Shown: one piece after another, positions 1 through 64,000 of the stretch
How positions within the stretch are numbered: the first letter of the stretch is position 1
Layout of the letters: every line of letters begins with the position of its first letter
NCBI GenBank assembly: GCA_944388745.1
Contig: CALXJZ010000001.1
Span: 5,976-69,975, forward strand
Direction: 5' to 3'
Source of the DNA: an uncultured Clostridia bacterium
Lineage (GTDB): Bacteria > Bacillota > Clostridia > TANB77 > CAG-508
Length of the DNA: 64,000 bases
The notes under the pieces: generated by a model
What the model was told of the DNA's origin: nothing
Database searches by the model: none
The model's input: only the letters and a program-made list of their open reading frames with translations
Position numbers and translations under genes: made by a program

Positions 1-458
1 TAATATTTAAAATTTTCAAATTCATTATATTCTAATTCTACTTGTAATTCTTGTCCTATACATTTTGTCACTTTTCTAGCTTCTTCAATTGCATTTAATA
101 AACTGCTAGAATATGCTCTGACTAATCCACCTGTACCTAATAATATTCCTCCAAAGTATCTTGTGACAATTATTAGTACATTTGCTAAATTATTTTTTTG
201 CAATATAGATAGCATTGGTTGTCCTGCTGTTCCTGATGGTTCTCCATCATCACTTGATTTCTCTATAATTTGACCTTTTTCTATTACTCTATATGCCATG
301 CAGTTGTGTTTTGCGTCAAAATATTTTTTCTTTGTTTGTTTTATTATATTTTCCGCTTCTTCCACATTTTCTATATAGAATAGATTTGCTATAAATTTTG
401 ACTTTTTTTCTGTAATTTCTGCCTGTACATTTTCTTCAATAGTAATAAATTCTTCCAT
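1..458 (-). CDS. IMPACT/YigZ (UPF0029) family protein, N-terminal part; 3' end runs off the window
   Basis: Manual minus-strand translation from ATG at 456-458 gives MEEFITIEENVQAEITEKKSKFIANLFYIEN...GEPSGTAGQPMLSILQ..IVTRYFGGILLGTGGLVRAY, typical of the YigZ/IMPACT fold. GGAGG RBS overlaps the stop of the upstream gene. Not in the ORF track because it is truncated at the edge. Confidence 0.6.
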   Translation of the reverse strand, partial: MEEFITIEENVQAEITEKKSKFIANLFYIENVEEAENIIKQTKKKYFDAKHNCMAYRVIEKGQIIEKSSDDGEPSGTAGQPMLSILQKNNLANVLIIVTRYFGGILLGTGGLVRAYSSSLLNAIEEARKVTKCIGQELQVELEYNEFENFKY

Positions 459-1772
459 CTACTTGTTTACCTCCAGACCTGCTGTGTAGCCTGTTGAATA
501 TGCTATTTGTAAATTAAATCCTCCTGTATAGCTATCTACATCTATTATTTCTCCTGCAAAATATAGTCCTTTAACTATTTTTGATTCCATTGTTTTTGGA
601 TTTATTTCTTTTGTAGAAACTCCCCCACTTGTTATGATTGCTTCTTCTATTGGTCTAAATCCCTTTATTTCAATTTCATAATTTTTTAATAAATAGACTA
701 ATTTTTTTCTTTCTTCTTTTGTTATTTCATTTATTTTTTTATTTTCTGGTATACTGCTCTTTTCAATTATTACTGGAATTAGTTTCTGTGGCAATAATTT
801 GTCTAGGCTATTTTTAAATTGCTTATTTTTTAATTCATTAAAATCTCTTAATACTCTTTCTTCTAATTTTTCTTCGCTCAATGCTGGCTTTAAATCGATT
901 TTTAACACTATTTTTTTGTTTTTCATTTTTTCTAAATTATTTTTGTATCTTGTTAGATGTGCAGAAGAACTTAATATGATTGGACCTGAAACTCCAAAAT
1001 GTGTAAATATCATTTCTCCAAAATCTTCATATATTTTTTTATTTTTTTCAATATCAGTTATTGTTATTGCAACATTTTTTAGTGTTAATCCTTGCAATTT
1101 TCTACATATTTCTACATCATATGTTTCTAATGGTATTAATGATGGTCTAAGTTCTGTAACTGTGTGTCCAACCTTTTTTGCTAAGATATATCCATCTCCT
1201 GTTGAACCAGTTAATGGATAACTTTTGCCTCCTGTTGCAAGTATTACTTTATCTGCTTTTTCAATTTTTTCTGAAACTCCATTTGAAGTTTTTACTCCAT
1301 CAATTTTTAATTTCTGTTCTTTTTTTGTATTTGCTATTTCTGATTCAGTTTCGCTAACTATTAATTCTGTCACTTTTGTATTATATTCTACCTTTATGTT
1401 TTGCTCTTTAAGCTTTTTGGTAAAGCATTTTAAAACATCTAAGGATTTGTCTGTCACTGGAAATATTCTATTTCCTCTTTCTTCTTTTACTTCTAATCCT
1501 TCTTCTTTTAGAAATTTTATAATATCTTGGTTTGTAAAGTTTTGAAAACAACTATATAAAAATTTTCCATTTGTTGGAGTGTTTTCAATAAATTTTGACA
1601 TATCTAAAGAAGATGTAATATTACATCTTCCTTTTCCTGTTATTAATAATTTTCTTCCTAGTGATGGCATTTTTTCTATTAGTGTTACTTGATGACCTTG
1701 TTTACTCGCAGTTATTGCTGCCATCATTCCTGCTGGTCCTCCACCTATTACTATTACTTTCATTTTACTCAC
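459..1772 (-). CDS. HI0933/BaiN-like NAD(P)/FAD-dependent oxidoreductase (aminoacetone oxidase family flavoprotein)
   Basis: N-terminal Rossmann motif VIVIGGGPAGMMAA. 437 aa, typical of the HI0933 family. TAG stop at 459-461. Confidence 0.75.
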   Translation of the reverse strand: MSKMKVIVIGGGPAGMMAAITASKQGHQVTLIEKMPSLGRKLLITGKGRCNITSSLDMSKFIENTPTNGKFLYSCFQNFTNQDIIKFLKEEGLEVKEERGNRIFPVTDKSLDVLKCFTKKLKEQNIKVEYNTKVTELIVSETESEIANTKKEQKLKIDGVKTSNGVSEKIEKADKVILATGGKSYPLTGSTGDGYILAKKVGHTVTELRPSLIPLETYDVEICRKLQGLTLKNVAITITDIEKNKKIYEDFGEMIFTHFGVSGPIILSSSAHLTRYKNNLEKMKNKKIVLKIDLKPALSEEKLEERVLRDFNELKNKQFKNSLDKLLPQKLIPVIIEKSSIPENKKINEITKEERKKLVYLLKNYEIEIKGFRPIEEAIITSGGVSTKEINPKTMESKIVKGLYFAGEIIDVDSYTGGFNLQIAYSTGYTAGLEVNK

Positions 1773-1821
1773 ATTCTTTTATTTTGCCTTACGTTTTATA
1801 TTTTTGATCTCTACTTCCTAA

Positions 1822-2811
1822 TTAAGAATCTTTTGCACTATCCTTTTTTCCTTTTGTTGTAGTTTTTTTAGCTGTTGTTTTAGCAGCTGTTGTTGATTTC
1901 TTAGCAGATGTTTTTGTTGTTGATGCTTTCTTTGTTGTTGATTTCGTTGTATTTGATTTACTTGCTGGTGATTTTTTTGCTGCTGTTGTACTTTTAGTAG
2001 TTGTCTTTTTTGTAGTCTTTCTAGTTTTTTCTGCCTTTTTAACTTCTGGTTGTTCTTCTTTAATCTTATTATCTATAACATCTTTTTCTTTATTGTTTTC
2101 TTCTGGTTCATCTCCATTTAAATATCCAATATCATTTGCTTGTGCTTCTTTTATATATTGATCTAAATTATCTTCAAAGAAAAATTCTATTGCTGGTTCA
2201 TCTTCATCTTTTGTTTCTGTTCTGTTATCCATATTTGCATTTTCTTCAATTAGATTTGACTCATTCTCTTTTTTGTCTGGCTCTATTGTTTCTTGTGACA
2301 TATTGTTTATTTCTTCGCTTTTTTCTGGTTCGTCAAAGAAAAATTCTATATCATTATTATTCTTTTGTTGCTCCTCTTGCTCTTCTACATCTTCTTCATC
2401 CACATTATTCTCTTCTATATCTTCTTCTATATCTTTTTCTATACTTTTTTCGTTTTCTTCTATATATTTTTCATCTTCTATTTCATCATATTCTTTATTA
2501 TTTTCTAATTCTTGAATTTTTTCATTGTCCATATATGTTTCTATGTTATATGATTGATCATCTAAATTTGAATTTTCTTGCTCTTTTTTGAAAATATCTA
2601 CATATTCATCTTCTTTTTTCATTTCTTTTTTCTTATTCTTCATTTCTTGTTTTGCCAACTTTGTTGCTTCTTTTCTTTCTTTTTCAATTCTTCTTTCTTC
2701 CGCTCTTTGGCTGCTACCACTAAAAACCAAAATGGCAACAATTAGAACAATTAAAACCAATAAAACTATTACTACACTCATTTTTACTATCATTCCTTTC
2801 TCAATGTACAA
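1822..2811 (-). CDS. hypothetical membrane-anchored protein with acidic low-complexity repeats and a Lys/Thr/Ala-rich basic tail
   Basis: N-terminal TM helix (VVIVLLVLIVLIVAILVF), long D/E-rich middle, C-terminal TTKKxTTK repeats. No recognisable catalytic motif. Start may be the internal Met (MSVV...). Confidence 0.4.
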   Translation of the reverse strand: MYIEKGMIVKMSVVIVLLVLIVLIVAILVFSGSSQRAEERRIEKERKEATKLAKQEMKNKKKEMKKEDEYVDIFKKEQENSNLDDQSYNIETYMDNEKIQELENNKEYDEIEDEKYIEENEKSIEKDIEEDIEENNVDEEDVEEQEEQQKNNNDIEFFFDEPEKSEEINNMSQETIEPDKKENESNLIEENANMDNRTETKDEDEPAIEFFFEDNLDQYIKEAQANDIGYLNGDEPEENNKEKDVIDNKIKEEQPEVKKAEKTRKTTKKTTTKSTTAAKKSPASKSNTTKSTTKKASTTKTSAKKSTTAAKTTAKKTTTKGKKDSAKDS

Positions 2812-2939
2812 ATCTAGTTGGAATTGTAATTTTTTTCAACCTTATCCTTTGTTTTTAATTAAAAATTTAATATCTATTATTTATATATCACATTTCAACA
2901 TTTTTTTCTATATATTTATATGATATTTTTATCTTTTAA

Positions 2940-4175
2940 CTATTTTTCCATAAATTCAATTGCTTTCATTATTCCCAATTTCCCATATTCATAAGTTAGT
3001 CCACCTTGCATATATGCAATATATGGCTTTCTTAACGGTCCATCACAACTAAGTTCTATTGTTGAACCTTGTGTAAATGTACCTGCTGCCATAATAACTT
3101 TATCTTCATATCCACCCATATCTCCTGGATATGGTATTATATCTGAATCAATTGGTGAACCACTTTGAATTCCTTGACAAAACTTAATTAGTTTATTTTC
3201 TTCTCCTAAATGAACTGTTTGTACTATATCTGCTCTTTTTTCATCATATTTTGGTTCTACATTATATCCTAATTTTTCTAATATGCAACTCGCAAAAACT
3301 GCTGTTTTTAAGCTACTTGCAACCACAGTTGGTGCAAAAAATAGCCCTTTTATAAATAAAGAATTTTGATTTAATGATGGTCCTATCTCTTTTCCTATTC
3401 CTGGTGCTGTTAATCTTTCTGCACATAATTTAATTAATCCTTTTTTTCCAGAAATGTATGCTCCAGATGTTGCAATTCCTGCTCCTAAATTTTTCATTAG
3501 AGATCCTACTATGATGTCTGCTCCTACTTCAATTGGTTCTTTTTCTTCTACAAATTCTCCATAACAGTTATCTACCATTATTATTACTTCTGTATTTACT
3601 TTTCTAATTTCTTTTATTATTTTTTCTATTTTATCAATATTTATACTTTTTCTCGTTGAATATCCTCTTGACCTTTGGATTTCCACAAGTTTCACATCAT
3701 TTGTGGATAATCTTTCTCTTATTTTTTCATAATCAAAATCATTTTCTACTAAATCTATTTGTTCATATTTGATACCATATGCTTTTAAAGAACTTTCGCT
3801 TTTTTCTTTTCCTATCCCAATTACTGTTTGTAATGTATCATATGGTTCTCCTGTTATACTAAGCATTGTGTCATTTGGTCTCAATAACGCTGATAGCGTA
3901 ATTGCTAATGCATGTGTTCCTGAAATCAGTTGTGCTCGAACTATGCTATCTTCTGCTTTGAATATATGACTATATATTTCTTCTATTTTGTCTCTTCCTG
4001 GCTCATCTATTCCATATCCTGTATATGAATTTAGATGTTGCTCTTGTAAATGGCATTCTTGGAATGCGTCTAATACTTTTTTACTGTTTATTTCGCATAT
4101 CTTGTCTATTTCTTTTATTATTGGTGTTATTTCTATTTCTACTTTTTCTTTTACTTCTTGTAAGTTTTGTTTCAT
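2940..4175 (-). CDS. PLP-dependent Cys/Met-metabolism enzyme, YnbB / 'aluminium resistance protein' (Met gamma-lyase-like) family
   Basis: 411 aa; sequence pattern and length match the YnbB family (PF06838-like). RBS AGGAAG precedes the ATG. Confidence 0.7.
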   Translation of the reverse strand: MKQNLQEVKEKVEIEITPIIKEIDKICEINSKKVLDAFQECHLQEQHLNSYTGYGIDEPGRDKIEEIYSHIFKAEDSIVRAQLISGTHALAITLSALLRPNDTMLSITGEPYDTLQTVIGIGKEKSESSLKAYGIKYEQIDLVENDFDYEKIRERLSTNDVKLVEIQRSRGYSTRKSINIDKIEKIIKEIRKVNTEVIIMVDNCYGEFVEEKEPIEVGADIIVGSLMKNLGAGIATSGAYISGKKGLIKLCAERLTAPGIGKEIGPSLNQNSLFIKGLFFAPTVVASSLKTAVFASCILEKLGYNVEPKYDEKRADIVQTVHLGEENKLIKFCQGIQSGSPIDSDIIPYPGDMGGYEDKVIMAAGTFTQGSTIELSCDGPLRKPYIAYMQGGLTYEYGKLGIMKAIEFMEK

Positions 4176-4200
4176 TAAAATTTTCTTCCTTTCTTCGTTA

Positions 4201-4260
4201 TGGTCAGTTTGGGGACAGGTTCGGACTAACCATTTTGGGTTACTTTGGGGACGCCACTTT
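4201..4260 (+). repeat. Family-A dispersed palindromic repeat, copy 1 (TGGTCAGTTTGGGGACAGGTTCGGACTAACCATTTTGGGTTACTTTGGGGACGCCACTTT)
   Basis: Near-identical copies at 22556-22624 (inverted) and 44952-45018. Contains GGTCA..TGACC inverted arms and two T(T)GGGGAC(A/G) cores. Lies 25 nt upstream of the ynbB-like start. Confidence 0.8.
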
Positions 4261-4470
4261 ATTTTCTGTATTTTCGCTTATTATTTTACAATAATTCTCC
4301 TTTTTTTTCAAGGAATTAGGTACTTTAATTTATGCAATTTAAAAATTGAGGAAGTATTTGAATTTATACTTTCTCAATTTTTAATAGACTAATTGTTATT
4401 ACATAAATTACATTATACTATCTTTTAGGTCTGTCCCTTTTGTTTCATTTTGAAACGATTTGGCACGTCC

Positions 4471-7400
4471 CTAAATGACGAATTTCTTGATTAAGAATAC
4501 TCCTCCAGCTATTGTGATTAAAACTATTCCACCTAACATGAAATATGTTCTTGTTGCTCCTGTGCTTATTGATATCATTACTGGTGCATCATCTATGTCA
4601 TCTTCTCCTTCTTTTTGATTGTCTGGTGTTGAGTCTTTGTCTGGTAAATCATAATCATTATCATCTTCTGATATTTCTGCTATGTTTGTCATTACTCCCA
4701 TGTTGTTTTCATTGTTTATCCATGTTAAGACTACTTCTACTTCTGTGTATTCTCCTGGTTGTAATAGGATATCTTGTGGCAATCTTGTTGATATTACATT
4801 ATTTCCTTCATCTGTCCATCCAGGGTTATCTGCTGGGTCAAATCTTAATCCTTCTGGTATATAGTCTGTTATTTCTTTTACATATCCAGGTATGTCCCCT
4901 TCATTTGTTACTCTAATTGAGTATCTGAATTTGACTGTTACTTGGTTTAGTTTCTTTCTATGTAATTCTACTTTTACTATTTCTTCTGGGTCGTCATATG
5001 GCTGATGTCCTGTTACTGTTACTGTTTCTTTTCCGTTTTCTATTACTATTGCTTCTGTTACCCATTTTCTTAATGCTAAGTCAAATTCTTTTACTATTAC
5101 TTTTTCGAAGTCATCATCATCTTGTTGTCCTGGTATGTATTCTCCTGTTTCATCATCTTTATATCCTGGTAAGTTTTCATCATTTGGAAGTTCTACATTA
5201 TCACTTTCTGAGTCTCTATCTGTTATTTCTTCATGATTATCATCTTGGTATTCTGTAATGTCTGCAATATTTGTTATGTTTTCGTTTGTTGGTGCACTTT
5301 CTATTACTCTACACATTACAGGTACTTCTTGATATGATAATTCATATGCACCTTCTTCGTTTATTACAGGTTTGTTAATTAAACTATTTTCTAAATATCT
5401 TGTTGTTAATGTTCTTCCATCTTCAGATACTTCCCATCCATATTGGTCATTGAATTCTCCGTCAACATATTCTAAGTATGGTGGTAAATGGTCTTTGATT
5501 TCAGCTGCATAACCATCTATATCGCCTTCATTATATACTCTTAACATGTATATCACTATGTCATTTTTTTGTACTAATACTGGTTCTTTTGTATGGTTAT
5601 ATATTGCTGTTGTGATTAAGTTTCCTTCTTCATCTTCTGTATTTAATAATGATGTGTCTACTACCGGTTCTCTTGTATATGAACCATCTTCATTTCTTAG
5701 ATATTCATCTTCTTCTATTGTTTGGTCATTACTTACTGCTATTATGAATTTTCTTAGTGCTAAGTCAAATTCTTTTACTATTACTTTTTCGAAGTCATCA
5801 TCATCTTCTTGTCCTGGTATGTATTCTCCTGTTTCATCATCTTTATATGTTGGTCTATCTTCTCCTTCTGGCTCTTCAAATCCTCCATCTGGAGTTGAAT
5901 CTCTGTCATCTGTTTCGTCTCCATTTTTGTCTGCATCTTCTGTTATTTGTGCTAAATTTGTTATTTTCCAATCTGACCTTGCATTGTCTTTTACCTTACA
6001 TGCTATTTGTACTTCTTTATAGTATAATGGTTCTTCTTCATTTACTCTTGTTTCGTCAAATGCTTCTATTAGGTTTTGTCTTTCTTCTGTTTCTTTTTCT
6101 TTTGATAAGTAATCTGTTGTTACTCTATTTCCTTCTATTGTCCATTCATATTGTTGATTTATTAGATGGTTTGGTAAAAATTCTAATTCGTCTGGTAAAT
6201 AGTCTGTTATTTCTTCAGCATATCCTGAAAGTTCAGACTCGTTATATACTCTTATTGTATAGATTACTGTATCTCCTTTTCTTACTTCTACTGGCTCTTT
6301 TGTGTGATTATATGTTGCTGTTGTTATTAAGTTTCCATTTTCATCTTCTGTATTTAATATTGATGCATCTACTACTGGTGCTCTAGAATATGAACCATCT
6401 TCATTTCTTAGATATTCATCTTCTTCTATGTTTTCATCTCTACTTACTGCTACAATGAATTTTCTTAGCGCTAAGTCAAATTCTTTCTTAACATTATCTA
6501 CTGTTATTGTTATTTTACCTGTTGTTTTGTCTATTGTTACTGGAACATTTTCTGTTATTGTTGCTCCTGTGTTGTCTTTTACTACCATTATTGTGTTTTC
6601 TGTATCTATTACATATACTCCGTTTTGTATTGTCTTTGCTACACTTAGTTCGATACTTCCTGTAAATTTATTGTATCCATCTGGTGCGCTTGTTTCTGTT
6701 ATTGTATATGTATCTAGCGTTGTTGTATCTGTTATTTGGAATGTTCCTAAGTTTAATATTCCATTTGAATCTGTCGCTTCTCTATCTTCTCCATTTACAT
6801 TGAATACTGCTCCTGATAGTGGTGTTTCTGTTTCACTATCTACCTTTACTATTTCTAGTTCATAATCTCCTACTATTTTTTCATTGTCTATTTCTATTGT
6901 TATTCTTCCTGTTGTTATATTTATTGTTACTGGAATATTTTGAGTTATTGTTGCTCCTGTGCTATCTTTTACTACCATTGTTGTGTTTTCTGTGTCTATT
7001 ACATATACTCCGTTTTGTATTGTTTTTGCCACACTTAGTTCGATACTTCCTTCAAATTTGTTATATCCTTCTGGTGCACTTGTTTCTGTTATTGTATATG
7101 TATCTAGCGTTGTCGTATCTGTTATTTCAACTGTTCCTAAGCTTAGTATTCCATTTGCATTTGTTGCTTCTCTATCTTCTCCATTTACATTAAATACTGC
7201 TCCTGGTAATACTGTTTCTGTTCCTTGTTCTTTCTTTACAATTTCTACTACATAGTTTCCTTCTATCTTTTCATTGTCTACTGTTATTGTTATTTTACCT
7301 GTTGTTTTGTCTATTGTTACTGGTATGTTTTGTGTTATTTCTGTTCCTTCACTATCTTTTACTACCATTGTTGTGTTTTCAGCATCTATTACATAGTTTT

Positions 7401-10400
7401 CATTATCTAACTTTTTATCTACACTTAATTCTATACTTCCATCAAATTTGTTGTATCCATTTGGTCCTGTTGTTTCTTTTATTACATATGTATCTGGTAT
7501 TTCTGTGTTTGCTATTCCAAATGTTCCTAAGTTTACTATTCCGCTTGCATTTGTTGCTTCTTTGTCTTCTCCATTTACATTGAATATTGCTCCAGTTAGT
7601 TTTGCTCCTGTTTCTCCGTCTTGTTTTACTAACTCTATTTCATAGCTTCCTTCTATCTTTTTGTTTGGTACTGTTACTGTTATCTTTCCATTTTCTAAGT
7701 TGGCATTTACTTTTCCTTCTGCTAATCCTGTTCCTTCTACATTTTTTAATTCTATGTTATTTACTACATATTCTCCATCTTGTATTCCTTTTGTTACTTC
7801 TAGCTCTACACTATTAAATATTTTGTTGTATCCTTCTGGTGCTTCTATCTCTTCTATTTTTATTGTCTCTGTTCCTTCTTCTGTTATTTCTATTCCTTCT
7901 ATTTCTATTTTTCCCTCTGCATTTGTTCTTTCTGTCTTTTCTGTTCCATCTGCTAGTCTTACCTTAAACTCTGCACCTTCTAATACCTTTTCTTCATTTT
8001 CTTGGTCTACCTTTAATATTTCTAAGTTGTATCCTCCTGCTATCTTTTCATTTTCTACTGTTATTGTTACCTTACCTGTTGTTACATCTAATGTTACTGA
8101 AACATTTTCTGTTATTGTTGCTCCTGTGCTGTCTTTTACTACCATTGTTGTATTTTCTGTGTCTACTACATAGTTTCCATTTTCTAACTTTTTAGCTACA
8201 CTTAGTTCTATGCTTCCTTCAAATTTGTTGTATCCATTTGGTCCTGTTATTTCTTTTATTACATACGTATCTGGTGTTTCTATGTTTGTTATTGTAAATG
8301 TTCCTAAGTTTACTATTCCACTTGCATTTGTTGCTGTCTTATCTTCTCCATTTACATTGAATACTGCTCCTGATAGTTTTTCTTCTGTTTTTCCATCTTG
8401 TTTTACTAGCTCTATTTCATAGTTTCCAGTTGCTTTATCTAATATTAGTTTTTCAAAATCGTCATCATCTTGTTGTCCTTTATAGTAATAATTTGAATCT
8501 GCTAAATTTGATTGGTTGTTATTTCCTGTGTAATTTTCCATATTAGTTTGATTTACACTTGGTTCTGTCTCTGGTTCTGAATCTCTATCTAGCCCTTCTT
8601 GGTTTGTTATTGTAACATTACTCTCTGCATCGTATTCTTCCGCAATCCATGCAACATTTGTTAATACTTTTTCTCTTTCTCCTGGCTGTTCTACTACTTC
8701 GCAAGTTATTTCTATTGTTTCTTTGTCTAATTCTCCTCCTGTATATTTAGCTAAATTATCTGTATTGCCTGCTTTTCTAATTAAGTTTACTGTATTTGTT
8801 TCCTCATCATAGCTTTCTAATTCAAAATTTCCACTTACTACTTGTGAGAATTTTAATCCCTCTGGTAATTGATCTACTATTTTTGTTGCTCTTCCTTCTT
8901 TTTCTCCTTCATTATATATTGTAATTTCATATGTTACTATATTTCCTGTTTCTACTTTTACTGGATCTTTTCTATGTTTATATGTCGCTGTTGTTCCATT
9001 TTCTAATGTTGTTGTATCTATATTTGGTATTCTTGTATTACTTCCTGTTAATGTTTCTCCATTTACTTTTGTAATATATTTTCTAAGTGATAAGTCAAAT
9101 TCCTTTTTTACATTATCTACTGTTATCGTTATTTTCTGAGTTGTTTTATCTATTGTTACTGGTATATTTTGTGTAATTTCTGTTCCTGTGCTATCTTTTA
9201 CTACCATTGTTGTGTTTTCTGTATCTACTACATAGTTTCCATTTTCTAATTTTTTGGCTACATTTAGTTCTATACTTCCGTCAAATTTGTTGTATCCATT
9301 TGGTCCTGTTGTTTCTTTTATTACATATGTATCTGGTCTTGTTATATCTGTTATTTCTACTGTTCCTAAACTTAAAATTCCACTTGAATTTGTCGCTGTT
9401 TTATCTTGATTGTTTACATTAAATACTGCTCCCGATAGTTTTTCTCCTGAAACTCCATCTTGTTTTACTATCTCTATTTCATAGCTTCCTTCTATCTTTT
9501 TGTTTGGTACTGTTACTGTTATCTTTCCATTTTCTAAGTTGGCATTTACTTTTCCTTCTGCTAATCCTGTTCCTTCTACATTTTTTAATTCTATGTTATT
9601 TACTACATATTCTCCATCTTGTATTCCTTTTGTTACTTCTAGCTCTACACTATTAAATATTTTGTTGTATCCTTCTGGTGCTTCTATCTCTTCTATTTTT
9701 ATTGTCTCTGTTCCTTCTTCTGTTATTTCTATTCCTTCTATTTCTATTTTCCCCTCTGCATTTGTTCTTTCTGTCTTTTCTGTTCCATCTGCTAGTGTTA
9801 CCTTAAACCTTGCATCTTCTAATACCTTTTCTTCATTTTCTTGGTCTACCTTTAATATCTCTAATCCATATTCTCCTGCTATCTTTTCATTGTCTACTGT
9901 TATTGTTATTTTACCAGTCGTTTTGTCTATTGTTACTGGTATATTTTCAGTAATTTCTGTTCCTTCGCTGTCTTTTACTACCATTGTTGTATTTGCAATA
10001 TCTACTACATATCTTCCATTTTCAATTTTTTTTGCTACATTTAATTCAATGCTTCCTGTAAATCCATTGTATCCACTTGGTGCTGTTACCTCTTTTATTA
10101 CATAGCTATCTCGTGTTGAAGCATTTGTTATTTGTATTGTTCCTAAACTTACTATTCCGCTTGAATTTGTTGCTGTTTTATTTTGTCCATTTACACTAAA
10201 TATTGCTCCAGTTAGTTTTGCTTCTGAAATTTCATCTTGTTTTACTAGTTCTAATTCGTATTCTCCTTGTAAATTAGGTATTTCAATCTCTAATTTTTCT
10301 GGTATTGAAATTTCTTCTTTTTCTGGTATTACTACTGGTTGCTCATCACCATTTGTGTTTGACGCCCATAAAGTAAAGTTCGTTTTATCATAATCTATAT

Positions 10401-11478
10401 TTATCTCTAAACTTATCGTTTTTTGTATAGTTTGTTCTAAAGGTAGAGAAATATAGAAATCCTCTCCTATTAAATCTTCAATTGTTGTTCCTGCTGACAC
10501 TTGGTTTTTATTTTCATTTAGTAAAATGTAGTCATTTGTCTGTGCATTGTTTATTTTTGTAATAAATTCTAAATCAAATGCTTTTATATTATTTTTTGTA
10601 ATATGTATTGGTCCAATTATTGTTCTTGATCCTTGTATTTCATAATCTAATTCCTGTGTATCTATTTGTATTGGTGCTTTTTGTGCATTTGTAATATTGT
10701 CATATTCTGGTGCTTTTTCTTTCGCAATTCTTATTAGGTATTTATATAAAACTTCCGCTTGTACTTGTCTTTGTTGCCCTTCTGGTCTATTTAAATCTGA
10801 CAAAGTTGTATATGTTATTTTATTTTCTGTATAATAAAGCCATCCTGAATTACCTGTTTTATCATATATATTTCCGTTTTCCCCATAATTCGTAAAATAC
10901 CATAATGCTGCTTGTTGTACTGCTTCAATGTCGTCATTTGTTAATGAATATTGATAAGCACTACTATATATTCCTGCTGCATTTAATAAGTTCTCTTTAT
11001 ATTCTTCATTTGAAACTCCATCATAATAAAACATATCTAATATTGCTAATATTGCACTATATTGACTTATGGTTGTCCCATCATCTAGCTCTATTGTGCC
11101 TTCCACTAAGCCTCTTAATATTTCATTTTCTTTTGCAATATCTTCTTTTTCTTGTTTCATATCATAAAATACATCATACGTTGCTCTTTTATCTACATTT
11201 TGAAATCCTACTCCTGCTTTTAAGCAATATATATTATTTTCAGAGTATATATTTGATGTTGCATTTTGATATTCAATTAAATTCCAAATTTTATCTCCTC
11301 CTGAACTCGGATTTCCTATTGCATATCCTATCCCATCACTTTTAAGTTCAGTTATTCCAATGTATTTTGGATTGCTTGATGAATCTGTTGCCAATGATAT
11401 CGCATTTAAGCTAATTATTAGCATTAAAATTAAACTCACAAATACTACGATCACTGTTTTCAAACTTTTCATCTTCAT
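4471..11478 (-). CDS. giant cell-surface adhesin: signal peptide, N-terminal thioester (TQXA-like) domain, tandem SpaA-like prealbumin-fold isopeptide domains and DUF11/CARDB-like repeats, C-terminal TM anchor
   Basis: 2335 aa. Signal peptide MKMKSLKTVIVVFVSLILMLIISLNA. Cys (NIYCLKAGVGF) plus VQQAALWYF resembles the thioester Cys...TQxA(I/L)W motif. At least 8 repeats of G(P/S)NGYNKF.GSIEL.VAKK (SpaA-like). Four repeats of DLALRKF/W...YNHTKEPV...GD.V.Y.IRVYNEG...GYA.EI.D.LP (DUF11-like). Ends ...GGIVLITIAGGVFLIKKFVI without LPXTG. Confidence 0.85.
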   Translation of the reverse strand: MKMKSLKTVIVVFVSLILMLIISLNAISLATDSSSNPKYIGITELKSDGIGYAIGNPSSGGDKIWNLIEYQNATSNIYSENNIYCLKAGVGFQNVDKRATYDVFYDMKQEKEDIAKENEILRGLVEGTIELDDGTTISQYSAILAILDMFYYDGVSNEEYKENLLNAAGIYSSAYQYSLTNDDIEAVQQAALWYFTNYGENGNIYDKTGNSGWLYYTENKITYTTLSDLNRPEGQQRQVQAEVLYKYLIRIAKEKAPEYDNITNAQKAPIQIDTQELDYEIQGSRTIIGPIHITKNNIKAFDLEFITKINNAQTNDYILLNENKNQVSAGTTIEDLIGEDFYISLPLEQTIQKTISLEINIDYDKTNFTLWASNTNGDEQPVVIPEKEEISIPEKLEIEIPNLQGEYELELVKQDEISEAKLTGAIFSVNGQNKTATNSSGIVSLGTIQITNASTRDSYVIKEVTAPSGYNGFTGSIELNVAKKIENGRYVVDIANTTMVVKDSEGTEITENIPVTIDKTTGKITITVDNEKIAGEYGLEILKVDQENEEKVLEDARFKVTLADGTEKTERTNAEGKIEIEGIEITEEGTETIKIEEIEAPEGYNKIFNSVELEVTKGIQDGEYVVNNIELKNVEGTGLAEGKVNANLENGKITVTVPNKKIEGSYEIEIVKQDGVSGEKLSGAVFNVNNQDKTATNSSGILSLGTVEITDITRPDTYVIKETTGPNGYNKFDGSIELNVAKKLENGNYVVDTENTTMVVKDSTGTEITQNIPVTIDKTTQKITITVDNVKKEFDLSLRKYITKVNGETLTGSNTRIPNIDTTTLENGTTATYKHRKDPVKVETGNIVTYEITIYNEGEKEGRATKIVDQLPEGLKFSQVVSGNFELESYDEETNTVNLIRKAGNTDNLAKYTGGELDKETIEITCEVVEQPGEREKVLTNVAWIAEEYDAESNVTITNQEGLDRDSEPETEPSVNQTNMENYTGNNNQSNLADSNYYYKGQQDDDDFEKLILDKATGNYEIELVKQDGKTEEKLSGAVFNVNGEDKTATNASGIVNLGTFTITNIETPDTYVIKEITGPNGYNKFEGSIELSVAKKLENGNYVVDTENTTMVVKDSTGATITENVSVTLDVTTGKVTITVENEKIAGGYNLEILKVDQENEEKVLEGAEFKVRLADGTEKTERTNAEGKIEIEGIEITEEGTETIKIEEIEAPEGYNKIFNSVELEVTKGIQDGEYVVNNIELKNVEGTGLAEGKVNANLENGKITVTVPNKKIEGSYEIELVKQDGETGAKLTGAIFNVNGEDKEATNASGIVNLGTFGIANTEIPDTYVIKETTGPNGYNKFDGSIELSVDKKLDNENYVIDAENTTMVVKDSEGTEITQNIPVTIDKTTGKITITVDNEKIEGNYVVEIVKKEQGTETVLPGAVFNVNGEDREATNANGILSLGTVEITDTTTLDTYTITETSAPEGYNKFEGSIELSVAKTIQNGVYVIDTENTTMVVKDSTGATITQNIPVTINITTGRITIEIDNEKIVGDYELEIVKVDSETETPLSGAVFNVNGEDREATDSNGILNLGTFQITDTTTLDTYTITETSAPDGYNKFTGSIELSVAKTIQNGVYVIDTENTIMVVKDNTGATITENVPVTIDKTTGKITITVDNVKKEFDLALRKFIVAVSRDENIEEDEYLRNEDGSYSRAPVVDASILNTEDENGNLITTATYNHTKEPVEVRKGDTVIYTIRVYNESELSGYAEEITDYLPDELEFLPNHLINQQYEWTIEGNRVTTDYLSKEKETEERQNLIEAFDETRVNEEEPLYYKEVQIACKVKDNARSDWKITNLAQITEDADKNGDETDDRDSTPDGGFEEPEGEDRPTYKDDETGEYIPGQEDDDDFEKVIVKEFDLALRKFIIAVSNDQTIEEDEYLRNEDGSYTREPVVDTSLLNTEDEEGNLITTAIYNHTKEPVLVQKNDIVIYMLRVYNEGDIDGYAAEIKDHLPPYLEYVDGEFNDQYGWEVSEDGRTLTTRYLENSLINKPVINEEGAYELSYQEVPVMCRVIESAPTNENITNIADITEYQDDNHEEITDRDSESDNVELPNDENLPGYKDDETGEYIPGQQDDDDFEKVIVKEFDLALRKWVTEAIVIENGKETVTVTGHQPYDDPEEIVKVELHRKKLNQVTVKFRYSIRVTNEGDIPGYVKEITDYIPEGLRFDPADNPGWTDEGNNVISTRLPQDILLQPGEYTEVEVVLTWINNENNMGVMTNIAEISEDDNDYDLPDKDSTPDNQKEGEDDIDDAPVMISISTGATRTYFMLGGIVLITIAGGVFLIKKFVI

Positions 11479-11710
11479 GCTCCTTTTTTTATAATATATA
11501 TATTATTATAACATTTATATCTATATATATCTTTTGGATATTTTTTACTTATATCATCTAATTTTTACGCTTCTACCATTTTTACGCTTTATTACATTAA
11601 TATTAATTTTTCTTGATTTTTTTGCAATCTTATACATTTTTACAAATCATAATTGTCAAATCCTTACGGATTATTAGGCTAGAAACAAATTTATTAGAAC
11701 AAAAAAAAAC

Positions 11711-11730
11711 GAGTATAACTCGCTTTTTAA
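11711..11730 (-). terminator. rho-independent terminator downstream of topA
   Basis: Minus-strand read AAAAAGCGAGTTATACTCGTTTTTTTTTG: a short GC stem followed by a 9-U tract. Confidence 0.55.
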
Positions 11731-11742
11731 TAAGGTTGATAA

Positions 11743-13796
11743 TTATTTTTTATTTGATACTTTCTTACTTGCTTTTTTATTAGTTTCTTGTAAATCTTTA
11801 TTCTCTTCAGGGTTCCATTTTTCCCCCTTTTTAGGCTTATTCCATGAAATATAATCACAAGATTTAGGATTATTTTCACAAATATAGTAATTTCTTCTTC
11901 TTTTCGTTTTTCTAACTTGTACTTTTCCTCCACATTTAGGACATGGAACATCTATTGTTTCTACAATTGGCTTTGTATTCTTACATTCAGGATATCCTGG
12001 GCATGCTAAGAATTTTCCATATCTTCCATATTTATATACCATCATTCTACCACACTTTTCACATGGTATATCAGATACTTCATCAACTAATTCCACATGC
12101 TCTAACTCTTTTTCTACTTTTTCTATTTCTTTTTCAAATGGTCCATAGAATTCTCTAATCATTTTTTTCCATGGTTCTTTTCCTTCTGCAATTTCGTCAA
12201 ATTCATTTTCTATTTTGGCGGTAAACTCTACATTTATTACATCACCAAAATTTTCTGTCAATAATTTATTTACTATTTTGCCTAGTTCCGTAGGGACTAA
12301 TTGCTTTTGTTCTTTTTCAATATATCTTCTTTCCAATATTGTTGTAATTGTTGGAGAATACGTACTTGGTCTACCTATTCCTTTTTCTTCTAACGCTTTT
12401 ACTAGGCTTGCTTCTGTATATCTTGGTGGTGGTTCAGTAAAGCTTTGTTTAGGATTTATTTTTTCTAATTTAACCTCCTGTTTTTCTTTTAAATCTGGTA
12501 ACATTCCTTCTACTTCTTGTTCTTTTTGGTCTGTACCTTCAACATAAAGTTTCATAAATCCTTCAAATTTTATCCTTTGCCCATTTGCTTTAAATGTATA
12601 TTGATTTGCATCAATTGTTACAGCCATTGTATCGAATATTGCTGCTGCCATTTGACTTGCCATGAATCTATTATATATTAATTTATATAACTTATATTGG
12701 TCTTTTGTTAATGATTCTTTTATTGCATCTGGTTCTAAATCACTATATGTTGGTCTTATACCTTCATGCGCATCTTGTGAGTCCTTTCCAGTTTTGTAAT
12801 ATCTATTTTCATAGTATTTTTCACCATATGTTCCTACAATATGTTCTTTTGCCGCTTTTCTCGCTTCTTCTGAAATTCTTGTTGAGTCTGTTCTCATATA
12901 TGTAATTAGACCAACTGTGCCTTTTTCTGGTATTTTTACTCCTTCATATAGTCCTTGTGCAATTGACATTGTCTTTTTTAAAGTAAATCCTAATTTTCTT
13001 GATGCTTCTTGTTGCATTGTGCTTGTTGTAAACGGTGGTGCTGGTGTTCTTTTTCTTTCTCCTTTTTTTACTTCTTCTATTATATATTTTGCTTTTTCTA
13101 TATCTTTTAATATTTTATCTACTTCTTCTTGTGAATGTATATCTAATTTTTTGCCATTTTTTCCATAAAATCTTGCTTCAAAACCTTTTTTGCTTTCTTC
13201 ATCTAATAAATCTACATATATGTTCCAATATTCTTCTGGTATGAATTTTTCGATTTCTTCTTCTCTGTCAACAATCAATTTTACAGCAACTGATTGCACT
13301 CTTCCTGCTGATAATCCTCTTTTTACTTTTTTCCATAGAACAGGACTCATTTTATATCCAACAATTCTATCTAATACTCTTCTTGCTTGTTGTGCATCTA
13401 CTAGGTTTGTGTCTATTTCTCTTGGATTTTTTATCGCATTTTGTACTGCTGTTTTTGTTATTTCATTAAATGTAACTCTTGACATTTTATCTTTATCTTC
13501 TGATAAAATATATGCTAAATGCCATGCAATTGCTTCTCCTTCACGGTCAGGGTCAGTTGCAAGATATACTTTTTTTGCTTTTTTTGCTTCTTGTTTTAAT
13601 GATTTTATTAAATCACCTTTTCCTCTTATATTAATATATTCAGGTTCAAAATCATGTTCTATATCAATACCCATTTTTGATTTCGGTAAATCTCTTATAT
13701 GTCCCATTGAAGCTAATACTTTTGTACTTCCTCCTAGGAATCTTTTTATAGTATTTGCTTTTGCTGGTGACTCAACTATTACTAATTTATCTGCCA
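11743..13796 (-). CDS. topA: DNA topoisomerase I
   Basis: Toprim N-terminus LVIVESPAKANTIKRFLG, the active-site Tyr region, and C-terminal Cys4 zinc-ribbon repeats (CEKCGRMM...CPGYPEC, CPKCGGK...C). The ORF track's start at 13860 is an RBS read-through; the true ATG is about 13796 with a GGAGAGAA SD. Confidence 0.9.
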
Positions 13797-13943
13797 TAAA
13801 ATTCTCTCCTTTTGTATGTTGATTAAATCTCAAACGAAGTTCGCCACTGTGCGACGTCAAAATTGTAATTATTTTTCAACTACTTCTACTTATAGTATTC
13901 TAGACTAATTTCATACAATTTGCAAGTATTTGAAATAATTTTA

Positions 13944-14267
13944 TTATATTTGAATAGCTTTTTTCCATAAATCATATACAATATCTTCTACACTAATTGG
14001 AGTTACTTCATTTTCTTTAAATAATGTTAATATTTCTTCAATCTTTTTTTCATCATTTGATAAATATGTAATTTCTTTTTCTTCTGTTTTTGTATCGTTA
14101 TTTTTATACTCTGTTTTTATTACTTTAATTCCAAATCTTGCTTTTTCACCTTTCATTATTTCATCTTCATTGATTATTTTATAATATTCTAATTTAATTG
14201 GATAATTTATCCCAGCCTCCTCTAGTTCTTCTTTTTTTATAAAAGTGCTTGTATAAAAAATTTTCAA
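13944..14267 (-). CDS. hypothetical small protein
   Basis: 107-aa ORF with coding-like composition. No recognisable motif. Confidence 0.4.
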   Translation of the reverse strand: MKIFYTSTFIKKEELEEAGINYPIKLEYYKIINEDEIMKGEKARFGIKVIKTEYKNNDTKTEEKEITYLSNDEKKIEEILTLFKENEVTPISVEDIVYDLWKKAIQI

Positions 14268-14533
14268 TTGCTTGCCCCTTTCTCTTTTGTTTTTGTAAGC
14301 CTTGTAAATTATATGCTTGCCTTTTAATAATACTATGATTTTCTAAGGGTTGCAAGAACTTTTCATCGCAAGTTTTGCTATATTTTTATATAAAATTACA
14401 TATTTTGATTTTCTTTTTATCTTTTTTATTTTTTTCTACAAATTTCTCATTCAATTATAATATTTAATTTTTAAAATAATTTTCTATTATTTTTATACAT
14501 AATATATTGTGTCGTAAAATTTCATATTGTTTT

Positions 14534-15061
14534 TTATTCTTTTAATTCTTTTTTATATATTTTATAATCATTCATATTTTCTTCTACTAAATCCCAGAAT
14601 TTTTTTGAATGATTCATTTCTCTTAAGTGGCACATTTCATGTAATACCACATATTCAATTACTTTTTCTCCTTTGTTTGCTAATTTTAAATTTATTGTAA
14701 TATTTCTTTTACTAGAACAACTTCCCCATGCATATTTGATATCTTTTATTCTAACTTTATTTGGCATCACGTATAATGTCTTAGAATATTTCTCTATACT
14801 TTTTTCTATTACAAATTTTAGTCTTTCAACATCTTTTGCTTCTATTTTTTCTTCTTTTTTTGGCTTCTGTTCATATCTTTTGACATTTTCATAAATCCAT
14901 TTTGACTTTTTATTTATAAATTCTTGTATGTATTTGTCTTTTATTCTTATTGGTGCTTTAACTATTACTTTTCCTTCTTTTATATGTATATACATGTTTT
15001 TTATTTTTGATTTTACCATTGTATATGGTATTTTTTCTCCATTATATTCTATTTCATTCAT
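14534..15061 (-). CDS. DUF45/YgjP-like (M48-related) zinc metallohydrolase
   Basis: C-terminal VLHEMCHLREMNHSKKFWDLVEE is the HExxH...H..FW signature of the YgjP/DUF45 family. Likely start at the internal Met with an AGAGGAAGA SD; the ORF track extends to 15082. Confidence 0.7.
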   Translation of the reverse strand: MNEIEYNGEKIPYTMVKSKIKNMYIHIKEGKVIVKAPIRIKDKYIQEFINKKSKWIYENVKRYEQKPKKEEKIEAKDVERLKFVIEKSIEKYSKTLYVMPNKVRIKDIKYAWGSCSSKRNITINLKLANKGEKVIEYVVLHEMCHLREMNHSKKFWDLVEENMNDYKIYKKELKE

Positions 15062-15110
15062 TATTTCTTTTCTTCCTCTCAAAACAAAGCTGACTGTAAT
15101 TATTTTTCAA

Positions 15111-16322
15111 TCACTTTTTAAATTGTACTAAATCATCCACATCCATCTTAGTTGCTCTTGTAACTGCATTATATCCATATTTGTTTTTCAATTGGTCTAT
15201 TACCTTGTCTAGTTTTTCTTGTTTTTCATTTTTATTTTCATTAAATAACGAAATCTGTTCATCTTTTTTATCTGTCAAATTATCTACTCTAACTCCCACA
15301 AGCCTTATTTCTTGTCCTTTATGATACATTTCGTGTAATAATTCTTTTGCAGTCATATATATTTGTTTTGTTGTATCAGTTACTTCAGGTAGCTTTTTTT
15401 GATGTGATGTATCTTCAAAGTTTTTGGTTCTTAATTGAACATTAACTGTACTTGCAAATAATTTTTCTTTTCTTAATCTGTATGCTACTTGTTCTGATAT
15501 CGTTAAGACTATTTCTTCTAATTTATCTATATCTGAAATATTTTTAGGTAATGTTACTGAATTTCCTATGCATTTAGGTTTTTCTGGCAAGTATTTTACT
15601 TCTGATGAATCTATTCCATTTGCATATTCCCACATTAAAATTCCATGTTTTCCAAATTTCTTTTCTAGTTTTGTTTTATCAGTTTTCGCTAGGTCTCCTA
15701 TTGTTTTTATTTGCATGTTATATAGTTTTGGGACTGTTTTCTTTCCTAGCATGAATAATTCTGAAACAGGTAATGTCCACATTTTTTGCGGTATTTCTTC
15801 TTTCCACAAGGTGTGTACCCTATCTGGTTTTGTAAAGTCTGATGCCATTTTTGCAAGTAATTTATTGTTTGCAACTCCAACATTTACTGTAAATCCTAAT
15901 TCTTCTCTAACTCTTCTGTTTATTTCATATCCTTTATTTAGTAAGGTATCATTTCTTAAATAATTTGTCATATCTAAGAAGCATTCATCTATACTGAATC
16001 TTTCTATTTTGTCTGTATATTCTAATAATAATTGATATAACTGATTTGAATATTTACGGTATATTGGAAAGTTTGAAGGAAATATTTTTAGGTTTGGACA
16101 TTTTATTCTTGCTTGGTATATTGTATCTGCCGTTTTTACTCCACATTCTTTTGCTTTCATACTTTTTGCTAAAACAATTCCTGACCTTTTGCTTTCATCT
16201 CCTCCAATTATTGCTGGTATTTGTCTTATATCTATTTCGCTTCCTTGTTTTAGCATTTCTACTGCTGTCCAACTTAAAAATGCATTGTTTACATCTACAT
16301 GCAATATTTGTTTTTCCATCAA
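15111..16322 (-). CDS. dinB: Y-family DNA polymerase (DNA polymerase IV-like)
   Basis: ILHVDVNNAFLS ... SIDECFLDMT ... palm/finger motifs of the UmuC/DinB family; about 400 aa. Confidence 0.8.
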   Translation of the reverse strand: MMEKQILHVDVNNAFLSWTAVEMLKQGSEIDIRQIPAIIGGDESKRSGIVLAKSMKAKECGVKTADTIYQARIKCPNLKIFPSNFPIYRKYSNQLYQLLLEYTDKIERFSIDECFLDMTNYLRNDTLLNKGYEINRRVREELGFTVNVGVANNKLLAKMASDFTKPDRVHTLWKEEIPQKMWTLPVSELFMLGKKTVPKLYNMQIKTIGDLAKTDKTKLEKKFGKHGILMWEYANGIDSSEVKYLPEKPKCIGNSVTLPKNISDIDKLEEIVLTISEQVAYRLRKEKLFASTVNVQLRTKNFEDTSHQKKLPEVTDTTKQIYMTAKELLHEMYHKGQEIRLVGVRVDNLTDKKDEQISLFNENKNEKQEKLDKVIDQLKNKYGYNAVTRATKMDVDDLVQFKK

Positions 16323-16367
16323 ATCACCTTCTCTCCGATATTTAATTTAGTATTTATTAGTCACTTT

Positions 16368-16396
16368 ATTATAGAATATTTGTTTGTCTTTGTCAA
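16368..16396 (-). promoter_or_regulatory. consensus sigma-A promoter for the dinB-like gene (TTGACA, 17 nt, TATAAT)
   Basis: Minus-strand read TTGACAaagacaaacaaatattcTATAAT about 45 nt upstream of a GGAGAG SD and the ATG. No GAAC-N4-GTTC LexA box seen. Confidence 0.6.
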
Positions 16397-16404
16397 TATT
16401 TTAA

Positions 16405-16434
16405 AGGGATTTAGAGCTCCGTCCCCTAATCCCT
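16405..16434 (-). repeat. GGGGACG-core hairpin (AGGGATTAG GGGACGGAGCT CTAAATCCCT) overlapping the gdpP stop codon
   Basis: 9-bp inverted arms with a loop carrying the same TAGGGGACG core as the family A/B repeats. No strong U-tract follows. Confidence 0.55.
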
Positions 16435-18453
16435 CTCTGAGAAATATTCATTTATTCTGTTTATTAATTCTTGTTTTGTTTCTTCTATTGTCATTCCTTC
16501 TACTTGTGCTCCGGCAAGTGTTATATGTCCACCTCCGCCTAGTTTTTCTAAGATAATTTGTACATTGATGTCTCCTATTGAACGTCCACTTATACATACT
16601 TTGTCTCCTAAGTTTCCTATTACAAATGATGCTGTGATGTCACTTATTGTTAATAGTTCATCTGCTGCTTTTGCACAAATTAGACTTACATCTTTGGTTT
16701 TTTTGTCATATATAGATATTGCTATTGTGTCATTTACTATTTCTGCTTTTTTGACTACATCTGCTATTTTATTGAAGCTTTTTAAGTCACTTTGAAACCA
16801 TTTTTTCACTCTTATTATATCTACTCCACACCTACGTAAATATGCTGCCGCTTCAAATGTTCTAACACCTGTTTTAAATGTAAAGTTTTTAGTATCCATC
16901 ATTATTCCTGCATATAGGCTTTCTGCTTCTCTTTCTCTTAGATTTACTTTTACATCTGCATATTGCAATATCTCTGTTACTAATTCTGCTGCTGAAGATG
17001 CATAAACTTCTTGGAATGTTAGTGTCGCTTTTTCTACATAGTCTGTGCTTCTTCTATGATGGTCGATTACTACTATTTTTTCTGTTTTGTCTAATAATTC
17101 CGGTGCTTCCACATAATTTACTTTGTTTGTGTCTACTATAACTAACAATGTTTCTTCATTTATATTTTCAATTGCCACTTCTTTATTTATCATTATGTCT
17201 TCATATTCGCTATCTTTTTCAATGGATTTTAAGAAATTTTCTATTTGTGTGACATTTTTGTCATATACTATATAAGCATCTTTATCCAATGCTTTTGCTA
17301 ATCTATATATTCCCATACATGATCCTATTGCATCCATATCTGGATTTGTGTGTCCCATTATCATGACTTTTTGAGAATTTAGTATTAAGTTTTCTAATGC
17401 GTGTGCTACAACTCTTGCTTTTACTTTTGTTCTTTTTTCTACTTCTTGTGCTCTTCCTCCAAAGAATTTGTATATTTCATTTTCTCTTATTACTGCTTGG
17501 TCTCCTCCACGTCCTAATACTATGTCCATTGCAGTTTGTGCTGATTTATATTTTTCTTTATCTGTTGAGCCTTCATTTGATACTGCAATACTAAGTGTGA
17601 ATTGTGTTTTATCATTTATATTTATTTCTTTTATTTTATCTAATATACTAAATTTATCTTCTTTTACCTTTTCTAAATATCTTTGCTCAAAGAAATATAC
17701 ATATCTATCTTTTTCTATTTTTAACAATACTCCATTTGTCTCATTTGCCCATTCATATATGCATTTATCTATCTCTGCTGTTGCTTGTGGCTTTTCTTCG
17801 CTTTCTAGTCTTTGTATTGTTTCCTCATAATTGTCTATCATTATTATTGCTATACATGATTTTGAGTCTTTATATTCCTTTTGTAACTTGATATTTTCTG
17901 AGTCATCTATGAAATATAAAATTATCATATACTCTTTTTTAGATTTTTTTTCTTTGTTCTTGTTTTTATTATATTTTACATATTTTGCAATTACTTTATA
18001 GTCTTTTTCGCCTATCATTACTTGCTTAGTAATTTCTTTTTTACTATCTTTCTCATTGTCTTTTTTTATTGCATCTTTTACGTCTAGGCTAATATCATCT
18101 ATATATGTGTTTATATCTATATTTGCAAATTCAGTTGTAAATTTTGAACTTTTCCATATCACATTTCCGTCATTTTCCATGATTATTAATGGAAATGGTG
18201 AATTTATTAAACTTGTTTTTGCTGCTGTATCTACTGTTAATGTTAAGTCCTGTAAAGTTTCTGATATTTCGCTTTTTCTTTTCTGGTTTGTATAGTATGT
18301 ATATGCTAATAACAATAGGTATCCAATTATTGCATATATTGTCACTTCTGGTGCTTGCCAACATATAACTATTAGTAAAATAAGTATTAATGCTAAATAT
18401 ATTTTTGTTCTAGATGTTATTGTATCTAAAACTTTTCTATTTGTATTTTGCAT
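16426..18453 (-). CDS. gdpP: cyclic-di-AMP phosphodiesterase GdpP (TM, PAS, degenerate GGDEF, DHH-DHHA1)
   Basis: Two N-terminal TM helices. DHH motif region MIMGHTNPDMDAIGS...VIDHHRRS. DHHA1 GGGH (KLGGGGHITLAGAQ). About 675 aa, as expected for GdpP/YybT. Confidence 0.85.
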   Translation of the reverse strand: MQNTNRKVLDTITSRTKIYLALILILLIVICWQAPEVTIYAIIGYLLLLAYTYYTNQKRKSEISETLQDLTLTVDTAAKTSLINSPFPLIIMENDGNVIWKSSKFTTEFANIDINTYIDDISLDVKDAIKKDNEKDSKKEITKQVMIGEKDYKVIAKYVKYNKNKNKEKKSKKEYMIILYFIDDSENIKLQKEYKDSKSCIAIIMIDNYEETIQRLESEEKPQATAEIDKCIYEWANETNGVLLKIEKDRYVYFFEQRYLEKVKEDKFSILDKIKEININDKTQFTLSIAVSNEGSTDKEKYKSAQTAMDIVLGRGGDQAVIRENEIYKFFGGRAQEVEKRTKVKARVVAHALENLILNSQKVMIMGHTNPDMDAIGSCMGIYRLAKALDKDAYIVYDKNVTQIENFLKSIEKDSEYEDIMINKEVAIENINEETLLVIVDTNKVNYVEAPELLDKTEKIVVIDHHRRSTDYVEKATLTFQEVYASSAAELVTEILQYADVKVNLREREAESLYAGIMMDTKNFTFKTGVRTFEAAAYLRRCGVDIIRVKKWFQSDLKSFNKIADVVKKAEIVNDTIAISIYDKKTKDVSLICAKAADELLTISDITASFVIGNLGDKVCISGRSIGDINVQIILEKLGGGGHITLAGAQVEGMTIEETKQELINRINEYFSERD

Positions 18454-18532
18454 CTTTCTTCTCCTTTTATTTATTCTTATTTATTTTACTAGGGTTTATG
18501 CATTTTGTCAAGAACTATCGTCGTTTTCTTAT

Positions 18533-18580
18533 GTAAATTAAAAGTTGAGATAAAAACTATTATACATTTTCATCTCAACT
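18533..18580 (-). terminator. rho-independent terminator after acpP
   Basis: Inverted repeat AAGTTGAGAT..N20..ATCTCAACTT followed on the minus strand by TTTTAATTT. Confidence 0.55.
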
Positions 18581-18623
18581 TCTATTTACATTATAGAATC
18601 TATTATAGTAATCTATACATTAA

Positions 18624-18866
18624 TTATTTTACATTTTCTTTAATGTAGTCAACTACATCTCCTACTGTAACAACTTTTTCAGCATCACTATCTGGAATTT
18701 CAATATCAAATTCTTCTTCTAATGCCATTACTAATTCAACTATATCTAAAGAATCAGCACCTAAATCATCAATAAAAGAAGCTTCCATTGTTACTGCTGT
18801 ATCAGCTACTCCTAATTGTTCTACAATAATTCCTTTTACTTTTTCTAAAATTTCTTCTGAACTCAT
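18624..18866 (-). CDS. acpP: acyl carrier protein
   Basis: [20 protein letters not shown] phosphopantetheine-attachment motif. True start is MSSEEILEK (about 18866) after a GGAGGTGAA SD; the ORF track's extension to 18917 translates the RBS. Confidence 0.85.
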
Positions 18867-19220
18867 ACCTTCGAGTTCACCTCCTCTCAAGTTTGTAATG
18901 CTTAATTTATATTTCATTTATATTATATGTTTTTGCATTTGTCAAGCATATTGTTAAAATATTTTTATTTTGTACTATTAAGTCAAGAAAAATGTATATT
19001 TTACTAATAATATAATACTCCTTTTGTTTTATATTATCTTTATGTGTACTACTTGTATAGCTAAAAAACCACTCAAATCAAAAAGCCAAAAGCATTGTAT
19101 ATTAACACTTCTAGCTTTTAGCCGTAAAATTTTAAATTACATTTTATCATTTTTTATTCAAGAAAGTAATAAAAACAATAAACTTTTCTTATTATTGTAA
19201 ATATACTAGTACAAATTTAT

Positions 19221-20354
19221 TTATCTCTCCTCATCTCTATCAGCATGTTTTGTATCTTTTAAAGCTTCTTTAAATATTTTTTCTTCTTTTTCATCTACGT
19301 AATCTTTTACAATATCATATTTATAAGCATTTCTAAATTTTTCAGAATTTTCAGAAGACTTTTGAATTTTTTCGCTATTCTCTTTTTCTATTTTTTTAAC
19401 GTTTCTTTTTTCTTTCCAATCTTTATATCTTTTCCTTATCTCCCACCACTTAAATTTTTTAGCTGGGTGTATATCTTCCGTATTAACATCATTAAATTCT
19501 CTCTCTTCTGAAGGTTGTGTAGGAGCATTCTTTTGCATATTTTCTTGGTAAACTTTAGCTCCAGGTATCTTTTCAATTGCTTTCTCATAGGTTGCAATTC
19601 TCTTATCATACCCTTTTGAAATATTTTTTAATGTTTTAGCTACCCTTATATCACCATCTTTAGTATGAGAAAATCCTTGTTCTTCTATAAGTTTATCTAA
19701 AAAATCTTTATCAATTCCCACATTATTTTTTATGCAAAAATCCATAAACATTTTCTTATTACTAGATTTTTTACTCATAGCTGTCGGAAATTCAACATTA
19801 TTAATTTCATCTATTCTTTTTTTATCTTTTACTGGATCTAATTTTTTTAGTTCATCATCCAATTCTTTAACTCTTTCTGTAGCACGTACCATTCCTTTAA
19901 GATTATTTTCCAATGCAGGATGATTTTTAACTAAATTTATTATTAAATCAACTTGCTCTTTTTCTTTGTTATATTTCTTTAATTTTCTATTATATCTTTT
20001 TTCTATAATAGAATTAATATATGAACTAAATTCTGGATCTTTGCTTAATTCTGCAATATATGAATCTACTTTTTCCTTACTTTTTTTCAATATTTCTTTC
20101 ATTTTGCTAACATTAACTTTTAATTTTTCAATTTCTTGTTCTGCTATTTTTATTGCTGCATCTGCATTTTTTTCAGCAACTTTATCTTTATCTTCTATTG
20201 CTCTTTGCTTATTTCTTTCTGCATCTTCCTTTGTCCTAGTTAATTGTTTCATTTGATTATTAGCTTTTTTTACATGTTCATTTAATTTAGAAATCTTCTC
20301 ATATGATTTCTTATCCTGATTATATTTTTGATTTAATTTATCGTTTAATTCCAT
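19221..20354 (-). CDS. hypothetical K/E-rich coiled-coil protein
   Basis: 377 aa, heptad-rich charged sequence, no catalytic motifs. Its AAGGGGGA SD overlaps the stop of the upstream 49-aa ORF. Confidence 0.5.
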   Translation of the reverse strand: MELNDKLNQKYNQDKKSYEKISKLNEHVKKANNQMKQLTRTKEDAERNKQRAIEDKDKVAEKNADAAIKIAEQEIEKLKVNVSKMKEILKKSKEKVDSYIAELSKDPEFSSYINSIIEKRYNRKLKKYNKEKEQVDLIINLVKNHPALENNLKGMVRATERVKELDDELKKLDPVKDKKRIDEINNVEFPTAMSKKSSNKKMFMDFCIKNNVGIDKDFLDKLIEEQGFSHTKDGDIRVAKTLKNISKGYDKRIATYEKAIEKIPGAKVYQENMQKNAPTQPSEEREFNDVNTEDIHPAKKFKWWEIRKRYKDWKEKRNVKKIEKENSEKIQKSSENSEKFRNAYKYDIVKDYVDEKEEKIFKEALKDTKHADRDEER

Positions 20355-20372
20355 CTAATTCATCCCCCTTAA

Positions 20373-20522
20373 CTATTCATCTTCTTCGTTATCAACATCT
20401 AATATTTCATCACAATCCATTATAAGATCTTCTAGTTCAACTTTTAAATCTACTAAATCTTCTGCATTCAATCCCTCTAAATCTCCTCTAGATATCTCCA
20501 TCTCATTTAATTCATCATACAT
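20373..20522 (-). CDS. small acidic protein (49 aa), translationally coupled to the coiled-coil gene
   Basis: Manual translation MYDELNEMEISRGDLEGLNAEDLVDLKVELEDLIMDCDEILDVDNEEDE. GGAGG SD 9 nt upstream. Below the ORF-track size cut-off. Confidence 0.45.
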   Translation of the reverse strand: MYDELNEMEISRGDLEGLNAEDLVDLKVELEDLIMDCDEILDVDNEEDE

Positions 20523-20575
20523 AACTTATAACCTCCATATGATTAGTAATTATTCATCATCTATTATAAATTATA

Positions 20576-20610
20576 TCAAAAAAACATAATTCTTGCAATA
20601 GAATTATGTT
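20576..20610 (-). terminator. rho-independent terminator after trmFO
   Basis: 11-bp perfect inverted repeat AACATAATTCT(TGCAA)TAGAATTATGTT followed on the minus strand by TTTTTTTG. Confidence 0.65.
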
Positions 20611-20636
20611 AATTTTTCACTTTTTTAATAAAAATG

Positions 20637-22034
20637 TCATATTTTAGTAATATTTGTAATACTTCTTTCTGCTAATTTCATATATCTTACTTTTTTATCT
20701 TTTATCTTTTTGCCTTCTAATTCTGGTAATATACCAAAATTTGCATTCATTGGTTGGAACTTCTCATTAGGTGTAGAAATATATTTAGCTAAAGCTCCTA
20801 TTACTGTAAATTCTGAAAAAACTATGTCATGATTTTTTTCTCCGTCCCCAAGTCCTCGTTTTCCAAAATTTTGCCATCTACAAACTGCATTTAGCCCTGC
20901 GACTAAACCAGATGAAATTGACTCAACATATCCTTCTACTCCTGTTATCTGTCCTGCACAATATATATTTTTATTAGTTTTTAAATTATATGTTTCATCT
21001 AATAATTTACTAGAATTTATGTATGTATTTCTGTGCATTACACCATATTTAACAAATTCTGCATTTTCTAGTCCTGGTATCATACTAAATACTCTTTTTT
21101 GTTCTCCATATTTTAAATTTGTTTGAAATCCTACTAAATTATATATACTTGCTTGTTTATCATCTTGTCTTAGTTGCACTAAAGCATATGGTCTTTTTGC
21201 AGTTCTTGGATCATCAAATCCCACTGGCTTTAATGGTCCAAATCTCAAAGTATCTATTCCTCTTTTTGCCATTATTTCTATAGGCATACATCCTTCAAAT
21301 AATTCTCTTTTTTCAAATTCGTGCAATGTCACTACTTCAGCATTTACAAGTTCTTGCCAAAATCTTTCATACTCTTCTTTTGACATTGGCAAATTAATAT
21401 AACTCTGTTCTTCACTTTCTTGTTTTGCTATTCTTTTCTTCCACTGTTCAATTGTTTCTTCTTTTCTTTTTTCTTGGCTATATCTATCTCCATAAAATGC
21501 TATGTCAAAATTGATACTATCTTTTGATACTATTGGAGCTGCAGCATCATAAAAATATAACTTGTCTTGTCCAGTTATTTCTTGGATTTGCTTTGCTAAT
21601 CCATCAGATGTTAATGGTCCTGTCGCAACTATAACAATTCCTTCTTTAGCTATATCTTCAATGTCTGTTACTTCTTCATTTATAATTTCGATTAATTCAT
21701 TATTTTTTATTGACTCTGTAACTTTATGAGAAAATTCTTCTCTATCTACTGCTAAGGCTTGTCCAGCTGGCACTCCTGTTTCATCTGCAATTTTTATCAA
21801 TAAAGAATCTAATCTTCTTAATTCTTCTTTTAATAATCCACATGCATTTGTTAATAAATTAGATTTAAAAGAATTGCTACAAACTATTTCAGCTAAATCT
21901 TTATTACTATGTGCAGGTGAAAATTTTTTAGGTTTCATTTCAAAAAGTTTTACTTTTATTCCTCTTTTTGCAACTTGGTATGCTGCCTCACATCCAGCTA
22001 ATCCTCCACCTATTATTGTGATATACTCCTTCAT
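20637..22034 (-). CDS. trmFO: methylenetetrahydrofolate--tRNA-(uracil54-C5)-methyltransferase TrmFO (Gid)
   Basis: N-terminal ITIIGGGLAGCEAAYQ FAD-binding fold, about 465 aa, Cys-containing catalytic region typical of TrmFO. Ends with a TGA stop, showing TGA is a stop in this organism. Confidence 0.85.
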   Translation of the reverse strand: MKEYITIIGGGLAGCEAAYQVAKRGIKVKLFEMKPKKFSPAHSNKDLAEIVCSNSFKSNLLTNACGLLKEELRRLDSLLIKIADETGVPAGQALAVDREEFSHKVTESIKNNELIEIINEEVTDIEDIAKEGIVIVATGPLTSDGLAKQIQEITGQDKLYFYDAAAPIVSKDSINFDIAFYGDRYSQEKRKEETIEQWKKRIAKQESEEQSYINLPMSKEEYERFWQELVNAEVVTLHEFEKRELFEGCMPIEIMAKRGIDTLRFGPLKPVGFDDPRTAKRPYALVQLRQDDKQASIYNLVGFQTNLKYGEQKRVFSMIPGLENAEFVKYGVMHRNTYINSSKLLDETYNLKTNKNIYCAGQITGVEGYVESISSGLVAGLNAVCRWQNFGKRGLGDGEKNHDIVFSEFTVIGALAKYISTPNEKFQPMNANFGILPELEGKKIKDKKVRYMKLAERSITNITKI

Positions 22035-22450
22035 CTTTCTTCTCCATTTTCTCCTCTATTATTTTGATGCCTTTTAGCTATTTCTCCATGATTTTCTTTC
22101 ATCATTTGCTCATCTTTCTTTTTTCTTTCTTCCGTTTCTCTTCTAACTTCAGTAATATCAAATTCTTCTAATCCATATTTTTGGATATAACCCTTTCTAA
22201 ATTCCAAATAATTCAATTTATCTCTAAATGTAGCATAAGCATTTTCATCAATATCAAAGGCTTCTTCCTTTAAATCTTCAAAACATTGAATAACCTTTTT
22301 AAGCCCTTCTATTCTTTTATCTAAATCTGACTTAGGAATTTTATTATAACTATCTATACTATCAATTAAATTTAAATTCAATTCTTTAGCTCTTTTTAAA
22401 GTTTCTCTTTCTTCAAATTTTTGATACCCATTCTTTTTCATCATTATCAC
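22031..22450 (-). CDS. hypothetical charged protein (139 aa); overlaps the trmFO start by 4 nt
   Basis: ORF with an ATGA overlap to trmFO. No recognisable motifs. Confidence 0.45.
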   Translation of the reverse strand: MIMMKKNGYQKFEERETLKRAKELNLNLIDSIDSYNKIPKSDLDKRIEGLKKVIQCFEDLKEEAFDIDENAYATFRDKLNYLEFRKGYIQKYGLEEFDITEVRRETEERKKKDEQMMKENHGEIAKRHQNNRGENGEER

Positions 22451-22555
22451 ACACCTTTAAGAAAATCATTTTATCTTTTTTGAGTCATCACCACTTAATT
22501 ATGTATCTGAAATCACTATATCATAAACTCAACTGTTTTTCAACATTGGTTATTA

Positions 22556-22624
22556 GTGCCGTCCCAAAACTAACCAAAAATGGTCACTCCGAACCTGTCC
22601 CCAAAGTGACCACAATGACCAAAA
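22556..22624 (-). repeat. Family-A dispersed palindromic repeat, copy 2 (inverted relative to copies 1 and 3)
   Basis: The reverse complement reads TTTTGGTCATTGTGGTCACTTTGGGGACAGGTTCGGAGTGACCATTTTTGGTTAGTTTTGGGACGGCAC. Lies between the SNF2 helicase stop and the 139-aa gene start. Confidence 0.8.
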
Positions 22625-25600
22625 TTAATTAAATAAATTCATTATTTCTTCTTTTGATAATTTGTTTATAAATGATGTTTTTGTGCTTAGCATATTGTCT
22701 ACTAACTCTGATTTTTTTTGTTGTAACTCATATATCTTTTCTTCTATTGAATTTTTTGTTATTAGTTTATATACTTGCACATTATTTTTTTGTCCAATTC
22801 TATAGGCTCTGTCTGTTGCTTGATTTTCTGTTGATATATTCCACCATGGATCATAATGTATTACCATATCAGCACCTGTTAGGTTTAATCCTGTTCCTCC
22901 TGCTTTTAACGATATCAAGAATATTTTTATATCTGAATTACTGTTAAATTCATCTACCATTCTAATTCTTTCATCTACTTTTGTGCTTCCTGTTAGTTTA
23001 TAATACTCAATATTTTTCTTTTTTAATTTTTCTTCTATTATTGGGAACATTGATGTATATCCTGAAAATAGTAATATTTTGTGTCCCCCTTCTATTGCAT
23101 CTTGTACTATTTCCATACATTGATTAAGTTTTCCGCTTCCTTCTTTATAGTCTTTGATAAACAGACTTGGATGGCAACATATTTGTCTTAATCTTGTTAA
23201 TACTGCTAATATTTGCATATGACTTTTTTCATATCCATTTAGTTCTATTTCTTGGAATAAGTCTTGTTTTGCTTGTGCCAAATATGTTAGATATATATTT
23301 CTTTGCTCTTCTTCCATTTCATTATTTAATACTGTTATTGTTTTATCTGGCAATTCTGTTAGTACTTCTTTTTTATTTCTTCTTAGTACAAATGGTTCTA
23401 TTAGCATTTTTAATTTTGCCATTGCTTTCTCATCATTGTCTTTTACTATCGGTACTTCATACATTGTTTTAAATTGCTTATATGTAAATAAATATCCTGG
23501 CATGATGAAGTCAAATATTGACCATAATTCTGCTAATGAGTTTTCTATTGGCGTTCCTGTTAACGCATATCTTGTGTCTGCTTTTATTTGTTTTATTGCT
23601 TTTGCATTTTGTGTATTACTATTTTTTAAATATTGTGCTTCATCTGCTATTATATATCTAAATTGATATTTCTTATCTTTATATAAATCAATATCTCTTT
23701 TTAATAGGTCATATGATGTAATTACTAAATCATAGTTTTCTATTTCTTTTATTTGTCTTTTTCTTTCTGATAAAGTTCCCCTAATTACTAATATTTTTAA
23801 ATCTTTTGCAAATTTGTTTGCTTCATTTTGCCAATTTAATGTCAGTGAACTTGGTGAAACTACTAAACTTGCTCTTTTAGTTTCTTTTTGAAAATTGCTC
23901 TTTTCTTTTTGTTCTATTAATTCATTTTTGTTCTCTTCAGAATTTTCTACTCCGTCTTTACTTCTGGCTTTTTCTACATAATCAACAATTACAGATAACA
24001 TTTGAATAGTTTTTCCAAGTCCCATATCATCTGCAAGTATTCCGCCAAATTCATATGAATCTAAAATCTTTAACCATTTGAATCCTGTTTTTTGATAATA
24101 TCTTAAAACATTATTTAAATTTTCTGGTATTTGGATCTCATCTTCTAAATGGTCTTTATCTAAATTATTTACTATTTCCCTATATTCACCATTTTTTGTT
24201 ACTTGAATTCCTTTTTTACTTTTTAATAGCTGGTTTAGATATAAACTTCTATAAGCTGGTAAAACCACTTCTCCTTTTTCTAGTTCTTTATAATCAATAT
24301 CCATTCCAGTAACAAGCTTGTCTAAAAAGTCAATCTCTTTATTATCTTCTAAGTTTAAAAAACTACCATCTTTTAGTCTATGATATTTCTTTTTTAATTG
24401 ATATTTTTCCATTATCTTTTGTAATTCTTTTATATCTATGTCTAAATCATTTAAATCTATTGATAATAAGTTATTTTCTACTTTTACTCCAATATTGCCA
24501 ATTTTTGCTTGTCTTATTTGTTTCGTCTTAAATTTTTCAGTAACTAAAACTTCAAATCTTTTCATATATACATTTATATCTTCTGTCAAAAATTCATAAA
24601 TTTTGTCATTATCAGGTAATATAAATCTTAGATTCTTTGTATCTAGCATAAATCCTGTTTTTCTAAATATGTTTAATGCTTTCGTCTCTTGAATCATGTT
24701 TCTTGGAAATTTTAGTTCTTGTTTTTCATCTAATGGATTAAATTCATTATTTTCATAACAAAATAGTACATCTGCAACTAGATAATCTTTCTCGTCAAAA
24801 TCTAAATATACCTTTACTACTAATTCTTTTGGTTTGTATTTTTCAATTTCTTCTTCTGATATATTTTCAATTGTTATTGCTGCTCTTACTTTTGGCATTA
24901 TTATTGAAAATAGCTGTGTTAATTCTTCTTTTCCCAAAACTATTTCTGTCATATAATTTTGCCTAAAAAATTCTAATAGCTTTAAATTGGCATTTTCAAA
25001 TTCTTTGCTACATCTATATATTTTTTTACTATCTAAAATGTATTTGTATTCTTTCCCTTTTAAAATACTAACATTAAATATTTCTACATTTGGCAAAATT
25101 ACATATTGATTATCTGATTTCTTTTTTAATGTAAAAGATATTTTTGGGTCTTCATTTGCAAATTCGATTTTTTCATTTAAATAGTCTCTTTGAAATTCTA
25201 CTTGTTTTCCTTGTAATATTTCAAATAAATCATCTATTCCACTATTTCCTAGCAAAATGCTTGTTTCACTTAATGCTTTTCCATAATAACGATAATTACT
25301 GTTTGAATTTGAATTTGCATATTTTATAATTTCTGCATATTTTAATAAAAAATCAAGTAATTTTTGACTTTCTTCATCAAACATTTCTTTAGTATGTACG
25401 AATTGTAGTTTTTCTCCATATTTATAAAATTCTTTTTCCATCATTCTTGTATAAAATTCTGATAGATTTTTTATCTTATACATTCTTTTGTTTCCAATTT
25501 TAAATTCTACTTTCATGTCTCCCAAAAATTTGTCATAGATTACTTTAGGCTCTAAATGAATTGTTCCTTTATTTTTTAATTCTTCATCATCACTATCAAT

Positions 25601-26032
25601 TCCATCTATTTCTTCGTTATAAAACGTGTTTACCATTTGTCTGAAGTTTCTGTATTGCATATTATTACTTGTATTTAGTTTTTCTTTTCTTTCATTTATT
25701 ATATTTTCTGGCTTTTCGTATTTTCTTCTATAATTTTCGTCTTCTGCAAATGTCATAACAGATGCTAATGTATGTTTGCAAACTCCATAGTGATTATAAT
25801 AGTCTTGACAATTACAAGTAATGTCGTCTATTTCTCCATTACTTACTGATATATATGTTTTATATGGTTCAGAGCCTACTACCATTCCTCTTATAGCAAA
25901 GTTATTACTGTCTTGATATTCTACTTCTATTATTTCAACTCTTCCTAATGATTTATACATTCTTGCTTTTTGTGTTCTTTTTTCTCCAGCATCTTGACAC
26001 AAACTGTCTAATATTTGTTGGCTTACTATCAT
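22625..26032 (-). CDS. SNF2-family DEAD/H helicase with N-terminal SWIM zinc finger
   Basis: SWIM CxC..CxH (ITCNCQDYYNHYGVCKHTLASV). Motif I LADDMGLGKTIQ, motif II DEAQYLKN, C-terminal HELICc (QATDRAYRIGQ). Confidence 0.85.
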   Translation of the reverse strand: MIVSQQILDSLCQDAGEKRTQKARMYKSLGRVEIIEVEYQDSNNFAIRGMVVGSEPYKTYISVSNGEIDDITCNCQDYYNHYGVCKHTLASVMTFAEDENYRRKYEKPENIINERKEKLNTSNNMQYRNFRQMVNTFYNEEIDGIDSDDEELKNKGTIHLEPKVIYDKFLGDMKVEFKIGNKRMYKIKNLSEFYTRMMEKEFYKYGEKLQFVHTKEMFDEESQKLLDFLLKYAEIIKYANSNSNSNYRYYGKALSETSILLGNSGIDDLFEILQGKQVEFQRDYLNEKIEFANEDPKISFTLKKKSDNQYVILPNVEIFNVSILKGKEYKYILDSKKIYRCSKEFENANLKLLEFFRQNYMTEIVLGKEELTQLFSIIMPKVRAAITIENISEEEIEKYKPKELVVKVYLDFDEKDYLVADVLFCYENNEFNPLDEKQELKFPRNMIQETKALNIFRKTGFMLDTKNLRFILPDNDKIYEFLTEDINVYMKRFEVLVTEKFKTKQIRQAKIGNIGVKVENNLLSIDLNDLDIDIKELQKIMEKYQLKKKYHRLKDGSFLNLEDNKEIDFLDKLVTGMDIDYKELEKGEVVLPAYRSLYLNQLLKSKKGIQVTKNGEYREIVNNLDKDHLEDEIQIPENLNNVLRYYQKTGFKWLKILDSYEFGGILADDMGLGKTIQMLSVIVDYVEKARSKDGVENSEENKNELIEQKEKSNFQKETKRASLVVSPSSLTLNWQNEANKFAKDLKILVIRGTLSERKRQIKEIENYDLVITSYDLLKRDIDLYKDKKYQFRYIIADEAQYLKNSNTQNAKAIKQIKADTRYALTGTPIENSLAELWSIFDFIMPGYLFTYKQFKTMYEVPIVKDNDEKAMAKLKMLIEPFVLRRNKKEVLTELPDKTITVLNNEMEEEQRNIYLTYLAQAKQDLFQEIELNGYEKSHMQILAVLTRLRQICCHPSLFIKDYKEGSGKLNQCMEIVQDAIEGGHKILLFSGYTSMFPIIEEKLKKKNIEYYKLTGSTKVDERIRMVDEFNSNSDIKIFLISLKAGGTGLNLTGADMVIHYDPWWNISTENQATDRAYRIGQKNNVQVYKLITKNSIEEKIYELQQKKSELVDNMLSTKTSFINKLSKEEIMNLFN

Positions 26033-26090
26033 AATCTCTCACCTATTATTTTATATTTTCTCGGCTAAAGATTATATAATAATTTTTGGA

Positions 26091-26115
26091 AAAAAGCAAG
26101 TGGGTAACATCCCAC
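26091..26115 (-). terminator. short terminator hairpin after the Spo0E-like gene
   Basis: Minus-strand GTGGGATGTTACCCAC followed by TTGCTTTTTTCC. Confidence 0.45.
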
Positions 26116-26190
26116 AAAATAGATAGTAGGTACACACCAAAAAACTCTCAAACTTTCTAGTTCAAGAGTCTTCAATTTACTTTTTCTATG

Positions 26191-26349
26191 TCACCGCCCA
26201 CAACAGTTTTTTTTATTATTTTTAGCATAATACTTAGCTATAAGCTCGTCCAATTCTATACTCAATTGATAAATTACGCTATAATCCTCTCCATCTTCTA
26301 TGCTTTTATTCAATTTATCCCTTAATTTACAAATTTCATCATCTAACAT
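26191..26349 (-). CDS. Spo0E-like sporulation regulatory aspartyl-phosphate phosphatase family small protein (52 aa)
   Basis: Manual translation MLDDEICKLRDKLNKSIEDGEDYSVIYQLSIELDELIAKYYAKNNKKNCCGR. Matches the Spo0E-family pattern (L..IE..R..L......S.....SQ.LD.LI..Y). AAAGGAGAG SD. A TGTCGAA (0A-box-like) sequence about 120 nt upstream. Confidence 0.5.
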   Translation of the reverse strand: MLDDEICKLRDKLNKSIEDGEDYSVIYQLSIELDELIAKYYAKNNKKNCCGR

Positions 26350-26490
26350 ACATCATCTCTCCTTTTCTTTAATTTATCTTCCGTATATTTATAAATTACC
26401 ACATTATTTTTCTCAAGTCAAGTATTTTCAATGGTTTTTGCCAACTTTCGTACGACGAGTTTTTGTATTTTTCGACATTTTACAACACAT

Positions 26491-26531
26491 AAAAACGGTA
26501 AAAATCCTATTTAGAATTTACTACCGTTTTT
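26491..26531 (-). terminator. rho-independent terminator after the M16 peptidase gene
   Basis: AAAAACGGTA..N21..TACCGTTTTT: a 10-bp stem with a U-tract. Confidence 0.6.
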
Positions 26532-26549
26532 TCAACATTTTTTTCTTAG

Positions 26550-27851
26550 CTATTTTTCAACAATTGACAAAACCATTCTATCCTCTCTAAAAACTTGTTT
26601 TAAAACTTGCTCAGCATACTCCTTTGAAACACTATCAATTTCATCCAAATAATCAAAACTATTAATACCTTTAAAGAAATCTGCTAAAAACATTCTAGAA
26701 ATATCAGTCACATCATTATATTCCTTAACATATCCGCCATAAATCATCTTTCTAATTCTTTCAAAATCCTGTTCATTTATTCCATTTTCCTTTAAATTTT
26801 TAACCTCTTTTTTAAATTCCTCATAAACCTTATCAGGATCACTTGATTGCCCATCAATTAAGACATGTGCATAAATATTTGTAAATTCATAACTTAGTCC
26901 TGGTTGAGCATAAATAATTCCATCCTTATATAATTTTTGAAATAAACTTGAACTTCTTCCCATTATTAAATTTAGTAGTATTTCAACAGCTATATGTTTT
27001 TTAACTAGATCTGATTTATTTTGATTACAATTATCTTGAATTGTATCCTTTATTCCTATTGTATAAAGTGGCTGACTTACTTCTAGTTTTTGCTCAATTT
27101 TTTCTTGTACTATTGTTTCTGGTTCTTCTGGATATATTCTTTTTATTTCTCCATTCGCTTTTTTATCAATTAATCTTTTTTTAACTTCTTCAAGCATTTC
27201 TTCTGGTTTAAAATCTCCACAGATAACCATTACCATGTTTGATGGATTATAAAATGTATTATAACATTTATATAAAATATCTTTATCTATTTTGCTAATT
27301 GTTTCTATTGTTCCAACTATGTCTATTTTCACGGGACATTCATGATACATTGCATTCATCGCATTTAAATAAACTTTCCAATCAGGAGAATCATCATACA
27401 TCCCAATCTCTTGTCCTATTATACCTTTCTCTTTTTCCACATTTTCATCTGTAAAATATGGATGTTGAACATAATCCATCAATTCATCCATTGCTTCATA
27501 AAAATTATCTGTACATTCAAATAAATATGCTGTATGGTCATTTGTTGTATATGCATTAGCATCTACTCCCAAAGCTGTTAATACATCCAAGCTATTTGTA
27601 CCATTTTCTTGTTCAAACATCTTATGCTCTAAAAAGTGTGCTACTCCATTTGGCACAACTGTTGATTTTTCTTCTCCAGGAACTACAAATTCATTTTCTA
27701 ATGAACCATAATGTGTTCCCCATATCATATATTTCTTTTTCGTACCTGGTTTTGGTATTATTATAACTGTTAATCCATTTTCTAATTTTTCTTTATATAC
27801 TTTTTCTTTAACCTTTAAATTTTCTATAAGTTGCATATTTTTCCCTCCCAT
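26550..27851 (-). CDS. M16-family zinc peptidase (insulinase-like), catalytic subunit
   Basis: HxxEH zinc-binding motif (AHFLEHKMF), about 430 aa. Paired with an adjacent inactive-type M16 paralog. Confidence 0.8.
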   Translation of the reverse strand: MGGKNMQLIENLKVKEKVYKEKLENGLTVIIIPKPGTKKKYMIWGTHYGSLENEFVVPGEEKSTVVPNGVAHFLEHKMFEQENGTNSLDVLTALGVDANAYTTNDHTAYLFECTDNFYEAMDELMDYVQHPYFTDENVEKEKGIIGQEIGMYDDSPDWKVYLNAMNAMYHECPVKIDIVGTIETISKIDKDILYKCYNTFYNPSNMVMVICGDFKPEEMLEEVKKRLIDKKANGEIKRIYPEEPETIVQEKIEQKLEVSQPLYTIGIKDTIQDNCNQNKSDLVKKHIAVEILLNLIMGRSSSLFQKLYKDGIIYAQPGLSYEFTNIYAHVLIDGQSSDPDKVYEEFKKEVKNLKENGINEQDFERIRKMIYGGYVKEYNDVTDISRMFLADFFKGINSFDYLDEIDSVSKEYAEQVLKQVFREDRMVLSIVEK

Positions 27852-27852
27852 T

Positions 27853-29121
27853 TTAGTCTTTTAAAAAGTAAATTGTATTTATACTTACTGAATTTGCTAT
27901 TTTAACAATATCATCTTTTTGAACTTTTTGTACAATTTCTTTATATTCTTCTGGACTTATCTTATTATTTGATAATTCTTGTCCAAAATAATATGTGATA
28001 CATGTGTCTTGTTCATCATCAATTAAATCTATTGTTGATATTATCCCTTTTTTAGCATTTTCTATATCTTCTTCAGTAAAGTCTCCTTTTTTCATATCAT
28101 CAATTTGTTTTCTTACAATTTCTAATGCTTTTTCATAGTTGCTTATTTCTATTCCACAATTTATAAATATATTGCTTTTTTGTCTTATATAACTAGAACT
28201 TGCAACATATGCCAGATGTGCTTTTTCTCTTACATTTTGGAACATTTTAGAATTTGCTGTTCCACCTAAAATACTATTATATAACAAAGCATCATATTTT
28301 TGTTCTTCATCTTCTAATTTAATATCCAATCCTAAAACCAATTTACCTTGTGTTACTTCCATTGATTCTGTAACAACATTTTCTTTTTCTGTACTTTTAG
28401 TTATCAATTTTGGCATTACGTATTTTGGTTCTCTTTCTTGTAAATTTTTGATATTTTCGTTTTCTTCGATAATTTCTTCAATATCATCTGGCAATATTCC
28501 AGAGACAAGAATATCAATTTTACAATTTTTAATTAGCTCTTGATAATATTCATATAGATTTTTTCCATTAATTGCATATAAATCTTCGACATATCCAAAC
28601 TTATATAATCCATATGGCTCATCTTTATACATTTCTTCAATACATCTATTTAAAGCATATCTTGCTTTATTATCTATTTTTCCTTCTATTCTTTGCTTAA
28701 TAGTATTTTTTTCTTGCTCTACATATTCTTTTTTGAATTCTCCATTTTCGATATATGGATTAAATACTATTTCAAGTATCTTTTCAAGTGTAGTTTTCAA
28801 CATTTTTTCCTTTTGTTGTGGAATAAAATCATCATTTATTGTCTCCATATAGAATTTTAAAACTTGATTATCTCCAATTTTATCTAATCCACAGTCAAAA
28901 CTTGCTCCATACATTTCTTCCATTTGCTTACTTATTTCTTCTTGTGAAGGCATATTTTTAGAACCTCTTCTTAAAATTGTTGATATTAATGCATTTCTAG
29001 TTACATTTTCTCTTGTTAGTTCTGTTGTTAAAAATACTGCCACTAGGTTTGTTTTAAATTTATTTGTATTAAGTTCATGAAATTCTATTCCTTTTTTTAT
29101 TTCTTTTTCTTGATATTGCAT
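27853..29121 (-). CDS. M16-family peptidase-like protein (non-catalytic partner; no HxxEH)
   Basis: Same length and architecture as the neighbouring M16 gene, and the typical two-gene arrangement. Confidence 0.7.
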   Translation of the reverse strand: MQYQEKEIKKGIEFHELNTNKFKTNLVAVFLTTELTRENVTRNALISTILRRGSKNMPSQEEISKQMEEMYGASFDCGLDKIGDNQVLKFYMETINDDFIPQQKEKMLKTTLEKILEIVFNPYIENGEFKKEYVEQEKNTIKQRIEGKIDNKARYALNRCIEEMYKDEPYGLYKFGYVEDLYAINGKNLYEYYQELIKNCKIDILVSGILPDDIEEIIEENENIKNLQEREPKYVMPKLITKSTEKENVVTESMEVTQGKLVLGLDIKLEDEEQKYDALLYNSILGGTANSKMFQNVREKAHLAYVASSSYIRQKSNIFINCGIEISNYEKALEIVRKQIDDMKKGDFTEEDIENAKKGIISTIDLIDDEQDTCITYYFGQELSNNKISPEEYKEIVQKVQKDDIVKIANSVSINTIYFLKD

Positions 29122-29227
29122 AAATTTTCCTCCTTTTTATTGACTTTCAATTTTTACTTTAATATTATTTATTATACACTTATTTTTTAATTTTATAAAT
29201 TTTATTTACTATTCTAACAATTATAAC

Positions 29228-29274
29228 AAAAAAATTGGAAGTTTTCGCATTATATGTACATCTTTAACTTCCAA
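29228..29274 (-). terminator. rho-independent terminator after rpsU
   Basis: TTGGAAGTT..N22..AACTTCCAA 9-bp stem followed on the minus strand by TTTTTTTG. Confidence 0.6.
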
Positions 29275-29296
29275 TCCAATCCTTTTTATTTTCATA

Positions 29297-29467
29297 CTAA
29301 AATTTTCTTTTTCTTGCTGCTTCTGATTTTTTCTTTCTCTTTACACTAGGTTTTTCATAGTGTTCTCTTTTACGTACTTCCTGAAGTACTCCATTTCTTG
29401 CGCATTGTCTTTTAAATCTTCTTAGTGCGTCTTCTATATTTCCATTATTAACTTTTATTTCTGACAT
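29297..29467 (-). CDS. rpsU: 30S ribosomal protein S21
   Basis: Manual translation [56 protein letters not shown] (56 aa). GGAGGGGAATAAAAA SD. Below the ORF-track size cut-off. Confidence 0.85.
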
Positions 29468-29565
29468 TTTTTATTCCCCTCCTTCCGGTCCATACGAAAA
29501 GTGTATGTGGGATAACCCTATTTAACGTTATTTATTATATCCTAAAGGCCCATTATTGTCAATAG

Positions 29566-30204
29566 TTAAGAAGTAAATAATGATGCTATCGCATTGAAAA
29601 GTGGATTTTCAAATAACAATTCTCTCATCCAACCATTTGTAAATGGTATATACCATAAAGCTATTCCTATTAATATTACAACTATTATTGTTAATATTAA
29701 TGCTATAATATCCTTTTTAGTTATTTCTTTCATTTCTTCTCTTTTAGGTTTATTTTTATATAGTTCCTTACATAATTCAATTATTCCAGGAAATGAACCC
29801 ACTTTATGTTTTTTCATTCGTTCATTAAATTCATACACTTCTTTTTTACTGTTTCGTTGTGATTCATGAATTTTGTTTTCTTTCATATTACTTGTAGCAT
29901 TATTCATATTTCGTTTTATATTCCCATTTAAAATAGTATCATTATTTTGCTTTTGATTATATTTTTTATATAATTCTGCCTGTTCTTGTTTTTCTAATTC
30001 AGCATCATATTGCTCTTTCATAAATTCATCTGTTAAAACACTATATGCCTCATTTATTTCTTTTATTTTTTCTTCGGCATAATTCTTTTTTTGATCTGAA
30101 TATAAGTCTGGATGATATTTTTTTACCAATACTTTATATGCTTTTTCTATTACTTCTTTCGAGGCTTTTTTATTAACCTCTAATATTTCATAGTAATTTT
30201 TCAT
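29566..30204 (-). CDS. J-domain (DnaJ-like) protein with C-terminal transmembrane segment
   Basis: N-terminal DYYEILEVNKKASKEVIEKAYKVLVKKYHPD (HPD motif) and a C-terminal hydrophobic helix. Confidence 0.7.
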   Translation of the reverse strand: MKNYYEILEVNKKASKEVIEKAYKVLVKKYHPDLYSDQKKNYAEEKIKEINEAYSVLTDEFMKEQYDAELEKQEQAELYKKYNQKQNNDTILNGNIKRNMNNATSNMKENKIHESQRNSKKEVYEFNERMKKHKVGSFPGIIELCKELYKNKPKREEMKEITKKDIIALILTIIVVILIGIALWYIPFTNGWMRELLFENPLFNAIASLFTS

Positions 30205-30263
30205 TGCTATTCCCTACTTTTCTTTTTTTCTTTAGTGTTTTCATTTTATCTCAAAAAAAAGAA

Positions 30264-30282
30264 AATAGCAATACATTTTTGC
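30264..30282 (-). terminator. terminator after the cohesin-domain gene
   Basis: Minus-strand TAGCAAAAATGTATTGCTA followed by TTTTCTTTTTTTTG. Confidence 0.5.
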
Positions 30283-30308
30283 TACTTTCTTTAGTCTAAA
30301 CTTGTTTT

Positions 30309-31118
30309 CTATACTGCTCGCCTATATTTAATATAAAATATTATCGCAGATATAATAGAAATAACGACCGCTATTGCAATTATACTTGTAAATCCTGCAT
30401 ATGGTAATGTTTTATTTGCTGTTGTACTTTGATCTACATTTGAACCATTAACTCTTGTATTATTTCTTATTGATGTATTATCACTAGAACCATTTCCACC
30501 TGTTGTACTGTTATTTTCAACTGTATTACTTCCTCCTGCTGTATTATTATTTCCTGATGTATTATTTCCTCCTGTTGTATTATTATTTCCTGATGTATTA
30601 TTTCCTCCTGTTGTGTTATTATCATTATTATTTTCTTCTTCTATGTTAATTGTAGATAATATTCCTGTTCCATCTATAGTTGTATACCCTGATGAACCTT
30701 GTATACTATCTAAAGAAATTGTAGTATTCCCGATTTCAGCATCATCTTTCACTTTAAAATTGATTGTAGCTGTATTAGTCCTTTCTTGTACAACTTCTCC
30801 TGTACTAGTATTAGCTACCATATTCCCCTCATTTTCAAACACTTCCCAACCTGAAGCCGCTGTTACATTAACAAATTCTAATACATTTTGATCATAAATA
30901 ATTTTTGTTTGATATGCACCTATTCCTTGATCTCCACTAGTTACATTAATATTATCAATTATAATATCTACTGAAAATGTGTCTCCTGGATTTAATGTTA
31001 TAGTTGAAGCTTCTAATTGTAACTCAAAGCTTTCTCCTTCTGCAAATGAATTTGTTGAAAATAAAGTTAATATCATGCATAAAATACTTAATATCGCTAA
31101 TAATTTTGTTCGTTTCAT
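30309..31118 (-). CDS. cell-wall-anchored single-cohesin-domain protein (anchoring-scaffoldin-like), N/T/G-rich linker, LPxxG-type sorting signal
   Basis: Signal peptide. About 140 aa with the cohesin-like pattern (NPGDTFSVDIIIDNI...GIGAYQTKIIYDQNVLEFVNV...ATINFKVKDDAEIGNTTISL). Low-complexity NNTTGGNNTSG linker. C-terminal LPYAG, hydrophobic helix, then KYRRAV. Supported by two adjacent dockerin-bearing genes. Confidence 0.55.
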   Translation of the reverse strand: MKRTKLLAILSILCMILTLFSTNSFAEGESFELQLEASTITLNPGDTFSVDIIIDNINVTSGDQGIGAYQTKIIYDQNVLEFVNVTAASGWEVFENEGNMVANTSTGEVVQERTNTATINFKVKDDAEIGNTTISLDSIQGSSGYTTIDGTGILSTINIEEENNNDNNTTGGNNTSGNNNTTGGNNTSGNNNTAGGSNTVENNSTTGGNGSSDNTSIRNNTRVNGSNVDQSTTANKTLPYAGFTSIIAIAVVISIISAIIFYIKYRRAV

Positions 31119-31282
31119 TTGTATTCCCCCATCATTAAAATCTTACAATTATATTTTGACATATTTTTTAATTATTTTCAAGTGTTTTTCTTATTATTTT
31201 ATTATACCAATACTTAAAAATATTAATCTCCTTACAGTTAATTGAATTTGCAGATTTTATTACAGTTATGTTACAATTTTCT

Positions 31283-34200
31283 TTACATATCTTCTACTAT
31301 AATTCTTTTTAGCATCAACATGTCTGTTACATCTACATTTCCATCTTCATTCATATCTGCTAATAATAAAGCTCGTCCTGTTAGTATCCATTCTGTTCTA
31401 CTTCCTGCAACTAAATGTCTCTTTAACATTAGTAAATCTGTTACATCTATCCTTCCATCTTGGTTTACATCTCCAATTTCTATTTTTTCTATGTTTATTA
31501 TTTCTACAATTGCCTGTATCTCATTTCCTGCTAAATCTTTTATTGTTATTGTTTCATTTGTGTTTTCACTATATTTTTTTGTTAGTATTTTTTTATTTTC
31601 TGATAGTATCCATCCTTCTACTTCTTGTATTTCTTCATTTGATGTTATTGTTACTATTACAGGATCTTCTGTTATTTCTTTTGTACTATACTCTATATTT
31701 ATTATTGGTGCTGTATTGTCAAAGTTAAATGCTTCACTTTTTGTTATTGTTTCATTTTCTAAATTATCTTCTGCATATATCCACAAATACCATTTTCCAT
31801 CTCCTGTACTTTTTGTGATTGTTTGTCCATTTTCAAAACTTTCTGTAAAACTTTCTTTTGTAGGCTCTGTCTCACTTTGTGTCCATTGGTATTTTAAACT
31901 TATATCTTTTACACCAACCTCTTCTTGGTTATCTGCTACACCTACTTTTACACTATATCCCTTTTGTGGATTTTCACTTCCATTAGGTTCAAATGTTATC
32001 TCTGGTCCTTCATTATCAATTATATATCTTTGTCCATTTTCTTCTGCGTATTTATGCCCTTCTGTATCTGACTTTGTATATATAATTAAATTATCGCAAT
32101 GTTCAAAAGCCTCACTTTCTATAGTTCCTACGTTTTCTGGAATAACTATGCTTTTTAAATCACTACAATCATAAAACGCTTGACTTCCTATCTTTGTTAC
32201 ACTAAGGGGAAGTATTATGTTTTTTAAACTGATACATCTTGAAAAAGCCATCGTCTCTATAGTAGTTACTCCTTCTGGTATTATTATACTTTCCAAATTA
32301 CTACATTCATCAAAAGTTGCATATTCTAATGTAGTTACACTATCTGGTATAATTACTTTTACCAAATTAGTACATTGATAAAATGCTCTTTCTTTTATAG
32401 AAATAACTCCTTCTGGAATACTATATTCACTTATATCTTCCTTTCCTTCTGGAAATTTTATTAACTCTGTTTTTTCTTTATTAAATAAGATTCCATTTTC
32501 ACTTATGTAATTATTATTATATGAATTCACATTAATACTTTGTAGATTGCTACATCCATAAAATACATCATCACCTATGCTTGTTACTCCTCGTGGAATT
32601 TCTATATTTGTTAAATTACTACATCTTGCAAATGCATTATTTCCTATAACAGTCACTGTATCTGGAATTACTATATTATTCAAATTTATACAATAATTAA
32701 AAGTATATGATTCTATGGTCTTTATATTATTAGATAAAACTACATTTTCTAAATTAATACAGTTAGAAAATGCTTCACTATCAATAACAGTTACACTATT
32801 TGGAATATTTATACTTTTTAAACTAGTACAGTAGGCAAATGCTCTAAAACCTATACTTGTTATACTTTCTGGAATATTTATATTTTTCAAATTAGTACAA
32901 TTATAAAACATACAATTACCTATAGTTGTTATTTTATTGTCTACAACTACATTTTCTATAAAAGTAGTATATTGATTATTGTGCCAGTCACTTTGTTCAT
33001 TATATTCCCAGTTTTTTATTTCTCCTTCTCCTGTTATTGTCAATGTTTTATCTTCTAAAGTCCATTTAGCAATTACACTTTCATCTTGATTTACTGATAT
33101 GTCCCAAGATTTTTCTTCTTCAATTTGATATTCTGTAGAAGTTTCATACGCTATTCCATTTAAAATATATGGTACTTTATGTTCTTCTGCATATTTATGC
33201 CCTATACTATCTGCTTCAACATATAATATTAATTGATTACATCCAGAAAATGCACTTTCCCCTATACTCGTTACACTAGTAGGAATATTTATATTTACTA
33301 AACTAGCACAGTTTGAGAAAGCTTGATTCTCTATACTTATTACTCCTTCTGAAATATTTACACTTCTTAAATTACTACAATTATAAAAAGTAGAATATTT
33401 TATATCTGTTACATTTTCTGGTATATTTATACTTTCTAAACTACTACAACCATAAAAGGCTAGCTCACCTATACTTGATACATTTTGAGGTATTTCTATA
33501 TTTTTTAGAATAGTACATCTTCGAAATGCATTTTCGCCTATACTTTCCATACTGTCTGGTAATCTTATACTTTCCAAAGTGTTACAATTTGCAAATGCAT
33601 AACTTTGTATTCTTTTTATACCTCCTGCAAAGTATATGTTTTGCAAATTATTACAATTATAAAAAGTATAATCTCTTATAGTTGTCACCTTGTCTGGAAT
33701 AGTTATGTTTTCTAAATTAGTACATCCATAAAATGAATAAGATTCTATGTTTTCAACACTGTTAGGTATAATAATACTTTCTAGGCTTGTATTACCATAA
33801 AAAGCATAATAATAAATAGTTGTTACAGTATCTGGTATTTCATATTCTCTTAAATCTTTCTTTCCTCCCGGAAAACAAATAAGTTCATCTTTTTCTTTAT
33901 TAAATAATACTCCATTTTCATCAATAAATTGATTATTATTTTCATTGACATTTATTTTCTCTAGATTAGTACAACCGGCAAAAGCTCCGTAACCTATACT
34001 TATCACATTAATCGGAATATCTATACTTGTTAAATTACTACATCCTGAAAATGCATAGTATGATATACTTGTTAAACTTTCTGGAATTTCTATACTCGTT
34101 AAATTATTACATCCTGAAAATGCATTCTCTCCTACTCTTGTTACTCCTTCCGGAATTTTTATTTTATCTAAACTACTACATTTTGAAAACGCACTATTTT

Positions 34201-34636
34201 TTATATTTATTACTCCAACTGGAATATTTATACTCTCTATACTACTACAATTTGAAAATGCATAACTTCCTATATTGGTTATACCTTCTTCTATACTTAC
34301 ACTTTCTATAATATTAGTATATTGTGTATTATGCCAATCTTCTTCTACATCATATTTCCAATCTTTCATTTCGCCTGTTCCAGATACTGTTAATTTCTTA
34401 TCTTCTAAAGTCCATTTGGCAATCACACTTCCATCTCCATTTGCAGATATATCCCATGTTTCTTCTCCTTTTATTTCATTATTTTTTGATATCACTTCTG
34501 TTGTATCTGTGCTTTCTGTTGGTGTATCTGCCGCAAATGACTCTTTTTGAAATAGAGGTGTTATTGGCATTCCTAATTGAAATATCATTGTTAATATTGC
34601 AATTATTGATATAGTTTTTCCTATTCCCTTTTTCAT
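31283..34636 (-). CDS. secreted BspA-type leucine-rich-repeat protein with C-terminal Ig-like and type-I dockerin module
   Basis: More than 25 repeats of ..SV.SIG..AF.GC..L.SI.IP... (BspA/Treponema-type LRR). C-terminal duplicated Ca-binding dockerin loops DVNQDGRIDVTDLLMLKRHL and DMNEDGNVDVTDMLMLKRII. Confidence 0.8.
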   Translation of the reverse strand: MKKGIGKTISIIAILTMIFQLGMPITPLFQKESFAADTPTESTDTTEVISKNNEIKGEETWDISANGDGSVIAKWTLEDKKLTVSGTGEMKDWKYDVEEDWHNTQYTNIIESVSIEEGITNIGSYAFSNCSSIESINIPVGVINIKNSAFSKCSSLDKIKIPEGVTRVGENAFSGCNNLTSIEIPESLTSISYYAFSGCSNLTSIDIPINVISIGYGAFAGCTNLEKINVNENNNQFIDENGVLFNKEKDELICFPGGKKDLREYEIPDTVTTIYYYAFYGNTSLESIIIPNSVENIESYSFYGCTNLENITIPDKVTTIRDYTFYNCNNLQNIYFAGGIKRIQSYAFANCNTLESIRLPDSMESIGENAFRRCTILKNIEIPQNVSSIGELAFYGCSSLESINIPENVTDIKYSTFYNCSNLRSVNISEGVISIENQAFSNCASLVNINIPTSVTSIGESAFSGCNQLILYVEADSIGHKYAEEHKVPYILNGIAYETSTEYQIEEEKSWDISVNQDESVIAKWTLEDKTLTITGEGEIKNWEYNEQSDWHNNQYTTFIENVVVDNKITTIGNCMFYNCTNLKNINIPESITSIGFRAFAYCTSLKSINIPNSVTVIDSEAFSNCINLENVVLSNNIKTIESYTFNYCINLNNIVIPDTVTVIGNNAFARCSNLTNIEIPRGVTSIGDDVFYGCSNLQSINVNSYNNNYISENGILFNKEKTELIKFPEGKEDISEYSIPEGVISIKERAFYQCTNLVKVIIPDSVTTLEYATFDECSNLESIIIPEGVTTIETMAFSRCISLKNIILPLSVTKIGSQAFYDCSDLKSIVIPENVGTIESEAFEHCDNLIIYTKSDTEGHKYAEENGQRYIIDNEGPEITFEPNGSENPQKGYSVKVGVADNQEEVGVKDISLKYQWTQSETEPTKESFTESFENGQTITKSTGDGKWYLWIYAEDNLENETITKSEAFNFDNTAPIINIEYSTKEITEDPVIVTITSNEEIQEVEGWILSENKKILTKKYSENTNETITIKDLAGNEIQAIVEIINIEKIEIGDVNQDGRIDVTDLLMLKRHLVAGSRTEWILTGRALLLADMNEDGNVDVTDMLMLKRIIVEDM

Positions 34637-34867
34637 GTGTAGTTCCCCTTTCTTTGTTACACTTTCTTTCTCTTAAATCTATTTTACTTTACTTATAATA
34701 TATAAATTTTTTTATACTTTGTAAATATAGCTTTTGCTTGGTAGCGTGAATGTATATTAATTCTACTTACGGCTACTATTCTTTTACTTTTTCTTTTTAA
34801 TTATTAAGTTTTTATTACATTTTTGTTTAATTATTATTTTTTTTTAATCTCTTAACATTATTATCAG

Positions 34868-34894
34868 CAAAAAAATAGACGTACCTCGTACGTC
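34868..34894 (-). terminator. rho-independent terminator after the second dockerin gene
   Basis: Minus-strand GACGTACGAGGTACGTC hairpin followed by TATTTTTTTGC. Confidence 0.65.
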
Positions 34895-34949
34895 CGTAGT
34901 CTGTTTTCTTTTGAAAACATATCATTTATTTTCAATTTTCATATTATTA

Positions 34950-37900
34950 TTACATGTTCTCTACAATTATTCTTTTTAACATCAACATATCTGTTATATC
35001 TACATTTCCGTCTTCATTCATATCTGATGCTAGGAAATAATTTCCTGTTAATATCCAATTCACTTTATTTCCTGCTACTAGATGTCTTTTTAACATTAAG
35101 AAGTCCGTTACATCTTTTTTTCCATCTTGATTGATATCTCCTATTACTATCTCCGGTTCTTCTTCAATATTATTAATCTCAATTATCACTTGCGTTTCAT
35201 TTCCAACTAAATCTTTTATAGTTATAGTCTCTTTTGTATTTGCACTATATTCTTTTGTCAATGTCTTTTTATCACTTGATAATGTCCAACCTTCTACTCC
35301 TTGTATTTCTTCATTTGATGTTATTGTTACTTTTACATTCTTTCTTGTTGGATTTTTTGTACTATAATTAACTGTTAAAATTGGTGATACTTCATCTTTT
35401 TCATTTACCTCTATTGTAAATGTTGAACCTTTTAAAATCCCTTCATTAATTGTAACCATTGCTTTTTTAGCTGTACTAGAATGATGTAAAGTTAATATTA
35501 TTTTAGTTCCATCTTCGTTCAATTTACAATTATATACCTGCAAACCTTCTTCAGAATATGCCTTACTTTCTTTATTTTGGGCTTGCAAAAATATTTTTGG
35601 CAAACTAATTTCTTCTCCTATCTCTCCATTTGAAATCAGTGCTTGATTACTTACATTATATCCACTTATATCTGATATTTCTTCTAGCACACTTACATCT
35701 GAAATACAATTATTCCACGCACCAAATTTCTTCAAATTCTTTAATTCTTTTACTACTTCTATATTATCTATTTTATTTCCTTCTCTTTCCAAACTTCCTT
35801 GTATTAATTTGTCAAAATATACTTCTTCTAAATTTTTCAAACTTGAAAGGTTAGTAATATCCGTCAAATTATTTGTTTGTAAATTTAAATACTTTAAATT
35901 TTCACAATCTAGTATAGGAATCTCTTTTAAATTATTATATTTTAAATCTAATCTTTCTAGTTCTATTAATCCATTTAATGGAGTAATATCTATTATCTTG
36001 TTAAAACTCAAATCTAAATTTGTTAATTTTTTTAAATTATTCAAACTACTAATATCTCTTATATTATTCCAACTTAAATTTAAAATCTCCAATTTTTCTA
36101 AATCCTTCAAACACTCAATATCAGTTATATTATTCCTTTTTAAATTTAATGTTGTTAAACTAGTCAAGTTTTCCAATCCTGTAATATTATTTATTTCTTT
36201 ATCTGATAAATCTAATTCTGTTATATATTCTATATCTTCTTCTAATATATTAATTTCCAAACTATCATCATTATTTTCATAAATAAATATTCCTATTTTA
36301 TCAAGCAAACTATTATAAAAGTTCTTATCTTTTAATGATATTACTATTTCATCTTTTTCATCATTAAAAACTGGATATCCATCATTTTTATTTTCAGAAT
36401 CCAAAACAAATACATCATCACTATTATTTAATAAATTGACAAAATCTTCTGTTTTCATAAAATTACTGTCTTTTGATATTATATTATTTAGAACATTCCC
36501 TGTATATGTTGATTTTAAATAATAACAATTGCTTATCGTTCCAGTGTTAGTATTTATAATATTTACAGTTTTAGCAGTATTAAGTTGACTAATAGTATAA
36601 CAATTTGTAATACTTCCATCATTTTGATATATTAATCCCATTACTTTTGGTGAAATATTTAATCCATCACGTACCTCACTTGAAATTTCTCCTTTTGAAT
36701 AACAATTATATATCTCACCTGAATAATTTAATACCGCTATACCAGCTGAAACAAGATTATATGCTCCTGTCCTACTAACACCATTTGATTTTCCAATAGA
36801 AGTAGTTACACTACCATAATTAGCACATCTATTTACAGTACCACATTGGTTGCTACTTATAATTCCTCCTGCCGAAACAACTCCCTTAATATTTCCAAAA
36901 TTGATACAATCTATAAGATTTCCCCCATTACTTTGGACAATCCCTGCAATTTCTGAAGCAGTATATTCATAATTTTCGGGATCTTCATTTTTATGATGAC
37001 TAATAATTTCTCCATAATTATTACATCTTTTTACAAAAACTTTTTCTTTTTTTCCTCCTGTTGTTGCAACTATTCCTGCAACTCCATCAGCACCTTCTAC
37101 ATTTCCATAATTATGACAATTTACTATGATTGCCATAGAATTTTCTGATACAATTGTGCTTTGCCCACTTATTCCTCCTACATCAGAATTGCCTCTATTT
37201 ATTGTAGATTCTATTTTTCCATAATTTAAACAATCTTTTATTCCACTAGTATTATCTCCACATATTCCTCCTATAAAACGTTTACCTCTTACGTTTCCAT
37301 TATTAATACAATCTATAACTATATTATCATATTGTGTAGTTTTATTACATCCTACGATTCCTCCAACATACTCTCTATTTTCTATCCTAGCTTCATTTAT
37401 ACTCTCTTTTACAATTCCGTTATTTAATCCTACTATTCCTCCCACAAAAGTTAACTCGTCTGTATCTATTATTACATCAGAATTATTATTACACTTAAAA
37501 ATAGTTCCAGAATTTTTACCTACTATTCCTCCTACATAATTATACGATATATAAGCGTTTAAACTAACTGAACCGTTACTAACACTATCTCTCATTTCTC
37601 CACTATTACTTCCTACAATACCACCAATATTTGTCTCAGTCCCATGTATATCAAGCATAGTCTCTACATTTTCTATAATTCCTCTATTTGTTCCTACTAA
37701 TCCTCCTACACCCCAATCGTTAGCTTCATTTCCAATAACTGTTCCAGAAGATATATTTAAATTTTTTATAGTTCCATTGTTATCTGAAAAGAAACCTTTA
37801 CCCAAATTATTGCTATCACTTATATATAAATTACTTATTATATGGTTTCTTCCATCAAATGTACCTTCAAAAGCATAAGAATCATTTCCAATTGGTGTCC

Positions 37901-38153
37901 ATTGATTATTTTCATTACCTTCTAAATCAATATCAGCAGTTAATACAACTGTCTTTTCTTCATAGGTATTTCCATTATTAACATCATTAGCAAATGCAAT
38001 TAATTCTTCCTTGGTTGAAATTTCTAAATCCGCTGTTATTTCATCCGCTGCCAACACTTTTATATTTAACTCTGATATCATTGGTAATATTAATTGAAAT
38101 ATCATTGTTAATATTACAATTATTGATATAGTTTTTCCTATCCCTTTTTTCAT
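34950..38153 (-). CDS. secreted GLUG/beta-helix-repeat plus internalin-type LRR protein with C-terminal Ig-like and type-I dockerin module
   Basis: Signal peptide nearly identical to that of the 31283..34636 gene. Gly-rich parallel beta-helix/GLUG-like repeats (GGIVG.N.G.I..C.N). Listeria-type 22-aa LRRs (LNLSWNNIRDISSLNNLKKLTNLDLSFNKI). Dockerin DINQDGKKDVTDFLMLKRHL and DMNEDGNVDITDMLMLKRII. Confidence 0.75.
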   Translation of the reverse strand: MKKGIGKTISIIVILTMIFQLILPMISELNIKVLAADEITADLEISTKEELIAFANDVNNGNTYEEKTVVLTADIDLEGNENNQWTPIGNDSYAFEGTFDGRNHIISNLYISDSNNLGKGFFSDNNGTIKNLNISSGTVIGNEANDWGVGGLVGTNRGIIENVETMLDIHGTETNIGGIVGSNSGEMRDSVSNGSVSLNAYISYNYVGGIVGKNSGTIFKCNNNSDVIIDTDELTFVGGIVGLNNGIVKESINEARIENREYVGGIVGCNKTTQYDNIVIDCINNGNVRGKRFIGGICGDNTSGIKDCLNYGKIESTINRGNSDVGGISGQSTIVSENSMAIIVNCHNYGNVEGADGVAGIVATTGGKKEKVFVKRCNNYGEIISHHKNEDPENYEYTASEIAGIVQSNGGNLIDCINFGNIKGVVSAGGIISSNQCGTVNRCANYGSVTTSIGKSNGVSRTGAYNLVSAGIAVLNYSGEIYNCYSKGEISSEVRDGLNISPKVMGLIYQNDGSITNCYTISQLNTAKTVNIINTNTGTISNCYYLKSTYTGNVLNNIISKDSNFMKTEDFVNLLNNSDDVFVLDSENKNDGYPVFNDEKDEIVISLKDKNFYNSLLDKIGIFIYENNDDSLEINILEEDIEYITELDLSDKEINNITGLENLTSLTTLNLKRNNITDIECLKDLEKLEILNLSWNNIRDISSLNNLKKLTNLDLSFNKIIDITPLNGLIELERLDLKYNNLKEIPILDCENLKYLNLQTNNLTDITNLSSLKNLEEVYFDKLIQGSLEREGNKIDNIEVVKELKNLKKFGAWNNCISDVSVLEEISDISGYNVSNQALISNGEIGEEISLPKIFLQAQNKESKAYSEEGLQVYNCKLNEDGTKIILTLHHSSTAKKAMVTINEGILKGSTFTIEVNEKDEVSPILTVNYSTKNPTRKNVKVTITSNEEIQGVEGWTLSSDKKTLTKEYSANTKETITIKDLVGNETQVIIEINNIEEEPEIVIGDINQDGKKDVTDFLMLKRHLVAGNKVNWILTGNYFLASDMNEDGNVDITDMLMLKRIIVENM

Positions 38154-38399
38154 GTATAGCTTTCCTCCCTTTATACTACTTTCCTATAAAATATTTTTTT
38201 CTTACTTATACTATATAAAGTTTCTCACACTTTGTAAATATGCTTTTTTTCTAGCATTATGAATATATGATATTATAACTTACGGATACTATCTTTTTGC
38301 TTTCTTTTTAATTTTTTTAAATTTTTATTACAATTTTATTTCACTACAATTATTTATACTATTATTTTAAATAAAACTCCGTATTTTAACCTATTCATC

Positions 38400-38428
38400 T
38401 TGAAACTCCAACATTTTTGTTATATAAT
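38400..38428 (+). promoter_or_regulatory. sigma-A promoter for leuS (TTGAAA, 17 nt, TATAAT)
   Basis: cTTGAAActccaacatttttgtTATATAAT, about 50 nt upstream of the leuS SD/ATG. No T-box leader recognised. Confidence 0.55.
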
Positions 38429-38480
38429 ACAATTCATATAATAAAAATTTGAAAATAAAAAATATGAAAGGGGCTTTAAT

Positions 38481-40871
38481 ATGGGCTACAATTTTACAGA
38501 AATCGAAAAAAAATGGCAAAACTATTGGGACGAGCATAAAACTTTTTATACAGATGTATGGGATTTTTCTAAACCTAAATTTTACGCATTAGACATGTTT
38601 CCATACCCATCAGGACAAGGACTACATGTTGGTCACCCAGAAGGATATACTGCAACAGATATAATGTCTAGAATAAGAAGAATGCAAGGATATAATGTTT
38701 TACATCCAATGGGATGGGATGCTTTCGGTTTACCTGCAGAACAATATGCAATAAAAACAGGAAATCATCCGGCAGAATTTACAAAGGCTAATATTGCAAC
38801 TTTTAAAAGACAATTAAAAATGTTAGGATTTTCTTTTGATTGGGATAAAGAAATTTCTACATGTGACCCAGATTTTTATAAATGGACTCAATGGATTTTT
38901 AAACAATTATATAATGACGGTTTAGCAAAACTTGTTGAGATGCCTGTAAATTGGTGTGAAGGTTTAGGTTGTGTACTTTCAAATGATGAAGTTATTAATG
39001 GTAGAAGTGAAAGAGGAGACTTCCCTGTTGTTCGTAAAAATATGAAGCAATGGGTTTTAGATATTCCTCAATATGCTGAAATATTGTTAGACGGATTAGA
39101 TGATATTGATTGGCCTGAATCAACTAAAGAAATTCAAAGAAATTGGATTGGAAAATCTGAAGGTGCAGAAGTTATATTCAAGATTGCCGATTTTGATAAC
39201 ACAGAATTTACTGTATTTACCACAAGACCGGATACTTTATTTGGTGCCACATATTGCGTTATTGCTCCTGAACTTGATTTAGTAGATAAAATAACAACTA
39301 ATGAGCAAAAAGAAGCAGTAGAAAAATATAAACAAGAAGCTGCTAGTAAATCAGACTTAGAAAGAACTGAATTAAATAAAGAAAAAACGGGTGTATTTAC
39401 TGGAAGTTATGCTATTAATCCTGTAAATGGTAGAAAAATTCCTATCTGGATTTCTGATTATGTACTTTCTACATATGGTACAGGTGCAATTATGGCCGTT
39501 CCTGCTCACGACCAAAGAGATTATGAATTTGCAAGTAAATTTGGTATAGAAATAATCCCTGTATTAGAAGGTGGAGATATTTCAAAAGAAGCATTTACTG
39601 GAGATGGATTACATATCAATTCTGATTTTCTTGATGGATTAGATAAAGAAACATCTATCAAAAAAATGATTGAATATCTTGAATCTCATAAGATTGGAAA
39701 GAAAAAGATTAATTATAAACTACGTGAATGGATATTTGCAAGACAACGCTATTGGGGAGAACCAATTCCAATTGTATATTTAGATGATGAAATGAGAGCA
39801 TTAGCAGATGATGATTTACCTCTAGTTTTACCAGAACTTGAAGATTATGCTCCTTCAAAAACAGGTGCATCACCACTAGATAAAGCAACAGATTGGGTAA
39901 ATACTACATTTGAAGGGAAACCTGCTAAAAGAGAAACAAGTACAATGCCTGGTTCTGCTGGTTCAAGTTGGTATTTCTTAAGATATATTGACCCTAAAAA
40001 CAATGACGAATTCGCAAATAAAAAATTACTTGAATACTGGATGCCTGTTGATTTATATGTAGGCGGTCCTGAACATGCCGTTGGGCATTTACTATATTCA
40101 AGATTTTGGAATAATTATTTATATAATAAAGGACTTGTTCCAGTAAAAGAACCATTTGCAAAACTTCGCCATCAAGGTATGATTTTAGGTACTAATGGTG
40201 AAAAGATGAGTAAATCAAAAGGAAATGTTATCAATCCTGATGATATGGTTAAACAATATGGTGCAGATAGTTTAAGATTATATGAAATGTTTATGGGACC
40301 AATAGATGCCGTTAAACCTTGGGATGTCAACGGTATTGAAGGTACAAAGAAATTCTTAGACCGTGTTTGGAGATTATATGTAGAATCTGGAAAAATTCAA
40401 AATACTTCAAACAAAAATCTAGAAAAAGATTATCATTTTACAGTAAAAAAAGTTACAAATGATTATGAAACAATGAATTTTAACACAGCTATTTCTCAAA
40501 TGATGATTTTCATAAACAATGTTAATAAGGAAGAAATTTTTCCATTAGAATATGCTGAAGGATTTTTAAAATTACTAAATCCAATTGCACCACATATTAC
40601 TGAAGAATTGTGGAACATCTTAGGTCATGACAATACCATTAGCTATGAAAAATGGCCAACTTATGATGAAGCTAAAACTATTGACGATGAAATTACTTTA
40701 CCAATTCAGTTTAATGGTAAATTGAAAGCTACTATTCAAATTCCATTAGATGAAGATGCAAGTGTAATCAAGCAAAAAGTTCATGAAGCAATTGATTCTA
40801 AATTAGATGGAAAAACTATTGTAAAAGAAATCTATGTAAAAAATAAAATTTACAATATAGTTGTGAAATAA
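38481..40871 (+). CDS. leuS: leucine--tRNA ligase
   Basis: HIGH-class motif ([16 protein letters not shown]), KMSKS ([10 protein letters not shown]), editing-domain sequence; 796 aa. Confidence 0.95.
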
Positions 40872-40973
40872 CTTGTAACAAAAATGTAACTAATACTTAA
40901 TACTTTTGACATTCTCTTTCTTCGACTTTTGTTGTATAATTTAATGGAGAATATATTAAGGAGTTTTGTCGAT

Positions 40974-42089
40974 ATGAGTATAGAAACAGATTTAAGAAAA
41001 GATGGAATAGAAGTAACAAAAAAACTAGATACGCTGCAAATCAATTCTATTGCAAATAATATCGCAATGAAATTATGCGAAACTTTTCCTGAATATAACT
41101 TAAACCAAAATGAACTTTTCATACGTTTATCACGTTTAGATATGTATAGAGCTAAAATGCCTGAAGGAATGGCAGAAGCAAATTATTTCTATAAAAATAC
41201 ATCTATATATTTTAATGAACATATTCCAGATGATGACCTAGAAGAATTTGCAATTCATGAGTGTATACACTATTTACAAGAAGTAAAAGATAAAAAAAAC
41301 TATTTAATTAGAATGGGGCTTTGTGATTATACTGAATTTAAAATATATGGATTAGGACTAAATGAAGCAGCTGTTCAATTAATGGCATCCAAAGTAAATG
41401 GCATTCCAAAAGAATATGTTAAATATTTTGGAATTAGTTTTGAAACAATTAGTCCTTCATACTATCCTTTAGAATGTTGTTTAGTAAATCAACTAGCTTA
41501 TTTAGTTGGTGAAGATGTTTTATTTGAAAGTACATTAAATAGTAATGATAACTTTAAGCAGGCTTTTGCAGATGCTACTTCACCTAAAGCTTTTATGGCT
41601 ATTCAAAATGCAATTGATGAAATTTTATATCATGAAGAAGATATTATTAAATTAAATAATAAAATTTCAAATATAGATGACAGAAATAAAAAAGTTGATG
41701 GTATGCTAAAGAAAATTGATGAACTAAAAAGTGAAATTTCTCTTATTTTCTTTAGAACTCAAAACTTAATTATTTCAAGTTATTTTGATAACAGCTTTAA
41801 TAAAATTACTAATCTTGAAGAAGTTGAAAATTATAGGAGAAAACTATATACATTTAAAGATTATTTAGGCTCTAGCGAAGGTTATACGTTTTTTAATGAT
41901 TACTATGTTTCAAAAATGGAACAACTTGAAGAGAAATATAATGCTCTTGAAAATGGTGAAACATTGCAAGTTGAAACTGCTATTAAAGTTATTTCTAAAA
42001 AAGAAAATATGTTTAGACGTTTTATCGCTACTATTAAAAAATTGTTATTTGGAGGAATTGGAGCTCAAGAAAATAATTCAAATAATTAA
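40974..42089 (+). CDS. hypothetical HExxH-motif protein (putative zinc-dependent peptidase fold) with C-terminal coiled coil
   Basis: FAIHECIHYLQE (HExxH) followed by GLNEAAVQ (candidate third ligand Glu). Start taken at MSIETDL after an AAGGAG SD; the ORF track begins at 40929. Confidence 0.45.
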   Translation: MSIETDLRKDGIEVTKKLDTLQINSIANNIAMKLCETFPEYNLNQNELFIRLSRLDMYRAKMPEGMAEANYFYKNTSIYFNEHIPDDDLEEFAIHECIHYLQEVKDKKNYLIRMGLCDYTEFKIYGLGLNEAAVQLMASKVNGIPKEYVKYFGISFETISPSYYPLECCLVNQLAYLVGEDVLFESTLNSNDNFKQAFADATSPKAFMAIQNAIDEILYHEEDIIKLNNKISNIDDRNKKVDGMLKKIDELKSEISLIFFRTQNLIISSYFDNSFNKITNLEEVENYRRKLYTFKDYLGSSEGYTFFNDYYVSKMEQLEEKYNALENGETLQVETAIKVISKKENMFRRFIATIKKLLFGGIGAQENNSNN

Positions 42090-42205
42090 TGTTGCAAAAT
42101 TCTAAAAAAGATGATATACTGGTTACATAAAATTTTGCAATCCTGTTTTTCAGGTTGATATATAGACATTTATTATAAAATAATTATTTTAAGGAGGTAT
42201 TGTAA

Positions 42206-42961
42206 ATGATATTTTGGATTATTTGGATTTGTGGGCTTATATTAACAGTTATGATATTTAAAATTTCTAAACGGTATACAGATAATTTTGGTAGAATTAA
42301 GCTACAAAAAGAAAATACCACAAAAGTACAACTACTTTCAATATTAAGTATGGTTACACTTGATGCATTAACCCCCACTGGAATGGTATATTTGATATTG
42401 ATAAGACAATATGGTGTTCGTTCTTTTGGACTTATAGCATTCTTTTTTATTATTTTTATAACTCTTGTAATATTTCTTATTTTTTCTTGTAAACTTGACT
42501 TTTTTCATAAAACAGTATCAAGAGTTATTTTGAGAATTGCATTTGTCCTTTCAATAATAGGATGGGGAGTTATATTTTATATTTATGACTTAAATATAGA
42601 AGTAGTTACAGAAACTTTTACAGAAACAGAAGAAAGAGAACTTTTATCTTTTAATAATGTACCTATTAAAGATGTCTCTGTCCATATTGGTCGATTTTAT
42701 GGTGAAATAACTTCTTCAGATGAAATTCCGTACTGGTATTTAGATGACAATACCAATGAAGGTTTGTATGATTCTGCTCCACCATCAGATTCAAGAATAA
42801 AATTAATTGAAGATGATGAAACATCTTATCTTGAAATTGTCACCTCTACGACAATAACAACTGAATATAATAATTATAACGGAACTCAGAGAACCTTAGA
42901 TGAGGAAACATCTGTGGAATATAAGTTTTATTTACCACAATCACAATTTTCAAATAATTAA
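42206..42961 (+). CDS. hypothetical integral membrane protein
   Basis: Four predicted TM helices in the N-terminal half, a hydrophilic C-terminal domain, GGAGG SD. Confidence 0.5.
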   Translation: MIFWIIWICGLILTVMIFKISKRYTDNFGRIKLQKENTTKVQLLSILSMVTLDALTPTGMVYLILIRQYGVRSFGLIAFFFIIFITLVIFLIFSCKLDFFHKTVSRVILRIAFVLSIIGWGVIFYIYDLNIEVVTETFTETEERELLSFNNVPIKDVSVHIGRFYGEITSSDEIPYWYLDDNTNEGLYDSAPPSDSRIKLIEDDETSYLEIVTSTTITTEYNNYNGTQRTLDEETSVEYKFYLPQSQFSNN

Positions 42962-42965
42962 TGTT

Positions 42966-43006
42966 AAAAATACAGTAAAAGTTTGCTAAACTTTTACTGT
43001 ATTTTT
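42966..43006. terminator. bidirectional rho-independent terminator between convergent genes
   Basis: Perfect 18-bp inverted repeat AAAATACAGTAAAAGTTT(GC)TAAACTTTTACTGTATTTT flanked by A/T tracts on both sides. Confidence 0.75.
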
Positions 43007-43008
43007 AA

Positions 43009-44313
43009 TTAATCTTGTAGAAATTGCACTATTTTATTTGCCGCTTCTCTACCTGATTGAGCTGCCCAAGCAACTGTTCCTTTTATTCCAGCTAAATCGC
43101 CACCAGAAAAAACTTTAGGATTTGAAGTTTGGTAATTTTCATTTATTGATATATTTCCCCATTTATTTAGCTCTAAACCTAAATTAGAAACAAATCCTTC
43201 TGGTTTTGAACCTAAAGCCATAACAACATAGTCAACATCTTCAATATAATTACTATTTTCAATATTTACTGGTACTAATCTAGTTTCTCCTTCTTTTTGT
43301 ACTAACTCTGTTTTAATTAATTCTACTTTTTCTACTTTTTTATCACCAATAATTTTAACCACATTATTCTGGAATAAAAATTCAATACCTTCATTAATTG
43401 CATCTTCTACTTCTTTATCTTCAGCTGGCATTTGTTCTCTTGCTCTTCTATATATTACTTTTACTTCTTTTGCTCCCTTTTTATTAATTGTTCTTGCACA
43501 GTCCATTGCAACATTTCCGCCACCAACAACAGCAACTTTCTTATCCTTGTAGTCTGGATGTAAATTATATTCTAATAATTCATTACCACCATATACACCT
43601 TCTAAATCTTCTCCTTCAATTCCCATTTTAGAAGATACATTTGCACCAATACTTAGGAAAATAGCATCAAATTCTTTTTCTAAATTTTCTAATTTTAGAT
43701 TTTTTCCTAATTCTTGATTATATTTTACTTCAATTCCTAATTCTAAGATATTATTTACAGTTTGTTTTACTATCTCCTTTGGAAGTCTAAATTCAGGAAT
43801 TCCATGTACTAATAATCCACCTAAATAATTATATTTTTCGAATATTGTTACTTTAATTCCAGATTTGGCTAAAAATGCACTACAAGTTAAACCTGCTGGA
43901 CCTCCACCTATTACTGCAACTTTTTTACTAGATAACTCTTCATTTTTTTCTTTATTTTCAGTTATCTCATTTTTATAACATTCTAATAAACTATGTCCTT
44001 GCTCCGTTATTGCTTTATCAAATGTAAATGCTTCTAAATCACCAATTGCAACTGGCTCTCCTTTTATTCCTCTAACACATGAACCTTGGCATTGTTTTTT
44101 GTGTGGGCAAATTCTTCCGCATACTCCTTGTAATACTGTTGTTTCTGACAATATTTTATATGCTTCAAAATAGTTTTCTTCTTTTACTTGTTTTATAAAT
44201 TCTGGTATATTGTTACCTAAAGGACATCCTTTTAATGAACATGGTTTTACTTTACAATTTAAACAATAATTTGCTTTTTCCTTTGCTTCATTTATTAATA
44301 GCATTTTTTTCAT
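43009..44313 (-). CDS. NAD(P)H-dependent glutamate synthase small-subunit-like (GltD family) FeS/FAD oxidoreductase
   Basis: N-terminal Cys clusters (CLNCKVKPC...C..C; CGRICPHKKQCQGSC), then the GltD-type FAD/NAD fold KVAVIGGGPAGLTCSAFLA ... VAVVGGGNVAMDCART. Confidence 0.8.
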   Translation of the reverse strand: MKKMLLINEAKEKANYCLNCKVKPCSLKGCPLGNNIPEFIKQVKEENYFEAYKILSETTVLQGVCGRICPHKKQCQGSCVRGIKGEPVAIGDLEAFTFDKAITEQGHSLLECYKNEITENKEKNEELSSKKVAVIGGGPAGLTCSAFLAKSGIKVTIFEKYNYLGGLLVHGIPEFRLPKEIVKQTVNNILELGIEVKYNQELGKNLKLENLEKEFDAIFLSIGANVSSKMGIEGEDLEGVYGGNELLEYNLHPDYKDKKVAVVGGGNVAMDCARTINKKGAKEVKVIYRRAREQMPAEDKEVEDAINEGIEFLFQNNVVKIIGDKKVEKVELIKTELVQKEGETRLVPVNIENSNYIEDVDYVVMALGSKPEGFVSNLGLELNKWGNISINENYQTSNPKVFSGGDLAGIKGTVAWAAQSGREAANKIVQFLQD

Positions 44314-44389
44314 TCCTCTCTCAATTAATTATTATATGGTTTGCATTTTATTTATACTAATTTTATTATTAGTTGTCAATTACTGACTT

Positions 44390-44948
44390 TTAGGTCAAAT
44401 TTTTATATTCATTAATAACTAATTTTAAATCTTTTATAAAATCAATTTTCTTAGTTTCATCTCTTAAAAGTGCAGCCGGATGCCATGTTGGCATATATTT
44501 AATTCCTTTTTTCTCAACCCATTTTCCTCTAGATTGTGTTATGCCATACTCATGTCCTAATATATTTTTTAATGCCACACTTCCGCAATAAAACAATTAT
44601 TTTAGGTTTAACTAAAATAACTTGGTTTCTTAAATAATTCATACAGCTATCGGCTTCATCTTGTTCTGGATTTCTATTTGAAGGTGGTCTACATTTAACA
44701 ATATTTGCAATATATACTTCGTCACGCTTTAATCCGACCATTTGAAAGGCCAAATTCATAAGTTGTCCTGCACGACCTACAAAAGGTTCTCCTAATCTAT
44801 CCTCGTCTGCTCCTGGACCTTCTCCTATAAACATTAAATCCGCATTTTTATTTCCAGTTCCAAAAACTATGTTATGCCTTCCTTTATATAATTTACACTT
44901 ATTACAATTAATTATTGAATTTTCTAGTTCTTCCCATGTTTCAAACAT
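44390..44948 (-). CDS. udg: family-4 uracil-DNA glycosylase, interrupted by a single +1 frameshift near 44585
   Basis: [24 protein letters not shown] (family 4 UDG) in ORF 44550..45002. The C-terminal part (...[11 protein letters not shown]...) is in the overlapping ORF 44390..44596. Removing one C from ttgCggaag on the coding strand restores ...[18 protein letters not shown].... True start is MFETWEEL at about 44948. Confidence 0.7.
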
Positions 44949-44951
44949 TTT

Positions 44952-45018
44952 GCTCACTTTGGTCACTTTGGGGACAGGTTCGGACTGACCATTTTTGGTC
45001 ATAAAAGGGACGCCACTT
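44952..45018 (+). repeat. Family-A dispersed palindromic repeat, copy 3
   Basis: GCTCACTTTGGTCACTTTGGGGACAGGTTCGGACTGACCATTTTTGGTCATAAAAGGGACGCCACTTTTC, ending 4 nt upstream of the udg ATG. It explains the spurious N-terminal extension [18 protein letters not shown] in the ORF track. Confidence 0.8.
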
Positions 45019-45122
45019 TTCTATCTCCAATTTTCCATTTTCTCCTTTTCTTTTTTCTCCTCTTTTCCTACTTTCTTCCATTGTATCTTCTTAGATTTCT
45101 CATGTATCTCTTATAACTTGTC

Positions 45123-46043
45123 TTAATTAACGCATTTTTCAATCAATTTAATTTTTCTTGTGTTCTTTGTATCTATTCTTGCCTTTGTACCAATTGGAAT
45201 TACAGTTTTTGTTTCTGTATGTCCAAAGTTATTTGACTTGATTATTGGAAAATTATATTCATTATCTAAAACATCTAATATCACTTTTTCTAAAGATATT
45301 CCACTTTCATGTTCATAATTTCCAATCCACAATCCTTTTATTTTATCAAATACTCCATTTTGTTTCATGTAATATAGAAAATTGCTCATAATTACTGGCG
45401 TTGTATCAATTCCCAATTCTTCTAAAAATAATATTTTATCTGTAAAATCAATTGAATATTTCCCTGAAACTAGACCTCTTGTTAACTTTAAATTTCCTCC
45501 TATTAACTTACCTTCTGCAACTCCTTCTTTTAAAGTTTCATATTTTTCTACCTCTACTCCTAGCTCTAAACTTCCATCTACAAATCTTTTCATTACTTCA
45601 TTATAACTATAATTTGTTTCATCTGTTGCAATTGTTTTAAAGTTTGTTCCACTAAAAGTTACAAGCCCAGTTTTAGCTGTTATTATATTTGTTAATGAAG
45701 TTATATCACTATATCCACAAATTATTTTAGGATTGTTCTTTATTAAATCATAATCTAAATATTCAAAAGTTGAATTTGAATTTTCTCCACCTTTTGCACA
45801 CCATATCATTTTTACATCTTTATCTCTAAACATTTCGTTTATATCTTCTGCCTTTTCTCTTGCCGTGCTACTATATCCATTAGTATTAGAAAAAAGATTT
45901 TTTGAATATTTTACTTTAAATCCTGCATCTTCTACAATTTTTCTAGCTCGCTCTAATTCTTCAATATTTTCGTCTATTATTGGATTTGATGGTGCTACTA
46001 CACCAATTACATCTCCTTTTTTTAGTCTTTGTGGAATTAGCAT
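45123..46043 (-). CDS. ldcA: LD-carboxypeptidase (S66 family, muramoyltetrapeptide carboxypeptidase)
   Basis: GDVIGVVAPS N-terminus, GYSDITSL Ser-nucleophile motif, about 306 aa. Confidence 0.8.
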   Translation of the reverse strand: MLIPQRLKKGDVIGVVAPSNPIIDENIEELERARKIVEDAGFKVKYSKNLFSNTNGYSSTAREKAEDINEMFRDKDVKMIWCAKGGENSNSTFEYLDYDLIKNNPKIICGYSDITSLTNIITAKTGLVTFSGTNFKTIATDETNYSYNEVMKRFVDGSLELGVEVEKYETLKEGVAEGKLIGGNLKLTRGLVSGKYSIDFTDKILFLEELGIDTTPVIMSNFLYYMKQNGVFDKIKGLWIGNYEHESGISLEKVILDVLDNEYNFPIIKSNNFGHTETKTVIPIGTKARIDTKNTRKIKLIEKCVN

Positions 46044-46201
46044 TTTTGTTTTCTCCTTTCTCTTGTTTAGATTATATCACATTGTAAAAACTCAAAGATT
46101 TTTTGCCACTTTTTGCGGGGTTCTTTTTTGAAAAATTGCCACTTTTTGCAGGTTAAAATTAATATAATGAAATTTTTATTTTCCCGATAAATTGTAATTT
46201 G

Positions 46202-46810
46202 TTAGTTTCTTTTTAACAATAACTTAATTCCAAATCCTATTATAACTAAACCTACTACAATATTTAAAATTTTAGATATTATATCTGGTATGAAATTTGA
46301 TAATATCATTCCTAATACAGCAACTATTGTTAAGAATATTAAAGTAGCAGAAACTAAACCTACTGAAAAAACAGCTAATTCTTTTTTCCCAAACTTTTCT
46401 TCAATAATTTTAGTTGTTAATACACTTCCCCAAAAGACTATTGTTATTGGATTAGATAATGTTAATATTATTCCTTGTATAAATGCACTTGAAGAATTTG
46501 GTTTTAAATTTAAACCTGGTATAATATTTATACCAAACACATTTAAAATAATATTTAAACCAAACAATATTAAAACTAGCGAACCTATTATTTTTACTAT
46601 TTTCTCAACTTTTTTATTACCTAATAATTTACTAGCACCTAAACTTGCTAACAATATATAAAAAGCATCTACTAAAGCTATTGCAATTACTAATGATAAT
46701 GCTACTAAAAAACCTGTATTCTGTGCAGTATTAAAAACCATTAAACACATTGGTCCAACTGCGAACTGTAATAACATACCAAATTTTAGTCCTTCTAAAT
46801 ATCTTTTCAT
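46202..46810 (-). CDS. LysE/RhtB-family amino-acid exporter
   Basis: About 200 aa, six TM helices, typical LysE length and N-terminal pattern. Confidence 0.7.
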   Translation of the reverse strand: MKRYLEGLKFGMLLQFAVGPMCLMVFNTAQNTGFLVALSLVIAIALVDAFYILLASLGASKLLGNKKVEKIVKIIGSLVLILFGLNIILNVFGINIIPGLNLKPNSSSAFIQGIILTLSNPITIVFWGSVLTTKIIEEKFGKKELAVFSVGLVSATLIFLTIVAVLGMILSNFIPDIISKILNIVVGLVIIGFGIKLLLKRN

Positions 46811-46870
46811 AATTACTATCTCCCTTACAACTTACTAGTTATTATTATATTTTTATTTTGTACAAAATTA

Positions 46871-48169
46871 TTAAGAATTTCCACCCAACTCATCATATTT
46901 TTTCTCAATACTAGAGTATTCTTCTGGTTTCAAACCAACTCTAGTTTCCATATATTTTCCAACTAAAACATAAATAATTGTAAAAATAACGCCCAAGATA
47001 ATCATACAATAAGCAGTTGTTGTCTTTGTTAACAAGAAAGCTGCAAACAAACTAATAATCATCCTAAAAATACTCTTAAATAAATTCTTAGCTGCAAATA
47101 TCTTAGTATCTATTGATTGATTTGCAAAATTTCTCAAATATCTATCAATTATTGTATTAAATACTCCAACGCAAAAACTATATAACAAAAATGCAAGTAT
47201 AACTATCAATAATAATACAATATTTCCTTCTGCCTTTATACCAAAAATACCTGCAAATATTGTGCTTACAGAAACCAATATTGAAATAATATATAATGAT
47301 TTATTTCTATACTTATTATGAAATTGATTTTGTTTTTTTGATGCATATGCACTGATAAATGCTCCTATTGCCGCTATAATTCCAATAATTACTGAAGATA
47401 ATCTTAAATCTTCCTGCAAACTCACATGATATGTTGATAATGGCCATATCAAAGCATCGACTAATGATGCACATAAAATTAACGCTTTCAACCTTTCAGA
47501 TTTTAATATAAAGGCAAACCCATCTCTTACATCTTTTATCTGTTCTATATACATTAATTTGCTACTACTTTTTTTCTTTTTCCTAACAGGTTCAATAAAT
47601 CCAATTGATAAGATAGTAACAAATATTAAAATAACTAATGAACAAACAACTGGTATATATCCATTTATTGCGAACAAAAATCCTGCAATTATTTTTGAAA
47701 TTGAGTTTATAAAATAATATCCTGATGTTCCTTTTGCATTTATCTTAGAATATATTTGACTTTTATATCTTGATGGTGGTATTGATTCATTTAGCAAACT
47801 TGGCTCTGCAACATTTTTTATAGAAAATGCAATTGCACCAAAAAATTCTGCAACTATTAAGTCAAACAGGTTTCTACTAAGCATTATAACTACCATATAA
47901 ACACAATTTAGAACATTTGCTAGTATTATGCTGTTTTTTCTTCCCAAAAATTCTACAATTATATTTGCTGGAATTTGTACTATTATACTAAAAAACGCAT
48001 AAAATGTACTTTTTAACACAACATCTGATGCACTAATTCCTTTAACCTGTGTTAAAAATAGGAAGTCTATTGTATAGAAAAATAGAAAATCCCATCCTAA
48101 CTGCTTATATATTGGAAATATCCACATATTAGTTTTTCTCATCATTCGTTTTTCTTCTTTACTCGCCAT
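46871..48169 (-). CDS. MFS-family transporter
   Basis: 12 predicted TM helices; EFLGRK loop motif between TM2 and TM3. Confidence 0.65.
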   Translation of the reverse strand: MASKEEKRMMRKTNMWIFPIYKQLGWDFLFFYTIDFLFLTQVKGISASDVVLKSTFYAFFSIIVQIPANIIVEFLGRKNSIILANVLNCVYMVVIMLSRNLFDLIVAEFFGAIAFSIKNVAEPSLLNESIPPSRYKSQIYSKINAKGTSGYYFINSISKIIAGFLFAINGYIPVVCSLVILIFVTILSIGFIEPVRKKKKSSSKLMYIEQIKDVRDGFAFILKSERLKALILCASLVDALIWPLSTYHVSLQEDLRLSSVIIGIIAAIGAFISAYASKKQNQFHNKYRNKSLYIISILVSVSTIFAGIFGIKAEGNIVLLLIVILAFLLYSFCVGVFNTIIDRYLRNFANQSIDTKIFAAKNLFKSIFRMIISLFAAFLLTKTTTAYCMIILGVIFTIIYVLVGKYMETRVGLKPEEYSSIEKKYDELGGNS

Positions 48170-48186
48170 AAAATTTTCTCCTTTGA

Positions 48187-49035
48187 TTATTTTTCAATCA
48201 TAATAAAAGCTGCACATAAACCATATCCCTGCTTCTCAACTCTAAATGAATGTATCAAATCTGAGTGACACACACTACATATTCCACTATCTACAATATT
48301 TTCTTCCTTTAAGCCAACTTTTTGCAAAATTATTTTATTTATCAAAACTGTATCTATATTCCATTTCTCATTTGGAATTTTCTCCTGTATTATATCACAT
48401 AATTGGTCATTTTTTAAGTCTTTATATTCATTTTCAAACATTTCTTTAACATCTCTATCTACTTCAAAATGACATTTCCTAATACTTGGACAAATACAAC
48501 ATATTATATCTTCTGGATTACAACCAAATTCATTTTTCATTTTTTCAACTGTTTTAACTGAAATCCTTTGAATTGTTCCTTTCCAACCAGAATGTGTATT
48601 TGCTATTACTTCCTTTACTGGGTCATAAAATAACAGTAATATACAATCTGCATTTGTAGTCTCCAATATAATATCTTTCTTGTTTGTAATTAGTCCATCT
48701 GTTTTAGAATAATCGCTTGTTTCAAATTCTGGTCTATCCTTATACCTCTTATTTTTTACAACTTTTATTTCGTCTGTATGGTCTTGTGCAGGCTTAATAA
48801 TCTTTGTATAATCATCATTTACTTCTTCAAAAAATTTCTTATATGTATTAATATTTTTCTCATATCTTTCTTTTGGTAACTCTTTTTTATCAGGAGTCAA
48901 AGTTCTAAAATCGTTGTTAATTCCTAAGGTATATGCATGTTTTATTTTATCTTTATATTCCAATAATCTCCTAAACTGCAAATATTCAATTCCATTCTTT
49001 TTAACATGAATTACATTTTCATTTGATAAATCCAC
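48187..49035 (-). CDS. pgeF: peptidoglycan editing factor PgeF / YfiH (DUF152, purine nucleoside phosphorylase LACC1 family)
   Basis: ILLLFYDP...HSGWKGT...CICPSI..CHFEV conserved motifs. Apparent GTG start with an AAGGAGG SD. Confidence 0.8.
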   Translation of the reverse strand: MDLSNENVIHVKKNGIEYLQFRRLLEYKDKIKHAYTLGINNDFRTLTPDKKELPKERYEKNINTYKKFFEEVNDDYTKIIKPAQDHTDEIKVVKNKRYKDRPEFETSDYSKTDGLITNKKDIILETTNADCILLLFYDPVKEVIANTHSGWKGTIQRISVKTVEKMKNEFGCNPEDIICCICPSIRKCHFEVDRDVKEMFENEYKDLKNDQLCDIIQEKIPNEKWNIDTVLINKIILQKVGLKEENIVDSGICSVCHSDLIHSFRVEKQGYGLCAAFIMIEK

Positions 49036-52000
49036 TGTTTTCCTCCTTTATACATGTCTCATTGAGAAACGTCCCCATTGAGACATTTTGTGGAACATAG
49101 TTATAATTATTATCCTTATTTTGCGGATTAAAACCACAAATTGCTTTATATTCACAATACTCACAAGGAGTTTTACCCTTTTTATTATATGGTTTTATTT
49201 CTATATTTCCATTAAATATCTCTTTTGCAATCTGTTTTATAGTTATATTTATATAATCTTGTAAAACTTTAAATTCTTCTTTACTCACACCATTTGTCCA
49301 CTTTTTATTTACTGAACCTGACTGCGTAATTGCTGCTGGTACTAGCTTTGAGCTTCCAGATGATAATGTATTATCATTCATCTTTATTATTTTTACATCT
49401 GCGACTATAAGCCCTTTCATCTTAAAGTTTTTTTGTATCATATTTTCAATTTCTTCTTCAGATATCCTTTTATCAGCTTTAATCATTTGCTCTAATAATG
49501 AAAAATAAAATATTCCCGCAGGCATAATATCTTCTTCTTTGCAAATTGCATCCATATATGTCAATAGCTGAATTTGCAAACCTGCATACACTTCATTTAA
49601 ATCTATATTCTTGCTTGAAGATTTATAATCTATAATTCTTAAATATTTCCCATCTTCTTCGTCTGCTGTATCAATTCTGTCAATTTTTCCTGTAATTTCA
49701 ACTCTTTTTCCATCTTCTAACTCTAAAATTATAGGTTTATACTTTCCATTTTTGCCGAATTCAACTTCTGTTCCTTCTATACTAAAATCACTATGTATTA
49801 TTGTTTGAATTATATATTTCAAGGCTTTTGATACAATTCTTTTTAATCTTCTTACTAATACTTTATATTTTACTGTTGCTGTAAACATGTAGTTTTTAGA
49901 ATCTTCTAAGTTTTCTTCTATTATCTCTGACACTAATTCAAATATTTTATCTTCTTCTAATTCTGCTAGATTAATATTTTCTTTTCTAGTTGTCTCAAAA
50001 AATTCATCAATTGTTTCATGCATAAATGAACCTGTATCAAAGGTATGTATTTTTAGTTCTTCCTTTTCTTTTAGTTTTAAGCCATATTGCAAATAATATG
50101 AAAATGGACAACTTCTATATTTTTCTAATCTTGATACACTTGTATTTAATGTATTTCCATATAATTTTTCAATATTTTCTTTCTGAAGTTTTTCTGGTTG
50201 ATTTGTATAAAACAATGCCTGTAAGTCCTTATTTAAAACTTCCTTCCAGTTGATTTTGTGTTTATAGTATTTATATATTAAATACCATATATCTTCAATT
50301 TTTTCCTTGTTTTTTAATCTTGCAATATTTTGTAATAGCTCTTCATATGTAACTTTTGCATTTGCAATTTCATATTTTTTCTCTATTACATCACTTTCTT
50401 CTTTCAAATTTGGATATATTCTTTTTAACTTATTTATGTATGTAGAAGGTCTTAATGATTTTCCTTCTTTATCTGTTGAACAATATGATATATATATGCT
50501 ATTTTCTGCTGTTGTAAATGCTTTATATATGTTAAAGTTTTCTTCATATAGATTTTCAACAGTTCCTTTTGCAATTTCTAGCCCTTCATTTTTTAGATAT
50601 TCTCTATCTTCATCATTGAAAAAGCCTTCATCTTTGTTCACACTTGGAAATTGTCCATCATTTACACCAATTAAAAATACTGTTTTTACTCTATGACTCC
50701 TTGAACGGTCAACGTCTGCAAATGTTACTTGGTCTTGTGTTCCTGGTATTTTCCCAAGCCCACTATTTTGCATACCAACTTTTAATATTTTGCTATATTG
50801 GTCTAATGTCATTTTGTCATCTGCAAATGTTAACACAATTTCATCCATAATTTCTAGTATTAGTTTATAACTTTGGATATATTCTTCAGCTAATTCAATA
50901 AGTTCTTTTTCTTTTAACTCTTTTACCTTTTGCTCAATTTTCTCTTCAATATTTTGCTCTTGTAAAAATTCATATAAACATCTACATATATTTTGTGCTG
51001 TTTTTTCTTCGTTAATTTGTTGTTTCAATTTTATCAGTGGTTCTACTATTTGCTTTCTTAATTCCTCTAATCTTTCAATTTCTTGAACTTTATCCACATT
51101 TTGTTTATCATATGTGAATTCTTTTTTCCATTTATTTTGTTTTATTCCCCATTTGGTACAATAATTTTCTAATTTAAATATTTCGTCTTTTTCAATATCA
51201 AAAAATCCAGATTTTAAATAGAAAAATACACTTTCTGTTGTGAAATTTTTATTTAATATCTCAATAATTGATAATATGTATTGTGTAATTATATTTTGAT
51301 TTAAATCTCTTTTTTCATCAATAAATACTGGTATATTATATTTTAAAAATATACTTCTTACCAATGATGAATATTCTTCTATATTTTTGGTTATTATTGC
51401 AATATCTTTATATCTTAACCCTTCATCTCTTACTAATCTTGTGATTTGTCTTGCTACTTGCTCTATTTCACTATATGGATTTTGGGCTAAAAACATATTG
51501 ATATTTTGGTTTTCTTTTTGATATTTTTGTATTTTTATATTCCCTATATTATCACTTAAATGTTGTAATTCTTCTGTTTTAAATCTATATTGTTTTTTCA
51601 AACAGACTGGTTCTTCTAACTTAAATCCATTTTCATCTATTAAATTGATAATCTTTTTTAAAGTTTGTTTATTAGAATAAAATATATCTGTATCAGGATT
51701 TGTATTCATTTCTAAGTTATCTATACACATTGTGATGTTTACTTGTTTTGCCTGTTCAATTAATTTTTTTATAACTTCATATTCTTGTCCGAGTAAATCC
51801 TGCAAATTCATCTAAATATATTATGCTATCTTTAATAAAATTTGTTTGTTCAACATTTTGACTAAGTATTGTTAATAAATCTGTATCTTCTATGTATTTT
51901 CCTTGTATTTGCTCTTCAAATTTTTCATAGATTAATATCATATCTGATAATTTTGCTTGCAAATAATTGTCTTCTGTTTTTTCTTGTTCTTCTTTTAAAT

Positions 52001-52396
52001 TTTCAATTGTAATTCCATGTTTTTTTAATTCTTTTATTGTATTCATACTTAATTCAATATTTTCATCTGATTTTCCTAGAAATTTTAAATCTTTTTTGTA
52101 CTTATTTAATATAGAATATATAAGTATTGCTTTTCCACATTTTGAAATTTGAGTTTTATTTGCTCCACCTATCTCATTTATAACTCTATATGCTAACCTA
52201 CTTAATGTTACAACTTCTGCATTTAATACTGCGTCTCGATTTACTGCTTCCATTAGCTTCTTTTCAGCAGTAAATGAAAATTGCTCTGGTGTTATCATAT
52301 ATATTTTTTTCTCTTTATCTATTAAATTTGCTATCTCTTTAAAGCAAAACTCACTTTTTCCTGTTCCTGGTTTGCCATATATAATTCTTAAACTCA
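49019..52396 (-). CDS. addB: ATP-dependent helicase/deoxyribonuclease subunit B (AddB/RexB), interrupted by a single +1 frameshift near 51791
   Basis: N-terminal ORF (51777..52412) has P-loop IIYGKPGTGKSE. The 930-aa ORF 49019..51811 carries the C-terminal RecB-nuclease/Fe-S Cys cluster (CEYCEYKAICGF). Combined length about 1140 aa. Removing one C from actCggaca restores a single frame. Probable TTG start at about 52396 after GGAGGTG. Confidence 0.8.
49053..49087 (-). repeat. Family-B REP-like hairpin repeat (ATGTCTCA | TTGAGAAACGTCCCCAT | TGAGACAT)
   Basis: Perfect 8-bp inverted arms around a conserved GGGGACGTTTCT-containing loop. Lies in the last codons of addB and just upstream of the pgeF RBS. 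Confidence 0.8.
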
Positions 52397-52410
52397 AATT
52401 TTTCACCTCC

Positions 52411-52443
52411 ATGTCTCATTGGGGACGTTTCTAAGTGAGACAT
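52411..52443 (+). repeat. Family-B REP-like hairpin repeat (ATGTCTCA | TTGGGGACGTTTCTAAG | TGAGACAT)
   Basis: Same element in the opposite orientation, immediately 5' of the addB start. Followed by a second small hairpin TGTCCCATTTTGGACA. Confidence 0.8.
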
Positions 52444-52469
52444 TTTGTCCCATTTTGGACACATCTTCT

Positions 52470-53336
52470 CTATGCTTCTCGCCTCCAATAAAATAAATAT
52501 TGTTGTGCTAACCCTGCCAAATCACCAAATTTCTCTTGAGCTATTTTTTCAATTTGTTTTTTATTTACCTTTGTTTCATCTTCGTTATGGATATATAAAT
52601 CATTCATAACTCTTCTAACCCAAACATCAATTGGGAAAACTTCAAATCTTTTCAAATCTGAAAATAGCAAAATACAATCTGCAACCTTTGGTCCAACTCC
52701 TGATAAACTTAGTAATTGTTCTCTTACTTCCATAGTATTTGGATTGTTCTTCATTTCTTCTAAATCCACTTTTTTATCCAATATCATCTGTGTTGTTTCA
52801 TATAATCTTATATCTCTAAATCCTAGTCCTAACTCTCTATATTCTTGAACTGTAACATCTTTTAAATCTTTAGCAGTTGGAAAAGTATAATATTTTGTAT
52901 CATTCCATTCTATCTCTTTTCCATATTTTTTTGATAATCTTTCTATAATTCCTTTGATTCTTGGAATATTGTTATTTGCAGAAATTATAAAAGATATTAT
53001 TGTTTCCCATAAATCTTGATTTAATATCCTTATTCCCTGTCCATATTCTATACTTTTCTTCATATTTTCATCTATTTTTTCTAGCTTACTCTTTATTTTT
53101 TGATAATCTCTGTTTAAATCAAAATATTTTTCTACTGTTTCTTTTATATCTTCTTTACAAATCCCTTTGAAGATAACTTCATTTCCTGTTTTGGCAACGT
53201 TTAAAACATTATCTCCAAATACACCTGTATAGCTTCCATCTTGCTGTTCATTCCATCTAAAGCATTGTCCACACTCAAATATATCTTTTAATTCAAATGA
53301 ATCTATATTACTTATTTTATATTCTTGTTCTCTCAT
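52470..53336 (-). CDS. ogg: 8-oxoguanine DNA glycosylase / DNA lyase (Ogg, HhH-GPD superfamily)
   Basis: HhH-GPD motif LLSLSGVGPKVADCILLF with catalytic Lys and Asp. About 288 aa, matching the Clostridial/archaeal-type Ogg. Confidence 0.8.
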   Translation of the reverse strand: MREQEYKISNIDSFELKDIFECGQCFRWNEQQDGSYTGVFGDNVLNVAKTGNEVIFKGICKEDIKETVEKYFDLNRDYQKIKSKLEKIDENMKKSIEYGQGIRILNQDLWETIISFIISANNNIPRIKGIIERLSKKYGKEIEWNDTKYYTFPTAKDLKDVTVQEYRELGLGFRDIRLYETTQMILDKKVDLEEMKNNPNTMEVREQLLSLSGVGPKVADCILLFSDLKRFEVFPIDVWVRRVMNDLYIHNEDETKVNKKQIEKIAQEKFGDLAGLAQQYLFYWRREA

Positions 53337-53434
53337 TTTTTATTCTTCCTTTTATATTCTTTTTTCACATACATTATACAATAAATTCGCACTTTTGAAC
53401 ATAGTTTTTAACAAATCTATCTCCAAATAAAAAA

Positions 53435-53466
53435 ATGTCGCATAAGAAACGTCCCCATTGCGACAT
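53435..53466 (-). repeat. Family-B REP-like hairpin repeat (ATGTCGCA | TAAGAAACGTCCCCAT | TGCGACAT)
   Basis: Arms carry a compensatory T:A to G:C change relative to copies 49053 and 52411. Overlaps the stop codon of the YitT gene. Confidence 0.8.
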
Positions 53467-54335
53467 TACTCTTTTTTAAATCCCAATCCCACTACTTCTC
53501 TTGAATTCGTTATTATTATAAAAGATTTAGGATCTATTTTTTTTGCAATCACTTTTATTCGATTCACATCTCCTCTTGAAGCTGCACACATTAAAATTAA
53601 CTTGTCTTCATTTGTATACATCCCTTTTCCATATATTCCTGTTGCTCCTCTTTGTACCTTTTCTCCAACTTCTTCTGCTATCTCCTCGGTTTTATCCGAT
53701 ATTATTAATAATAACTTTGTAAAATTTATTCCTTCAAATAATATATCAATTATTTTTCCCATTAAATATATTGAAATCGCTGAATACAAGCCTATTTCTA
53801 TCTCTCTGAAAAATACAACATTTAATGCCACAATTATAATATCTATTATCATAATTAAATTTCCCACTTTAACATTTGGTTTATATTCTTTTACAATAAA
53901 ACTTACTATATCACTTCCACCTGTTGATGAATTTACTTTTAATATTATTGCAGTTCCTAGACCTAACAAAATTCCTCCATATATACATGCTAAAAACCTA
54001 TCATTTGTTAAAGGTTCAAATTTGTCAAAAAAGTCAATGAAATATGATAAAGCAATCGTTCCTATTAATGATTTTACAAAAAAACTTTTTCCCACCTTAA
54101 AAAATGCCATCATAAATAGCGGAACATTTATTAAAAGTATCATTGTTCCCATTGGAATTTTTAATAGATAATATGTTATTGTAGCAATACCAGCTACTCC
54201 ACCTGAAGATAATTGGTTTGGTAATAGAAATAGCGAAACTCCTAATGCCATTATTAATGCTCCTATTATTGTTAAAACTATTTCTATTATTATTTTCGGT
54301 ATATTATATTTTTCTTCTATATGCATAAAAACCAC
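53466..54335 (-). CDS. YitT-family membrane protein (DUF161/DUF2179)
   Basis: N-terminal TM region with GGxAGI..I motif (SSGGVAGIATITYYL) and a C-terminal DUF2179-like domain; 289 aa. Confidence 0.75.
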   Translation of the reverse strand: MVFMHIEEKYNIPKIIIEIVLTIIGALIMALGVSLFLLPNQLSSGGVAGIATITYYLLKIPMGTMILLINVPLFMMAFFKVGKSFFVKSLIGTIALSYFIDFFDKFEPLTNDRFLACIYGGILLGLGTAIILKVNSSTGGSDIVSFIVKEYKPNVKVGNLIMIIDIIIVALNVVFFREIEIGLYSAISIYLMGKIIDILFEGINFTKLLLIISDKTEEIAEEVGEKVQRGATGIYGKGMYTNEDKLILMCAASRGDVNRIKVIAKKIDPKSFIIITNSREVVGLGFKKE

Positions 54336-54379
54336 CTTTACCTTATTATTGGTAAATAGTGGCTTTTTTATTCACAAAG

Positions 54380-54498
54380 ATGTCGCGTTGGGGACGTTTC
54401 TCATGCGACATTCTTTTAGATTATAGCATAATACTAATTTTTAACACTCAATGTCGCATGAGAAACGTCCCCAACGCGACACGCCCCCAATGAGACAT
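54380..54498. repeat. BIME-like composite: two identical 32-nt family-B units in inverted orientation (54380-54411, 54451-54482) plus a truncated third unit (54483-54498)
   Basis: ATGTCGCGTTGGGGACGTTTCTCATGCGACAT and its exact reverse complement are separated by 39 nt. Followed by GCCCCCAATGAGACAT, which overlaps the radical-SAM gene stop. Confidence 0.8.
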
Positions 54499-55553
54499 TA
54501 TTCCTCTAAGAAATCATGATATGTCTTAGTAATTTCAATTTTTGATTTTCCTGGTTTAATGTTTTCATCTTGTTTTAATACTAAATCAACATCATATGTA
54601 TCTTTTAATTTAATAACATTTTCTTTTTTATGTCCAATTACATTATTACTATCAACTGGATTTACTGTTACTTCTACTTCTTTTACTTTTACATTTAATT
54701 TCTTTATTTTAGCAACTATTGCGTCATACCATAAACCTGATTCTACTAATTGTCTAAATGCTGGATGATATGGACCTGCAACTACCTCACTATTTTTTTC
54801 TTCTGGTGATGTTATTTCATCTGTATTTTGTAATCCAACTCTTATTACTTCAATTTTCTTTTTTACAAACATTGATACTAATTCTTTACAAGTTTCTACT
54901 GCTTGTGCTAATGGTAATGGTTGATATTCTCCGTTTTCATATTCTTTCTCTAATTTTGTATTTTTTACAACTAAAACGGGATAGATTCTTACCATTTTAG
55001 GTCTTAATTTGATTAATGCTTTTGCTGTATTAATTTCATCAATTTTTGTACTTTCAGGTAATCCTACCATCATTTGATGACCTAGCTGAAATCCATATCT
55101 TTTTATTAATTTAGATGCTTTTTTTACATCTTCAAAAGTGTGTCCCCTATTTGCTCTTTTTAATATATAGTCATTTGCTGATTGTACTCCTAATTCTATT
55201 GTTTTGACTTTGTAATTCTTTAATCTCTTTAGAGTTTCTTTATCTATACAATCAGGTCTTGTTGAAATTCTTATGCTTTCTACTTTTCCTGCTTTTATAT
55301 ACTCATATGCAACTTCTAATAATTCTTCTTGTTTTTCTTTTTCTATTGCTGTAAAACTTCCTCCAAAAAAAGCTATTTCTATTTGTACATCTTCATTTTT
55401 TATGCTTTTAAGGTAATCTTCTATTATATTTTTTGCTTCTTCTTTAGTCATATTTTTCTTTTGACCACTAATTGATTTTTGGTTACAAAATATGCAATCA
55501 TTTGGACATCCTAAATGTGGTACAAATATTGGGATAATATATAACTTTTTCAT
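54498..55553 (-). CDS. radical SAM protein, TIGR01212 (YhcC/ELP3-like) family
   Basis: CPNDCIFC (CxxxCxxC) near the N-terminus; about 350 aa. Confidence 0.75.
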   Translation of the reverse strand: MKKLYIIPIFVPHLGCPNDCIFCNQKSISGQKKNMTKEEAKNIIEDYLKSIKNEDVQIEIAFFGGSFTAIEKEKQEELLEVAYEYIKAGKVESIRISTRPDCIDKETLKRLKNYKVKTIELGVQSANDYILKRANRGHTFEDVKKASKLIKRYGFQLGHQMMVGLPESTKIDEINTAKALIKLRPKMVRIYPVLVVKNTKLEKEYENGEYQPLPLAQAVETCKELVSMFVKKKIEVIRVGLQNTDEITSPEEKNSEVVAGPYHPAFRQLVESGLWYDAIVAKIKKLNVKVKEVEVTVNPVDSNNVIGHKKENVIKLKDTYDVDLVLKQDENIKPGKSKIEITKTYHDFLEE

Positions 55554-55601
55554 GCTATTACCTCTTTTCTTACTTTTTCCTTCTAATCTTTCTACTTTTA
55601 A

Positions 55602-56276
55602 TTAATTTAAATCTTCTAAAGCCTTTTTTGCAGCTTGCATATGTGCTTCTTTTTTACTTTTCCCCTTTCCTTTTGCAAGGACTTTTCCATCTACACTTAC
55701 TTGTGCTTCAAAACTTTTGTTATGGTCTGGTCCTTCTTCTTTTGTTATTTCATATACTATTTTTACATCTCCATGTTCTTGTAGTTTTTCTTGTAATACT
55801 GTTTTATAGTCTTTGTCTCCTACATGTTTTGTTGCTAATTCTATTTCATCTTTCAAGTTGGTAATTATGAATTTTTCTGCTTGCTCTAAACCACCATCTA
55901 AGTAGATTGCTGCAATTACTGCTTCAACACTATCTGCTAATATTGCTGGTCTATTTTTTCCTCCTGTTATTTGTTCTGATTTTCCAAGATATAAGAAATC
56001 ACTAAAATTATGCTTTTTTGCAATTTTATAAAGACTCTTTTCACATACTACTGTAGCTCTAACTTTAGTCATTTCTCCTTCTTTTAGCTTAGGATAATTA
56101 TTATATAGATATTTGCTTGATATAAACTCTAAAATACTATCTCCTAAAAATTCTAGTTTTTCATTGCTTTCAACCTTTTTCTCATACGCATATGATGTAT
56201 GTGTTAATGCTTTTTTTAATAGTTCTTTTTGTTTAAAGGTATATCCTATTTCTTTTTCTATATCGTCTAACACCAT
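55602..56276 (-). CDS. rnc: ribonuclease III
   Basis: RNase III signature ERLEFLGDSILE and a C-terminal dsRBD. True start MVLDD at about 56276 after AAAGGAGGGAG; the ORF track's extension to 56300 translates the RBS. Confidence 0.85.
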   Translation of the reverse strand: MVLDDIEKEIGYTFKQKELLKKALTHTSYAYEKKVESNEKLEFLGDSILEFISSKYLYNNYPKLKEGEMTKVRATVVCEKSLYKIAKKHNFSDFLYLGKSEQITGGKNRPAILADSVEAVIAAIYLDGGLEQAEKFIITNLKDEIELATKHVGDKDYKTVLQEKLQEHGDVKIVYEITKEEGPDHNKSFEAQVSVDGKVLAKGKGKSKKEAHMQAAKKALEDLN

Positions 56277-56451
56277 AATTAATTTTCTCCCTCCTTTCAT
56301 CTATTTTTTCACACTACTATTATATACTATTTTCTAAATTTTGCAAGTAGTAAGAGTTCCAAAAATTTCTTACAAAAATATATGGACAGATGAATTTTGT
56401 TATTGTATAATAAATGTGTATTATTTTAAAAGTAGAAAGTGAGAAAATATT

Positions 56452-57819
56452 ATGGCAAAGGATAATAATTCTTTCCAAAAAGAGGAACGTAATTTAATAG
56501 ATGTTTTTAACGAATTGCAAGAACTTCAACGTAACCCAAAAGCAAGACAAGCCTATCAAAAAGAATCACGTAAATCAAAGTTTTCTTTTCACTCAAAGTC
56601 TGACCAAACTAAAACATTTCAAAAAACTTATGATTTAAAATTGTCTCATATTATTATTGGTTGTTCTGCTTTAGTTATTGGTATGGCTATTTTCTTTCCA
56701 AAAACTTCTGCTTTTACTGAAAGTTACGCAAAGGAAGAAAATATTGAAGCTGTTTCAGAATATGAGTTAAATCGTCACCGTTTAAATATGCAAACTATTA
56801 TCTCTGAAAATTCTGGGATGGATAGGGTTAAAGAACAAGTTACTGAAGAACGTGATGTTGATTTTGAAACTACATATCAAAATAACGCAACACTACCAAA
56901 AGGTGAAGAAGTTACACTTCAAGAAGGTAGTCTTGGTAAAGATAATGTAACAGTTGTTAAAACATATGAAAATGGTACTTTTGTTGAAGAAGTTATTTTA
57001 GCTAAAGAAAGATTAGTAGAACCAGTATCTAAAATAATTGATATTGGTACTTCTGAATTCTTGGCAAAACATAAAGTTCACATTGGTGATATAATGTATT
57101 TTGTAAATAAAGGTAATTTAAAAGAAGCACCTGATGATACTTCTAAAGATGTTGCTGAAGTTCAAGAAAGCTTAGATGTTAAATTATTAGAATTACCAAG
57201 TGAAGAATGGTGTAAAGTTTCTTTTGATGGTATTGAAGGATATATTAAAACTTCAAATCTAACATCTGCATCATCTACACCAAATATTGTTGAAAAGAAT
57301 CGTATTCAAAGAATTTTAATAAAAGTAAATATAAATATGGAATTAAATGAAGTAAGTGGTCTTACATTAAATGATTATAAGAAAATATTTACAAATATAC
57401 CTAATGATAAAAATAATATTTTTGAAGATAATTATACTGCTTTCTATAATGCAGAGAAAAAATATAATATTAATGGTATTTTCTTAGCATCAATGGCAAT
57501 TCATGAAAGTGCATGGGGAACTTCTCAAATAGCTCAAGATAAAAACAATTTATTTGGCTATGGTTCTTATGATGAATCTCCTTATGAGTCTTCTTATGAT
57601 TTTGATAGTTATGAAGAAGGTATTGAAACAGTTGCAAAATCTTTAGTTAAATATTATTTGAATCCATCAGGAACTAAAATTTATGATGGTGAAACTGCAG
57701 CCGCTTGGTATTATAATGGACCTACATTACAAGGGGTTAATACTAGATATGCAAGTGACAAAGATTGGTATACTAAAGTTTATAATTATATGGAAATGCT
57801 ATATAATAGACTTAAATAA
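56452..57819 (+). CDS. cell-wall hydrolase: N-terminal TM, G5 domain, SH3-like domain, C-terminal mannosyl-glycoprotein endo-beta-N-acetylglucosaminidase domain
   Basis: G5-like segment (VTEERDVDFETTYQNNATLPKGEEVTLQEGSLGKDNVTVVKTYENG). Glucosaminidase motif block (GIFLASMAIHESAWGTSQIAQDKNNLFGYG...). Confidence 0.7.
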   Translation: MAKDNNSFQKEERNLIDVFNELQELQRNPKARQAYQKESRKSKFSFHSKSDQTKTFQKTYDLKLSHIIIGCSALVIGMAIFFPKTSAFTESYAKEENIEAVSEYELNRHRLNMQTIISENSGMDRVKEQVTEERDVDFETTYQNNATLPKGEEVTLQEGSLGKDNVTVVKTYENGTFVEEVILAKERLVEPVSKIIDIGTSEFLAKHKVHIGDIMYFVNKGNLKEAPDDTSKDVAEVQESLDVKLLELPSEEWCKVSFDGIEGYIKTSNLTSASSTPNIVEKNRIQRILIKVNINMELNEVSGLTLNDYKKIFTNIPNDKNNIFEDNYTAFYNAEKKYNINGIFLASMAIHESAWGTSQIAQDKNNLFGYGSYDESPYESSYDFDSYEEGIETVAKSLVKYYLNPSGTKIYDGETAAAWYYNGPTLQGVNTRYASDKDWYTKVYNYMEMLYNRLK

Positions 57820-57857
57820 TTATTATGTACAAAATATTTGATTACTAAAAGAAAGGA

Positions 57858-58706
57858 ATGATAAAACAAATGAAAATTAAGAAGAAAATTCAAGTAAAAA
57901 ATGAAAGATTACTATTTGCTATTTTACTTATTGCTTTGTTTATCATTTTTATACTATATTATAATTTTGTATTTTCAGAAGTATTAGCAAGAAATTCTTT
58001 TGCTAATCAAATGATAGAAATTGCTAACCAAAATGAAAATCCAATCTTTACAGTTCAAAGAATTTTATTATATAGTAGTGCAAATGCAATTGATAATTCA
58101 GATGACTTATCCTTAAAAAATATGAGTATATTACAATATACTGATATTTCGATATATATTGACAATTTGGGAACAATATCTGATTTAACAGATGAAAATA
58201 CAATAAGAGAACTTTATATTGACAATATAAATATAAAAACTAATTCTGATATGGGTAATCAAGTTCTAAATTACAAAAATCCACTAAGTTTTGGAAAATA
58301 TGAAAATCTAGAAACTACTGATAGAATTGATTTCAATATTGTAAATACTAATTCAGAAAATGAAAATCATGATTATTCTACACCGACATTCTATACTGAT
58401 TGCTCTAATCCTATTTCATTAGGATATATAAATAAAGATATTTTGACTAACTATGCTGCAACTCAAGATTCTAATACTGTTTCTTTTAATGGAAAGGTTT
58501 TACAAGAAGCAAACGTTAATTTAGATAACATTGGTTATAATTTAAGTTTTAGAATTAATATTGTTAATAATTTAGGCCAAAAATTTATATATAATATGTC
58601 TTTAGATGTTGATCTAAATGATGATAACGGCGGAATTTATAACGGATATATCTATAAAGGAAAAAATGCTTCAGGAAAAGAATATCAATTTTTTAAAGAG
58701 ATGTAG
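57858..58706 (+). CDS. hypothetical N-terminally membrane-anchored Asn-rich protein
   Basis: 282-aa ORF co-oriented with and 38 nt downstream of the glucosaminidase gene. One N-terminal TM. Confidence 0.45.
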   Translation: MIKQMKIKKKIQVKNERLLFAILLIALFIIFILYYNFVFSEVLARNSFANQMIEIANQNENPIFTVQRILLYSSANAIDNSDDLSLKNMSILQYTDISIYIDNLGTISDLTDENTIRELYIDNINIKTNSDMGNQVLNYKNPLSFGKYENLETTDRIDFNIVNTNSENENHDYSTPTFYTDCSNPISLGYINKDILTNYAATQDSNTVSFNGKVLQEANVNLDNIGYNLSFRINIVNNLGQKFIYNMSLDVDLNDDNGGIYNGYIYKGKNASGKEYQFFKEM

Positions 58707-58712
58707 AACACT

Positions 58713-58760
58713 AAATCCAGAAAATATCTATTTTCTGGATTTTTCTATTTTCTGGATTTT
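58713..58760. terminator. bidirectional terminator between convergent genes
   Basis: AAATCCAGAAAATA(TCT)ATTTTCTGGATTT perfect inverted repeat with a T-tract, followed by a partial second copy TTCTATTTTCTGGATTTT. Confidence 0.65.
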
Positions 58761-58780
58761 AATTAGTCAAAAAATTATAC

Positions 58781-59813
58781 CTATTTTTCCACCTTATTAC
58801 TTTTATTAAATTCTTCAATCATCTTATCAACAGCTTTATTCTCAACAAATTTCTCAGCCTGTATTAATGTATATTCAAATAGCAAGGCATCACTACTTCC
58901 ATGTGCTTTTACAACAGGTTTCTTGACTCCTAAAAATAATGCTCCACCATATGATTTATAATCCATCTTTTTAGAAAATCTTTTTATTGCTGGCAAACAA
59001 GGTATAGCAGCTATTTTTGTTAATAAATTACTAGTTAAACTTTCTGTTAAAGTTCTTTTTACAAATTTACCTAATCCCTCAGTTGTTTTTAAAAATACAT
59101 TTCCTGTAAAACCATCTGTTACTATTGCATCTATCTTTCCAGAAAAAGCATCTCTTCCCTCTACATTTCCTACAAAATTTATATCTAATTCTTCAGATTT
59201 TTCTTTTAAAAGATTATAACTTTCTCTAACTAATTCATTTCCTTTTGTTTCTTCGGTTCCTATATTTAATAAACCTATTGCTGGTCTTTCAATTCCATAT
59301 GTATTTTTTAAATATATACTAGACATTTGAGCAAATTGTAATAAATTTATTGGCTTACAATTTGTATTAGAACCTGCATCAATTAAAAGTAATTGACTCT
59401 TATATGCTGGTAATATTCCTGCCAATGCTGGTCTATCTATTCCTTTTATTCTTCCTACAATTAAAGTTGCACCGAGTTAATAATGCTCCTGAATTTCCAG
59501 CTGATATAAATACGTCTCCTTCATCTTCTTTTAACATTCTAAATCCTACAACCATTGATGAATCTTTTTTATGTTTTATTGCAACAGTTGGAGTATCACA
59601 CATTTCTATTGTTTCTGTTGCATTTCTAATTTTTAATCTATCAGAAATTTCTTCTATTTCTTTACCATAAAACTCCTTTACTTTACTTCTTATTACATCT
59701 TCTTTTCCTACTAATATTACTTCTGCTTTTATTTTATTAATGGCATTTACTGCTCCTTTTATATTTGCATCTGGTGCGTTGTCTCCTCCCATAGCATCTA
59801 GTACTATTTTCAT
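58781..59813 (-). CDS. plsX: phosphate acyltransferase PlsX, interrupted by a single +1 frameshift near 59474
   Basis: The N-terminal ORF (59433..59813) ends FISAGNSGALLT. The C-terminal ORF (58781..59425) begins ...AGILPAY. Removing one C from actCggtgc restores [29 protein letters not shown], which aligns to the canonical PlsX GAL..G....[11 protein letters not shown]. Confidence 0.8.
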
Positions 59814-59917
59814 TGTAATTCCTCCTAATTTTGTCTTACTCCATATTATTTATGACATATCTATTTTATTATTATTTTAGTAAAATTACAAGTGATTTCG
59901 CTAATTTTATTAGAAAT

Positions 59918-60548
59918 TTAATTATGTTCTGTGTCTATCCATTCACATTTATTCTCTAAAGTTTTATATAAATTATATTTTTCAGCTTCTTTAGCATAAC
60001 CCTTCCATGCAAAAAAAGACTGTCTCCACTTATTTAATTGTTCTATATCATTCTCATTTGTTCTATACTGTTTATTCCAATTTTTAATTCTTTTTTTCAT
60101 TCTCTGAATATTTGCTCTTTTTAACAATTTATGTGTTGTATAAATTTTATATCCACAAAATATCACTCCGACTTTCAAAGGAAAATATGAGGTTTTTTTG
60201 TTCAGCTCCAAATGCAATTCTGTTTTCACAAATTCTTCTATCTCCTTCAAAATCTCTTTTGCTCTTCCTTTACTTTCCAAAATTAAAACAATATATTTCT
60301 CTTTCTTTAGGTATATATACCTTAAATTTACTATATTTTCCTACTTCATATTTCCTTTGCTTTAAATCTGTTCCTATTCTATATATATTGTCTTCTAAAT
60401 ACATTCCAAAATATATTCTATCTTTTTTATTTTTTTTACTTTTTGATGTTCTTTCATATGCTTCTTTAAATTTATAAAAATCTATTGCTTTGTCATAAAT
60501 ACTGTATATTTTTTTACCTCACGGTATGGTTATAAATTTCTTTAACAT
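59918..60548 (-). pseudogene. decayed retroelement reverse transcriptase (group-II-intron/retron-like): retains domain 0/RT1 and RT7/thumb, lacks RT2-6 including YADD, has an in-frame TGA
   Basis: Manual translation: MLKKFITIP(TGA at 60519-60521)GKKIYSIYDKAIDFYKF...KYEVGKYSKFKVYIPKEREKYIV (RT1-like Y.P.P.RRV.IPK), directly joined to ...KTELHLELNKKTSYFPLKVGVIFCGYKI (RT7 EKT.I....GF.FLGY.I) and a K/R-rich thumb. TGA is a genuine stop here (trmFO ends in TGA). Confidence 0.5.
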
Positions 60549-60900
60549 TTCACTACTAAACACCGTCCTTGAACTGAGCGCTACTTTGAGTGGCAATATA
60601 ATTGCTTCATGTTAAAGTACCAAACAGAGAATGCGCCTGACCTGCCGAGTAGATGTTGAAGTTATTAACGCCGAACAGAGAAAAGAATACACGAAAACAG
60701 TTGACACTTTGCAATTTATAACCAAATTTTAATACCTAATAAATTTTTTTTGGTCAGGACTACAGAGACCAGTACACTGTACTACAACTTCTGGTATCGC
60801 ACTAGTTCCATATTACCGGTCTAAATGTAAGGTTGGACGACGCCTGACCTGTAGGGTAGACGCTGAGGAAAACGCCGAACAGAGAATCTCTTATTATCAT
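60549..60900 (-). other. GC-rich structured non-coding segment with two diverged copies of a roughly 55-nt repeat (R1 60836-60890, R2 60628-60681) and a partial third, located 5' of the RT pseudogene
   Basis: Local GC content is far above the surrounding sequence. R1 and R2 are about 80% identical (CGCCTGACCTG...GTAGA.G.TGA.G..A..AACGCCGAACAGAGAA). Palindrome AGTACACTGTACT at about 60771-60783. R1 overlaps the last 30 codons of the 225-aa ORF. Confidence 0.5.
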
Positions 60901-61479
60901 TGGGTTGTTTGTGTTTGAACCATTCTGAAAACTATATGTTGCTCCATACCAGTTTTGAGTCTCCGCTATAGCTCTACCTAGAGTTGTTGTTTTATCAACA
61001 GTATTAGAAATCACATCAACATACTTTTTCATATTCTCATCTTGCAATGCCTCTTCTAATCTGTAACGATAAGATGTTGCTTCTGCTGAGGTTTTATTTC
61101 TACTTTCAAATAATGTAGCAGTTTGCATATACCCTCCTGTATCTTGTACACCTGATTCATTACCTGTAGAAGTAGTACCATAAGAATTAAGTGAAGTTGC
61201 ATTAGAACCATATCTACTTTGTGCTAAATATGCTACTGCTCCCCAATCTAAAGAAGTGGTTAAATGTGGTTCTAGGTTAGATGTTCCAAGTGTTGAATCT
61301 CCATTTCTTAAATTATAACAAAGATCAAAAGATTCCGATACATTTACATTTGTAAGTGTGGTTGCTTTATCTATTACCTGTATTCCTGCCATACTTATTG
61401 TGTTACTACAAATTATTATAGCTATAATCATTATAAACGAAACTATTATTTTTTTCATATGTAAATTTTCTCCTTTCAT
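60802..61479 (-). CDS. hypothetical secreted protein; C-terminus probably altered by the adjacent inserted element
   Basis: Signal peptide (MKKIIVSFIMIIAIIICSNTISMAG), Ser/Thr/Gly-rich mature region. The last about 30 codons are translated from the GC-rich repeat R1. Confidence 0.45.
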   Translation of the reverse strand: MKGENLHMKKIIVSFIMIIAIIICSNTISMAGIQVIDKATTLTNVNVSESFDLCYNLRNGDSTLGTSNLEPHLTTSLDWGAVAYLAQSRYGSNATSLNSYGTTSTGNESGVQDTGGYMQTATLFESRNKTSAEATSYRYRLEEALQDENMKKYVDVISNTVDKTTTLGRAIAETQNWYGATYSFQNGSNTNNPMIIRDSLFGVFLSVYPTGQASSNLTFRPVIWN

Positions 61480-61497
61480 ATAAATTTAATTTTATTA

Positions 61498-63003
61498 CTA
61501 TTTATTGCTAGGGTCATACTTAGCAACCCAGATTCCTGATAATTTTTCGCCATTACTATCTGTATCTTGATCAAATGCTGGATGTACAATAAATCCTTCT
61601 GGCAGAGAATTTCCATATTTTTCTGTATCTAATGGTTTATTATTTGTATCAATAAATATAATTTCCGTATCTTCATTTGGATTATCTGGCAAGCGATATG
61701 CATATCTAGGTACCCATACCCACCACGCTTCAAATCCATTTGCTGTTGTTTTAACATTTGCCCATATTTTATTTTCATAGTCATACCATTTATTATCACT
61801 ATTAAATTCTTCTAGATTTTGCACTTCTGATAATAAAGTTTGACTTTCTACTGTATTACCATCACTAGAATATTTTATTAAGTATGTATATTCTTCATCG
61901 AATCCTGATAAATCTGGTGTTAACACCTTTTGAGACATTTCTAAATCATCACTTTTATCTTTTCCATAACTTGGATCAAATTTTGCCATCCATATTCCTT
62001 TTAACTCCTTATCAGTTGTAAATGCTGGATGTACTTGATATCCTTCCGGTAAAACTCCTCCATATTCTTCTTTTAGTGGCTTATTATCAGTATCAACATA
62101 AATTATATCTATATCTTCTGGATTAGTCGTGTCAGTTGTTTCATTAATTTTATATGCATATTTTGGTATCCATACCCACCAGGCTTCATATCCATTTGCT
62201 GTTGTCTTTATATTTGCCCATATACTATTTGCATAATCATACCATGTATAAGTTATATCTCCATCTTCAATATAACTTATTACTTCTTGATTCATATGTA
62301 ATGTTATTCCAACTTCATATGTTCCTGAAAAATCATTATTATAATATACCGCACTAGTAGTTAAAGCATTAAATCCCTTTAAGTTCGGTGCATAATAACT
62401 TTCTCCATTTACTGTTACTACTTCGCTTTCATCACCTATCACATAATCTTCTTCATTCATTTTCATGTCATACCCAACATCCATAACTCTACAACCATAT
62501 TTATAGCTATGAACTGCTTTACCTCTTAATCTTGTGACTTTTACTTTAAAAAGTGTATCTGTTAATTGGTCATATATATATGTTTCTCCATTTTGAGCAA
62601 CATCATCTGGGACATAATATAATCCTTTAACATCACCAGTTTCGTCTATTAAATAATCTAATAAATTTTCAATATAATATTCTTTTGTAGGTTCTTTAGT
62701 TGTTGGCATTCCTTCTCTTATATATACTATCTCCATTTTTAAACTTGTTGGCAATGTTCTTGTTTCAACTGGTTCTGTAAATATTGGAATATCTTCATTT
62801 GCTAAAAATTCTTTACTATTTTGAATTTCTTTAATGGTTAATCTTTCATCAAGACCTGTCATTTCAGTTGAAAATGCCGCCCATGTTGCATTAGTAATTA
62901 TTCCATTTTCTCCATATAAAGTTGCAATTGAAATACTCGATAATATCAATAAAACTACATTTTTTCGTCGTTTTATTTGCAATGTTTTTATTGTTATTAA
63001 CAT
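61498..63003 (-). CDS. hypothetical secreted protein with two tandem roughly 160-aa repeats
   Basis: Internal duplication of the motif WYDY.N.IWAN.KTTANG.EAWWVW.P.YAY...D..II..DT.NKPL..E.YG..LPEG..VHPAF...G.W.AK.DPS. Signal-like N-terminus. No known catalytic motif. Confidence 0.5.
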   Translation of the reverse strand: MLITIKTLQIKRRKNVVLLILSSISIATLYGENGIITNATWAAFSTEMTGLDERLTIKEIQNSKEFLANEDIPIFTEPVETRTLPTSLKMEIVYIREGMPTTKEPTKEYYIENLLDYLIDETGDVKGLYYVPDDVAQNGETYIYDQLTDTLFKVKVTRLRGKAVHSYKYGCRVMDVGYDMKMNEEDYVIGDESEVVTVNGESYYAPNLKGFNALTTSAVYYNNDFSGTYEVGITLHMNQEVISYIEDGDITYTWYDYANSIWANIKTTANGYEAWWVWIPKYAYKINETTDTTNPEDIDIIYVDTDNKPLKEEYGGVLPEGYQVHPAFTTDKELKGIWMAKFDPSYGKDKSDDLEMSQKVLTPDLSGFDEEYTYLIKYSSDGNTVESQTLLSEVQNLEEFNSDNKWYDYENKIWANVKTTANGFEAWWVWVPRYAYRLPDNPNEDTEIIFIDTNNKPLDTEKYGNSLPEGFIVHPAFDQDTDSNGEKLSGIWVAKYDPSNK

Positions 63004-63030
63004 ATATTTTTTTTACATAATTGTTACAGT

Positions 63031-63073
63031 CAAAAAAAGCAAAAGAATTAGGAATTTCTTCCTAATCCTTTTG
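63031..63073 (-). terminator. rho-independent terminator of tuf
   Basis: Minus-strand GCAAAAGGATTAGGAAGAAATTCCTAATTCTTTTGC followed by TTTTTTTGAC. Confidence 0.75.
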
Positions 63074-63099
63074 CTATATATTTTTTTAAATTTTTCAAA

Positions 63100-64000
63100 T
63101 TATGCTAATATATCAGCAACAACTCCTGAACCAACTGTTCTACCACCTTCACGGATAGCAAATCTTAATCCTTTTTCAATAGCGATAGGTGTAATTAATT
63201 CGATTGTCATTGATACGTTATCTCCTGGCATAACCATTTCTGTTCCAGCAGGTAATTCGATAACACCTGTAACGTCTGTTGTTCTGAAATAGAATTGTGG
63301 TCTATATCCATTGAAGAATGGTGTATGTCTTCCACCTTCTTCTTTTGTTAAAACGTATACTTCTGATGTGAATTTTGTATGTGGATGAATTGTTCCTGGT
63401 TTACAAAGAACTTGTCCTCTTTCGATATCTTTTCTATCAATTCCTCTTAATAATGCTCCGATATTATCTCCAGCTTCAGCTTGATCTAATAATTTTCTGA
63501 ACATTTCTACACCTGTAACAACTGTTTTCTTTCTTTCTGTTGTTAAACCGATGATTTCAACTTCGTCAGAAACTTTAACTGTTCCTCTTTCTACTCTACC
63601 TGTTGCAACTGTTCCACGTCCTGTAATTGTGAATACGTCTTCAACTGGCATTAAGAATGGTTGATCAACTGGTCTTTCTGGTGTTGGGATATAGTTATCA
63701 ATTGCATCTAATAATTCTTTCATAGGTGCATATACTGGATCATTAGGATCAGTAGATGTACTTTCTAGAACTTTTAATGAAGATCCTTTTATAATTGGAA
63801 TTTCATCTCCTGGGAAATCATATTCTGTTAATAAGTCTCTAACTTCCATTTCAACTAATTCTAATAATTCTGGATCGTCTACCATATCACATTTATTTAA
63901 GTAAACAACGATGTATTTAACACCAACTTGTCTAGCTAATAAGATGTGTTCTCTTGTTTGTGGCATAGGTCCATCAGCTGCTGAAACTACTAATACTGCA
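63100..64000 (-). CDS. tuf: elongation factor Tu, C-terminal about 300 aa; 5' end beyond the window
   Basis: Near-universal EF-Tu sequence (...[10 protein letters not shown]..., [13 protein letters not shown], domains II/III to the C-terminal ...GSGVVADIL). Confidence 0.95.

Follow-up and report, generated by a model that had tools for sequence, protein, structure and literature searches.

Three related short repeats stand between genes of an uncultured bacterium of a gut-type Clostridia lineage in the 64,000-nt stretch of DNA analysed here (the window), and they raise the question whether such a palindrome is a regulatory site, a structured RNA, or a mobile sequence and, if the last, which enzyme handles it. 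The repeat, termed family A, is 57–60 nt long with the consensus tGGTCAs-TTTGGGGACAGGTTCGGA-sTGACC-ATTTT-TGGwyAs-TTTrGGGACGsCAC-TTT, and its three copies in the window are as follows.

Copy 1, 4201–4260, plus strand: TGGTCAG-TTTGGGGACAGGTTCGGA-CTAACC-ATTTT-GGGTTAC-TTTGGGGACGCCAC-TTT
Copy 2, 22553–22620, minus strand: carries an additional, partial GGTCATTG arm (22613–22620)
Copy 3, 44960–45020, plus strand: TGGTCAC-core-CTGACC-ATTTT-TGGTCAT-AAAAGGGACGCCAC-TTTT

The 18-mer core TTTGGGGACAGGTTCGGA was found exactly at 4208–4225 (plus), 22588–22605 (minus), and 44967–44984 (plus), against an expectation of zero (no match in 100 shuffled sequences), which identifies the copies as a genuine repeat family. 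An inverted-repeat finder also paired 22555–22625 with 44947–45017 (85%) and with 4190–4258 (84%). The architecture proposed in the sequence-only reading, in which a GGTCA(s)/(s)TGACC stem encloses the 18-mer and is followed by TGACCATTTTTGGTCA and TTTrGGGACGsCAC, was recovered, with TGACCATTTTTGGTCA exact in copy 3 and degenerate in copies 1 and 2. The gene distances that it gave were likewise correct (25 nt for copy 1, 105 nt for copy 2, and approximately 11 nt for copy 3, or 4 nt with the earlier boundary); its placement of each copy 5' of a gene start applies better to copies 1 and 3 than to copy 2. With every flanking gene encoded on the minus strand, both copy 1 and copy 3 are antisense and lie in 5' leaders. 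Copy 1 is located 25 nt from the ATG (4175) of a Met_gamma_lyase/YnbB-type gene (2940–4175, minus strand) and downstream of a promoter-like TTGAAA-17-TAAAAT (4311–4283, minus strand). Copy 3 is separated by about 11 nt from the start codon of UDG (44948) and by 103 nt from the stop codon (45123) of the ORF that precedes it. Copy 2 is sense on the minus-strand transcript and lies 4–12 nt past the stop codon of a SNF2-helicase gene (22625–26032), so that its position is more aptly given as 3' of that gene than as 5' of the next; with a 14-pair stem, a 6-nt loop, and a T-run, it was flagged as terminator-like, and it is followed by a promoter-like TTGAAA-17-TATAGT (22543–22515) and a 139-aa ORF starting 105 nt from the copy.

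The left end of the element reads TGGTCAG... and the right end ...GCCACTTT, and the two ends are not inverted relative to each other. Its building unit of about 36 nt comprises a GGTCAS arm, the TTTGGGGAC core, and an STGACC arm, and can be duplicated or inverted. The stem measures 6–7 bp, or up to 13 bp counting G.U pairs, and the invariant motif TTTGGGGACAGG sits in the hairpin loop. The GTAG or GTGG foot that is a hallmark of REP elements is absent from the family A hairpin. Rfam covariance models gave no match at gathering thresholds across the window and none of relevance at E ≤ 1 for two copies, no tRNA or tmRNA was detected in the window, and a full-text literature search with the core sequence returned no relevant paper. 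Mini-ORFs within the element (MVSLGTGSD-stop, MVSPNLSPN-stop) were rejected as a product of the TGGTCA/TGACCA palindrome, having no Shine-Dalgarno sequence, and CtsR boxes, sigma-54 and ECF promoters, parS, attC, and CRISPR were ruled out by spacing, sequence, or context.

Further hairpins with related boxes are present in the same window.

Related partial element, 4428–4471, minus strand: GGGACG box, GTTTCA/TGAAAC hairpin, and GGGACAG box, directly past the stop (4471) of a 2335-aa SpaA-repeat gene
Related hairpin, 16405–16434, minus strand: AGGGATT-AGGGGACGGAGCTCTA-AATCCCT with GGGGAC in the loop
Family B hairpin, 49054–49086, minus strand: ATGTCTCA-ATGGGGACGTTTCTCA-ATGAGACAT, just 5' of the Shine-Dalgarno sequence of a Cu-oxidase_4 gene
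Family B hairpin, 52411–52443, plus strand: ATGTCTCA-TTGGGGACGTTTCTAAG-TGAGACAT, directly 5' of the AddB Shine-Dalgarno sequence
Family B hairpin, 53437–53466, minus strand: ATGTCGCA-ATGGGGACGTTTCTT-ATGCGACAT and then a T-run, directly past the stop (53466) of a YitT-family gene
Family B inverted pair, 54380–54481, no strand assigned: units 54380–54412 (plus) and 54450–54481 (minus), between radical-SAM and YitT genes

The first of these had been noticed near 4440–4470 as a partial relative of family A; it is real and polymorphic between related genomes, a 62-nt stretch with its distal part (the GGGACAG box together with the larger part of the hairpin) being absent in locus L083 and present in L101. 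The hairpin at 16405–16434 overlaps the TAG stop (16426–16428) of the ORF 16426–18453 and is followed by TTGACA-17-TATAAT, and the family B hairpin at 52411–52443 is followed by a GGACA/TGTCC mini-palindrome (52441–52465). The two inverted family B units pair perfectly over 32 bp, giving a long, REPIN-like hairpin (−42 kcal/mol as ssDNA, z = −14.8).

To determine copy number, 185,579 species genomes were scanned with the core, yielding 101 stretches, almost all of them in seven related Clostridia MAGs at 8–22 copies per MAG; the scan required an exact match, and these counts refer to exact cores only. Eleven more diverged full-length copies were found within the loci of the exact matches. The core occupies 32 distinct sites, all of them extragenic. 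Copy 1 has orthologues at four loci (L092, L101, L083, L067), copy 2 at two (L008, L068), and copy 3 at one (L040). Orthologous sites are common to up to seven species, and others are polymorphic. Outside the core, paralogous copies are about 87% identical and orthologues 97.5%, indicating that most copies are older than the species splits. Conservation of the 18-mer itself was not taken as evidence of selection, since the exact-match scan had itself selected the MAG copies. Two pairs of filled and empty sites were identified (L018/L081 vs L102; L063/L087 vs L070), in which the filled site holds a segment of 75–178 nt composed of the approximately 57-nt element plus unrelated flank. As the boundaries are ragged and neither site shows a target-site duplication, these differences could be deletions instead of insertions. 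Modules were also gained and lost between species: a 35-nt inverted module was inserted with a 13-nt duplication (L023 vs L013, L067 vs L083), some copies carry extra 9-mers, and others are missing the right half. Beside the element there is no conserved left tetranucleotide and no duplication; the right flank is T-rich, and all 31 of 31 sites have a T at +1 that probably belongs to the element. A GGTTAG variant, present in 24 copies, keeps a G.T pair on the plus strand only, and the reciprocal variant occurs once or twice. Of 99 copies, 24 have a mismatch at the closing pair, and compensatory stem changes are few. A scan of viral contigs with a 16-mer gave seven matches, all of them chance hits within coding regions of unrelated contigs with higher GC; hence, phages do not carry the element. 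The same genomes also harbour other genuine MITE-like families, which do have terminal inverted repeats.

A candidate cognate enzyme was identified in four of the seven MAGs (L043, L099, L047, L084), where two inverted family A copies bracket a 268-aa IS200-like Y1 ORF of RAYT/TIRYT type between a GH15 gene and the GAPDH gene (gap). The ORF carries a HUH motif (NHIHL) and a Y---NP motif (YIHQNP), the tyrosine of which is Tyr119 (numbering valid for the L099 protein and P0001) and invariant in the alignment. It is intact in three of the four MAGs (L099, L047, L084; HIHLE at the HUH motif), and the L043 copy has a nonsense codon between the two motifs. The protein matched Pfam Y1_Tnp at E = 2.6e-13 and the NCBIfam model “REP-associated tyrosine transposase” (NF047646) at E = 7e-16 with 58.4 bits, below the equivalog cut-off of 80. 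Its AF2 model has three terminal helices and found E. coli TnpA-REP (4ER8) as best PDB match (E = 2.3e-6, TM 0.70), with the TnpA proteins of IS608 and ISDra2 ranking behind. HTH_23, HTH_28, and HTH_11 matched residues 231–262 of P0017 weakly and below threshold. In about 700 kb of clade DNA, this gene is the sole Y1 match, and no tnpB adjoins it. The window does not contain a Y1 gene; judging from the sister MAGs, the organism of the window probably carries one.

The same GH15-Y1-GAPDH order is found around the homologues P0017, P0041, and P0090 (56–62% identity), and synteny is kept from 93% down to 56% protein identity. Inverted arrays with a period of 35–37 nt and the related core GGGACAGG, TTGGG(G)ACAGG(C/T)AC, stand on both sides of the Y1 gene in these distant relatives, and the diverged-core repeats recur elsewhere in the loci. 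Repeats and orthologous Y1 gene have co-diverged at three such loci (L110, L112, L114), in two of which (L110, L112) the motif is TGGGACAG, with only three G. Single-copy occurrence in the sampled DNA, conserved synteny, and the lack of tnpB are the signature of a domesticated RAYT, not of an insertion sequence. Together with the inverted bracketing, the related cores, and the fit to the GGGGWSAS motif (see below), this leads us to regard family A, with a probability of roughly 80%, as a REP/BIME-like non-autonomous intergenic repeat whose cognate enzyme is a single-copy, vertically inherited, domesticated RAYT-type HUH Y1 protein, closest to TIRYT/subclass 2.1.

The closest published counterparts are the TIRtrons, whose TIRYT genes (for TIR-associated tyrosine transposases) lie, according to Di Nocera et al. 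2013 (PMC3733652), between TIRs with a common GGGGWSAS motif, some of these TIRs forming dispersed families in dimers or clusters. TIRYT was equated with TnpA-Y1 subclass 2.1 by Quentin et al. 2018 (PMC6006769), who describe its members as long proteins with a C-terminal HTH and a Y---NP motif and who recorded no REP-like sequences near their genes. The system described here resembles TIRYT in its Y1 gene between inverted 57-nt repeats with a GGGGWSAS motif (here GGGGACAG), in its 268-aa protein with Y---NP motif and a possible C-terminal HTH-like tail (HTH matches below threshold), in the low copy number of the gene, in a flanking repeat that is also a moderately abundant dispersed family (singles, dimers, clusters), and in vertical, not IS-like, inheritance of the gene. 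It differs in that the repeat is modular with a 36-nt period and carries the motif in a hairpin loop, that several sibling hairpin families with a GGGGAC core exist, that placement at ORF boundaries is strictly polar, and, relative to the survey of Quentin et al. (PMC6006769), that REP-like repeats are present at all. The host is an uncultured lineage with 27% GC within the Clostridia, whereas the TIRYT examples named in the literature consulted are mainly from Proteobacteria and Acidobacteria (PMC3733652, PMC6006769); as a host class, Clostridia is not new for the group, the corresponding RAYT group 1 having been recorded there by Bertels et al.

With the REP/BIME-RAYT systems of Enterobacteria and Pseudomonas, family A has in common that it consists of short extragenic palindromes, tens per genome and often just past stop codons, with clusters of alternating orientation and REPIN-like doublets (here L061 and window positions 54380–54481), that inverted copies bracket one vertically inherited Y1 gene (single-copy in about 700 kb sampled), and that TnpA-REP (4ER8) is the best fold match. 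Differences are the missing GT(A/G)G foot, in place of which TTTGGGGACAGG is conserved, the putative extra C-terminal domain and sub-cut-off NCBIfam RAYT score of the protein, and the lower abundance (8–22 exact cores per genome vs 57–140 occurrences of the 16-mers that flank RAYT groups 2 and 3; Bertels et al.).

The placement of family A at ORF boundaries is strictly polar. At every one of the 32 sites examined, the GGTCAG end adjoins an ORF boundary. Sense copies follow a stop codon and form a 13-bp hairpin with a U-tract; the sense fold has −20.1 kcal/mol (z = −2.9) followed by AUUUUU, vs −11.7 kcal/mol for the antisense fold. Antisense copies stand just before the Shine-Dalgarno sequence, and all start-adjacent sites (about 16) are 9–28 nt from the start codon. 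None of the nine sense, co-directional sites adjoins the next start, the gap being at least 100 nt except in one doubtful case (L079; 20 nt to an ORF of at least 60 aa, 318–385 nt by 90-aa ORF calls). This complete separation of sense and antisense copies has p ≈ 5e-7 (hand-calculated exact test, 1/C(25,9)). Approximately 15 of the 32 sites lie directly past stop codons or between convergent genes. Selection for termination does not fully explain the polar rule, as antisense copies next to a stop codon only should be tolerated, yet none was seen among the 32 sites. A description of such strictly polar placement was not found in the literature consulted on TIRYT/RAYT systems.

The sequence-only reading had taken the element for a mobile or regulatory palindrome, such as a MITE/REP-like element or a shared operator, and not simply a 5'UTR RNA motif; a REP-like dispersed repeat and the rejection of the RNA motif are borne out, but neither the operator nor the classical MITE is. 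The checks it had suggested on copy number, on polymorphism between related genomes, and on a RAYT gene each gave a result favouring the REP-like reading. That the GGTCA/GGGGAC boxes bind a transcription factor co-regulating the downstream genes is suggested by the recurrence of short boxes (two TTTGGGGAC in direct orientation, three GGTCA/TGACC) at 9–28 nt from many starts and by several DNA-repair genes among the neighbours in the window (UDG, OGG, AddB, SNF2). Such a regulon site is nevertheless highly improbable, as nearly half of the sites are found directly past a stop codon or in the spacer of a convergent gene pair, and the genes after start-adjacent copies are functionally unrelated (TypA-type GTPase, Fe-hydrogenase, ScpA, YabP, PyrK-like, ArsR, MutS, Tgt, PFL-activase-like, P-type ATPase); moreover, in leaders the element stands 3' of the promoter-like site and 5' of the Shine-Dalgarno sequence, not over the promoter, and copies bracket a transposase gene. 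A cis-acting structured RNA (riboswitch, leader, or sRNA) working in one orientation would agree with the many copies in 5' leaders and with a sense fold whose stability exceeds that of shuffled sequence (z about −3), but both orientations relative to transcription are about equally frequent, the leaders carry the weakly folding antisense version, Rfam gave no relevant match at gathering scores or E ≤ 1, and the mismatched closing pairs (24/99) come with little compensatory change, so that this, too, is highly improbable.

Movement as a unit with defined ends, i.e., a classical MITE/PATE derived by deletion from an active multicopy insertion sequence (DDE, or IS200/IS605 with TnpB), would account for the presence/absence polymorphism, has genuine MITE-like families in the same genomes as a precedent, and fits the membership of the associated enzyme in the IS200 superfamily. 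Family A indeed shares with IS200/IS605 and PATEs the HUH/Y1 catalytic core and the lack of terminal inverted repeats and target duplications, and a stem tolerating G.T on the plus strand only agrees with the one-strand hairpin recognition that would be expected by analogy. The 57-nt unit without terminal inverted repeats or a target-site duplication is, however, unlike a classical MITE, and the Y1 gene is neither multicopy (single-copy in the sampled DNA) nor mobile (GH15-gap synteny to about 56% identity) and has no adjoining tnpB. The two ends of IS200/IS605 elements have the same orientation on the top strand, whereas the copies flanking the Y1 gene are inverted, as in a REPtron, and there is no conserved target tetranucleotide beside the left end. 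We consider this origin very unlikely. Host-maintained terminators or mRNA stabilisers, spread by recombination or slippage and kept by selection with the Y1 gene as a mere neighbour, would match the terminator-like sense orientation, the strictly polar ORF-boundary placement, the old and vertically inherited copies, and module changes resembling slippage or duplication (9-mer, 36-nt periodicity). Against this stand the inverted bracketing of Y1 in four MAGs and in three distant relatives with co-diverged cores, the fit of the core to the GGGGWSAS of TIRYT flanks in other phyla (PMC3733652), and the density of about one copy per 100 kb, at which chance juxtaposition is implausible; this explanation is therefore unlikely.

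For a REP/BIME-like repeat with a domesticated transposase, the following course may be envisaged. By analogy to E. coli TnpA-REP and IS608, the Y1 protein would have transposase activity, recognising the hairpin on one DNA strand plus the GGGGACAG motif and cutting and rejoining single-stranded DNA, probably at replication forks, which would seed or rearrange repeat copies. The sibling hairpins that display GGGGAC in their loops (families B and C-like) would be part of the same system. After insertion, selection on RNA structure would sort the copies: sense copies, as putative terminators or 3' protective hairpins, would survive only directly past stops ending transcription units, and antisense copies would be tolerated in leaders and intercistronic spacers beside Shine-Dalgarno sequences because their hairpin is weak and lacks a U-tract. 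A broader proposal, which is offered tentatively, is that subclass 2.1 Y1 proteins maintain REPIN-like repeats around a GGGGACAGG guide motif and that the host co-opted these repeats as polar boundary elements (sense terminator; antisense neutral or stabilising leader hairpin). An identical 16–18-nt core (TTTGGGGACAGGTTCG) is also dispersed in contigs with 58–69% GC. Two of these, at 65% and 67% GC, were taken from the genome collection and are part of a MAG whose deposited name is Atopobium sp. UBA6362, and a metagenome scan for the GC-rich repeat variant yielded 27 loci (246 kb), all with 58–69% GC and all with the core; no Y1 gene was found in these 246 kb. The shared core could reflect either transfer of the system between phyla or extreme constraint on the recognition sequence.

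With this reading, a repeat family and its sibling GGGGAC hairpins, which are common in the spacers of this lineage, gain a concrete identity, without which annotators and regulon or motif hunters might take them for operators, terminators, or sRNAs. The TIRYT/subclass 2.1 branch of HUH Y1 enzymes, hardly characterised so far, also gains an example from the Clostridia, and the candidate substrate, a top-strand hairpin showing GGGGACAG, makes the question of the subclass 2.1 Y1 target directly testable. The polar placement at ORF boundaries, in turn, constitutes a clean natural data set on how selection for termination filters repeat insertions.

The three copies of the G+C-rich repeat proposed by a sequence-only reading (henceforth called family A) were read directly in the window sequence, where they stand out against a GC content of about 27–28%:

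4201–4260 (+): copy 1, 25 nt from the ATG of a Met_gamma_lyase (YnbB-type) gene, in the 295-nt spacer that separates this gene from a 2335-aa SpaA-repeat gene
22553–22620 (−): copy 2, starting 4–12 nt past the stop codon of a SNF2 helicase gene and 105 nt ahead of the next ORF
44960–45020 (+): copy 3, with the start of a UDG-family gene about 11 nt away

The 18-mer TTTGGGGACAGGTTCGGA was matched exactly at 4208(+), 22588(−), and 44967(+), with no match at up to three mismatches in any shuffle of the window, and a repeat finder paired the three copy regions over 69–71 nt at 84–85% identity. All adjoining genes are on the minus strand, so relative to transcription only copy 2 is in sense orientation, copies 1 and 3 being antisense. 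Of the previously claimed distances to gene starts (25, about 100, and 4 nt), the first two agreed with our measurements, and the udg distance is 4 nt with the earlier element boundary and about 11 nt with ours. Placement directly 5′ of a gene start applied to copies 1 and 3; copy 2 is better viewed as lying 3′ of the helicase gene. A promoter-like TTGAAA-17-TAAAAT was located upstream of copy 1. Two stretches, 4471–11478 and 31283–38153 (−), hold surface-protein genes of very large size that are internally repetitive at the DNA level, with repeats spaced 390/777/1062 nt in the 2335-aa SpaA-domain ORF and 69-nt periodic repeats at 32155–34316 in a 1117-aa ORF.

A scan for the 18-mer in the genomes of 185,579 species, each represented once, yielded 101 stretches. 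About ten were chance matches within coding sequence of unrelated genomes, two were GC-rich contigs of 'Atopobium sp. UBA6362', and the remainder belonged to seven related uncultured Clostridia/Bacillota MAGs (8–22 copies per MAG) and, for a single copy, to an eighth MAG, bearing out the suspicion of a dispersed repeat. An nhmmer profile recovered 11 additional full-length copies with 1–3 core mismatches within the same loci. The consensus (tGGTCAs-TTTGGGGACAGGTTCGGA-sTGACC-ATTTT-TGGwyAs-TTTrGGGACGsCAC-TTT) has a 36-nt period, of which it covers about 1.6 units. Many of the 32 distinct sites are common to 3–7 species, and identity outside the core was 97.5% between orthologous copies versus 87% between paralogues, indicating that most insertions are older than the species splits.

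Empty sites and target-site duplications had been suggested as checks; empty sites were found in two orthologous comparisons (loci L018/L081 vs. L102; L063/L087 vs. L070), whereas no target duplication was seen there, so that insertion and deletion are both compatible. The extra segment at these sites (75–178 nt) comprised the ~57-nt element and unrelated flanking sequence. Further differences between orthologous copies included left ends extended by additional TTTGGTCAS 9-mers, a 35-nt inverted core-module insertion with a 13-nt duplication at its bounds (L023 vs. L013; L067 vs. L083), a complete palindromic doublet (L061), and a missing right half (L034, L026).

The decisive finding on family A was its cognate Y1 (HUH/tyrosine) transposase gene, an IS200-type gene of the kind that the sequence-only reading had proposed to look for. 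In a sister MAG (locus L043), two inverted copies 1.1 kb apart enclose a gene with YHCMLRG...MPNHIHL (HUH) and RYIHQNPV, the latter containing the catalytic Tyr (Y---NP motif). This gene carries one nonsense codon, and at the orthologous locus of three other sister MAGs (L099, L047, L084), likewise between inverted copies, it is intact (268 aa, 94–99% identical). The protein matched Pfam Y1_Tnp (E = 2.6e-13), and its best and sole NCBIfam match was 'REP-associated tyrosine transposase' at 58 bits, below the cut-off of 80. Structurally, a 93%-identical homologue modelled with AlphaFold (pLDDT 78.7) best matched TnpA-REP of E. coli in complex with a REP hairpin (4ER8; E = 2.3e-6, TM 0.70 on target), followed by IS608, ISDra2, and IS200 TnpA. 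The GCCAC-TTT (right) ends of both flanking elements face the Y1 gene; of the outward GGTCAG (left) ends, one abuts the stop codon of a GH15 gene and one faces the gap gene. Every lineage examined (L043/L099/L047/L084 and the distant loci L110/L112/L114) has a conserved palindrome, (A)AGAGTATAGC-loop-GCTATACTCTT, after the upstream repeat and ahead of the Y1 start codon; it may be the GH15 gene terminator or a hairpin that regulates the transposase gene.

Among 1622 database homologues (~265 aa), three with 56–62% identity were examined on long contigs. All three retained the GH15-Y1-GAPDH context and were enclosed by inverted arrays with a 35–37-nt period, the core TTGGG(G)ACAGG(C/T)AC, and different inter-core sequence; these arrays, or hairpins with GGGACAGG in the loop, recur in other spacers of the same loci. 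Shared synteny and bracketing arrays thus identify the Y1 gene as a vertically inherited, stable part of the genome. The repeats on either side of it diverge together with the gene and are dispersed per genome, which by definition makes this a RAYT-type (REP-associated tyrosine transposase) system and not an insertion sequence.

In Di Nocera et al. 2013 (PMC3733652), RAYT-like genes are described that have flanking inverted repeats instead of GTAG REPs (genes named TIRYTs, units named TIRtrons); many of these repeats share a GGGGWSAS motif, and some form moderately abundant dispersed families in dimers or clusters. TIRYTs are equated with TnpA-Y1 subclass 2.1 in Quentin et al. 2018 (PMC6006769), whose members are long and have the Y---NP motif and an HTH-like domain at the C-terminus; no REP-like structure was detected there near the subclass 2.1 gene. 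The corresponding RAYT group 1 occurs in many classes, Clostridia included, with flanking 16-mers at ~12 occurrences per replicon (Bertels et al. 2017). Similarly, the family A core GGGGACAG fits GGGGWSAS, the clostridial Y1 protein has 268 aa with YIHQNP, and the copy number per genome is in line with the TIRYT/RAYT group 1 description; weak HTH_23/HTH_28 matches were found at residues 231–262 of a Y1 homologue. An identical core, TTTGGGGACAGGTTCG, is dispersed between genes in actinobacterial-type contigs of 58–69% GC, the core being common to different phyla, in clusters laid out as core(+), hairpin, core(+), hairpin, core(−):

L010, 1051–1137, 2100–2186, and 4389–4475: clusters with TTTGGGGACAGGTTCG
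L069, 4498–4553: cluster with TTTGGGGACAGGTTCG
L115–L141 (metagenome loci): clusters with TTTGGGGACAGGTTCG

Sources were 'Atopobium sp. UBA6362', metagenomes ERZ808240/ERZ808246, fermentation-metagenome contigs (UOOH01/UOOR01), and one JGI contig. A search through 246 kb of these contigs found no Y1 transposase gene. The conserved GGGGWSAS motif could account for the recurrence of the core.

Sibling repeats were also present in the window, in which TGGGGAC occurred 10 times (1.2 expected). Family B hairpins, ATGTC(G/T)C...TTGGGGACGTTTCT...G(C/A)GACAT, have stems with compensatory differences between the five copies; these copies and two further siblings are:

49054–49086: family B hairpin, AddB-OGG-YitT-radical SAM gene string spacers
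52411–52443: family B hairpin, same gene string
53437–53466: family B hairpin, same gene string
54380–54412 and 54450–54481: family B hairpins, inverted pair forming a perfect 32-bp REPIN-like hairpin/doublet
16405–16434 (−): GGGGAC-loop hairpin AGGGATT-AGGGGACGGAGCTCTA-AATCCCT, left arm overlapping the TAG stop of ORF 16426–18453, followed by a perfect TTGACA-17-TATAAT
4428–4471: the partial relative previously placed at 4440–4470

All lie in spacers between housekeeping genes (AddB, OGG, YitT, radical SAM, and RNase III among them), and both family B (L073 vs. L056) and the 4428-type element (L083 vs. L101) are polymorphic between orthologous loci. ATCCCT/AGGGAT hairpins with flanking GTCCCC boxes, resembling 16405–16434, were seen in L033, L070, L076, and L089. 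Separately, a MITE-like family of ~130–150 nt, with GGTTGAAAAATAATTACAATTTT ... AAAATTTAATTCTTTTCCAACC as its terminal inverted repeats (L027, L018, L095, L066), is polymorphic between MAGs; its half copy in the window, 13815–13881 (−), shortly precedes a gene that by eye looks topoisomerase I-like at its N-terminus. A third repeat of ~170–260 nt with long terminal inverted repeats CTAGAATGTTATATTAAATATTTTTTGTACCTTGTTGTCGCAACC... (L036 4306–4528, L051 3329–3498, L053 6972–7236, L064, L100) differs in presence between orthologous sites; none was found in the window. The AddB-like gene (49019–52412, minus) is split into overlapping ORFs 51777–52412 (ADDB_N) and 49019–51811 (ADDB_N C-terminal part and PDDEXK), the split being due to a frameshift or pseudogenisation, or else to misassembly.

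For the family A + strand, the predicted fold is a 13-bp stem, in which UUUGGG and UUCGGA form U.G pairs among others, with a GACAGG loop; AUUUUU comes after it (−20.1 kcal/mol, z = −2.9). The reverse complement was predicted to form only 8 bp of stem around a 16-nt loop, with no U-tract (−11.7 kcal/mol). A simple terminator scan flagged the sense copy 2, which is followed by a promoter-like site. The GGTTAG left-arm variant (24 copies) retains pairing on the + strand only, the reciprocal variant being rare, which suggests one folding strand, as expected of a Y1 substrate and/or a sense RNA. An RNA motif working in a single orientation is unlikely, given that both orientations occur and no Rfam match was obtained. 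Placement is polar: across the 32 sites, the GGTCAG end lies 0–28 nt from an ORF boundary, the sole exception being the TIRtron copy facing gap (112 nt). Sense copies lie 0–14 nt past the upstream stop codon and at none of nine sites abut the next co-directional start, which is at least 100 nt away; at L079 this distance is 318–385 nt under a 90-aa ORF threshold, and the ORF of at least 60 aa that begins 20 nt away is probably spurious. Antisense copies lie 9–28 nt upstream of a start codon, four of them also 2–13 nt past the previous stop, i.e., in operon spacers (complete separation p ~5e-7, hand calculation, 1/C(25,9)). We read this as selection against a terminator ahead of a gene; however, antisense copies beside a stop codon alone were absent among the 32 sites, which terminator selection leaves unaccounted for, making a polar insertion mechanism possible.

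An operator shared by a regulon is improbable, as the start-adjacent copies precede genes with no functional relation to one another and nearly half of the copies come after stop codons. Derivation from a classical MITE or IS is similarly unlikely for a unit without TIR or TSD whose transposase gene occurs singly and in conserved synteny. As the present-day role, a purely host-driven structural element is possible, but it leaves the recurrent bracketing of the Y1 gene unexplained. With dispersed intergenic copies and a bracketed cognate Y1 gene, the REP-like interpretation was correct, and family A joins the RAYT/TIRYT-associated repeat systems as a new member from the Clostridia. For this family we infer mobilisation by the Y1 protein as well as terminator activity. 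It provides a well-defined candidate substrate for the Y1 protein, and its boundary polarity is of interest.

Follow-up and report, generated by a model that had tools for sequence, protein, structure and literature searches.

A probable TIE-type adhesin with a recombining stalk and a conserved C-terminal tail lacking LPXTG in an uncultured gut Clostridia bacterium

Background

Most work on adhesins of the thioester, isopeptide, ester (TIE) family has been done in pathogens, and these proteins nearly always rely on a sortase for anchoring. In class I thioester domain (TED) adhesins, such as SfbI/FbaB/Cpa of S. pyogenes and CpTIE/Cpe0147 of C. perfringens, a reactive head on a cross-linked stalk captures its ligand covalently, and attachment is "almost always" through LPXTG (PMC4450167). 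The class II TIE proteins BaTIE of Bacillus anthracis (BasC/BA5258, 6FWV), EfmTIE86 of Enterococcus faecium (6FWY) and SaTIE of S. aureus comprise a signal peptide, a TED carrying a β-sandwich insert and a CnaB-type stalk; their Cys lies in a [YFL]CΦζ motif, with a Gln/Trp motif on the adjoining helix (PMC6194298). In solved TEDs the Gln of this second motif, TQxxΦW, adjoins the thioester without forming it and is dispensable. The bonding Gln of class II TEDs is found on a late β-strand, after the β-sandwich insert, and no TED residue other than the Cys and this Gln is conserved universally (PMC6194298).

The DUF11 domain has been characterised as an isopeptide domain and renamed CLIPPER; in Acinetobacter silvestris B9T28_05395 (9IFR) its triad is Lys715-Asp748-Asn806, with Lys on the first strand and Asn on the penultimate one, and the triad pattern of CnaB domains is tabulated in the same study (PMC12617251). 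Periscope proteins (SasG, Aap, Rib/Alpha C, Sgo0707) have repeat-built stalks whose repeat number shifts between close strains by homologous recombination (PMC9704523). The C. difficile adhesin CbpA (CD3145), a collagen-binding protein of the MSCRAMM type, carries a C-terminal NVQTG; the housekeeping sortase fails to cut this sequence in vitro, and CbpA may attach otherwise (PMC4155245, PMC5569036).

The gene described here quite probably encodes a chromosomal, transmembrane (TM)-anchored fibrillar adhesin of the TIE type, with a stalk that recombines, in an uncultured low-GC gut Clostridia bacterium. The protein would be exported through Sec and held at the cell, by the membrane and not the wall, through a C-terminal TM helix and the basic tail KKFVI. 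Four CnaA-like DUF11/CLIPPER and eight CnaB-like SpaA domains, each with a predicted Lys-Asn isopeptide bond, would form a rigid stalk that spans the cell wall and displays the N-terminal head outside it. In the head, Cys85 and Gln380, the latter at a hairpin tip after the β-sandwich insert, are predicted to join in an internal thioester, with QQAALW alongside; this bond could be attacked by a nucleophile of a ligand, host or microbial, giving a covalent link. Stalk length would shift between strains by unequal homologous recombination among domain-coding units, and conversion may homogenise the intragenic repeats. Such a protein would add a new clade, with a large family in uncultured commensal gut Clostridia, and a new anchoring mode to a known adhesin design, without overturning current understanding.

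The adhesin gene and its locus

A real, single ORF occupies the minus strand at 4471..11478 of the window, the whole 64-kb stretch of DNA that was analysed; it encodes 2335 aa, its coordinates including the stop codon. Translation probably starts at the second ATG, at 11472 (MKSLK...), and not at 11478, because the ribosome-binding site AAAGGAG lies 7 nt ahead of the former and only 1 nt ahead of the latter, and because a 99%-identical homologue (P0001) begins MKSLK. Read from the translation, residues 1-30 (11389..11478, minus) are a Sec-type signal peptide, with a basic N-terminus, a hydrophobic core and ISLA followed by TD at the putative cleavage site; all 120 homologues listed start likewise. 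The exact window protein has no record in the assembly collection.

The gene is flanked by topA on one side and by a Met-γ-lyase-like gene (MGL) on the other. A terminator-like hairpin after topA (11704..11728, minus) indicates that the adhesin gene is a separate transcription unit. In more than 40 species-level loci the adhesin gene has the Met-γ-lyase-like gene as its immediate downstream neighbour, and on the strength of this synteny and of the position between the two flanking genes, a role as cargo of a conjugative element was rejected. A pilus subunit was also rejected, since this is a lone gene amid housekeeping genes, without LPXTG and without an adjacent sortase. Rfam at gathering thresholds found no riboswitch or other RNA in the whole window, and thus no c-di-GMP riboswitch of the type upstream of C. 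difficile adhesin genes; a promoter scan of the sequence performed no better than on shuffled sequence.

The product consists, in order, of the Sec signal peptide, a class II-like TED, a stalk of SpaA/CnaB and DUF11/CLIPPER domains, the C-terminal TM helix and KKFVI. By domain coordinates, the order after the head is A1-B1-A2-D1-A3-B2-A4-A5-A6-D2-D3-D4-tail, where A and B are two types of SpaA/CnaB domain and D denotes DUF11/CLIPPER. This stalk is much longer than that of the class II TIE proteins, and differs from it also by including CLIPPER domains.

The N-terminal head

Residues 31-270 (10669..11388, minus) were assigned to the upper lobe of a TED by the Pfam TED model, conservation and an AlphaFold2 (AF2) model. 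An earlier, sequence-only reading of this DNA had proposed a thioester domain from two motifs, NIYCLKAGVGF and AVQQAALWYF, and both were located, at aa 82 and aa 186. In the first, Y84-C85-L-K (Cys85 codon, 11224-11226, minus) fits the [YFL]CΦζ Cys motif of TEDs. The second contains TQxxΦW as the variant Q188-Q189-A-A-L-W193 (QQ188-189 codons, 10912-10917, minus), which differs from the class II proteins in that its first residue is Q, not T.

The domain assignment itself held for the fold and for the Pfam match (TED, PF08341; aa 83-252, 24.2 bits against a cut-off of 22, a small margin), but the curated NCBIfam model TQXA_dom scored 15.6 bits, below its cut-off of 30.4. In the AF2 model of aa 31-400 (pLDDT 90.6), an α/β head is followed by a β-sandwich and then by a hairpin of 18-19 residues with Q380 at its tip; from this secondary structure and from Foldseek, aa 271-404 (10267..10668, minus) are predicted to be the β-sandwich and long β-hairpin of a class II-like TED. 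The only significant PDB matches to the head model in Foldseek were the class II TEDs 6FWV (BaTIE) and 6FWY (EfmTIE86), at E about 2e-10 and probability 1.0 but with low TM-scores (0.3-0.38). These are the best structural matches, yet no sequence similarity to them was detectable at the PDB level: neither the head sequence by itself nor a 21-sequence profile (only coronavirus Nsp15 noise, E>0.2) found anything relevant. Class I TEDs differ from the head in topology, having no β-sandwich insert.

The Gln partner of Cys85 was sought in an alignment of 114 heads, comprising 113 representatives at 50% identity and the window protein; two of the sequences are misaligned non-members. Cys85, the sole Cys of the head, is kept in 112/114, both exceptions being the non-members. 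Q188 is kept in 102/114, Q189 in 110/114 and W193 in 112/114, and in 105 family N-termini Cys85, Q188, Q189 and W193 are invariant. Further along, Q380 (EQPVV; codon 10339-10341, minus) is kept in 110/114 and P381 in 108/114. Two representatives with K at position 189, which have lost the Gln of TQxxΦW, retain Q380, in keeping with a dispensable motif Gln and a bonding Gln on a late strand (PMC6194298). From conservation and the model, Q380 is likely to be the bond-forming partner of Cys85. The Gln of AVQQAALW, which had been paired with the Cys, belongs instead to the accessory TQxxΦW motif. Q240 was rejected as a partner, as it is kept in only 50/114 aligned sequences and sits in a helix. 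The resulting Cys-Gln spacing of ~295 residues is longer than the ~170-205 of class II TIE proteins.

SpaA domains and DNA repeats

At least eight SpaA-like domains had been proposed, and Pfam SpaA (PF17802) matched eight stretches (184 bits in total; above its cut-off, as were Pfam DUF11 and TED), six of type A and two of type B, all on the minus strand. From the head onward, with A1-A4 delimited by domain boundaries and sequence, these are A1 (aa 405-534, 9877..10266), B1 (aa 535-663, 9490..9876), A2 (aa 664-791, 9106..9489), A3 (aa 1018-1147, 8038..8427), B2 (aa 1148-1276, 7651..8037), A4 (aa 1277-1406, 7261..7650), A5 (6871-7260) and A6 (6487-6870). A K/E/N triad occurs in 8/8 domains, with K in [EI][LI][VL]K, E in xE[VIT][TSE][AG]P.GY and N in [TI][VI].N.K (in A1, ELVKQD, IKEVTAPSGY and TVDNEK), and matches the tabulated CnaB triad (PMC12617251). 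The predicted isopeptide bonds set this stalk apart from that of Cpe0147, which uses Thr-Gln ester domains.

Self-comparison of the gene gave a strong DNA diagonal at an offset of 1839 nt, by far its strongest. A protein block of about 120 aa had been said to occur twice; a block of 102 aa does so exactly, at aa 568 and aa 1181, 613 aa apart. Near-identity of the DNA is confined to the 387-nt B domain: B1 and B2 (9490-9876 and 7651-8037) differ by 11 mismatches (97.2% nt and 96% aa identity) and share an exact run of 279 nt (7633-7911 = 9472-9750). The full A-B-A block (7271-8420 against 9110-10259) is 1150 nt long and only 87.5% identical, the A domains flanking the B copies being 80.5% (A1/A3) and 84.4% (A2/A4) identical in DNA, so that a description of these duplications as kb-scale and near-identical was overstated.

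D1 (678 nt) lies unduplicated between the two A-B-A copies and has no partner at offset 1839; there is therefore no intact 1.84-kb tandem unit, and the recent tandem duplication of that size inferred previously did not bear out. What the DNA shows is an A-B-A duplication of greater age, its B domain having been homogenised. B copies are 92-96% identical inside one protein and 81-91% between orthologues, and neighbouring A copies are ~79-86% identical in DNA. The antisense ORFs 7661..8173 and 9500..10105, reported to translate identically, do so for their first 99 codons and then diverge; they are by-products of the repeat and not genes.

DUF11/CLIPPER domains

Four DUF11-like domains were found, the minimum that had been suggested. 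D1 (aa 792-1017, 8428..9105, minus) lies between the A-B-A blocks and was delimited by Pfam DUF11, TIGR01451 and diagonal analysis; D2 (5776-6486), D3 (5092-5775) and D4 (4585-5091), all minus, make up the membrane-proximal base (4585..6486). The protein scored 45.8 bits with Pfam DUF11, whose best stretch is in D1 (aa 838-951), and 67 bits with TIGR01451. Pfam is significant for two of the four domains, and all four are mutually alignable, with three invariant residues: K9 (FDLxLRK), D78 (D.LP) and N150 (TN.A.I). These match the CLIPPER triad (PMC12617251), and their placement mirrors that of 9IFR, with Lys in the first strand and Asn in the penultimate strand, where the model of D4 also puts it. 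The earlier picture of a SpaA and DUF11 stalk on a thioester-domain adhesin is thus supported, DUF11 being an isopeptide domain itself.

The window domains differ from 9IFR in their length (169-237 aa against about 120), in long acidic insertions and in that their bond is a predicted one. The D4 model matched 9IFR weakly (E 1.8e-3, TMt 0.50, rank 18), generic Ig folds matching equally well, and PDB sequence searches with D4 alone and with a D1-D4 profile found nothing relevant.

Copy number between strains

Likely copy-number variation had been anticipated, and it is real, although the unit is a single 390-nt A domain at A5/A6 and not 1.84 kb. A second allele (L078), from the same topA-adhesin-MGL locus, matches the window gene at 99.8% identity across its first 4.6 kb, lacks one such unit and encodes seven SpaA domains where the window gene encodes eight. 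Its single unit is identical to A5 up to nt 338 and to A6 beginning at nt 325, and the BLAST offsets agree. One A unit has thus been lost or gained through an exact A5/A6 unequal crossover. Across orthologues the number of SpaA domains ranges from 2 to 9.

As in Periscope proteins, the number of stalk domains therefore changes between near-identical alleles. The repeats of Periscope proteins are usually adjacent and near-identical in DNA, whereas here they are mostly 79-86% identical, and the only near-identical pair, B1/B2, is 1839 nt apart.

The C-terminal tail

Residues 2299-2335 (4474..4584, minus) comprise a strand (PVMISIS), a TG hinge, a TM helix, ATRTYFMLGGIVLITIAGGVFLI, and KKFVI. In the AF2 model of the tail, the last strand runs into T-G, after which a single helix continues to the C-terminus; both the model and the sequence agree with the TM helix and KKFVI described before. 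There is no LP.TG motif anywhere in the protein, as had also been noted, and this separates it from the class I and class II proteins, a conserved, probable TM anchor standing in place of LPXTG.

The missing LPXTG had been called unusual for this protein class; it is no oddity of this gene. A tail of the same length and near-identical sequence is present in 118/119 distinct sequences (the window protein and listed homologues), with fixed residues in the TM helix (L..T.AGG..LI) and at the end (IKK[FY]V[LI]), and the module of D4 plus tail occurs in 641 clusters (50% identity) at E<=1e-30. The LPXTG-less tail is hence a conserved module of a large family in uncultured gut Clostridia. No curated model of Pfam or NCBIfam matches this module. 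Among tail-bearing proteins without a BLAST-detectable TED, five (P0178, P0209, P0227, P0253, P0264) keep YCLx and QQxxΦW and three (P0218, P0226, P0231) have at least an FCxx motif; no clear case of a different head family on the same tail was found among the tail carriers, TED-type motifs being retained. From the model, the tail most likely acts as a membrane anchor.

Alternative explanations

The head could have the TED fold without a reactive thioester, in which case the protein would adhere non-covalently like ordinary adhesins, or serve as a structural fibre on the surface. The narrow Pfam margin, the TQXA_dom score under its cut-off, the reading QQxxΦW in place of TQxxΦW, the low TM-scores and a Cys-Gln pairing predicted from sequence would all be in line with this. 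It is nevertheless quite unlikely, given that the one Cys of the head is lost only in misaligned non-members and that Q380-P381 shows equal conservation, unlike other Gln positions such as Q240, the Cys and the bonding Gln being exactly the residues that TEDs conserve universally (PMC6194298). An even less likely explanation, to which we give very little weight, is that the repeats and the difference between seven and eight domains arose as errors when short metagenomic reads were assembled across repeats. MAG contigs are the source of the related sequences, and the exact run of 279 nt in B1/B2 exceeds typical k-mers. Against this, two independent assemblies (P0001, P0002) share the A-B-A-D-A-B-A order, P0001 being 99.8% identical over 4.6 kb, and many orthologues from other samples have differing, in-frame domain counts. 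The A5/A6 junction of L078, moreover, lies in a stretch where only 14 identical bases are common to both units, which makes a mis-join in a k-mer graph implausible.

The alternative with the most in its favour concerns the C-terminus, which may be a non-canonical sortase signal, [ST][VI]xTG with a hydrophobic segment and KK, entailing cleavage after Thr and covalent attachment to peptidoglycan as in other TIE proteins; we consider this possible, though doubtful. The three-part layout of motif, TM segment and basic tail is that of a sorting signal, and is shared with CbpA (xVxTG, hydrophobic segment, basic tail), with the reservation that CbpA is not a TED protein and that the tails are compared by layout. 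T and G are invariant in 118 equal-length sequences, the preceding position being variable like the X of LPXTG, and TG is present in 106/113 representatives. The sorting-signal model TIGR01167 scored just under its cut-off (14.2 against 15.9 bits), matching from G onward, and clostridial sortases are known to use motifs other than LPXTG, such as (S/P)PXTG (PMC4155245). However, there is no Pro at position 2, the residues before TG are modelled as the last β-strand of the folded D4 with no linker, and some family representatives have L, P, S or A in place of Thr. Five other family tails gave no match to TIGR01167, while an LPNTG protein encoded next to the gene in a related MAG (L053) passed at 19.7 against 15.9, so that at least one related MAG does encode a canonical LPXTG substrate, which looks different from the tail. 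A scan for sortase-like TLxTC ORFs was negative both across the 64-kb window and up to 10 kb from 77 related loci, SrtB does not cut the analogous NVQTG of CbpA in vitro (PMC4155245, PMC5569036), and the conserved TM residues and IKK[FY]V[LI] are atypical for signals that are cleaved and discarded. Membrane anchoring is the preferred reading. More speculatively, and rather unlikely in our estimate, the last CLIPPER domain, T-G hinge, TM helix and IKK[FY]V[LI] would together be an undescribed, dedicated anchoring or sorting signal for covalent adhesins of an uncultured gut Clostridia clade, served by a partner such as a non-canonical sortase, a fibre-shedding intramembrane protease or a membrane scaffold.

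Conservation within the family

Between same-locus orthologues the TED head is 70-74% identical and the base D2-D4 90-97%. The full gradient runs from 70-74% in the head through 89-97% in the base and tail to 96-99% in the flanking TopA. By these identities, the exposed head appears to diverge quickly, with the membrane-proximal base and the anchor strongly conserved. If the thioester is active, little-known bacteria would bind their targets covalently, and the divergence of head against base would provide a natural panel of specificities; the head and isopeptide domains could also be of interest as protein-ligation tools. The family has 249 relatives in species-representative genomes, is syntenic, and is often multicopy within a genome.

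Domain architecture of the adhesin

By function and architecture, the adhesin is a TIE (thioester, isopeptide, ester) protein, a design in which isopeptide domains form a stalk that carries a thioester head (PMC4450167, PMC6194298), with its bonds predicted from sequence and models. It is encoded by a single long ORF, 4471..11478 on the minus strand of the window, of 2335 aa when counted from the first ATG (11478), as residues are numbered here. The ribosome-binding site AAAGGAG lies 7 nt before the second ATG (11472) but 1 nt before the first, and P0001, a 99%-identical homologue, begins at the Met equivalent to the second ATG, so the true product is probably 2333 aa.

Pfam searches identified SpaA (PF17802) in eight stretches (184 bits), DUF11 (PF01345; 45.8 bits) and, above its cut-off of 22 with 24.2 bits, the thioester domain (TED; PF08341); the DUF11-type repeat TIGR01451 of NCBIfam scored 67 bits. 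The content proposed by the sequence-only reading, a TED followed by at least eight SpaA and at least four DUF11 domains, was borne out by these searches together with the domain mapping, and both motifs it quoted were located, at aa 82 (NIYCLKAGVGF) and aa 186 (AVQQAALWYF). Mapped by motifs and compared in pairs, the domains follow the order signal peptide (aa 1-30), TED (aa 31-404), A1 B1 A2, D1, A3 B2 A4 A5 A6, D2 D3 D4 and a transmembrane (TM) tail. The A domains, of SpaA type and 128-130 aa long, have a mutual identity of 60-80%; the B domains are a second SpaA-type unit, approximately 40% identical to A, with B1 and B2 sharing 96% of their amino acids; the D domains are of the DUF11 type.

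The thioester-domain head

The N-terminal 370 aa are common to all 120 listed homologues, and C85, Q188, Q189, W193 and Q380-P381 are invariant in 105 non-redundant N-termini. When the window protein was aligned with 113 representatives at 50% identity, C85 was kept in 112 of the 114 sequences, Q189 in 110, W193 in 112, Q380 in 110, P381 in 108, and Q240 in just 50. Both sequences lacking the cysteine are misalignments of unrelated, giant proteins. An AF2 model of aa 31-400, built from a 21-sequence alignment (mean pLDDT 90.6), consists of an α/β head, a β-sandwich and a long β-hairpin. In the PDB it significantly matched class II TEDs only, 6FWV from a B. anthracis TIE protein and 6FWY, the TIE86 TED of E. 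faecium, with an E-value of about 2e-10 and a probability of 1.0 but TM-scores of 0.3-0.38. Judged by its residues and modelled fold, the head is a thioester domain of predicted reactivity.

The cysteine of NIYCLKAGVGF (C85), paired in the sequence-only reading with a glutamine of AVQQAALWYF, is conserved, but its partner is more likely to lie elsewhere. The Gln and Trp of the TQxxΦW motif, on a helix adjacent to the thioester, are dispensable for bond formation, while the bonding Gln sits on β-strand Q, which in class II TEDs comes after the inserted β-sandwich and returns into the head (Miller et al., PMC6194298). On this topology AVQQAALW would be the accessory motif, in the form QQxxΦW. 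The thioester-bonding residue is most likely Q380, at the tip of the terminal hairpin in the model, and we infer its pairing with the cysteine. In two representatives Lys replaces Q189 and Q380 is retained, which fits Q380 as the bonding Gln.

Predicted isopeptide domains of the stalk

CnaB isopeptide triads have been tabulated (PMC12617251), and the Lys in the first strand, the Glu in xExxAPxGY and the Asn in the last strand are kept in all eight SpaA domains. DUF11 was recently renamed CLIPPER, and crystal structure 9IFR shows a CnaA-like isopeptide domain with the triad Lys715-Asp748-Asn806 (PMC12617251). A Lys in FDLxLRK, an Asp in D.LP and an Asn in TN.A.I are invariant across D1-D4, with the Asn of the D4 model placed in the penultimate strand, its position in CnaA folds. 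This model matches generic Ig-like folds, and 9IFR weakly (rank 18, E 1.8e-3). Self-cross-linking is accordingly a prediction for all twelve stalk domains.

Repeat structure and strain-level variation

A recent 1.84-kb tandem duplication had been proposed from a protein block repeated with near-identical DNA. The block does occur exactly twice (102 aa, at aa 568 and 1181), and an offset of 1839 nt is the dominant diagonal in a self-diagonal scan of the gene, but this diagonal comprises only the A-B-A triplet (7271-8420 against 9110-10259), with 72-100% identity per 50 nt and 144 mismatches in 1150 nt. Near-identity within the triplet is restricted to the B domain: B1 and B2 differ at 11 of 387 nt and share an exact run of 279 nt (7633-7911 = 9472-9750), whereas A3/A1 and A4/A2 are 80.5% and 84.4% identical, and D1, between the two copies, has no duplicate at this offset. 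The array is therefore an older A-B-A duplication whose B segments have stayed or become identical, and not a fresh 1.84-kb tandem unit. B copies are 92-96% identical inside one protein compared with 81-91% across orthologues, which supports probable homogenisation of the B domain within genes. The antisense ORFs at 7661-8173 (+) and 9500-10105 (+), reported to translate identically, do so for 99 codons, where the identity ends, and only because both fall within the B1/B2 repeat; their products, translated from the reverse strand, are rich in Ser, Phe and Thr, and nothing marks them as genes.

Close homologues in the protein database are 2203, 2208, 2235, 1984, 1825, 1821, 1718, 1723, 1595 and 1334 aa long and contain two to nine SpaA domains, with D1 present, absent or moved. 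P0001 is encoded on L078, a contig of an ENA metagenome assembly with the same flanks as the window, topA upstream and a Met-γ-lyase-like gene downstream. Its adhesin gene is 99.76% identical to that of the window over the first 4.6 kb, and encodes seven SpaA domains rather than eight. The last A unit of L078 equals window A5 at nt 1-338 and, from nt 325 onward, window A6; this is the product of a clean unequal crossover that kept the frame. Only 14 identical bases are common to A5 and A6 at the junction, making an assembly-graph mis-join unlikely. The copy-number variation anticipated by the sequence-only reading is thus seen between strains, although the differing unit is A5/A6 and not the 1.84-kb unit.

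Comparison of window positions 1-16000 with L078 placed topA in a 99.8% segment with the 5' 4.6 kb of the adhesin gene. Beyond the A5/A6 junction, identity is approximately 95.4-95.8% through D2-D4 and the Met-γ-lyase-like gene and 92% over the next 1.2 kb, before returning to 99.5%, indicating that the locus is also an inter-strain recombination mosaic. The pattern is consistent with an imported recombinant segment having its breakpoint inside the repeat array.

The C-terminal tail and anchoring

LP.TG is absent from the whole protein, as previously noted, but rather than being unusual this absence is a family trait. The last 39 residues have equal length and pattern, DAPV-[ML]-[LI]-[ST]-[VI]-x-T-G-xxxx-Y-F-x-L-G-xxx-L-x-T-x-A-G-G-xx-L-I-K-K-[FY]-V-[IL], in 118 of 119 distinct sequences (the window protein and listed homologues). 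With D4 plus tail as query, HMMER run over all 1.84 billion cluster representatives returned 3501 matches at E<=1e-3 and 641 at E<=1e-30, and in most of the best 150 the match reaches the very C-terminus. Eight full-length tail-bearing proteins without a BLAST-recognised TED were checked; five carry YCLx and QQxxΦW, and FCxx, at minimum, is present in the other three; none of them therefore joins this tail to a clearly different head family. In an AF2 model of D4 plus tail (pLDDT 83.8; approximately 65-70 over the tail), IDDAPVMISIS is the last β-strand of D4; T-G comes next, and one helix then extends to the C-terminus.

On balance, we favour the tail as a retained membrane anchor over sortase processing. 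A sortase-type sorting signal, with the protein processed accordingly, is a distinctly less probable reading, although the tail has the three-part layout of such signals, its TG is nearly invariant after a variable residue, and it scores 14.2 bits with TIGR01167 against a cut-off of 15.9. The motif has no Pro at position 2, its residues sit within a folded strand in the model, and some representatives have L, P, S or A in place of its Thr. Five other family tails gave no TIGR01167 match, whereas an LPNTG protein encoded near the adhesin gene of one related MAG (L053) clears the cut-off with 19.7 bits. A search for sortase-like ORFs in the window and up to 10 kb from 77 related loci was negative, and the NVQTG motif of CbpA, analogous to the tail, was not cleaved by C. 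difficile SrtB in vitro (PMC4155245, PMC5569036). Conservation of the TM residues and extreme C-terminus also far exceeds what would be expected if the segment were removed and lost. A dedicated and previously undescribed sorting signal seems an unlikely role for the tail. The probability left by anchoring and sortase processing goes to other fates, for example release of the protein by a different protease.

The L053 protein (13979-16396 (+), 805 aa), whose gene follows that of the TED adhesin at a distance of a few kb, combines Listeria-Bacteroides repeats with a canonical LPNTG; as it exceeds the TIGR01167 cut-off, at least one related MAG encodes a standard sortase substrate.

Comparison with characterised TIE proteins

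The adhesin is of a known kind, and like the periscope proteins (PMC9704523) it varies in length. Five features set it apart from characterised TIE proteins: the head is very divergent and class II-like, with a QQxxΦW motif; the Cys-Gln spacing, with Q380 as the candidate, is much larger; the stalk mixes CnaB and CLIPPER domains; a conserved LPXTG-less module is present, favoured as a membrane anchor; and the family is large and syntenic in uncultured gut commensals.

Genomic context and family conservation

A scan of one genome per GTDB species yielded 249 head relatives. All 77 loci kept are from uncultured Clostridia, Bacillota or Clostridium MAGs or metagenomic scaffolds, including Clostridium sp. 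CAG:343; several MAGs contributed two loci each, and some loci hold two tandem adhesin copies. The Met-γ-lyase-like gene is directly 3' of the adhesin gene in more than 40 of the 77 and topA precedes it in the closest loci, conserved flanks that indicate a stable chromosomal gene of the clade. Neighbouring genes in the window are housekeeping (Met-γ-lyase-like, topA, dinB-like, gdpP-like, gidA/trmFO-like and SNF2 helicase), with a terminator-like hairpin after topA; no Rfam family, tRNA included, reached its gathering score in the 64-kb window. Among same-locus orthologues, identity to the window protein was 96-99% for the flanking TopA, 89-97% for D2-D4 plus tail and 70-74% for the TED head; by these identities, the exposed tip is fast-diverging and the base under constraint.

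Tandem adhesin gene pairs occur in L050 (3512-9547 and 9845-15280) and L033 (2-982 and 1322-6721), and BRZ_NR bin75 has, on separate contigs, a long form by topA (L006) and a short form by the Met-γ-lyase-like gene (L009). Such comparisons suggest a two-gene locus, reduced to one gene in the window.

In four homologues (P0061, P0062, P0066 and P0069) a dockerin (PF00404) is inserted after the head, replacing part of the β-sandwich region. Two adjacent window proteins of 1117 and 1067 aa, 31283-34636 (-) and 34950-38153 (-), have leucine-rich repeats, in the former of BspA type (PF13306), and a C-terminal type I dockerin. These two proteins suggest cohesin-dockerin surface display in the window organism, and the dockerin-bearing adhesins link the family to the same putative system.

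A 455-aa protein with G5, SH3-like and N-acetylglucosaminidase domains, 56452-57819 (+), is a probable cell-wall hydrolase; G5 also serves as a stalk domain in periscope-type proteins. Three minus-strand ORFs of 329-501 aa had no Pfam match, 1822-2811 and 19221-20354 at E<=1e-3 and 61498-63003 at E<=1e-5. Nearly all ORFs of at least 150 aa in the window are on the minus strand, and GC skew is strongly negative except at approximately 38-42 kb and 56-58 kb, where plus-strand genes sit.

Follow-up and report, generated by a model that had tools for sequence, protein, structure and literature searches.

What does a cell gain from a predicted wall protein carrying a single cohesin when the genes beside it encode large dockerin proteins and no enzymes of polysaccharide breakdown? 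A cellulosome, by definition, combines a scaffoldin that has two or more cohesins with a dockerin-fused glycoside hydrolase (PMC13487519), while non-cellulosomal cohesin and dockerin modules, as described by Peer et al. (2009) in the account given in PMC13487519, occur outside cellulose degradation in parent proteins that are mostly non-catalytic. The locus analyzed here comes from an uncultured low-GC Clostridia bacterium and lies in a 64-kb stretch of DNA (the window). It probably constitutes a minimal cohesin-dockerin module without enzymes that serves surface display in a Gram-positive (Clostridia) cell, and the evidence for this reading, together with that for its alternatives, is set out below.

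Organization of the locus

The ORF list of the window places all three genes on the minus strand: cargo gene 1 (1067 aa; 34950..38153, −) and cargo gene 2 (1117 aa; 31283..34636, −), both identified from ORF and Pfam data, and the anchor gene (269 aa; 30309..31118, −), identified from its ORF, Pfam, AF2, Foldseek and a family alignment. An earlier note on this DNA had described three consecutive, co-oriented genes with the cohesin gene first; the arrangement is as described, but on the minus strand the cohesin gene is transcribed last. The sole cohesin of the window is directly adjoined by the window's only two dockerin ORFs, and the remaining neighbors are housekeeping genes and one G5-SH3-glucosaminidase. 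As that note had also stated, no cellulosomal enzymes are nearby: no glycoside hydrolases or other polysaccharide-degrading enzymes were found in the 64-kb window.

A promoter-like site (TTTACA and TATAGT, 17 nt apart; 38210..38238, −) is found 5′ of cargo 1 within a duplicated upstream region (DNA repeats D5 and D7), and a homologous site (TTTACA, 17 nt, TATATT; 34697..34725, −) is found 5′ of cargo 2. Hairpins followed by a T-run, resembling intrinsic terminators, are located 3′ of cargo 1 (34877..34895, −) and 3′ of the anchor gene (30258..30292, −); the gap from cargo 2 to the anchor gene yielded none.

The anchor protein

The 269-aa protein is composed of a signal peptide, a single cohesin, an N/T/G-rich stalk, an LPYAG motif, a transmembrane (TM) helix and the basic tail KYRRAV. 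Its cohesin module (residues 28–162; 30633..31037, −) was delimited by Pfam, AF2, Foldseek and a PDB profile search. Pfam Cohesin (PF00963) matches residues 38–150 with 33.9 bits (cut-off 24.1), and two relatives, at 40.1 and 34.0 bits, also exceed the gathering threshold. The AF2 model comprises a beta-sandwich over residues 28–162 (pLDDT >90), a disordered N/T/G stalk (167–243) and a C-terminal helix (242–268); the beta-sandwich has the nine-stranded jelly-roll fold of cohesins, and the best Foldseek matches in the PDB are the C. perfringens NagJ and GH33 cohesins (2jh2, TMt 0.83, and 2vo8, TMt 0.86; E ~1e-9 to 1e-10). The cohesin-like beta-sandwich that the earlier note had read from the letters is thus borne out by significant HMM and fold matches alike. 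In the PDB profile search the type-I cohesin of C. cellulolyticum CipC ranks first (E 1.7e-4), and the cohesin of the anchor is type-I-like as modeled, having neither an inserted helix nor flaps. In the family alignment the cohesin is conserved to much the same degree throughout, so a distinct binding face is not discernible from sequence.

The cell-wall sorting signal (residues 238–269; 30312..30407, −), defined from the family alignment, is tripartite, with LPYAG followed by the hydrophobic segment FTSIIAIAVVISIISAIIFYI and KYRRAV. In the alignment of 25 sequences the motif has the consensus LP[YK][AT]G, in which P239 and G242 are invariant and L238 nearly so, and the stalk next to it is hypervariable; the sortase-type tail proposed earlier is supported by this conservation. 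LPYAG deviates from LPXTG in having Ala for Thr at position 4. LPXAG substrates are known in staphylococci, and LPKTG occurs in some anchor homologues, the most distant ones among them. The NCBIfam model EF0750_LPXTG scores 14.3 bits on the anchor against a cut-off of 47. A sortase gene was not found in the 64-kb window or in the related loci L007–L018, and the only proteins with LPx[TA]G, a TM helix and a basic tail in this set are the anchors themselves.

The absence of a Pfam Gram_pos_anchor match to the 269-aa protein is one of two observations that could be taken to favor a different identity, namely a C-terminally membrane-anchored, pilin- or adhesin-like beta-sandwich, in which case the dockerins would be only Ca-binding stabilizers and their linkage to the gene functionally meaningless. 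The other is the presence, at Foldseek ranks 33 and 49, of two non-cohesin beta-sandwiches, the N-domain of a C. perfringens pilus protein and a CLIPPER adhesin domain. Ranks 1–32, however, are cohesins without exception, and the above-threshold Pfam Cohesin matches in the window's anchor and its relatives, the conserved LPxxG motif and the recurrent gene linkage (see below) make such an identity very improbable.

The cargo proteins

Both large proteins begin with almost identical signal peptides and end in an Ig-like X module and a type-I dockerin. Between these, cargo 1 carries a putative GLUG-type repeat region (residues ~40–600) and an internalin-like LRR region (~630–840), and cargo 2 carries two BspA-type LRR_5 blocks that form an internal duplication (repeats D1, D2 and D6). 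Pfam LRR_5 (BspA type) matches the 1117-aa protein with 607.9 bits over 6 stretches, which confirms the BspA-type passenger that had been proposed for it. The proposal for the 1067-aa protein, a beta-helix/GLUG region plus an internalin LRR, holds for the LRR part (LRR_4, 64.6 bits, with LRR_8 also matched); Pfam Glug (PF07581) has no match in the window's protein at E ≤ 0.1 and is seen in homologues only, the L008 counterpart of cargo 1 (34.6 bits) and an L015 fragment (64.3 bits). Cargo 1 shares 35% identity in its N-terminal part with the L008 protein, which supports GLUG indirectly.

More specific assignments were rejected. Cargo 2 is not a HupY/LrrG adhesin (NCBIfam, 215 bits vs. an equivalog cut-off of 1250), and cargo 1 is not a Listeria-type internalin (NCBIfam InlH/InlC2, 80.4 vs. 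1050 bits; InlA, 68.3 vs. 1600 bits), its likeness to internalins being confined to the LRR region. No LPXTG/TM tail and no other wall-binding Pfam domain was found in either large protein, in keeping with the earlier view that both lack a cell-wall anchor of their own.

Duplicated type-I dockerins had been described at the ends of both large proteins, and both are present with intact Ca loops: Pfam Dockerin_1 (PF00404) scores 49.8 bits in the 1117-aa protein and 43.5 bits in the 1067-aa protein (cut-off 22.9). The dockerin of cargo 1 (residues 1005–1063; 34965..35141, −) has the Ca loops DINQDGKKDVTD and DMNEDGNVDITD, that of cargo 2 (residues 1055–1113; 31298..31474, −) has DVNQDGRIDVTD and DMNEDGNVDVTD, and xLMLKR follows each loop. 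Each consists of a duplicated 22-residue segment with D or N at loop positions 1, 3, 5, 9, and 12. The best PDB sequence matches are type-I dockerins of C. thermocellum (4fl4_A, 1.2e-8; CelS; XynY), and in the alignment of both dockerins to these solved structures the Ca positions are all D or N. The two halves of each dockerin are almost the same in sequence (D[VI]TDxLMLKR), so that each dockerin is likely to bind in a dual mode, with two alternative orientations.

The Ig-like X module of cargo 2, located directly N-terminal to the dockerin (31499..31702, −), was defined from the AF2 model and DNA repeats D3 and D4; a homologous module in cargo 1 (about 35160–35386, −) is recognized from the C-terminal identity to cargo 2, which amounts to 64% over 165 aa. 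The AF2 model of the X module and dockerin (X-Doc) of cargo 2 has three helices (pLDDT 86) and a beta-sandwich at model residues 19–86, and a PDB fold search with the X module gave weak Ig/PKD matches only.

Related loci and gene linkage

Ten distinct anchor loci, whose anchors are 26–78% identical to that of the window and, across the family, 240–281 aa long, were compared. In eight of the ten, co-oriented dockerin genes, from one to four or more per locus, immediately precede the anchor gene on its 5′ side, and the frame around linked cargo is always tilS-ftsH-[cargo]-anchor-dnaJ-rpsU-M16-M16. This adjacency supports a functional link between cohesin and dockerins. LRR_5 is found in ~10 of ~15 linked cargo genes; in L013 and L014 a papain-like Peptidase_C1-dockerin protein occupies the cargo position, and the linked cargo, as L013 indicates, is therefore not exclusively LRR adhesins. 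The earlier note had proposed a repurposed non-cellulosomal system displaying interchangeable LRR adhesins; the recurrent upstream dockerin genes agree with the functional link that it proposed. Neither the window nor the 10 anchor loci nor the fragments recovered with an X-Doc query yielded a dockerin-bearing CAZyme. The possibility that the locus encodes a cellulosome was rejected, given its single cohesin and the lack of a dockerin-bearing glycoside hydrolase in the window or the 10 anchor loci.

The anchors of L007 and L016 lack a dockerin gene beside them; linkage of cargo is thus not obligatory, and other partners may be encoded at distant sites of the genome. These two solitary anchors, and the fact that sequence does not reveal cohesin-dockerin specificity, would fit an arrangement in which the dockerins find their cohesin at another genomic site or on a different organism, the 269-aa protein having some other ligand. 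Such an arrangement is improbable, however, as the genes stay adjacent while anchor identity falls from 100% to 26%, the dockerins changing in parallel (in the distant L013, dockerin and cohesin sequences have diverged together), and only one cohesin is found in any locus.

Comparison with known anchoring scaffoldins

The protein with which the anchor invites comparison is ScaE of R. flavefaciens, a single-cohesin LPXTG protein that is the partner of the CttA and ScaB dockerins (PMC2930009) and is encoded in one gene cluster with CttA (PMC2930009, PMC7456326). The anchor has the features of a ScaE/Sca2-type anchoring scaffoldin, with one cohesin, a sortase signal, no dockerin and no catalytic module, and like ScaE of R. 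flavefaciens and R. champanellensis it is a small secreted protein with a C-terminal LPXTG-type signal. The cttA gene is immediately upstream of scaE. As in the ScaE/CttA pair, dockerin-bearing non-catalytic adhesion proteins would be held on the cell surface, and the cargo resembles CttA in having an Ig-like X module before a dockerin whose symmetric halves suggest dual binding modes. The two systems also differ. ScaE additionally bears the whole cellulosome via ScaB, and CttA binds cellulose via CBM-like modules, whereas the cargo here is of LRR type and no polysaccharide-degrading enzyme is linked to it. ScaE has a type III cohesin and binds type III dockerins, unlike the locus here, where the cohesin of the anchor is type-I-like and the dockerins are closest to C. 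thermocellum type I. A close relationship to ScaE was rejected: the nearest solved relatives come from the type-I cohesins and from C. perfringens, and the best 50 Foldseek matches of the anchor model do not include the ScaE complex 4IU3. The resemblance is that of an analogue, not an orthologue. In the C. perfringens toxin/glycosidase complexes, the modules lie inside large secreted glycoside hydrolases and join enzymes to each other; the cohesin protein here is instead dedicated, predicted to be wall-anchored, and would display LRR proteins.

R. bromii Sca2, the amylosome anchor, has one cohesin and a predicted sortase signal, and in vitro it binds the dockerin of the 2xLRR protein CBL14720.1 as well as a peptidase dockerin (PMC4611034), clients that parallel the LRR and C1-peptidase cargo linked to the anchors here. 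Sca2 is longer (534 aa) and also binds the dockerins of the amylases Amy4 and Amy9, for which no gene array beside sca2 is reported; the anchor here, in contrast, has a directly linked cargo array without CAZymes. This breadth of Sca2, which accepts amylase, peptidase and LRR-protein dockerins alike (PMC4611034), lends some weight to the view that the 269-aa protein is a general-purpose anchor of the ScaE/Sca2 type, with enzymes (peptidases and perhaps glycoside hydrolases) and further scaffoldins encoded elsewhere in the genome and the LRR proteins being only its linked clients, so that no dedicated adhesin-display locus would exist. The peptidase cargo and the two anchors without linked cargo point the same way; the lack of dockerin-bearing CAZymes in everything surveyed and the preponderance of LRR_5 among the cargo point against it, and we consider this view a serious but rather unlikely alternative. 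It overlaps with the surface-display explanation and does not contradict it.

LRR proteins with dockerins have precedents as well. In R. flavefaciens FD-1, 28 LRR modules were counted among dockerin proteins, some of them tandem-encoded (PMC2930009), with the same architecture of signal peptide, LRR and dockerin; there they form a minority of a very large set of cellulosomal proteins, with cohesin partners and linkage to an anchor gene not defined, whereas here LRR proteins are the dominant linked cargo and linkage to the anchor is seen. The idea of a repurposed, non-cellulosomal cohesin-dockerin pair is not new. The locus establishes no new principle, because the experimentally studied precedents ScaE/CttA and Sca2, from gut Ruminococcus species, already document the same design.

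A model for surface display

In the surface-display model, which we favor, the 269-aa protein would be exported and cut by sortase at LPYA|G, which would join it to peptidoglycan, and the ~70-residue N/T/G-rich stalk would carry the single type-I-like cohesin through the wall and beyond. The two large proteins would leave the cell by Sec and, having no anchor of their own, would be held non-covalently by the anchor cohesin through their Ca2+-loaded type-I dockerins, each preceded by its Ig-like X module. The displayed passengers, BspA-type LRR_5 in one case and putative GLUG-type repeats with an internalin-like LRR in the other, would act as protein-protein interaction scaffolds; by analogy, their role is likely adhesion to host, particle or other cells. 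A single anchor would serve a shifting group of cargo genes, which build up immediately upstream of the anchor gene.

A more far-reaching form of this model makes the ftsH-anchor interval a dedicated hot spot of gain, duplication, decay and loss of adhesin cassettes, while a single invariant wall-linked cohesin presents the changing LRR adhesins. The cassette in question would have a conserved head (promoter and signal peptide) and a conserved X-Doc tail around a variable passenger. We regard the hot spot as doubtful. If it is real, the strain-specific set of LRR adhesins on one invariant wall-linked cohesin would change rapidly; an uncultured lineage of Clostridia, apparently devoid of a cellulosome, would then vary its adhesins or antigens by a plug-in mechanism.

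Gut Firmicutes commonly encode LRR proteins with a dockerin tag, whose role and cohesin partners are for the most part undefined. The locus offers an easily tested three-gene system, with one cohesin, two dockerins and no enzymes, in which the partner is suggested by conserved linkage of the genes, and it could show whether cohesin-dockerin pairs generally mount adhesins on the walls of non-cellulolytic Clostridia.

Gene Organization and Transcription Signals

The interval 30309-38153 is occupied by three ORFs, all on the minus strand: cargo 1 (38153..34950, 1067 aa), cargo 2 (34636..31283, 1117 aa) and the cohesin-bearing anchor (31118..30309, 269 aa). The earlier note had described three consecutive, co-oriented genes beginning with the cohesin gene; the arrangement stands but the order does not, as on the minus strand the cohesin gene is the last to be transcribed. 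The window has a G+C content of ~27% with a steady strand bias. A promoter-like TTTACA-17-TATAKT site lies in an upstream region common to cargo 1 and cargo 2; one terminator follows cargo 1 and one follows the anchor, and none was found between cargo 2 and the anchor. The common ends of the two cargo genes share 71-84% DNA identity, which indicates an old duplication; recent gene conversion between these ends was rejected because the identity is only this high. The 15-mer ATAGTAKCCGTAAGT occurs on the minus strand at 34765-34779 and 38278-38292, the same place upstream of cargo 2 and cargo 1, respectively, within the duplicated promoter region of both genes. At up to two mismatches it has four matches in the window (0.23 expected), and a test of cross-species conservation found it in same-species contigs only; it could be an operator, or merely a leftover of the duplication. 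Neither the locus nor its duplicated leaders gave a match in an Rfam scan.

The Anchor Protein

The cohesin-like β-sandwich proposed for the 269-aa protein was borne out by both profile and structure searches. Residues 38-150 match Pfam Cohesin (33.9 bits; threshold 24.1), and a PDB search with a profile of 25 family members ranked solved cohesins first, led by those of C. cellulolyticum CipC, A. cellulolyticus ScaC, C. perfringens NagJ and C. thermocellum CipA. The AlphaFold model comprises a β-sandwich at 28-162 (pLDDT >90), a disordered N/T/G stalk at 167-243 and a terminal helix at 242-268. The best 32 Foldseek matches of this model in the PDB are cohesins without exception, the closest being non-cellulosomal cohesins of C. 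perfringens (2jh2, TMt 0.83; 2vo8, TMt 0.86); the type III ScaE cohesin (4IU3) is absent among the top 50. The modeled cohesin has neither an inserted helix nor flaps and is therefore type-I-like. Per-strand conservation is uniform (0.74-0.93) and picked out no dockerin-binding face.

The C-terminal tail (LPYAG, a hydrophobic stretch and KYRRAV) resembles a sortase signal in which Ala replaces the usual Thr. In the anchor-family alignment, P239 and G242 never vary and L238 hardly does, giving a family motif LP[YK][AT]G that reads LPKTG in some members, the most distant included; since this motif is kept beside a stalk that varies freely in composition and length across the family, it is not due to chance, in agreement with the sortase-type signal first noted in this protein. 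Curated anchor models gave no match to the tail, and motif scans found no sortase gene in the window or in L007-L018 (the loci with homologues of the window's anchor), so sortase processing of the anchor is a predicted step. The family consists of 86 unnamed proteins, nearly all of 240-281 aa and almost exclusively metagenomic; the identical 269-aa protein occurs in two ENA projects, on 13 metagenome contigs altogether, and species-level relatives are MAGs labelled "uncultured Clostridia bacterium." A search of the literature by sample accession brought up nothing on their habitat.

The Cargo Proteins

The C-terminus of each large protein is a Dockerin_1 module (49.8 and 43.5 bits; threshold 22.9) that aligns best with solved type-I dockerins of C. 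thermocellum (4fl4_A, 1.2e-8; CelS; XynY). All four calcium loops are intact, with D/N at positions 1, 3, 5, 9, and 12, and D[VI]TDxLMLKR is present in both dockerin halves, so the duplicated type-I ends were correctly recognized; such internal symmetry has been associated with dual binding modes (PMC7456326). The passengers of cargo 1 and cargo 2 are unrelated, and the two proteins have in common a signal peptide (MKKGIGKTISII...) and their C-terminal 165 residues (64% identical), which are modeled as an Ig-like X module followed by a three-helix dockerin (pLDDT 86). Foldseek found only weak Ig/PKD/MHC-like matches to this X-dockerin model in the PDB (best E 0.02), which show only that the X module is modeled as an Ig-like sandwich.

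One passenger is a BspA-type LRR_5 region in two duplicated blocks (607.9 bits), as the earlier note had it. The other, read there as GLUG plus internalin LRR, is a repeat region with internalin-like LRR_4/LRR_8 after it; the LRR part of that reading holds, but Pfam Glug has no match in the window's own protein and matches only its homologues in L008 and L015. Scores against named adhesins (HupY, internalins) fall far under their cut-offs. Neither large protein was found to carry an anchor of its own, consistent with the claim that neither is wall-anchored by itself.

Comparison of Anchor Loci

Ten distinct anchor loci were compared, the window's included, the anchors of the other nine being 26-78% identical to the window's. 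They share the frame tilS-ftsH-(variable slot)-anchor-dnaJ-rpsU-M16-M16-spo0E-like-SNF2, except that the window has a divergently transcribed leuS (38481-40871, +) in place of ftsH. Wherever the flank was recovered in the other loci (leuS was compared with L007-L017), the upstream border of the array is ftsH, and tilS comes before it in loci that extend so far; a rearrangement therefore occurred at the window's array edge. The DnaJ-domain gene directly follows the anchor in nine of the ten loci and in L018 lies three genes further downstream, past argG and argH; in the window (29566-30204, -) it encodes a protein of 212 aa that starts with a DnaJ domain and has a membrane helix at its C-terminus, and a terminator lies between this gene and the anchor.

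In 8/10 loci, dockerin genes with the anchor's orientation occupy the variable slot upstream of it: at least four in L008, at least three in L011, two in the window, in L013 and in L015 (one of the latter in fragments), and one each in L009, L017, and L018. The adjacent cohesin is the putative receptor of these dockerins, and this recurrent linkage is the main argument for the pairing. Cohesin-like module and dockerins have both diverged in L013, the most distant locus (26% anchor identity). The linked cargo genes include about ten of LRR_5 type, three or four of GLUG type and, in that most distant locus, one Peptidase_C1-dockerin. The main alternative, which overlaps with surface display of LRR proteins, is that the anchor could be a general docking point, similar to ScaE or Sca2, that also serves enzymes encoded elsewhere; it is favored by the C1 peptidase cargo and by the two anchors without linked cargo (L007 and L016, no dockerin gene upstream).

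A PDDEXK_9/AAA-ATPase_like gene lies within the cargo array of two loci (L009 8096-9769; L011 751-2424), and an IS200-type Y1 transposase upstream of tilS in three (L013 1-642; L016 5966-6718; L017 4009-4779); both are possible drivers of the slot's variability. A GLUG-type cargo gene is split into three ORFs (L015 5378-8946) and an LRR_5 fragment of 436 aa overlaps with the gene that follows (L011 6052-7362); it appears that cargo genes decay, or that the assemblies err in repeats.

A homologue search with a 145-aa X-dockerin query returned 18 short fragments only. The corresponding profile, run against JGI metagenomes, found distant dockerins of other lineages (28-47% identity) and none from the window's lineage. 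Five loci (L077, L079, L081, L088, and L089; at least L088 belongs to a contig with the label human gut metagenome), of a lineage unrelated to the window's, encode at about 3700-7860 a ~810-aa dockerin protein and, within about 10 nt, a ~555-aa protein that begins with a cohesin-like module and lacks an LPXTG tail; pairs of a dockerin gene followed by a cohesin gene thus recur outside the anchor family.

Surroundings of the Locus

The remainder of the 64 kb is housekeeping in character (leuS, a dnaJ-domain protein, rpsU, two M16 peptidases, a SNF2 helicase, trmFO/gid, gdpP, topA, addB, rnc and others), apart from one thioester/SpaA surface protein and one G5-glucosaminidase. No dockerin-bearing glycoside hydrolase, second cohesin or additional dockerin was found in the window, in keeping with the remark that cellulosomal enzymes are not nearby. 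The thioester/SpaA protein (4471-11478, -; 2335 aa) has a TED domain, eight SpaA-type repeats and DUF11, and ends in a hydrophobic helix and KKFVI with no recognizable LPXTG (...ISISTGATRTYFMLGG...); it may use a sorting signal unlike that of the cohesin anchor. The helicase-nuclease subunit AddB is encoded by two overlapping ORFs (49019-51811, -, and 51777-52412, -) with the break within ADDB_N; the split reflects a frameshift, pseudogene formation or an error in the sequence. Four sizeable ORFs have no Pfam match: 40929-42089 (+, 386 aa), 42206-42961 (+, 251 aa), 19221-20354 (-, 377 aa), and 61498-63003 (-, 501 aa).

Relation to Known Systems

Given the observed module identities and gene linkage, we infer the remaining steps of a display mechanism that we regard as probable overall. 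Sec would export the anchor and both cargo proteins; a sortase would join the anchor to peptidoglycan, with the stalk as a spacer across the wall; the secreted LRR proteins would be caught by Ca-dependent dockerin-cohesin binding, possibly in two orientations, and the displayed LRR domains would mediate adhesion. The surface-display interpretation is supported at the bioinformatics level, and the underlying observation is confirmed.

In R. flavefaciens, ScaE is an LPXTG-anchored protein with a single cohesin that binds the dockerins of ScaB and of CttA, an adhesion protein encoded in the same cluster, and the dockerin proteins of strain FD-1 include 28 LRR modules (PMC2930009); the equivalent in R. 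champanellensis is an adhesion bond that has been studied and has dual binding modes (PMC7456326). Sca2 of R. bromii combines one cohesin with a sortase signal; in vitro it binds the dockerins of amylases, of a peptidase and of a 2xLRR protein, and the authors of that study proposed that it has a general role in surface anchoring (PMC4611034). It is recognized that non-cellulosomal cohesin and dockerin proteins are widespread and that most of them are not catalytic (Peer et al., 2009, as cited in PMC13487519). The window locus would work like ScaE/CttA or Sca2, but its type-I-like modules show that it is not an orthologue of either; with a single cohesin and no glycoside hydrolase, it is not a cellulosome by definition. 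New features are the lineage, the small anchor, the LRR-dominated cargo and the syntenic variable array. Though unsurprising to the specialist, the locus is a compact system in which the role of dockerin-LRR proteins could be tested.

Follow-up and report, generated by a model that had tools for sequence, protein, structure and literature searches.

A gut Clostridia locus encoding two dockerin-tagged, adhesin-like proteins with conserved ends and unrelated passengers beside a single-cohesin protein

In R. flavefaciens, the LPXTG/sortase protein ScaE carries one cohesin and binds ScaB, CttA and the dockerin of a cysteine peptidase (PMC5301203). Strain FD-1 has tandem dockerin ORFs, LRR proteins included, in which the C-terminal part is conserved and the N-terminal part variable (PMC2930009). 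In C. perfringens, cohesin and dockerin modules of glycoside hydrolases and toxins pair with each other (PDB 2jh2, 2vo8 and 2w1n). Listeria internalins combine a signal peptide, an LRR and LPXTG. Neisseria pilE/pilS and Borrelia vlsE/vls are programmed gene-conversion systems of antigenic variation. We compared these with a locus in a 64,000-nt stretch of DNA from an uncultured Clostridia bacterium (the window, to which all positions refer), where the minus strand encodes, in this order, gene B (W_B), gene A (W_A) and a cohesin protein (Table 1). The host lineage comprises uncultured low-GC Clostridia from metagenomes, and some contigs are labelled human gut. The locus belongs to a type of system that is already known, of which it is an ordinary though tidy example; it does not actively shuffle genes.

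As in the ScaE system, the cohesin is the only one on its protein, which carries a C-terminal signal of sortase type (a putative one here), there are several dockerin proteins (CttA, an adhesion protein, and the cysteine peptidase in R. flavefaciens; LRR and GLUG-like proteins here, with a Peptidase_C1–dockerin in the related locus L102), the dockerins are symmetric and the genes are clustered. Unlike that system, the locus has no multi-cohesin scaffoldin, CAZymes or X-module, its cargo is adhesin-like, its motif reads LPYAG, docking is a prediction, and the cohesin is closest by fold to non-cellulosomal C. perfringens cohesins. With the FD-1 group-4b dockerin genes ORF01263-01267 (PMC2930009), genes A and B share their head-to-tail arrangement, a signal peptide each and LRR–dockerin members; they differ in that promoter and signal peptide are also common at the DNA level, the likely cohesin partner is encoded next door and transglutaminase-like domains are absent. 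The C. perfringens pairs likewise put cohesin and dockerin to a use other than cellulose degradation, and in a Clostridium-like organism that is low-GC and host-associated, but there the modules belong to enzymes that bind one another, whereas here a putative wall-anchored socket would display non-enzymatic LRR proteins.

Table 1 Features of the locus, in window coordinates
Feature	Position	Strand	Basis
Conserved upstream block, gene B	38154..38355	-	blastn vs A upstream, promoter scan, seven-promoter alignment across four genomes
Gene B box 1	38335..38316	-	
Gene B CCGTAAG	38285..38279	-	
Gene B -35 TTTACA	38238..38233	-	
Gene B -10 TATAGT	38215..38210	-	
Gene B RBS GGGAGG	38169..38164	-	
Gene B, 1067 aa	34950..38153	-	ORF; Pfam; PDB phmmer; passenger homologues
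Gene B signal peptide	38046-38153	-	
Gene B GLUG-like beta-strand repeat region	about 36324-38045	-	
Gene B internalin-type LRR	about 35631-36290	-	
Gene B beta-sandwich module	35154-35408	-	
Gene B type I dockerin	34953-35153	-	
Gene B intrinsic terminator, GGACGTAC-GAG-GTACGTCT then T-run	34877..34895	-	terminator scan
Conserved upstream block, gene A	34637..34842	-	blastn, promoter scan, seven-promoter alignment
Gene A box 1	34822..34803	-	
Gene A CCGTAAG	34772..34766	-	
Gene A -35 TTTACA	34725..34720	-	
Gene A -10 TATATT	34702..34697	-	
Gene A RBS AGGGG	34649..34645	-	
Gene A, 1117 aa	31283..34636	-	ORF; Pfam; AF2; Foldseek
Gene A signal peptide	34529-34636	-	
Gene A two BspA-type LRR_5 blocks, internal duplication	31997-34528	-	
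Gene A first beta-sandwich module	31712-31996	-	
Gene A second beta-sandwich module, common with B	31487-31711	-	
Gene A type I dockerin	31286-31486	-	
Possible own promoter of cohesin gene, extended -10, TGGTATAAT	31201..31209	-	inferred from sequence
Single-cohesin protein, predicted anchor, 269 aa	30309..31118	-	Pfam, AF2, Foldseek, homologue alignment
Intrinsic terminator 3' of cohesin gene	30258..30292	-	terminator scan

The cohesin protein consists of a signal peptide, the cohesin (about residues 30–160), an N/G/T-rich disordered linker and a sorting-signal region with LPYAG, a 24-residue hydrophobic helix and a KYRRAV tail. Pfam Cohesin (PF00963) matched at 33.9 bits (cut-off 24.1), with orthologues at 34.0–34.1 and the more distant relative L033 at 46.8. 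The sequence had no PDB match at E ≤ 1, indicating a divergent cohesin. In the AF2 model, residues 30–160 reached pLDDT >90, and the top 34 Foldseek PDB matches were all cohesins, the best being those of C. perfringens (2jh2_A, E 4.2e-10, TMt 0.83; 2vo8, TMt 0.84). LPYAG has A at position 4 and is not a canonical LPXTG; an LPx[TA]G motif whose P and G never vary is conserved in 34 homologues together with the hydrophobic helix and basic tail, and its variants include LPKTG, LPNTG and LPYTG. No sortase gene was found within the 64-kb window. The terminator scan detected none between gene A and the cohesin gene (31119-31282).

Gene order around the cohesin gene, [array]-cohesin-dnaJ-rpsU-M16-M16-spo0E, holds in the related loci L003, L004, L092, L098, L100 and L102, and in L033 a BspA–dockerin gene is followed by a cohesin gene with canonical LPKTG. 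In one related species (L098 and L099) the cohesin gene occurs without an adjoining dockerin gene, showing that adjacency is not obligatory. In the window, the adjoining single-cohesin protein with its LPx[TA]G sortase-type signal points to a non-cellulosomal cohesin–dockerin surface-display system. Further dockerins or cohesins may lie elsewhere in the genome, outside the 64-kb window.

Both partner genes end in a dockerin, with Dockerin_1 (PF00404) scores of 49.8 bits (E 3.8e-13) for A and 43.5 bits (E 3.8e-11) for B against a cut-off of 22.9. The two duplicated segments that define type I, in which a helix comes after a Ca2+-binding loop (DxNxDGxxD), are DVNQDGRIDVTD...LKRHLV and DMNEDGNVDVTD...LKRIIV in A, with equivalents in B, and the helices of both proteins are almost identical: (V/I)NQDG..DVTD(L/F)LMLKRHLV and MNEDGNVD(V/I)TDMLMLKRIIV. 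AF2 modeled the last 165 aa of A (pLDDT 83) as a beta-sandwich and a three-helix dockerin with helices at 113–164, and Foldseek matched the dockerin model to 1ohz_B (TMt 0.90, rmsd 1.7, 42% identity). The passenger of A is a BspA-type LRR, recognized in six stretches by Pfam LRR_5 (PF13306, E 8.5e-186). In B, residues 622–841 matched InlA (E 8.5e-38) and InlH (E 1.7e-20) in a PDB phmmer search, and Pfam LRR_4 and LRR_8 also match the LRR. Pfam gave no PF07581 (Glug) match for B at E ≤ 0.01; its relatives L2_g4 (33.5 bits) and L4_g3 (34.6 bits) pass the cut-off of 20.5, and nearly all homologues of the B passenger among the matches listed carry this domain. The family resembles the Listeria internalins in its family-wide export and anchor modules and diversifying LRR passengers, and the W_B LRR is itself of internalin type; the homologue P0025 combines the same passenger with an LPKTG anchor. 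Internalins are attached directly by sortase, whereas anchoring here would be indirect, through a dockerin predicted to sit on a sortase-anchored cohesin.

Comparing the A and B gene regions by blastn yielded exactly two collinear homologous blocks, bearing out the sequence-only reading, which had described similar ends around an unrelated middle. The 5' block (A 34842..34563 versus B 38355..38080; 77.5% over 285 nt, E 7e-56) spans promoter, 5'UTR and signal peptide, with about 207 nt of non-coding and 74 nt of coding sequence, and the 3' block (A 31690..31283 versus B 35366..34950; 77.6% over 420 nt, E 5e-89) contains the beta-sandwich module and type I dockerin. At the protein level, BLASTP aligned the last 165 aa at 64% identity (E 2e-51) and the first 65 aa at 46%, with no HSP at E<0.4 between residues ~65 and ~900; the passengers, of ~850 residues, share no homology. 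Residues 1–21 contain a single difference, MKKGIGKTISII[A/V]ILTMIFQL. The C termini, called near-identical in that reading, are less alike than the term implies (64–72% aa, 77% nt). Upstream homology was also correctly recognized, but its limits shift: it reaches 38355 in B rather than 38330, and 34842 in A, beyond which 34843-34949 is not homologous and contains the gene B terminator (34895..34877). Three motifs pointed out upstream of both genes are indeed present in both; read on the opposite strand, they correspond to the -35 region (TATTTACAAAG), a spacer rich in AT and an 'AGTA.CCGTAAGT' box. Neither block has a third copy within 64 kb.

The predicted promoter boxes are kept in an alignment of seven promoters from four genomes, as well as in L097, in L100 and even in L102, a distant relative, and at all loci examined their combination occurs only upstream of family genes. 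The hairpin of the B terminator likewise precedes the family promoter in L002, L003, L004, L097, L098 and L100. Most family genes in relatives have a signal peptide without a promoter of their own and follow one another at 17–70 nt.

Five other metagenome assemblies carry the locus collinearly at 99.75–99.85% identity, with both gene lengths unchanged and 5–7 SNPs per gene, a rate similar to that of leuS, which excludes an assembly artefact. The two-gene locus is stable in the window's species, and a comparison of strains, suggested earlier as a way to find swapped passengers, returned the same passengers throughout (~99.8% identity). Species differ in the size of the array, which ranges from 0 to about 6 genes, with a clean deletion scar in L098 and a decayed copy in L092. 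In a PHI-type incompatibility test of nine C-terminal modules, 0/2000 permutations reached the observed value (p<0.0005); in the wider family, the histories of ends and passengers differ. The C-terminal modules of L3_g1 (BspA) and L4_g3 (GLUG) have 91% identical synonymous codons against an ortholog baseline of 78% (Fisher p=0.0016). The two paralogues of L097 have a dockerin of another type, which is 97–100% identical in nucleotides between them and has a sharp boundary. An L097 gene is collinear with W_B from promoter to stalk (72% aa, 75–78% nt), and the W_B passenger is also found with the L097-type dockerin (P0024) and, in P0025, with Big_3 repeats ahead of its LPKTG anchor. Module exchange does take place in relatives, with recombination best explained as an occasional evolutionary by-product.

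The sequence-only reading had interpreted the conserved ends as promoting recombination or gene conversion in a cassette system. In an operating system of this kind, the ends would be recombination substrates, and frequent passenger exchange or conversion would create surface variation within the species. Its premise of homologous ends around different passengers stands, and recombination in the wider family agrees with it, as seen in the mosaicism of the PHI-type test, the conversion-like dockerin tract of L097, the L3_g1/L4_g3 excess of synonymous identity and the variable array size. An operating system at the A/B locus is nevertheless unlikely. The longest exact matches within the 77% identical ends are only 32, 25 and 25 nt, and the 3' ends are at synonymous saturation, with 61/92 identical synonymous codons (66%, versus 68–69% for distant orthologs; p=0.70). 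The six assemblies, from different samples, agree in order and gene length; the 64 kb contain no silent or partial copies, A and B both being complete genes with promoter, RBS and signal peptide; neither a recombinase nor an invertase was found in its vicinity; and what is visibly exchanged in relatives is not the passenger but the anchor module (L097). The likeness to pilE/pilS and vlsE/vls extends to conserved flanks around variable segments and to gene conversion detectable in the wider family. It does not extend to silent donor cassettes in the 64 kb, a single expression site, high-identity flanks, recent conversion, strain variability or a dedicated recombination element. A programmed conversion or cassette variation system is not supported, and no new mechanism for such variation emerges from the locus.

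An alternative is that the A/B ends are kept similar by concerted evolution through ongoing gene conversion more than by purifying selection. L097 shows that conversion does occur, clade-specific dockerin residues are common to paralogues (MNEDGN/IIVEDM in the window and L002, MNENGT/VIVENI in L003 and L004), and 17/19 signal-peptide codons are identical at synonymous positions, above baseline (binomial p=0.03), so that an older conversion may have left a short tract at the 5' end. As a general explanation, however, conversion is improbable given the saturated 3' block. Furthermore, the gene A promoter is closer to the L2_g1 and L2_g6 promoters of a sister species (80–81%) than to that of B (70%), and the W_A dockerin is 95% identical to that of L2_g2 and 79% to that of W_B, with C termini of W_A and L2_g2 at ortholog-level divergence (86–88% against a baseline of 84%). 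In L102, the promoter boxes persist although the cohesin is only 26% identical and the paralogues' signal peptides and dockerins are dissimilar, arguing for selection rather than conversion. A recent tandem duplication with later replacement of one middle, leaving ends that have not yet diverged, would fit two adjacent genes of the same orientation with a duplicated promoter; it is contradicted by synonymous saturation and by separate counterparts of A and B in other species (the L097 gene for W_B, L2_g2 for the W_A C terminus), the B-to-A junction of terminator and promoter is collinear with the L4_g0-to-g1 junction, and we regard it as highly improbable. Nothing beyond the low complexity of AT-rich DNA speaks for an assembly chimera or for generic signal peptides and dockerins that resemble each other by chance. 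Both are refuted by the blastn E values, which include upstream non-coding DNA, and by six agreeing independent assemblies, and their probability is close to nil: the blocks have two copies only in the window, dockerins of other organisms are 30–46% identical versus 77% for the A–B pair, and the cohesin signal peptide is unrelated to those of A and B, marking their similarity as not generic.

We therefore consider genes A and B to be, probably, old paralogues with ends alike through shared function. They would belong to a family that evolves by birth and death and encodes adhesin-like surface proteins, which are secreted, tagged with a dockerin and displayed by cohesin docking. The family's home is a clade of uncultured, low-GC gut Clostridia. 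Given saturation, stability, the boxes kept in L102 and the lack of silent copies in the 64 kb and of a recombinase nearby, the conserved ends are best explained by co-regulation, Sec export, stalk and docking to the adjacent cohesin; because all members would need the same regulation, export route and socket, purifying selection would preserve the ends and leave passengers free to differ. Each gene would be driven by its own copy of the family promoter module (box 1, CCGTAAG, TTTACA-17-TATAkT), and export of each protein would rely on a Sec signal peptide that is specific to the family, ~36 residues long and with predicted cleavage after SFA/VLA. The passenger, a BspA-type LRR in A and a GLUG-like region plus internalin-type LRR in B, would be borne on a small beta-sandwich stalk, followed by the nearly symmetric type I dockerin that closes the protein. 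Docking into the single cohesin of the downstream-encoded protein would be non-covalent and Ca2+-dependent, and the LPx[TA]G signal would fix that protein to the cell wall. Over evolutionary time, the array would gain, lose and recombine genes and modules, including by gene conversion of the dockerin.

More tentatively, and with doubts that outweigh our confidence, the locus, with its two genes, may be the smallest form of a 'plug-and-socket' system for adhesin display that extends across the clade. A hypervariable array of dockerin-tagged genes for LRR, GLUG or protease proteins, at one fixed chromosomal site, would serve a conserved, sortase-anchored single cohesin. Conversion between paralogues would swap whole anchor modules, as in L097, where the new dockerin presumably followed a change in the cohesin, and the dedicated box 1 and CCGTAAG module upstream of the -35 would put the repertoire under one regulator. 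The compact locus, with one socket, two plugs and defined predicted promoters, lends itself to an easy test by recombinant binding. Cross-species comparison gives a clear picture of repertoire evolution in array size, gene loss and decay (L098, L092) and dockerin replacement. Cohesin–dockerin pairing would be a general means, independent of cellulosomes, of displaying adhesin-like LRR proteins on the surface and, if the plug-and-socket system is real, it would provide a natural experiment in cohesin–dockerin co-evolution and in the turnover of adhesin repertoires among uncultured Clostridia of the human gut.

Genes A (W_A) and B (W_B) share exactly two collinear homologous blocks by blastn; in the 5′ block, ~207 nt are non-coding and the remainder spans the first ~25 codons. 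At the protein level, the first 21 residues differ at a single position and identity over the C-terminal 165 residues is 64% (E 2e-51), with no significant alignment between these ends. No third copy of either block exists across the 64 kb. On these grounds, the sequence-only reading of two paralogues with like ends and unrelated middles is confirmed, but its description of the C terminus as near-identical was overstated.

Coordinates of features in the window and, where a locus is named, in related metagenome loci
Feature	Coordinates	Strand	Remarks
Gene B	34950-38153	-	1067 aa; head-to-tail with gene A
Gene A	31283-34636	-	1117 aa; head-to-tail with gene B
5′ block	A 34842..34563 vs B 38355..38080		77.5% over 285 nt (blastn)
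3′ block	A 31690..31283 vs B 35366..34950		77.6% over 420 nt (blastn)
Predicted promoter, gene A	34725..34697	-	TTTACA-17-TATAkT
Predicted promoter, gene B	38238..38210	-	TTTACA-17-TATAkT
Terminator after gene B	34895..34877	-	
Terminator after cohesin gene	30292..30258	-	
Cohesin protein gene	30309-31118	-	269 aa; directly downstream of gene A
Extended -10 element	31201-31209	-	TGGTATAAT
DnaJ-domain protein gene	29566-30204	-	adjoins cohesin gene
leuS	38481-40871	+	divergently transcribed
Thioester-domain (TED) protein gene	4471-11478	-	2335 aa
Shared different-type dockerin	L097:3357-3548 and L097:7513-7704		
Tandem stalk modules, L2_g4	L002:16051-17225		4-5 copies
Tandem stalk modules, L4_g3	L004:8880-10277		6-7 copies
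AAA-ATPase_like/PDDEXK_9 gene	L002:17677-19350; L003:10773-11579; L092:1083-2753; L097:7952-9334; L100:8096-9769		within dockerin arrays
Decayed counterpart of gene A	L092:3081-4385		same in L093 and L094
Locus lacking dockerin genes	L098:9693-10000		also L099
Peptidase_C1-dockerin gene	L102:7642-9846		papain-like; adjoins BspA-dockerin gene

The gene A product consists of a signal peptide, two BspA-type LRR_5 blocks (Pfam E 8.5e-186) representing an internal duplication visible in the translation, two small β-sandwich modules and a Dockerin_1 domain. That of gene B combines a signal peptide, GLUG-like β-strand repeats, an internalin-type LRR (E 8.5e-38 against InlA), one β-sandwich module and Dockerin_1. 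Gene B falls below the Pfam GLUG threshold and its relatives exceed it; PF07581 is present in almost all homologues of its passenger, the unrelated middle part. In an AlphaFold model, the last 165 residues of A form a β-sandwich followed by a three-helix dockerin (pLDDT 83). The modelled dockerin superposes on Clostridium thermocellum dockerin 1ohz_B (TMt 0.90), and the β-sandwich gave weak Ig-like matches only. The 231-nt module encoding this stalk occurs once per window gene and in tandem in L2_g4 and L4_g3, genes of loci L002 and L004, with 86-92% identity between the L2_g4 copies.

The neighboring 269-aa protein comprises a signal peptide, a cohesin scoring above the Pfam Cohesin threshold, a disordered N/G/T-rich linker, the pentapeptide LPYAG, a hydrophobic helix and a KYRRAV tail. 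As a PDB sequence search with this protein gave no match, a fold search was required; using an AlphaFold model confident over residues 30-160, the top 34 PDB matches were all cohesins, the best being non-cellulosomal C. perfringens modules. In 34 homologues, the pentapeptide conforms to LPx[TA]G, P and G being invariant, and the canonical variants LPKTG, LPNTG and LPYTG are represented; this makes a sortase sorting signal very probable. No sortase gene was found among the window ORFs. The adjoining DnaJ-domain protein, which carries a C-terminal membrane helix, is fast-evolving, with 50-54% amino acid identity to L003/L004 versus 95-97% identity to L092 for the neighboring M16 peptidases, and was called as two ORFs (116-123 aa and 82 aa) in L092 and L098. 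The window contains a second adhesin-type gene unrelated to A and B, encoding a surface protein with a thioester domain, eight SpaA/prealbumin-like domains, DUF11 and a C-terminal hydrophobic anchor with no clear LPXTG.

Upstream of each dockerin gene promoter lie two conserved boxes, AAATGTmATAAAAAyTTAAT (box 1) and CCGTAAG. Searching 29000-39000 against Rfam (E<=1) gave no match, so that the conserved upstream block corresponds to no known riboswitch or leader, and likewise revealed no T-box before leuS. Box 1 occurs in the window as the two family copies plus one three-mismatch match at chance level, and among all loci examined, the combination CCGTAR...TATTTACAA was found only before genes of this dockerin family. 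The boxes are still recognizable in L102, a distant locus with a cohesin 26% identical to that of the window and dissimilar leaders on its two paralogues. Their persistence there and their confinement to family genes argue for functional constraint. The gene A promoter is 80-81% identical to sister-species promoters versus 70% to the gene B promoter. In arrays of other species, most genes are spaced 17-70 nt apart and lack their own promoter; a transcription unit has the promoter module only ahead of its first gene. No terminator was found between gene A and the cohesin gene. The 164-nt spacer between them is conserved with L098 and contains an extended -10 element, so that the cohesin gene may have its own promoter besides read-through from gene A.

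The locus was encountered exclusively in metagenome assemblies, and related genomes belong to uncultured Clostridia or uncultured Eubacteriales bacteria; window GC is ~27%. Five further assemblies from other samples were 99.75-99.85% identical and fully collinear, with unchanged A and B lengths and an SNP density like that of leuS. The locus is real and stable at the strain level.

The sequence-only reading had further interpreted the conserved ends as a cassette system for exchanging passengers. Synonymous divergence was gauged as the share of conserved amino acid positions that also use the same codon. This share was 66% (61/92) for the A and B 3′ modules, indistinguishable from the 68-69% of distant orthologues (p=0.70), with other baselines at 84% (window versus sister species L092) and 78% (L003 versus L004). 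By this measure, the two modules are at least as old as the deep species splits and have not been homogenized. The W_A C terminus shared 86-88% identical codons with L2_g2 from L002, which is ortholog-level divergence. A weak synonymous excess was confined to the 28 leader codons (17/19 identical, p=0.03), and on this basis an old, short conversion tract may exist at the 5′ end; the longest exact A/B matches span 32, 25 and 25 nt. The 64 kb contained no silent copies of the end blocks, and no recombinase was found near the locus or among the window ORFs. Given synonymous saturation, the lack of silent copies and of a nearby recombinase, and strain-level stability, an operating cassette system at this locus is rejected. 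Compared to programmed gene-conversion variation systems, the locus displayed none of the features tested.

The part of the cassette idea that holds is module exchange in the wider family, which is real. In a PHI-type incompatibility test on nine C-terminal modules, 0 of 2,000 permutations were as low as observed. The C-terminal modules of L3_g1 (BspA) and L4_g3 (GLUG) share 91% synonymous identity versus the 78% baseline (p=0.0016). The true gene B counterpart, identified in L097, is 72% identical at the amino acid level and collinear from promoter to stalk at 75-78% nucleotide identity, but this GLUG/internalin-LRR gene ends in a different dockerin, ~32% identical (amino acids) to the family type. 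The same dockerin is present on the neighboring L097 BspA gene with 97-100% nucleotide identity over ~190 nt and a sharp boundary, and the adjacent stalks of these paralogues are 65-83% identical. Such a pattern suggests that the anchor module of both genes was recently converted or replaced. In P0025, the gene B passenger architecture is combined with Big_3 repeats and an LPKTG anchor. L2_g4 was rejected as a W_B ortholog, its middle being 16-42% identical (amino acids); L2_g4 and L4_g3 are 73% identical throughout. A metagenome scan with the C-terminal module recovered mostly unrelated generic dockerins, only L032-L038 being informative. Literature searches found no relevant account of dockerin with BspA and cohesin, nor of dockerin with gene conversion.

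A cohesin search yielded 83 cohesin clusters, ~80 of them at 47-100% identity, and a cohesin-dnaJ-rpsU-M16-M16-spo0E block is conserved across a clade. The dockerin array, in most cases preceded by ftsH, lies upstream of the block and varies in size: zero genes in L098/L099, one in L100, two in the window and in L102 (BspA-dockerin and Peptidase_C1-dockerin), and at least five in L002 (continued by an L092-type locus), L003 and L004. L002, initially considered the same locus as the window, proved to be the ftsH-side portion of a longer sister-species array, with L092 supplying the cohesin-side portion. In L098/L099, where the cohesin is 78% identical to that of the window, the ftsH-cohesin spacer consists of a terminator and the first half of box 1 fused to cohesin-upstream sequence; this junction is the scar of a clean deletion that removed the entire array. 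In L092, the gene in the position of gene A kept its promoter and has decayed to a 215-aa LRR_5 fragment without signal peptide, followed by a 180-aa piece with a single-repeat dockerin (GDINQDEKIDITDMLMLKRKIVNNM), identical in three samples. An AAA-ATPase_like/PDDEXK_9 gene lies within several arrays and after spo0E in L098, and is absent from the window array. In the window, leuS takes the place of ftsH, which flanks the array in every other species examined; this points to a rearrangement at the upstream edge.

Most likely, the locus encodes a cohesin-dockerin display system of non-cellulosomal type, in which two distinct adhesin-like proteins would be co-regulated and exported via the same leader, and their nearly identical symmetric dockerins would plug into one wall-anchored cohesin socket; we infer the binding, wall anchoring and adhesin role. 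The closest systems are those of Ruminococcus flavefaciens. There, the single-cohesin protein ScaE is LPXTG/sortase-anchored, and the dockerins that it binds belong to ScaB, to a cysteine peptidase and to the adhesion protein CttA (PMC5301203); the Peptidase_C1-dockerin gene of L102 is reminiscent of that peptidase. The R. flavefaciens group-4b cluster consists of five dockerin ORFs arranged head to tail, each with a signal peptide, a conserved C-terminal and a variable N-terminal part, and 28 LRR modules occur on dockerin proteins of this species (PMC2930009). Unlike these systems, the window locus lacks enzymes and a multi-cohesin scaffoldin, its genes have promoter and leader in common at the DNA level, the socket gene adjoins the dockerin genes, and the chromosomal site that it occupies in uncultured gut Clostridia is conserved and variable in copy number. 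The locus belongs to a non-cellulosomal cohesin-dockerin surface-display family shaped by birth-and-death evolution with occasional module conversion, adding a further member to a kind of system already known.
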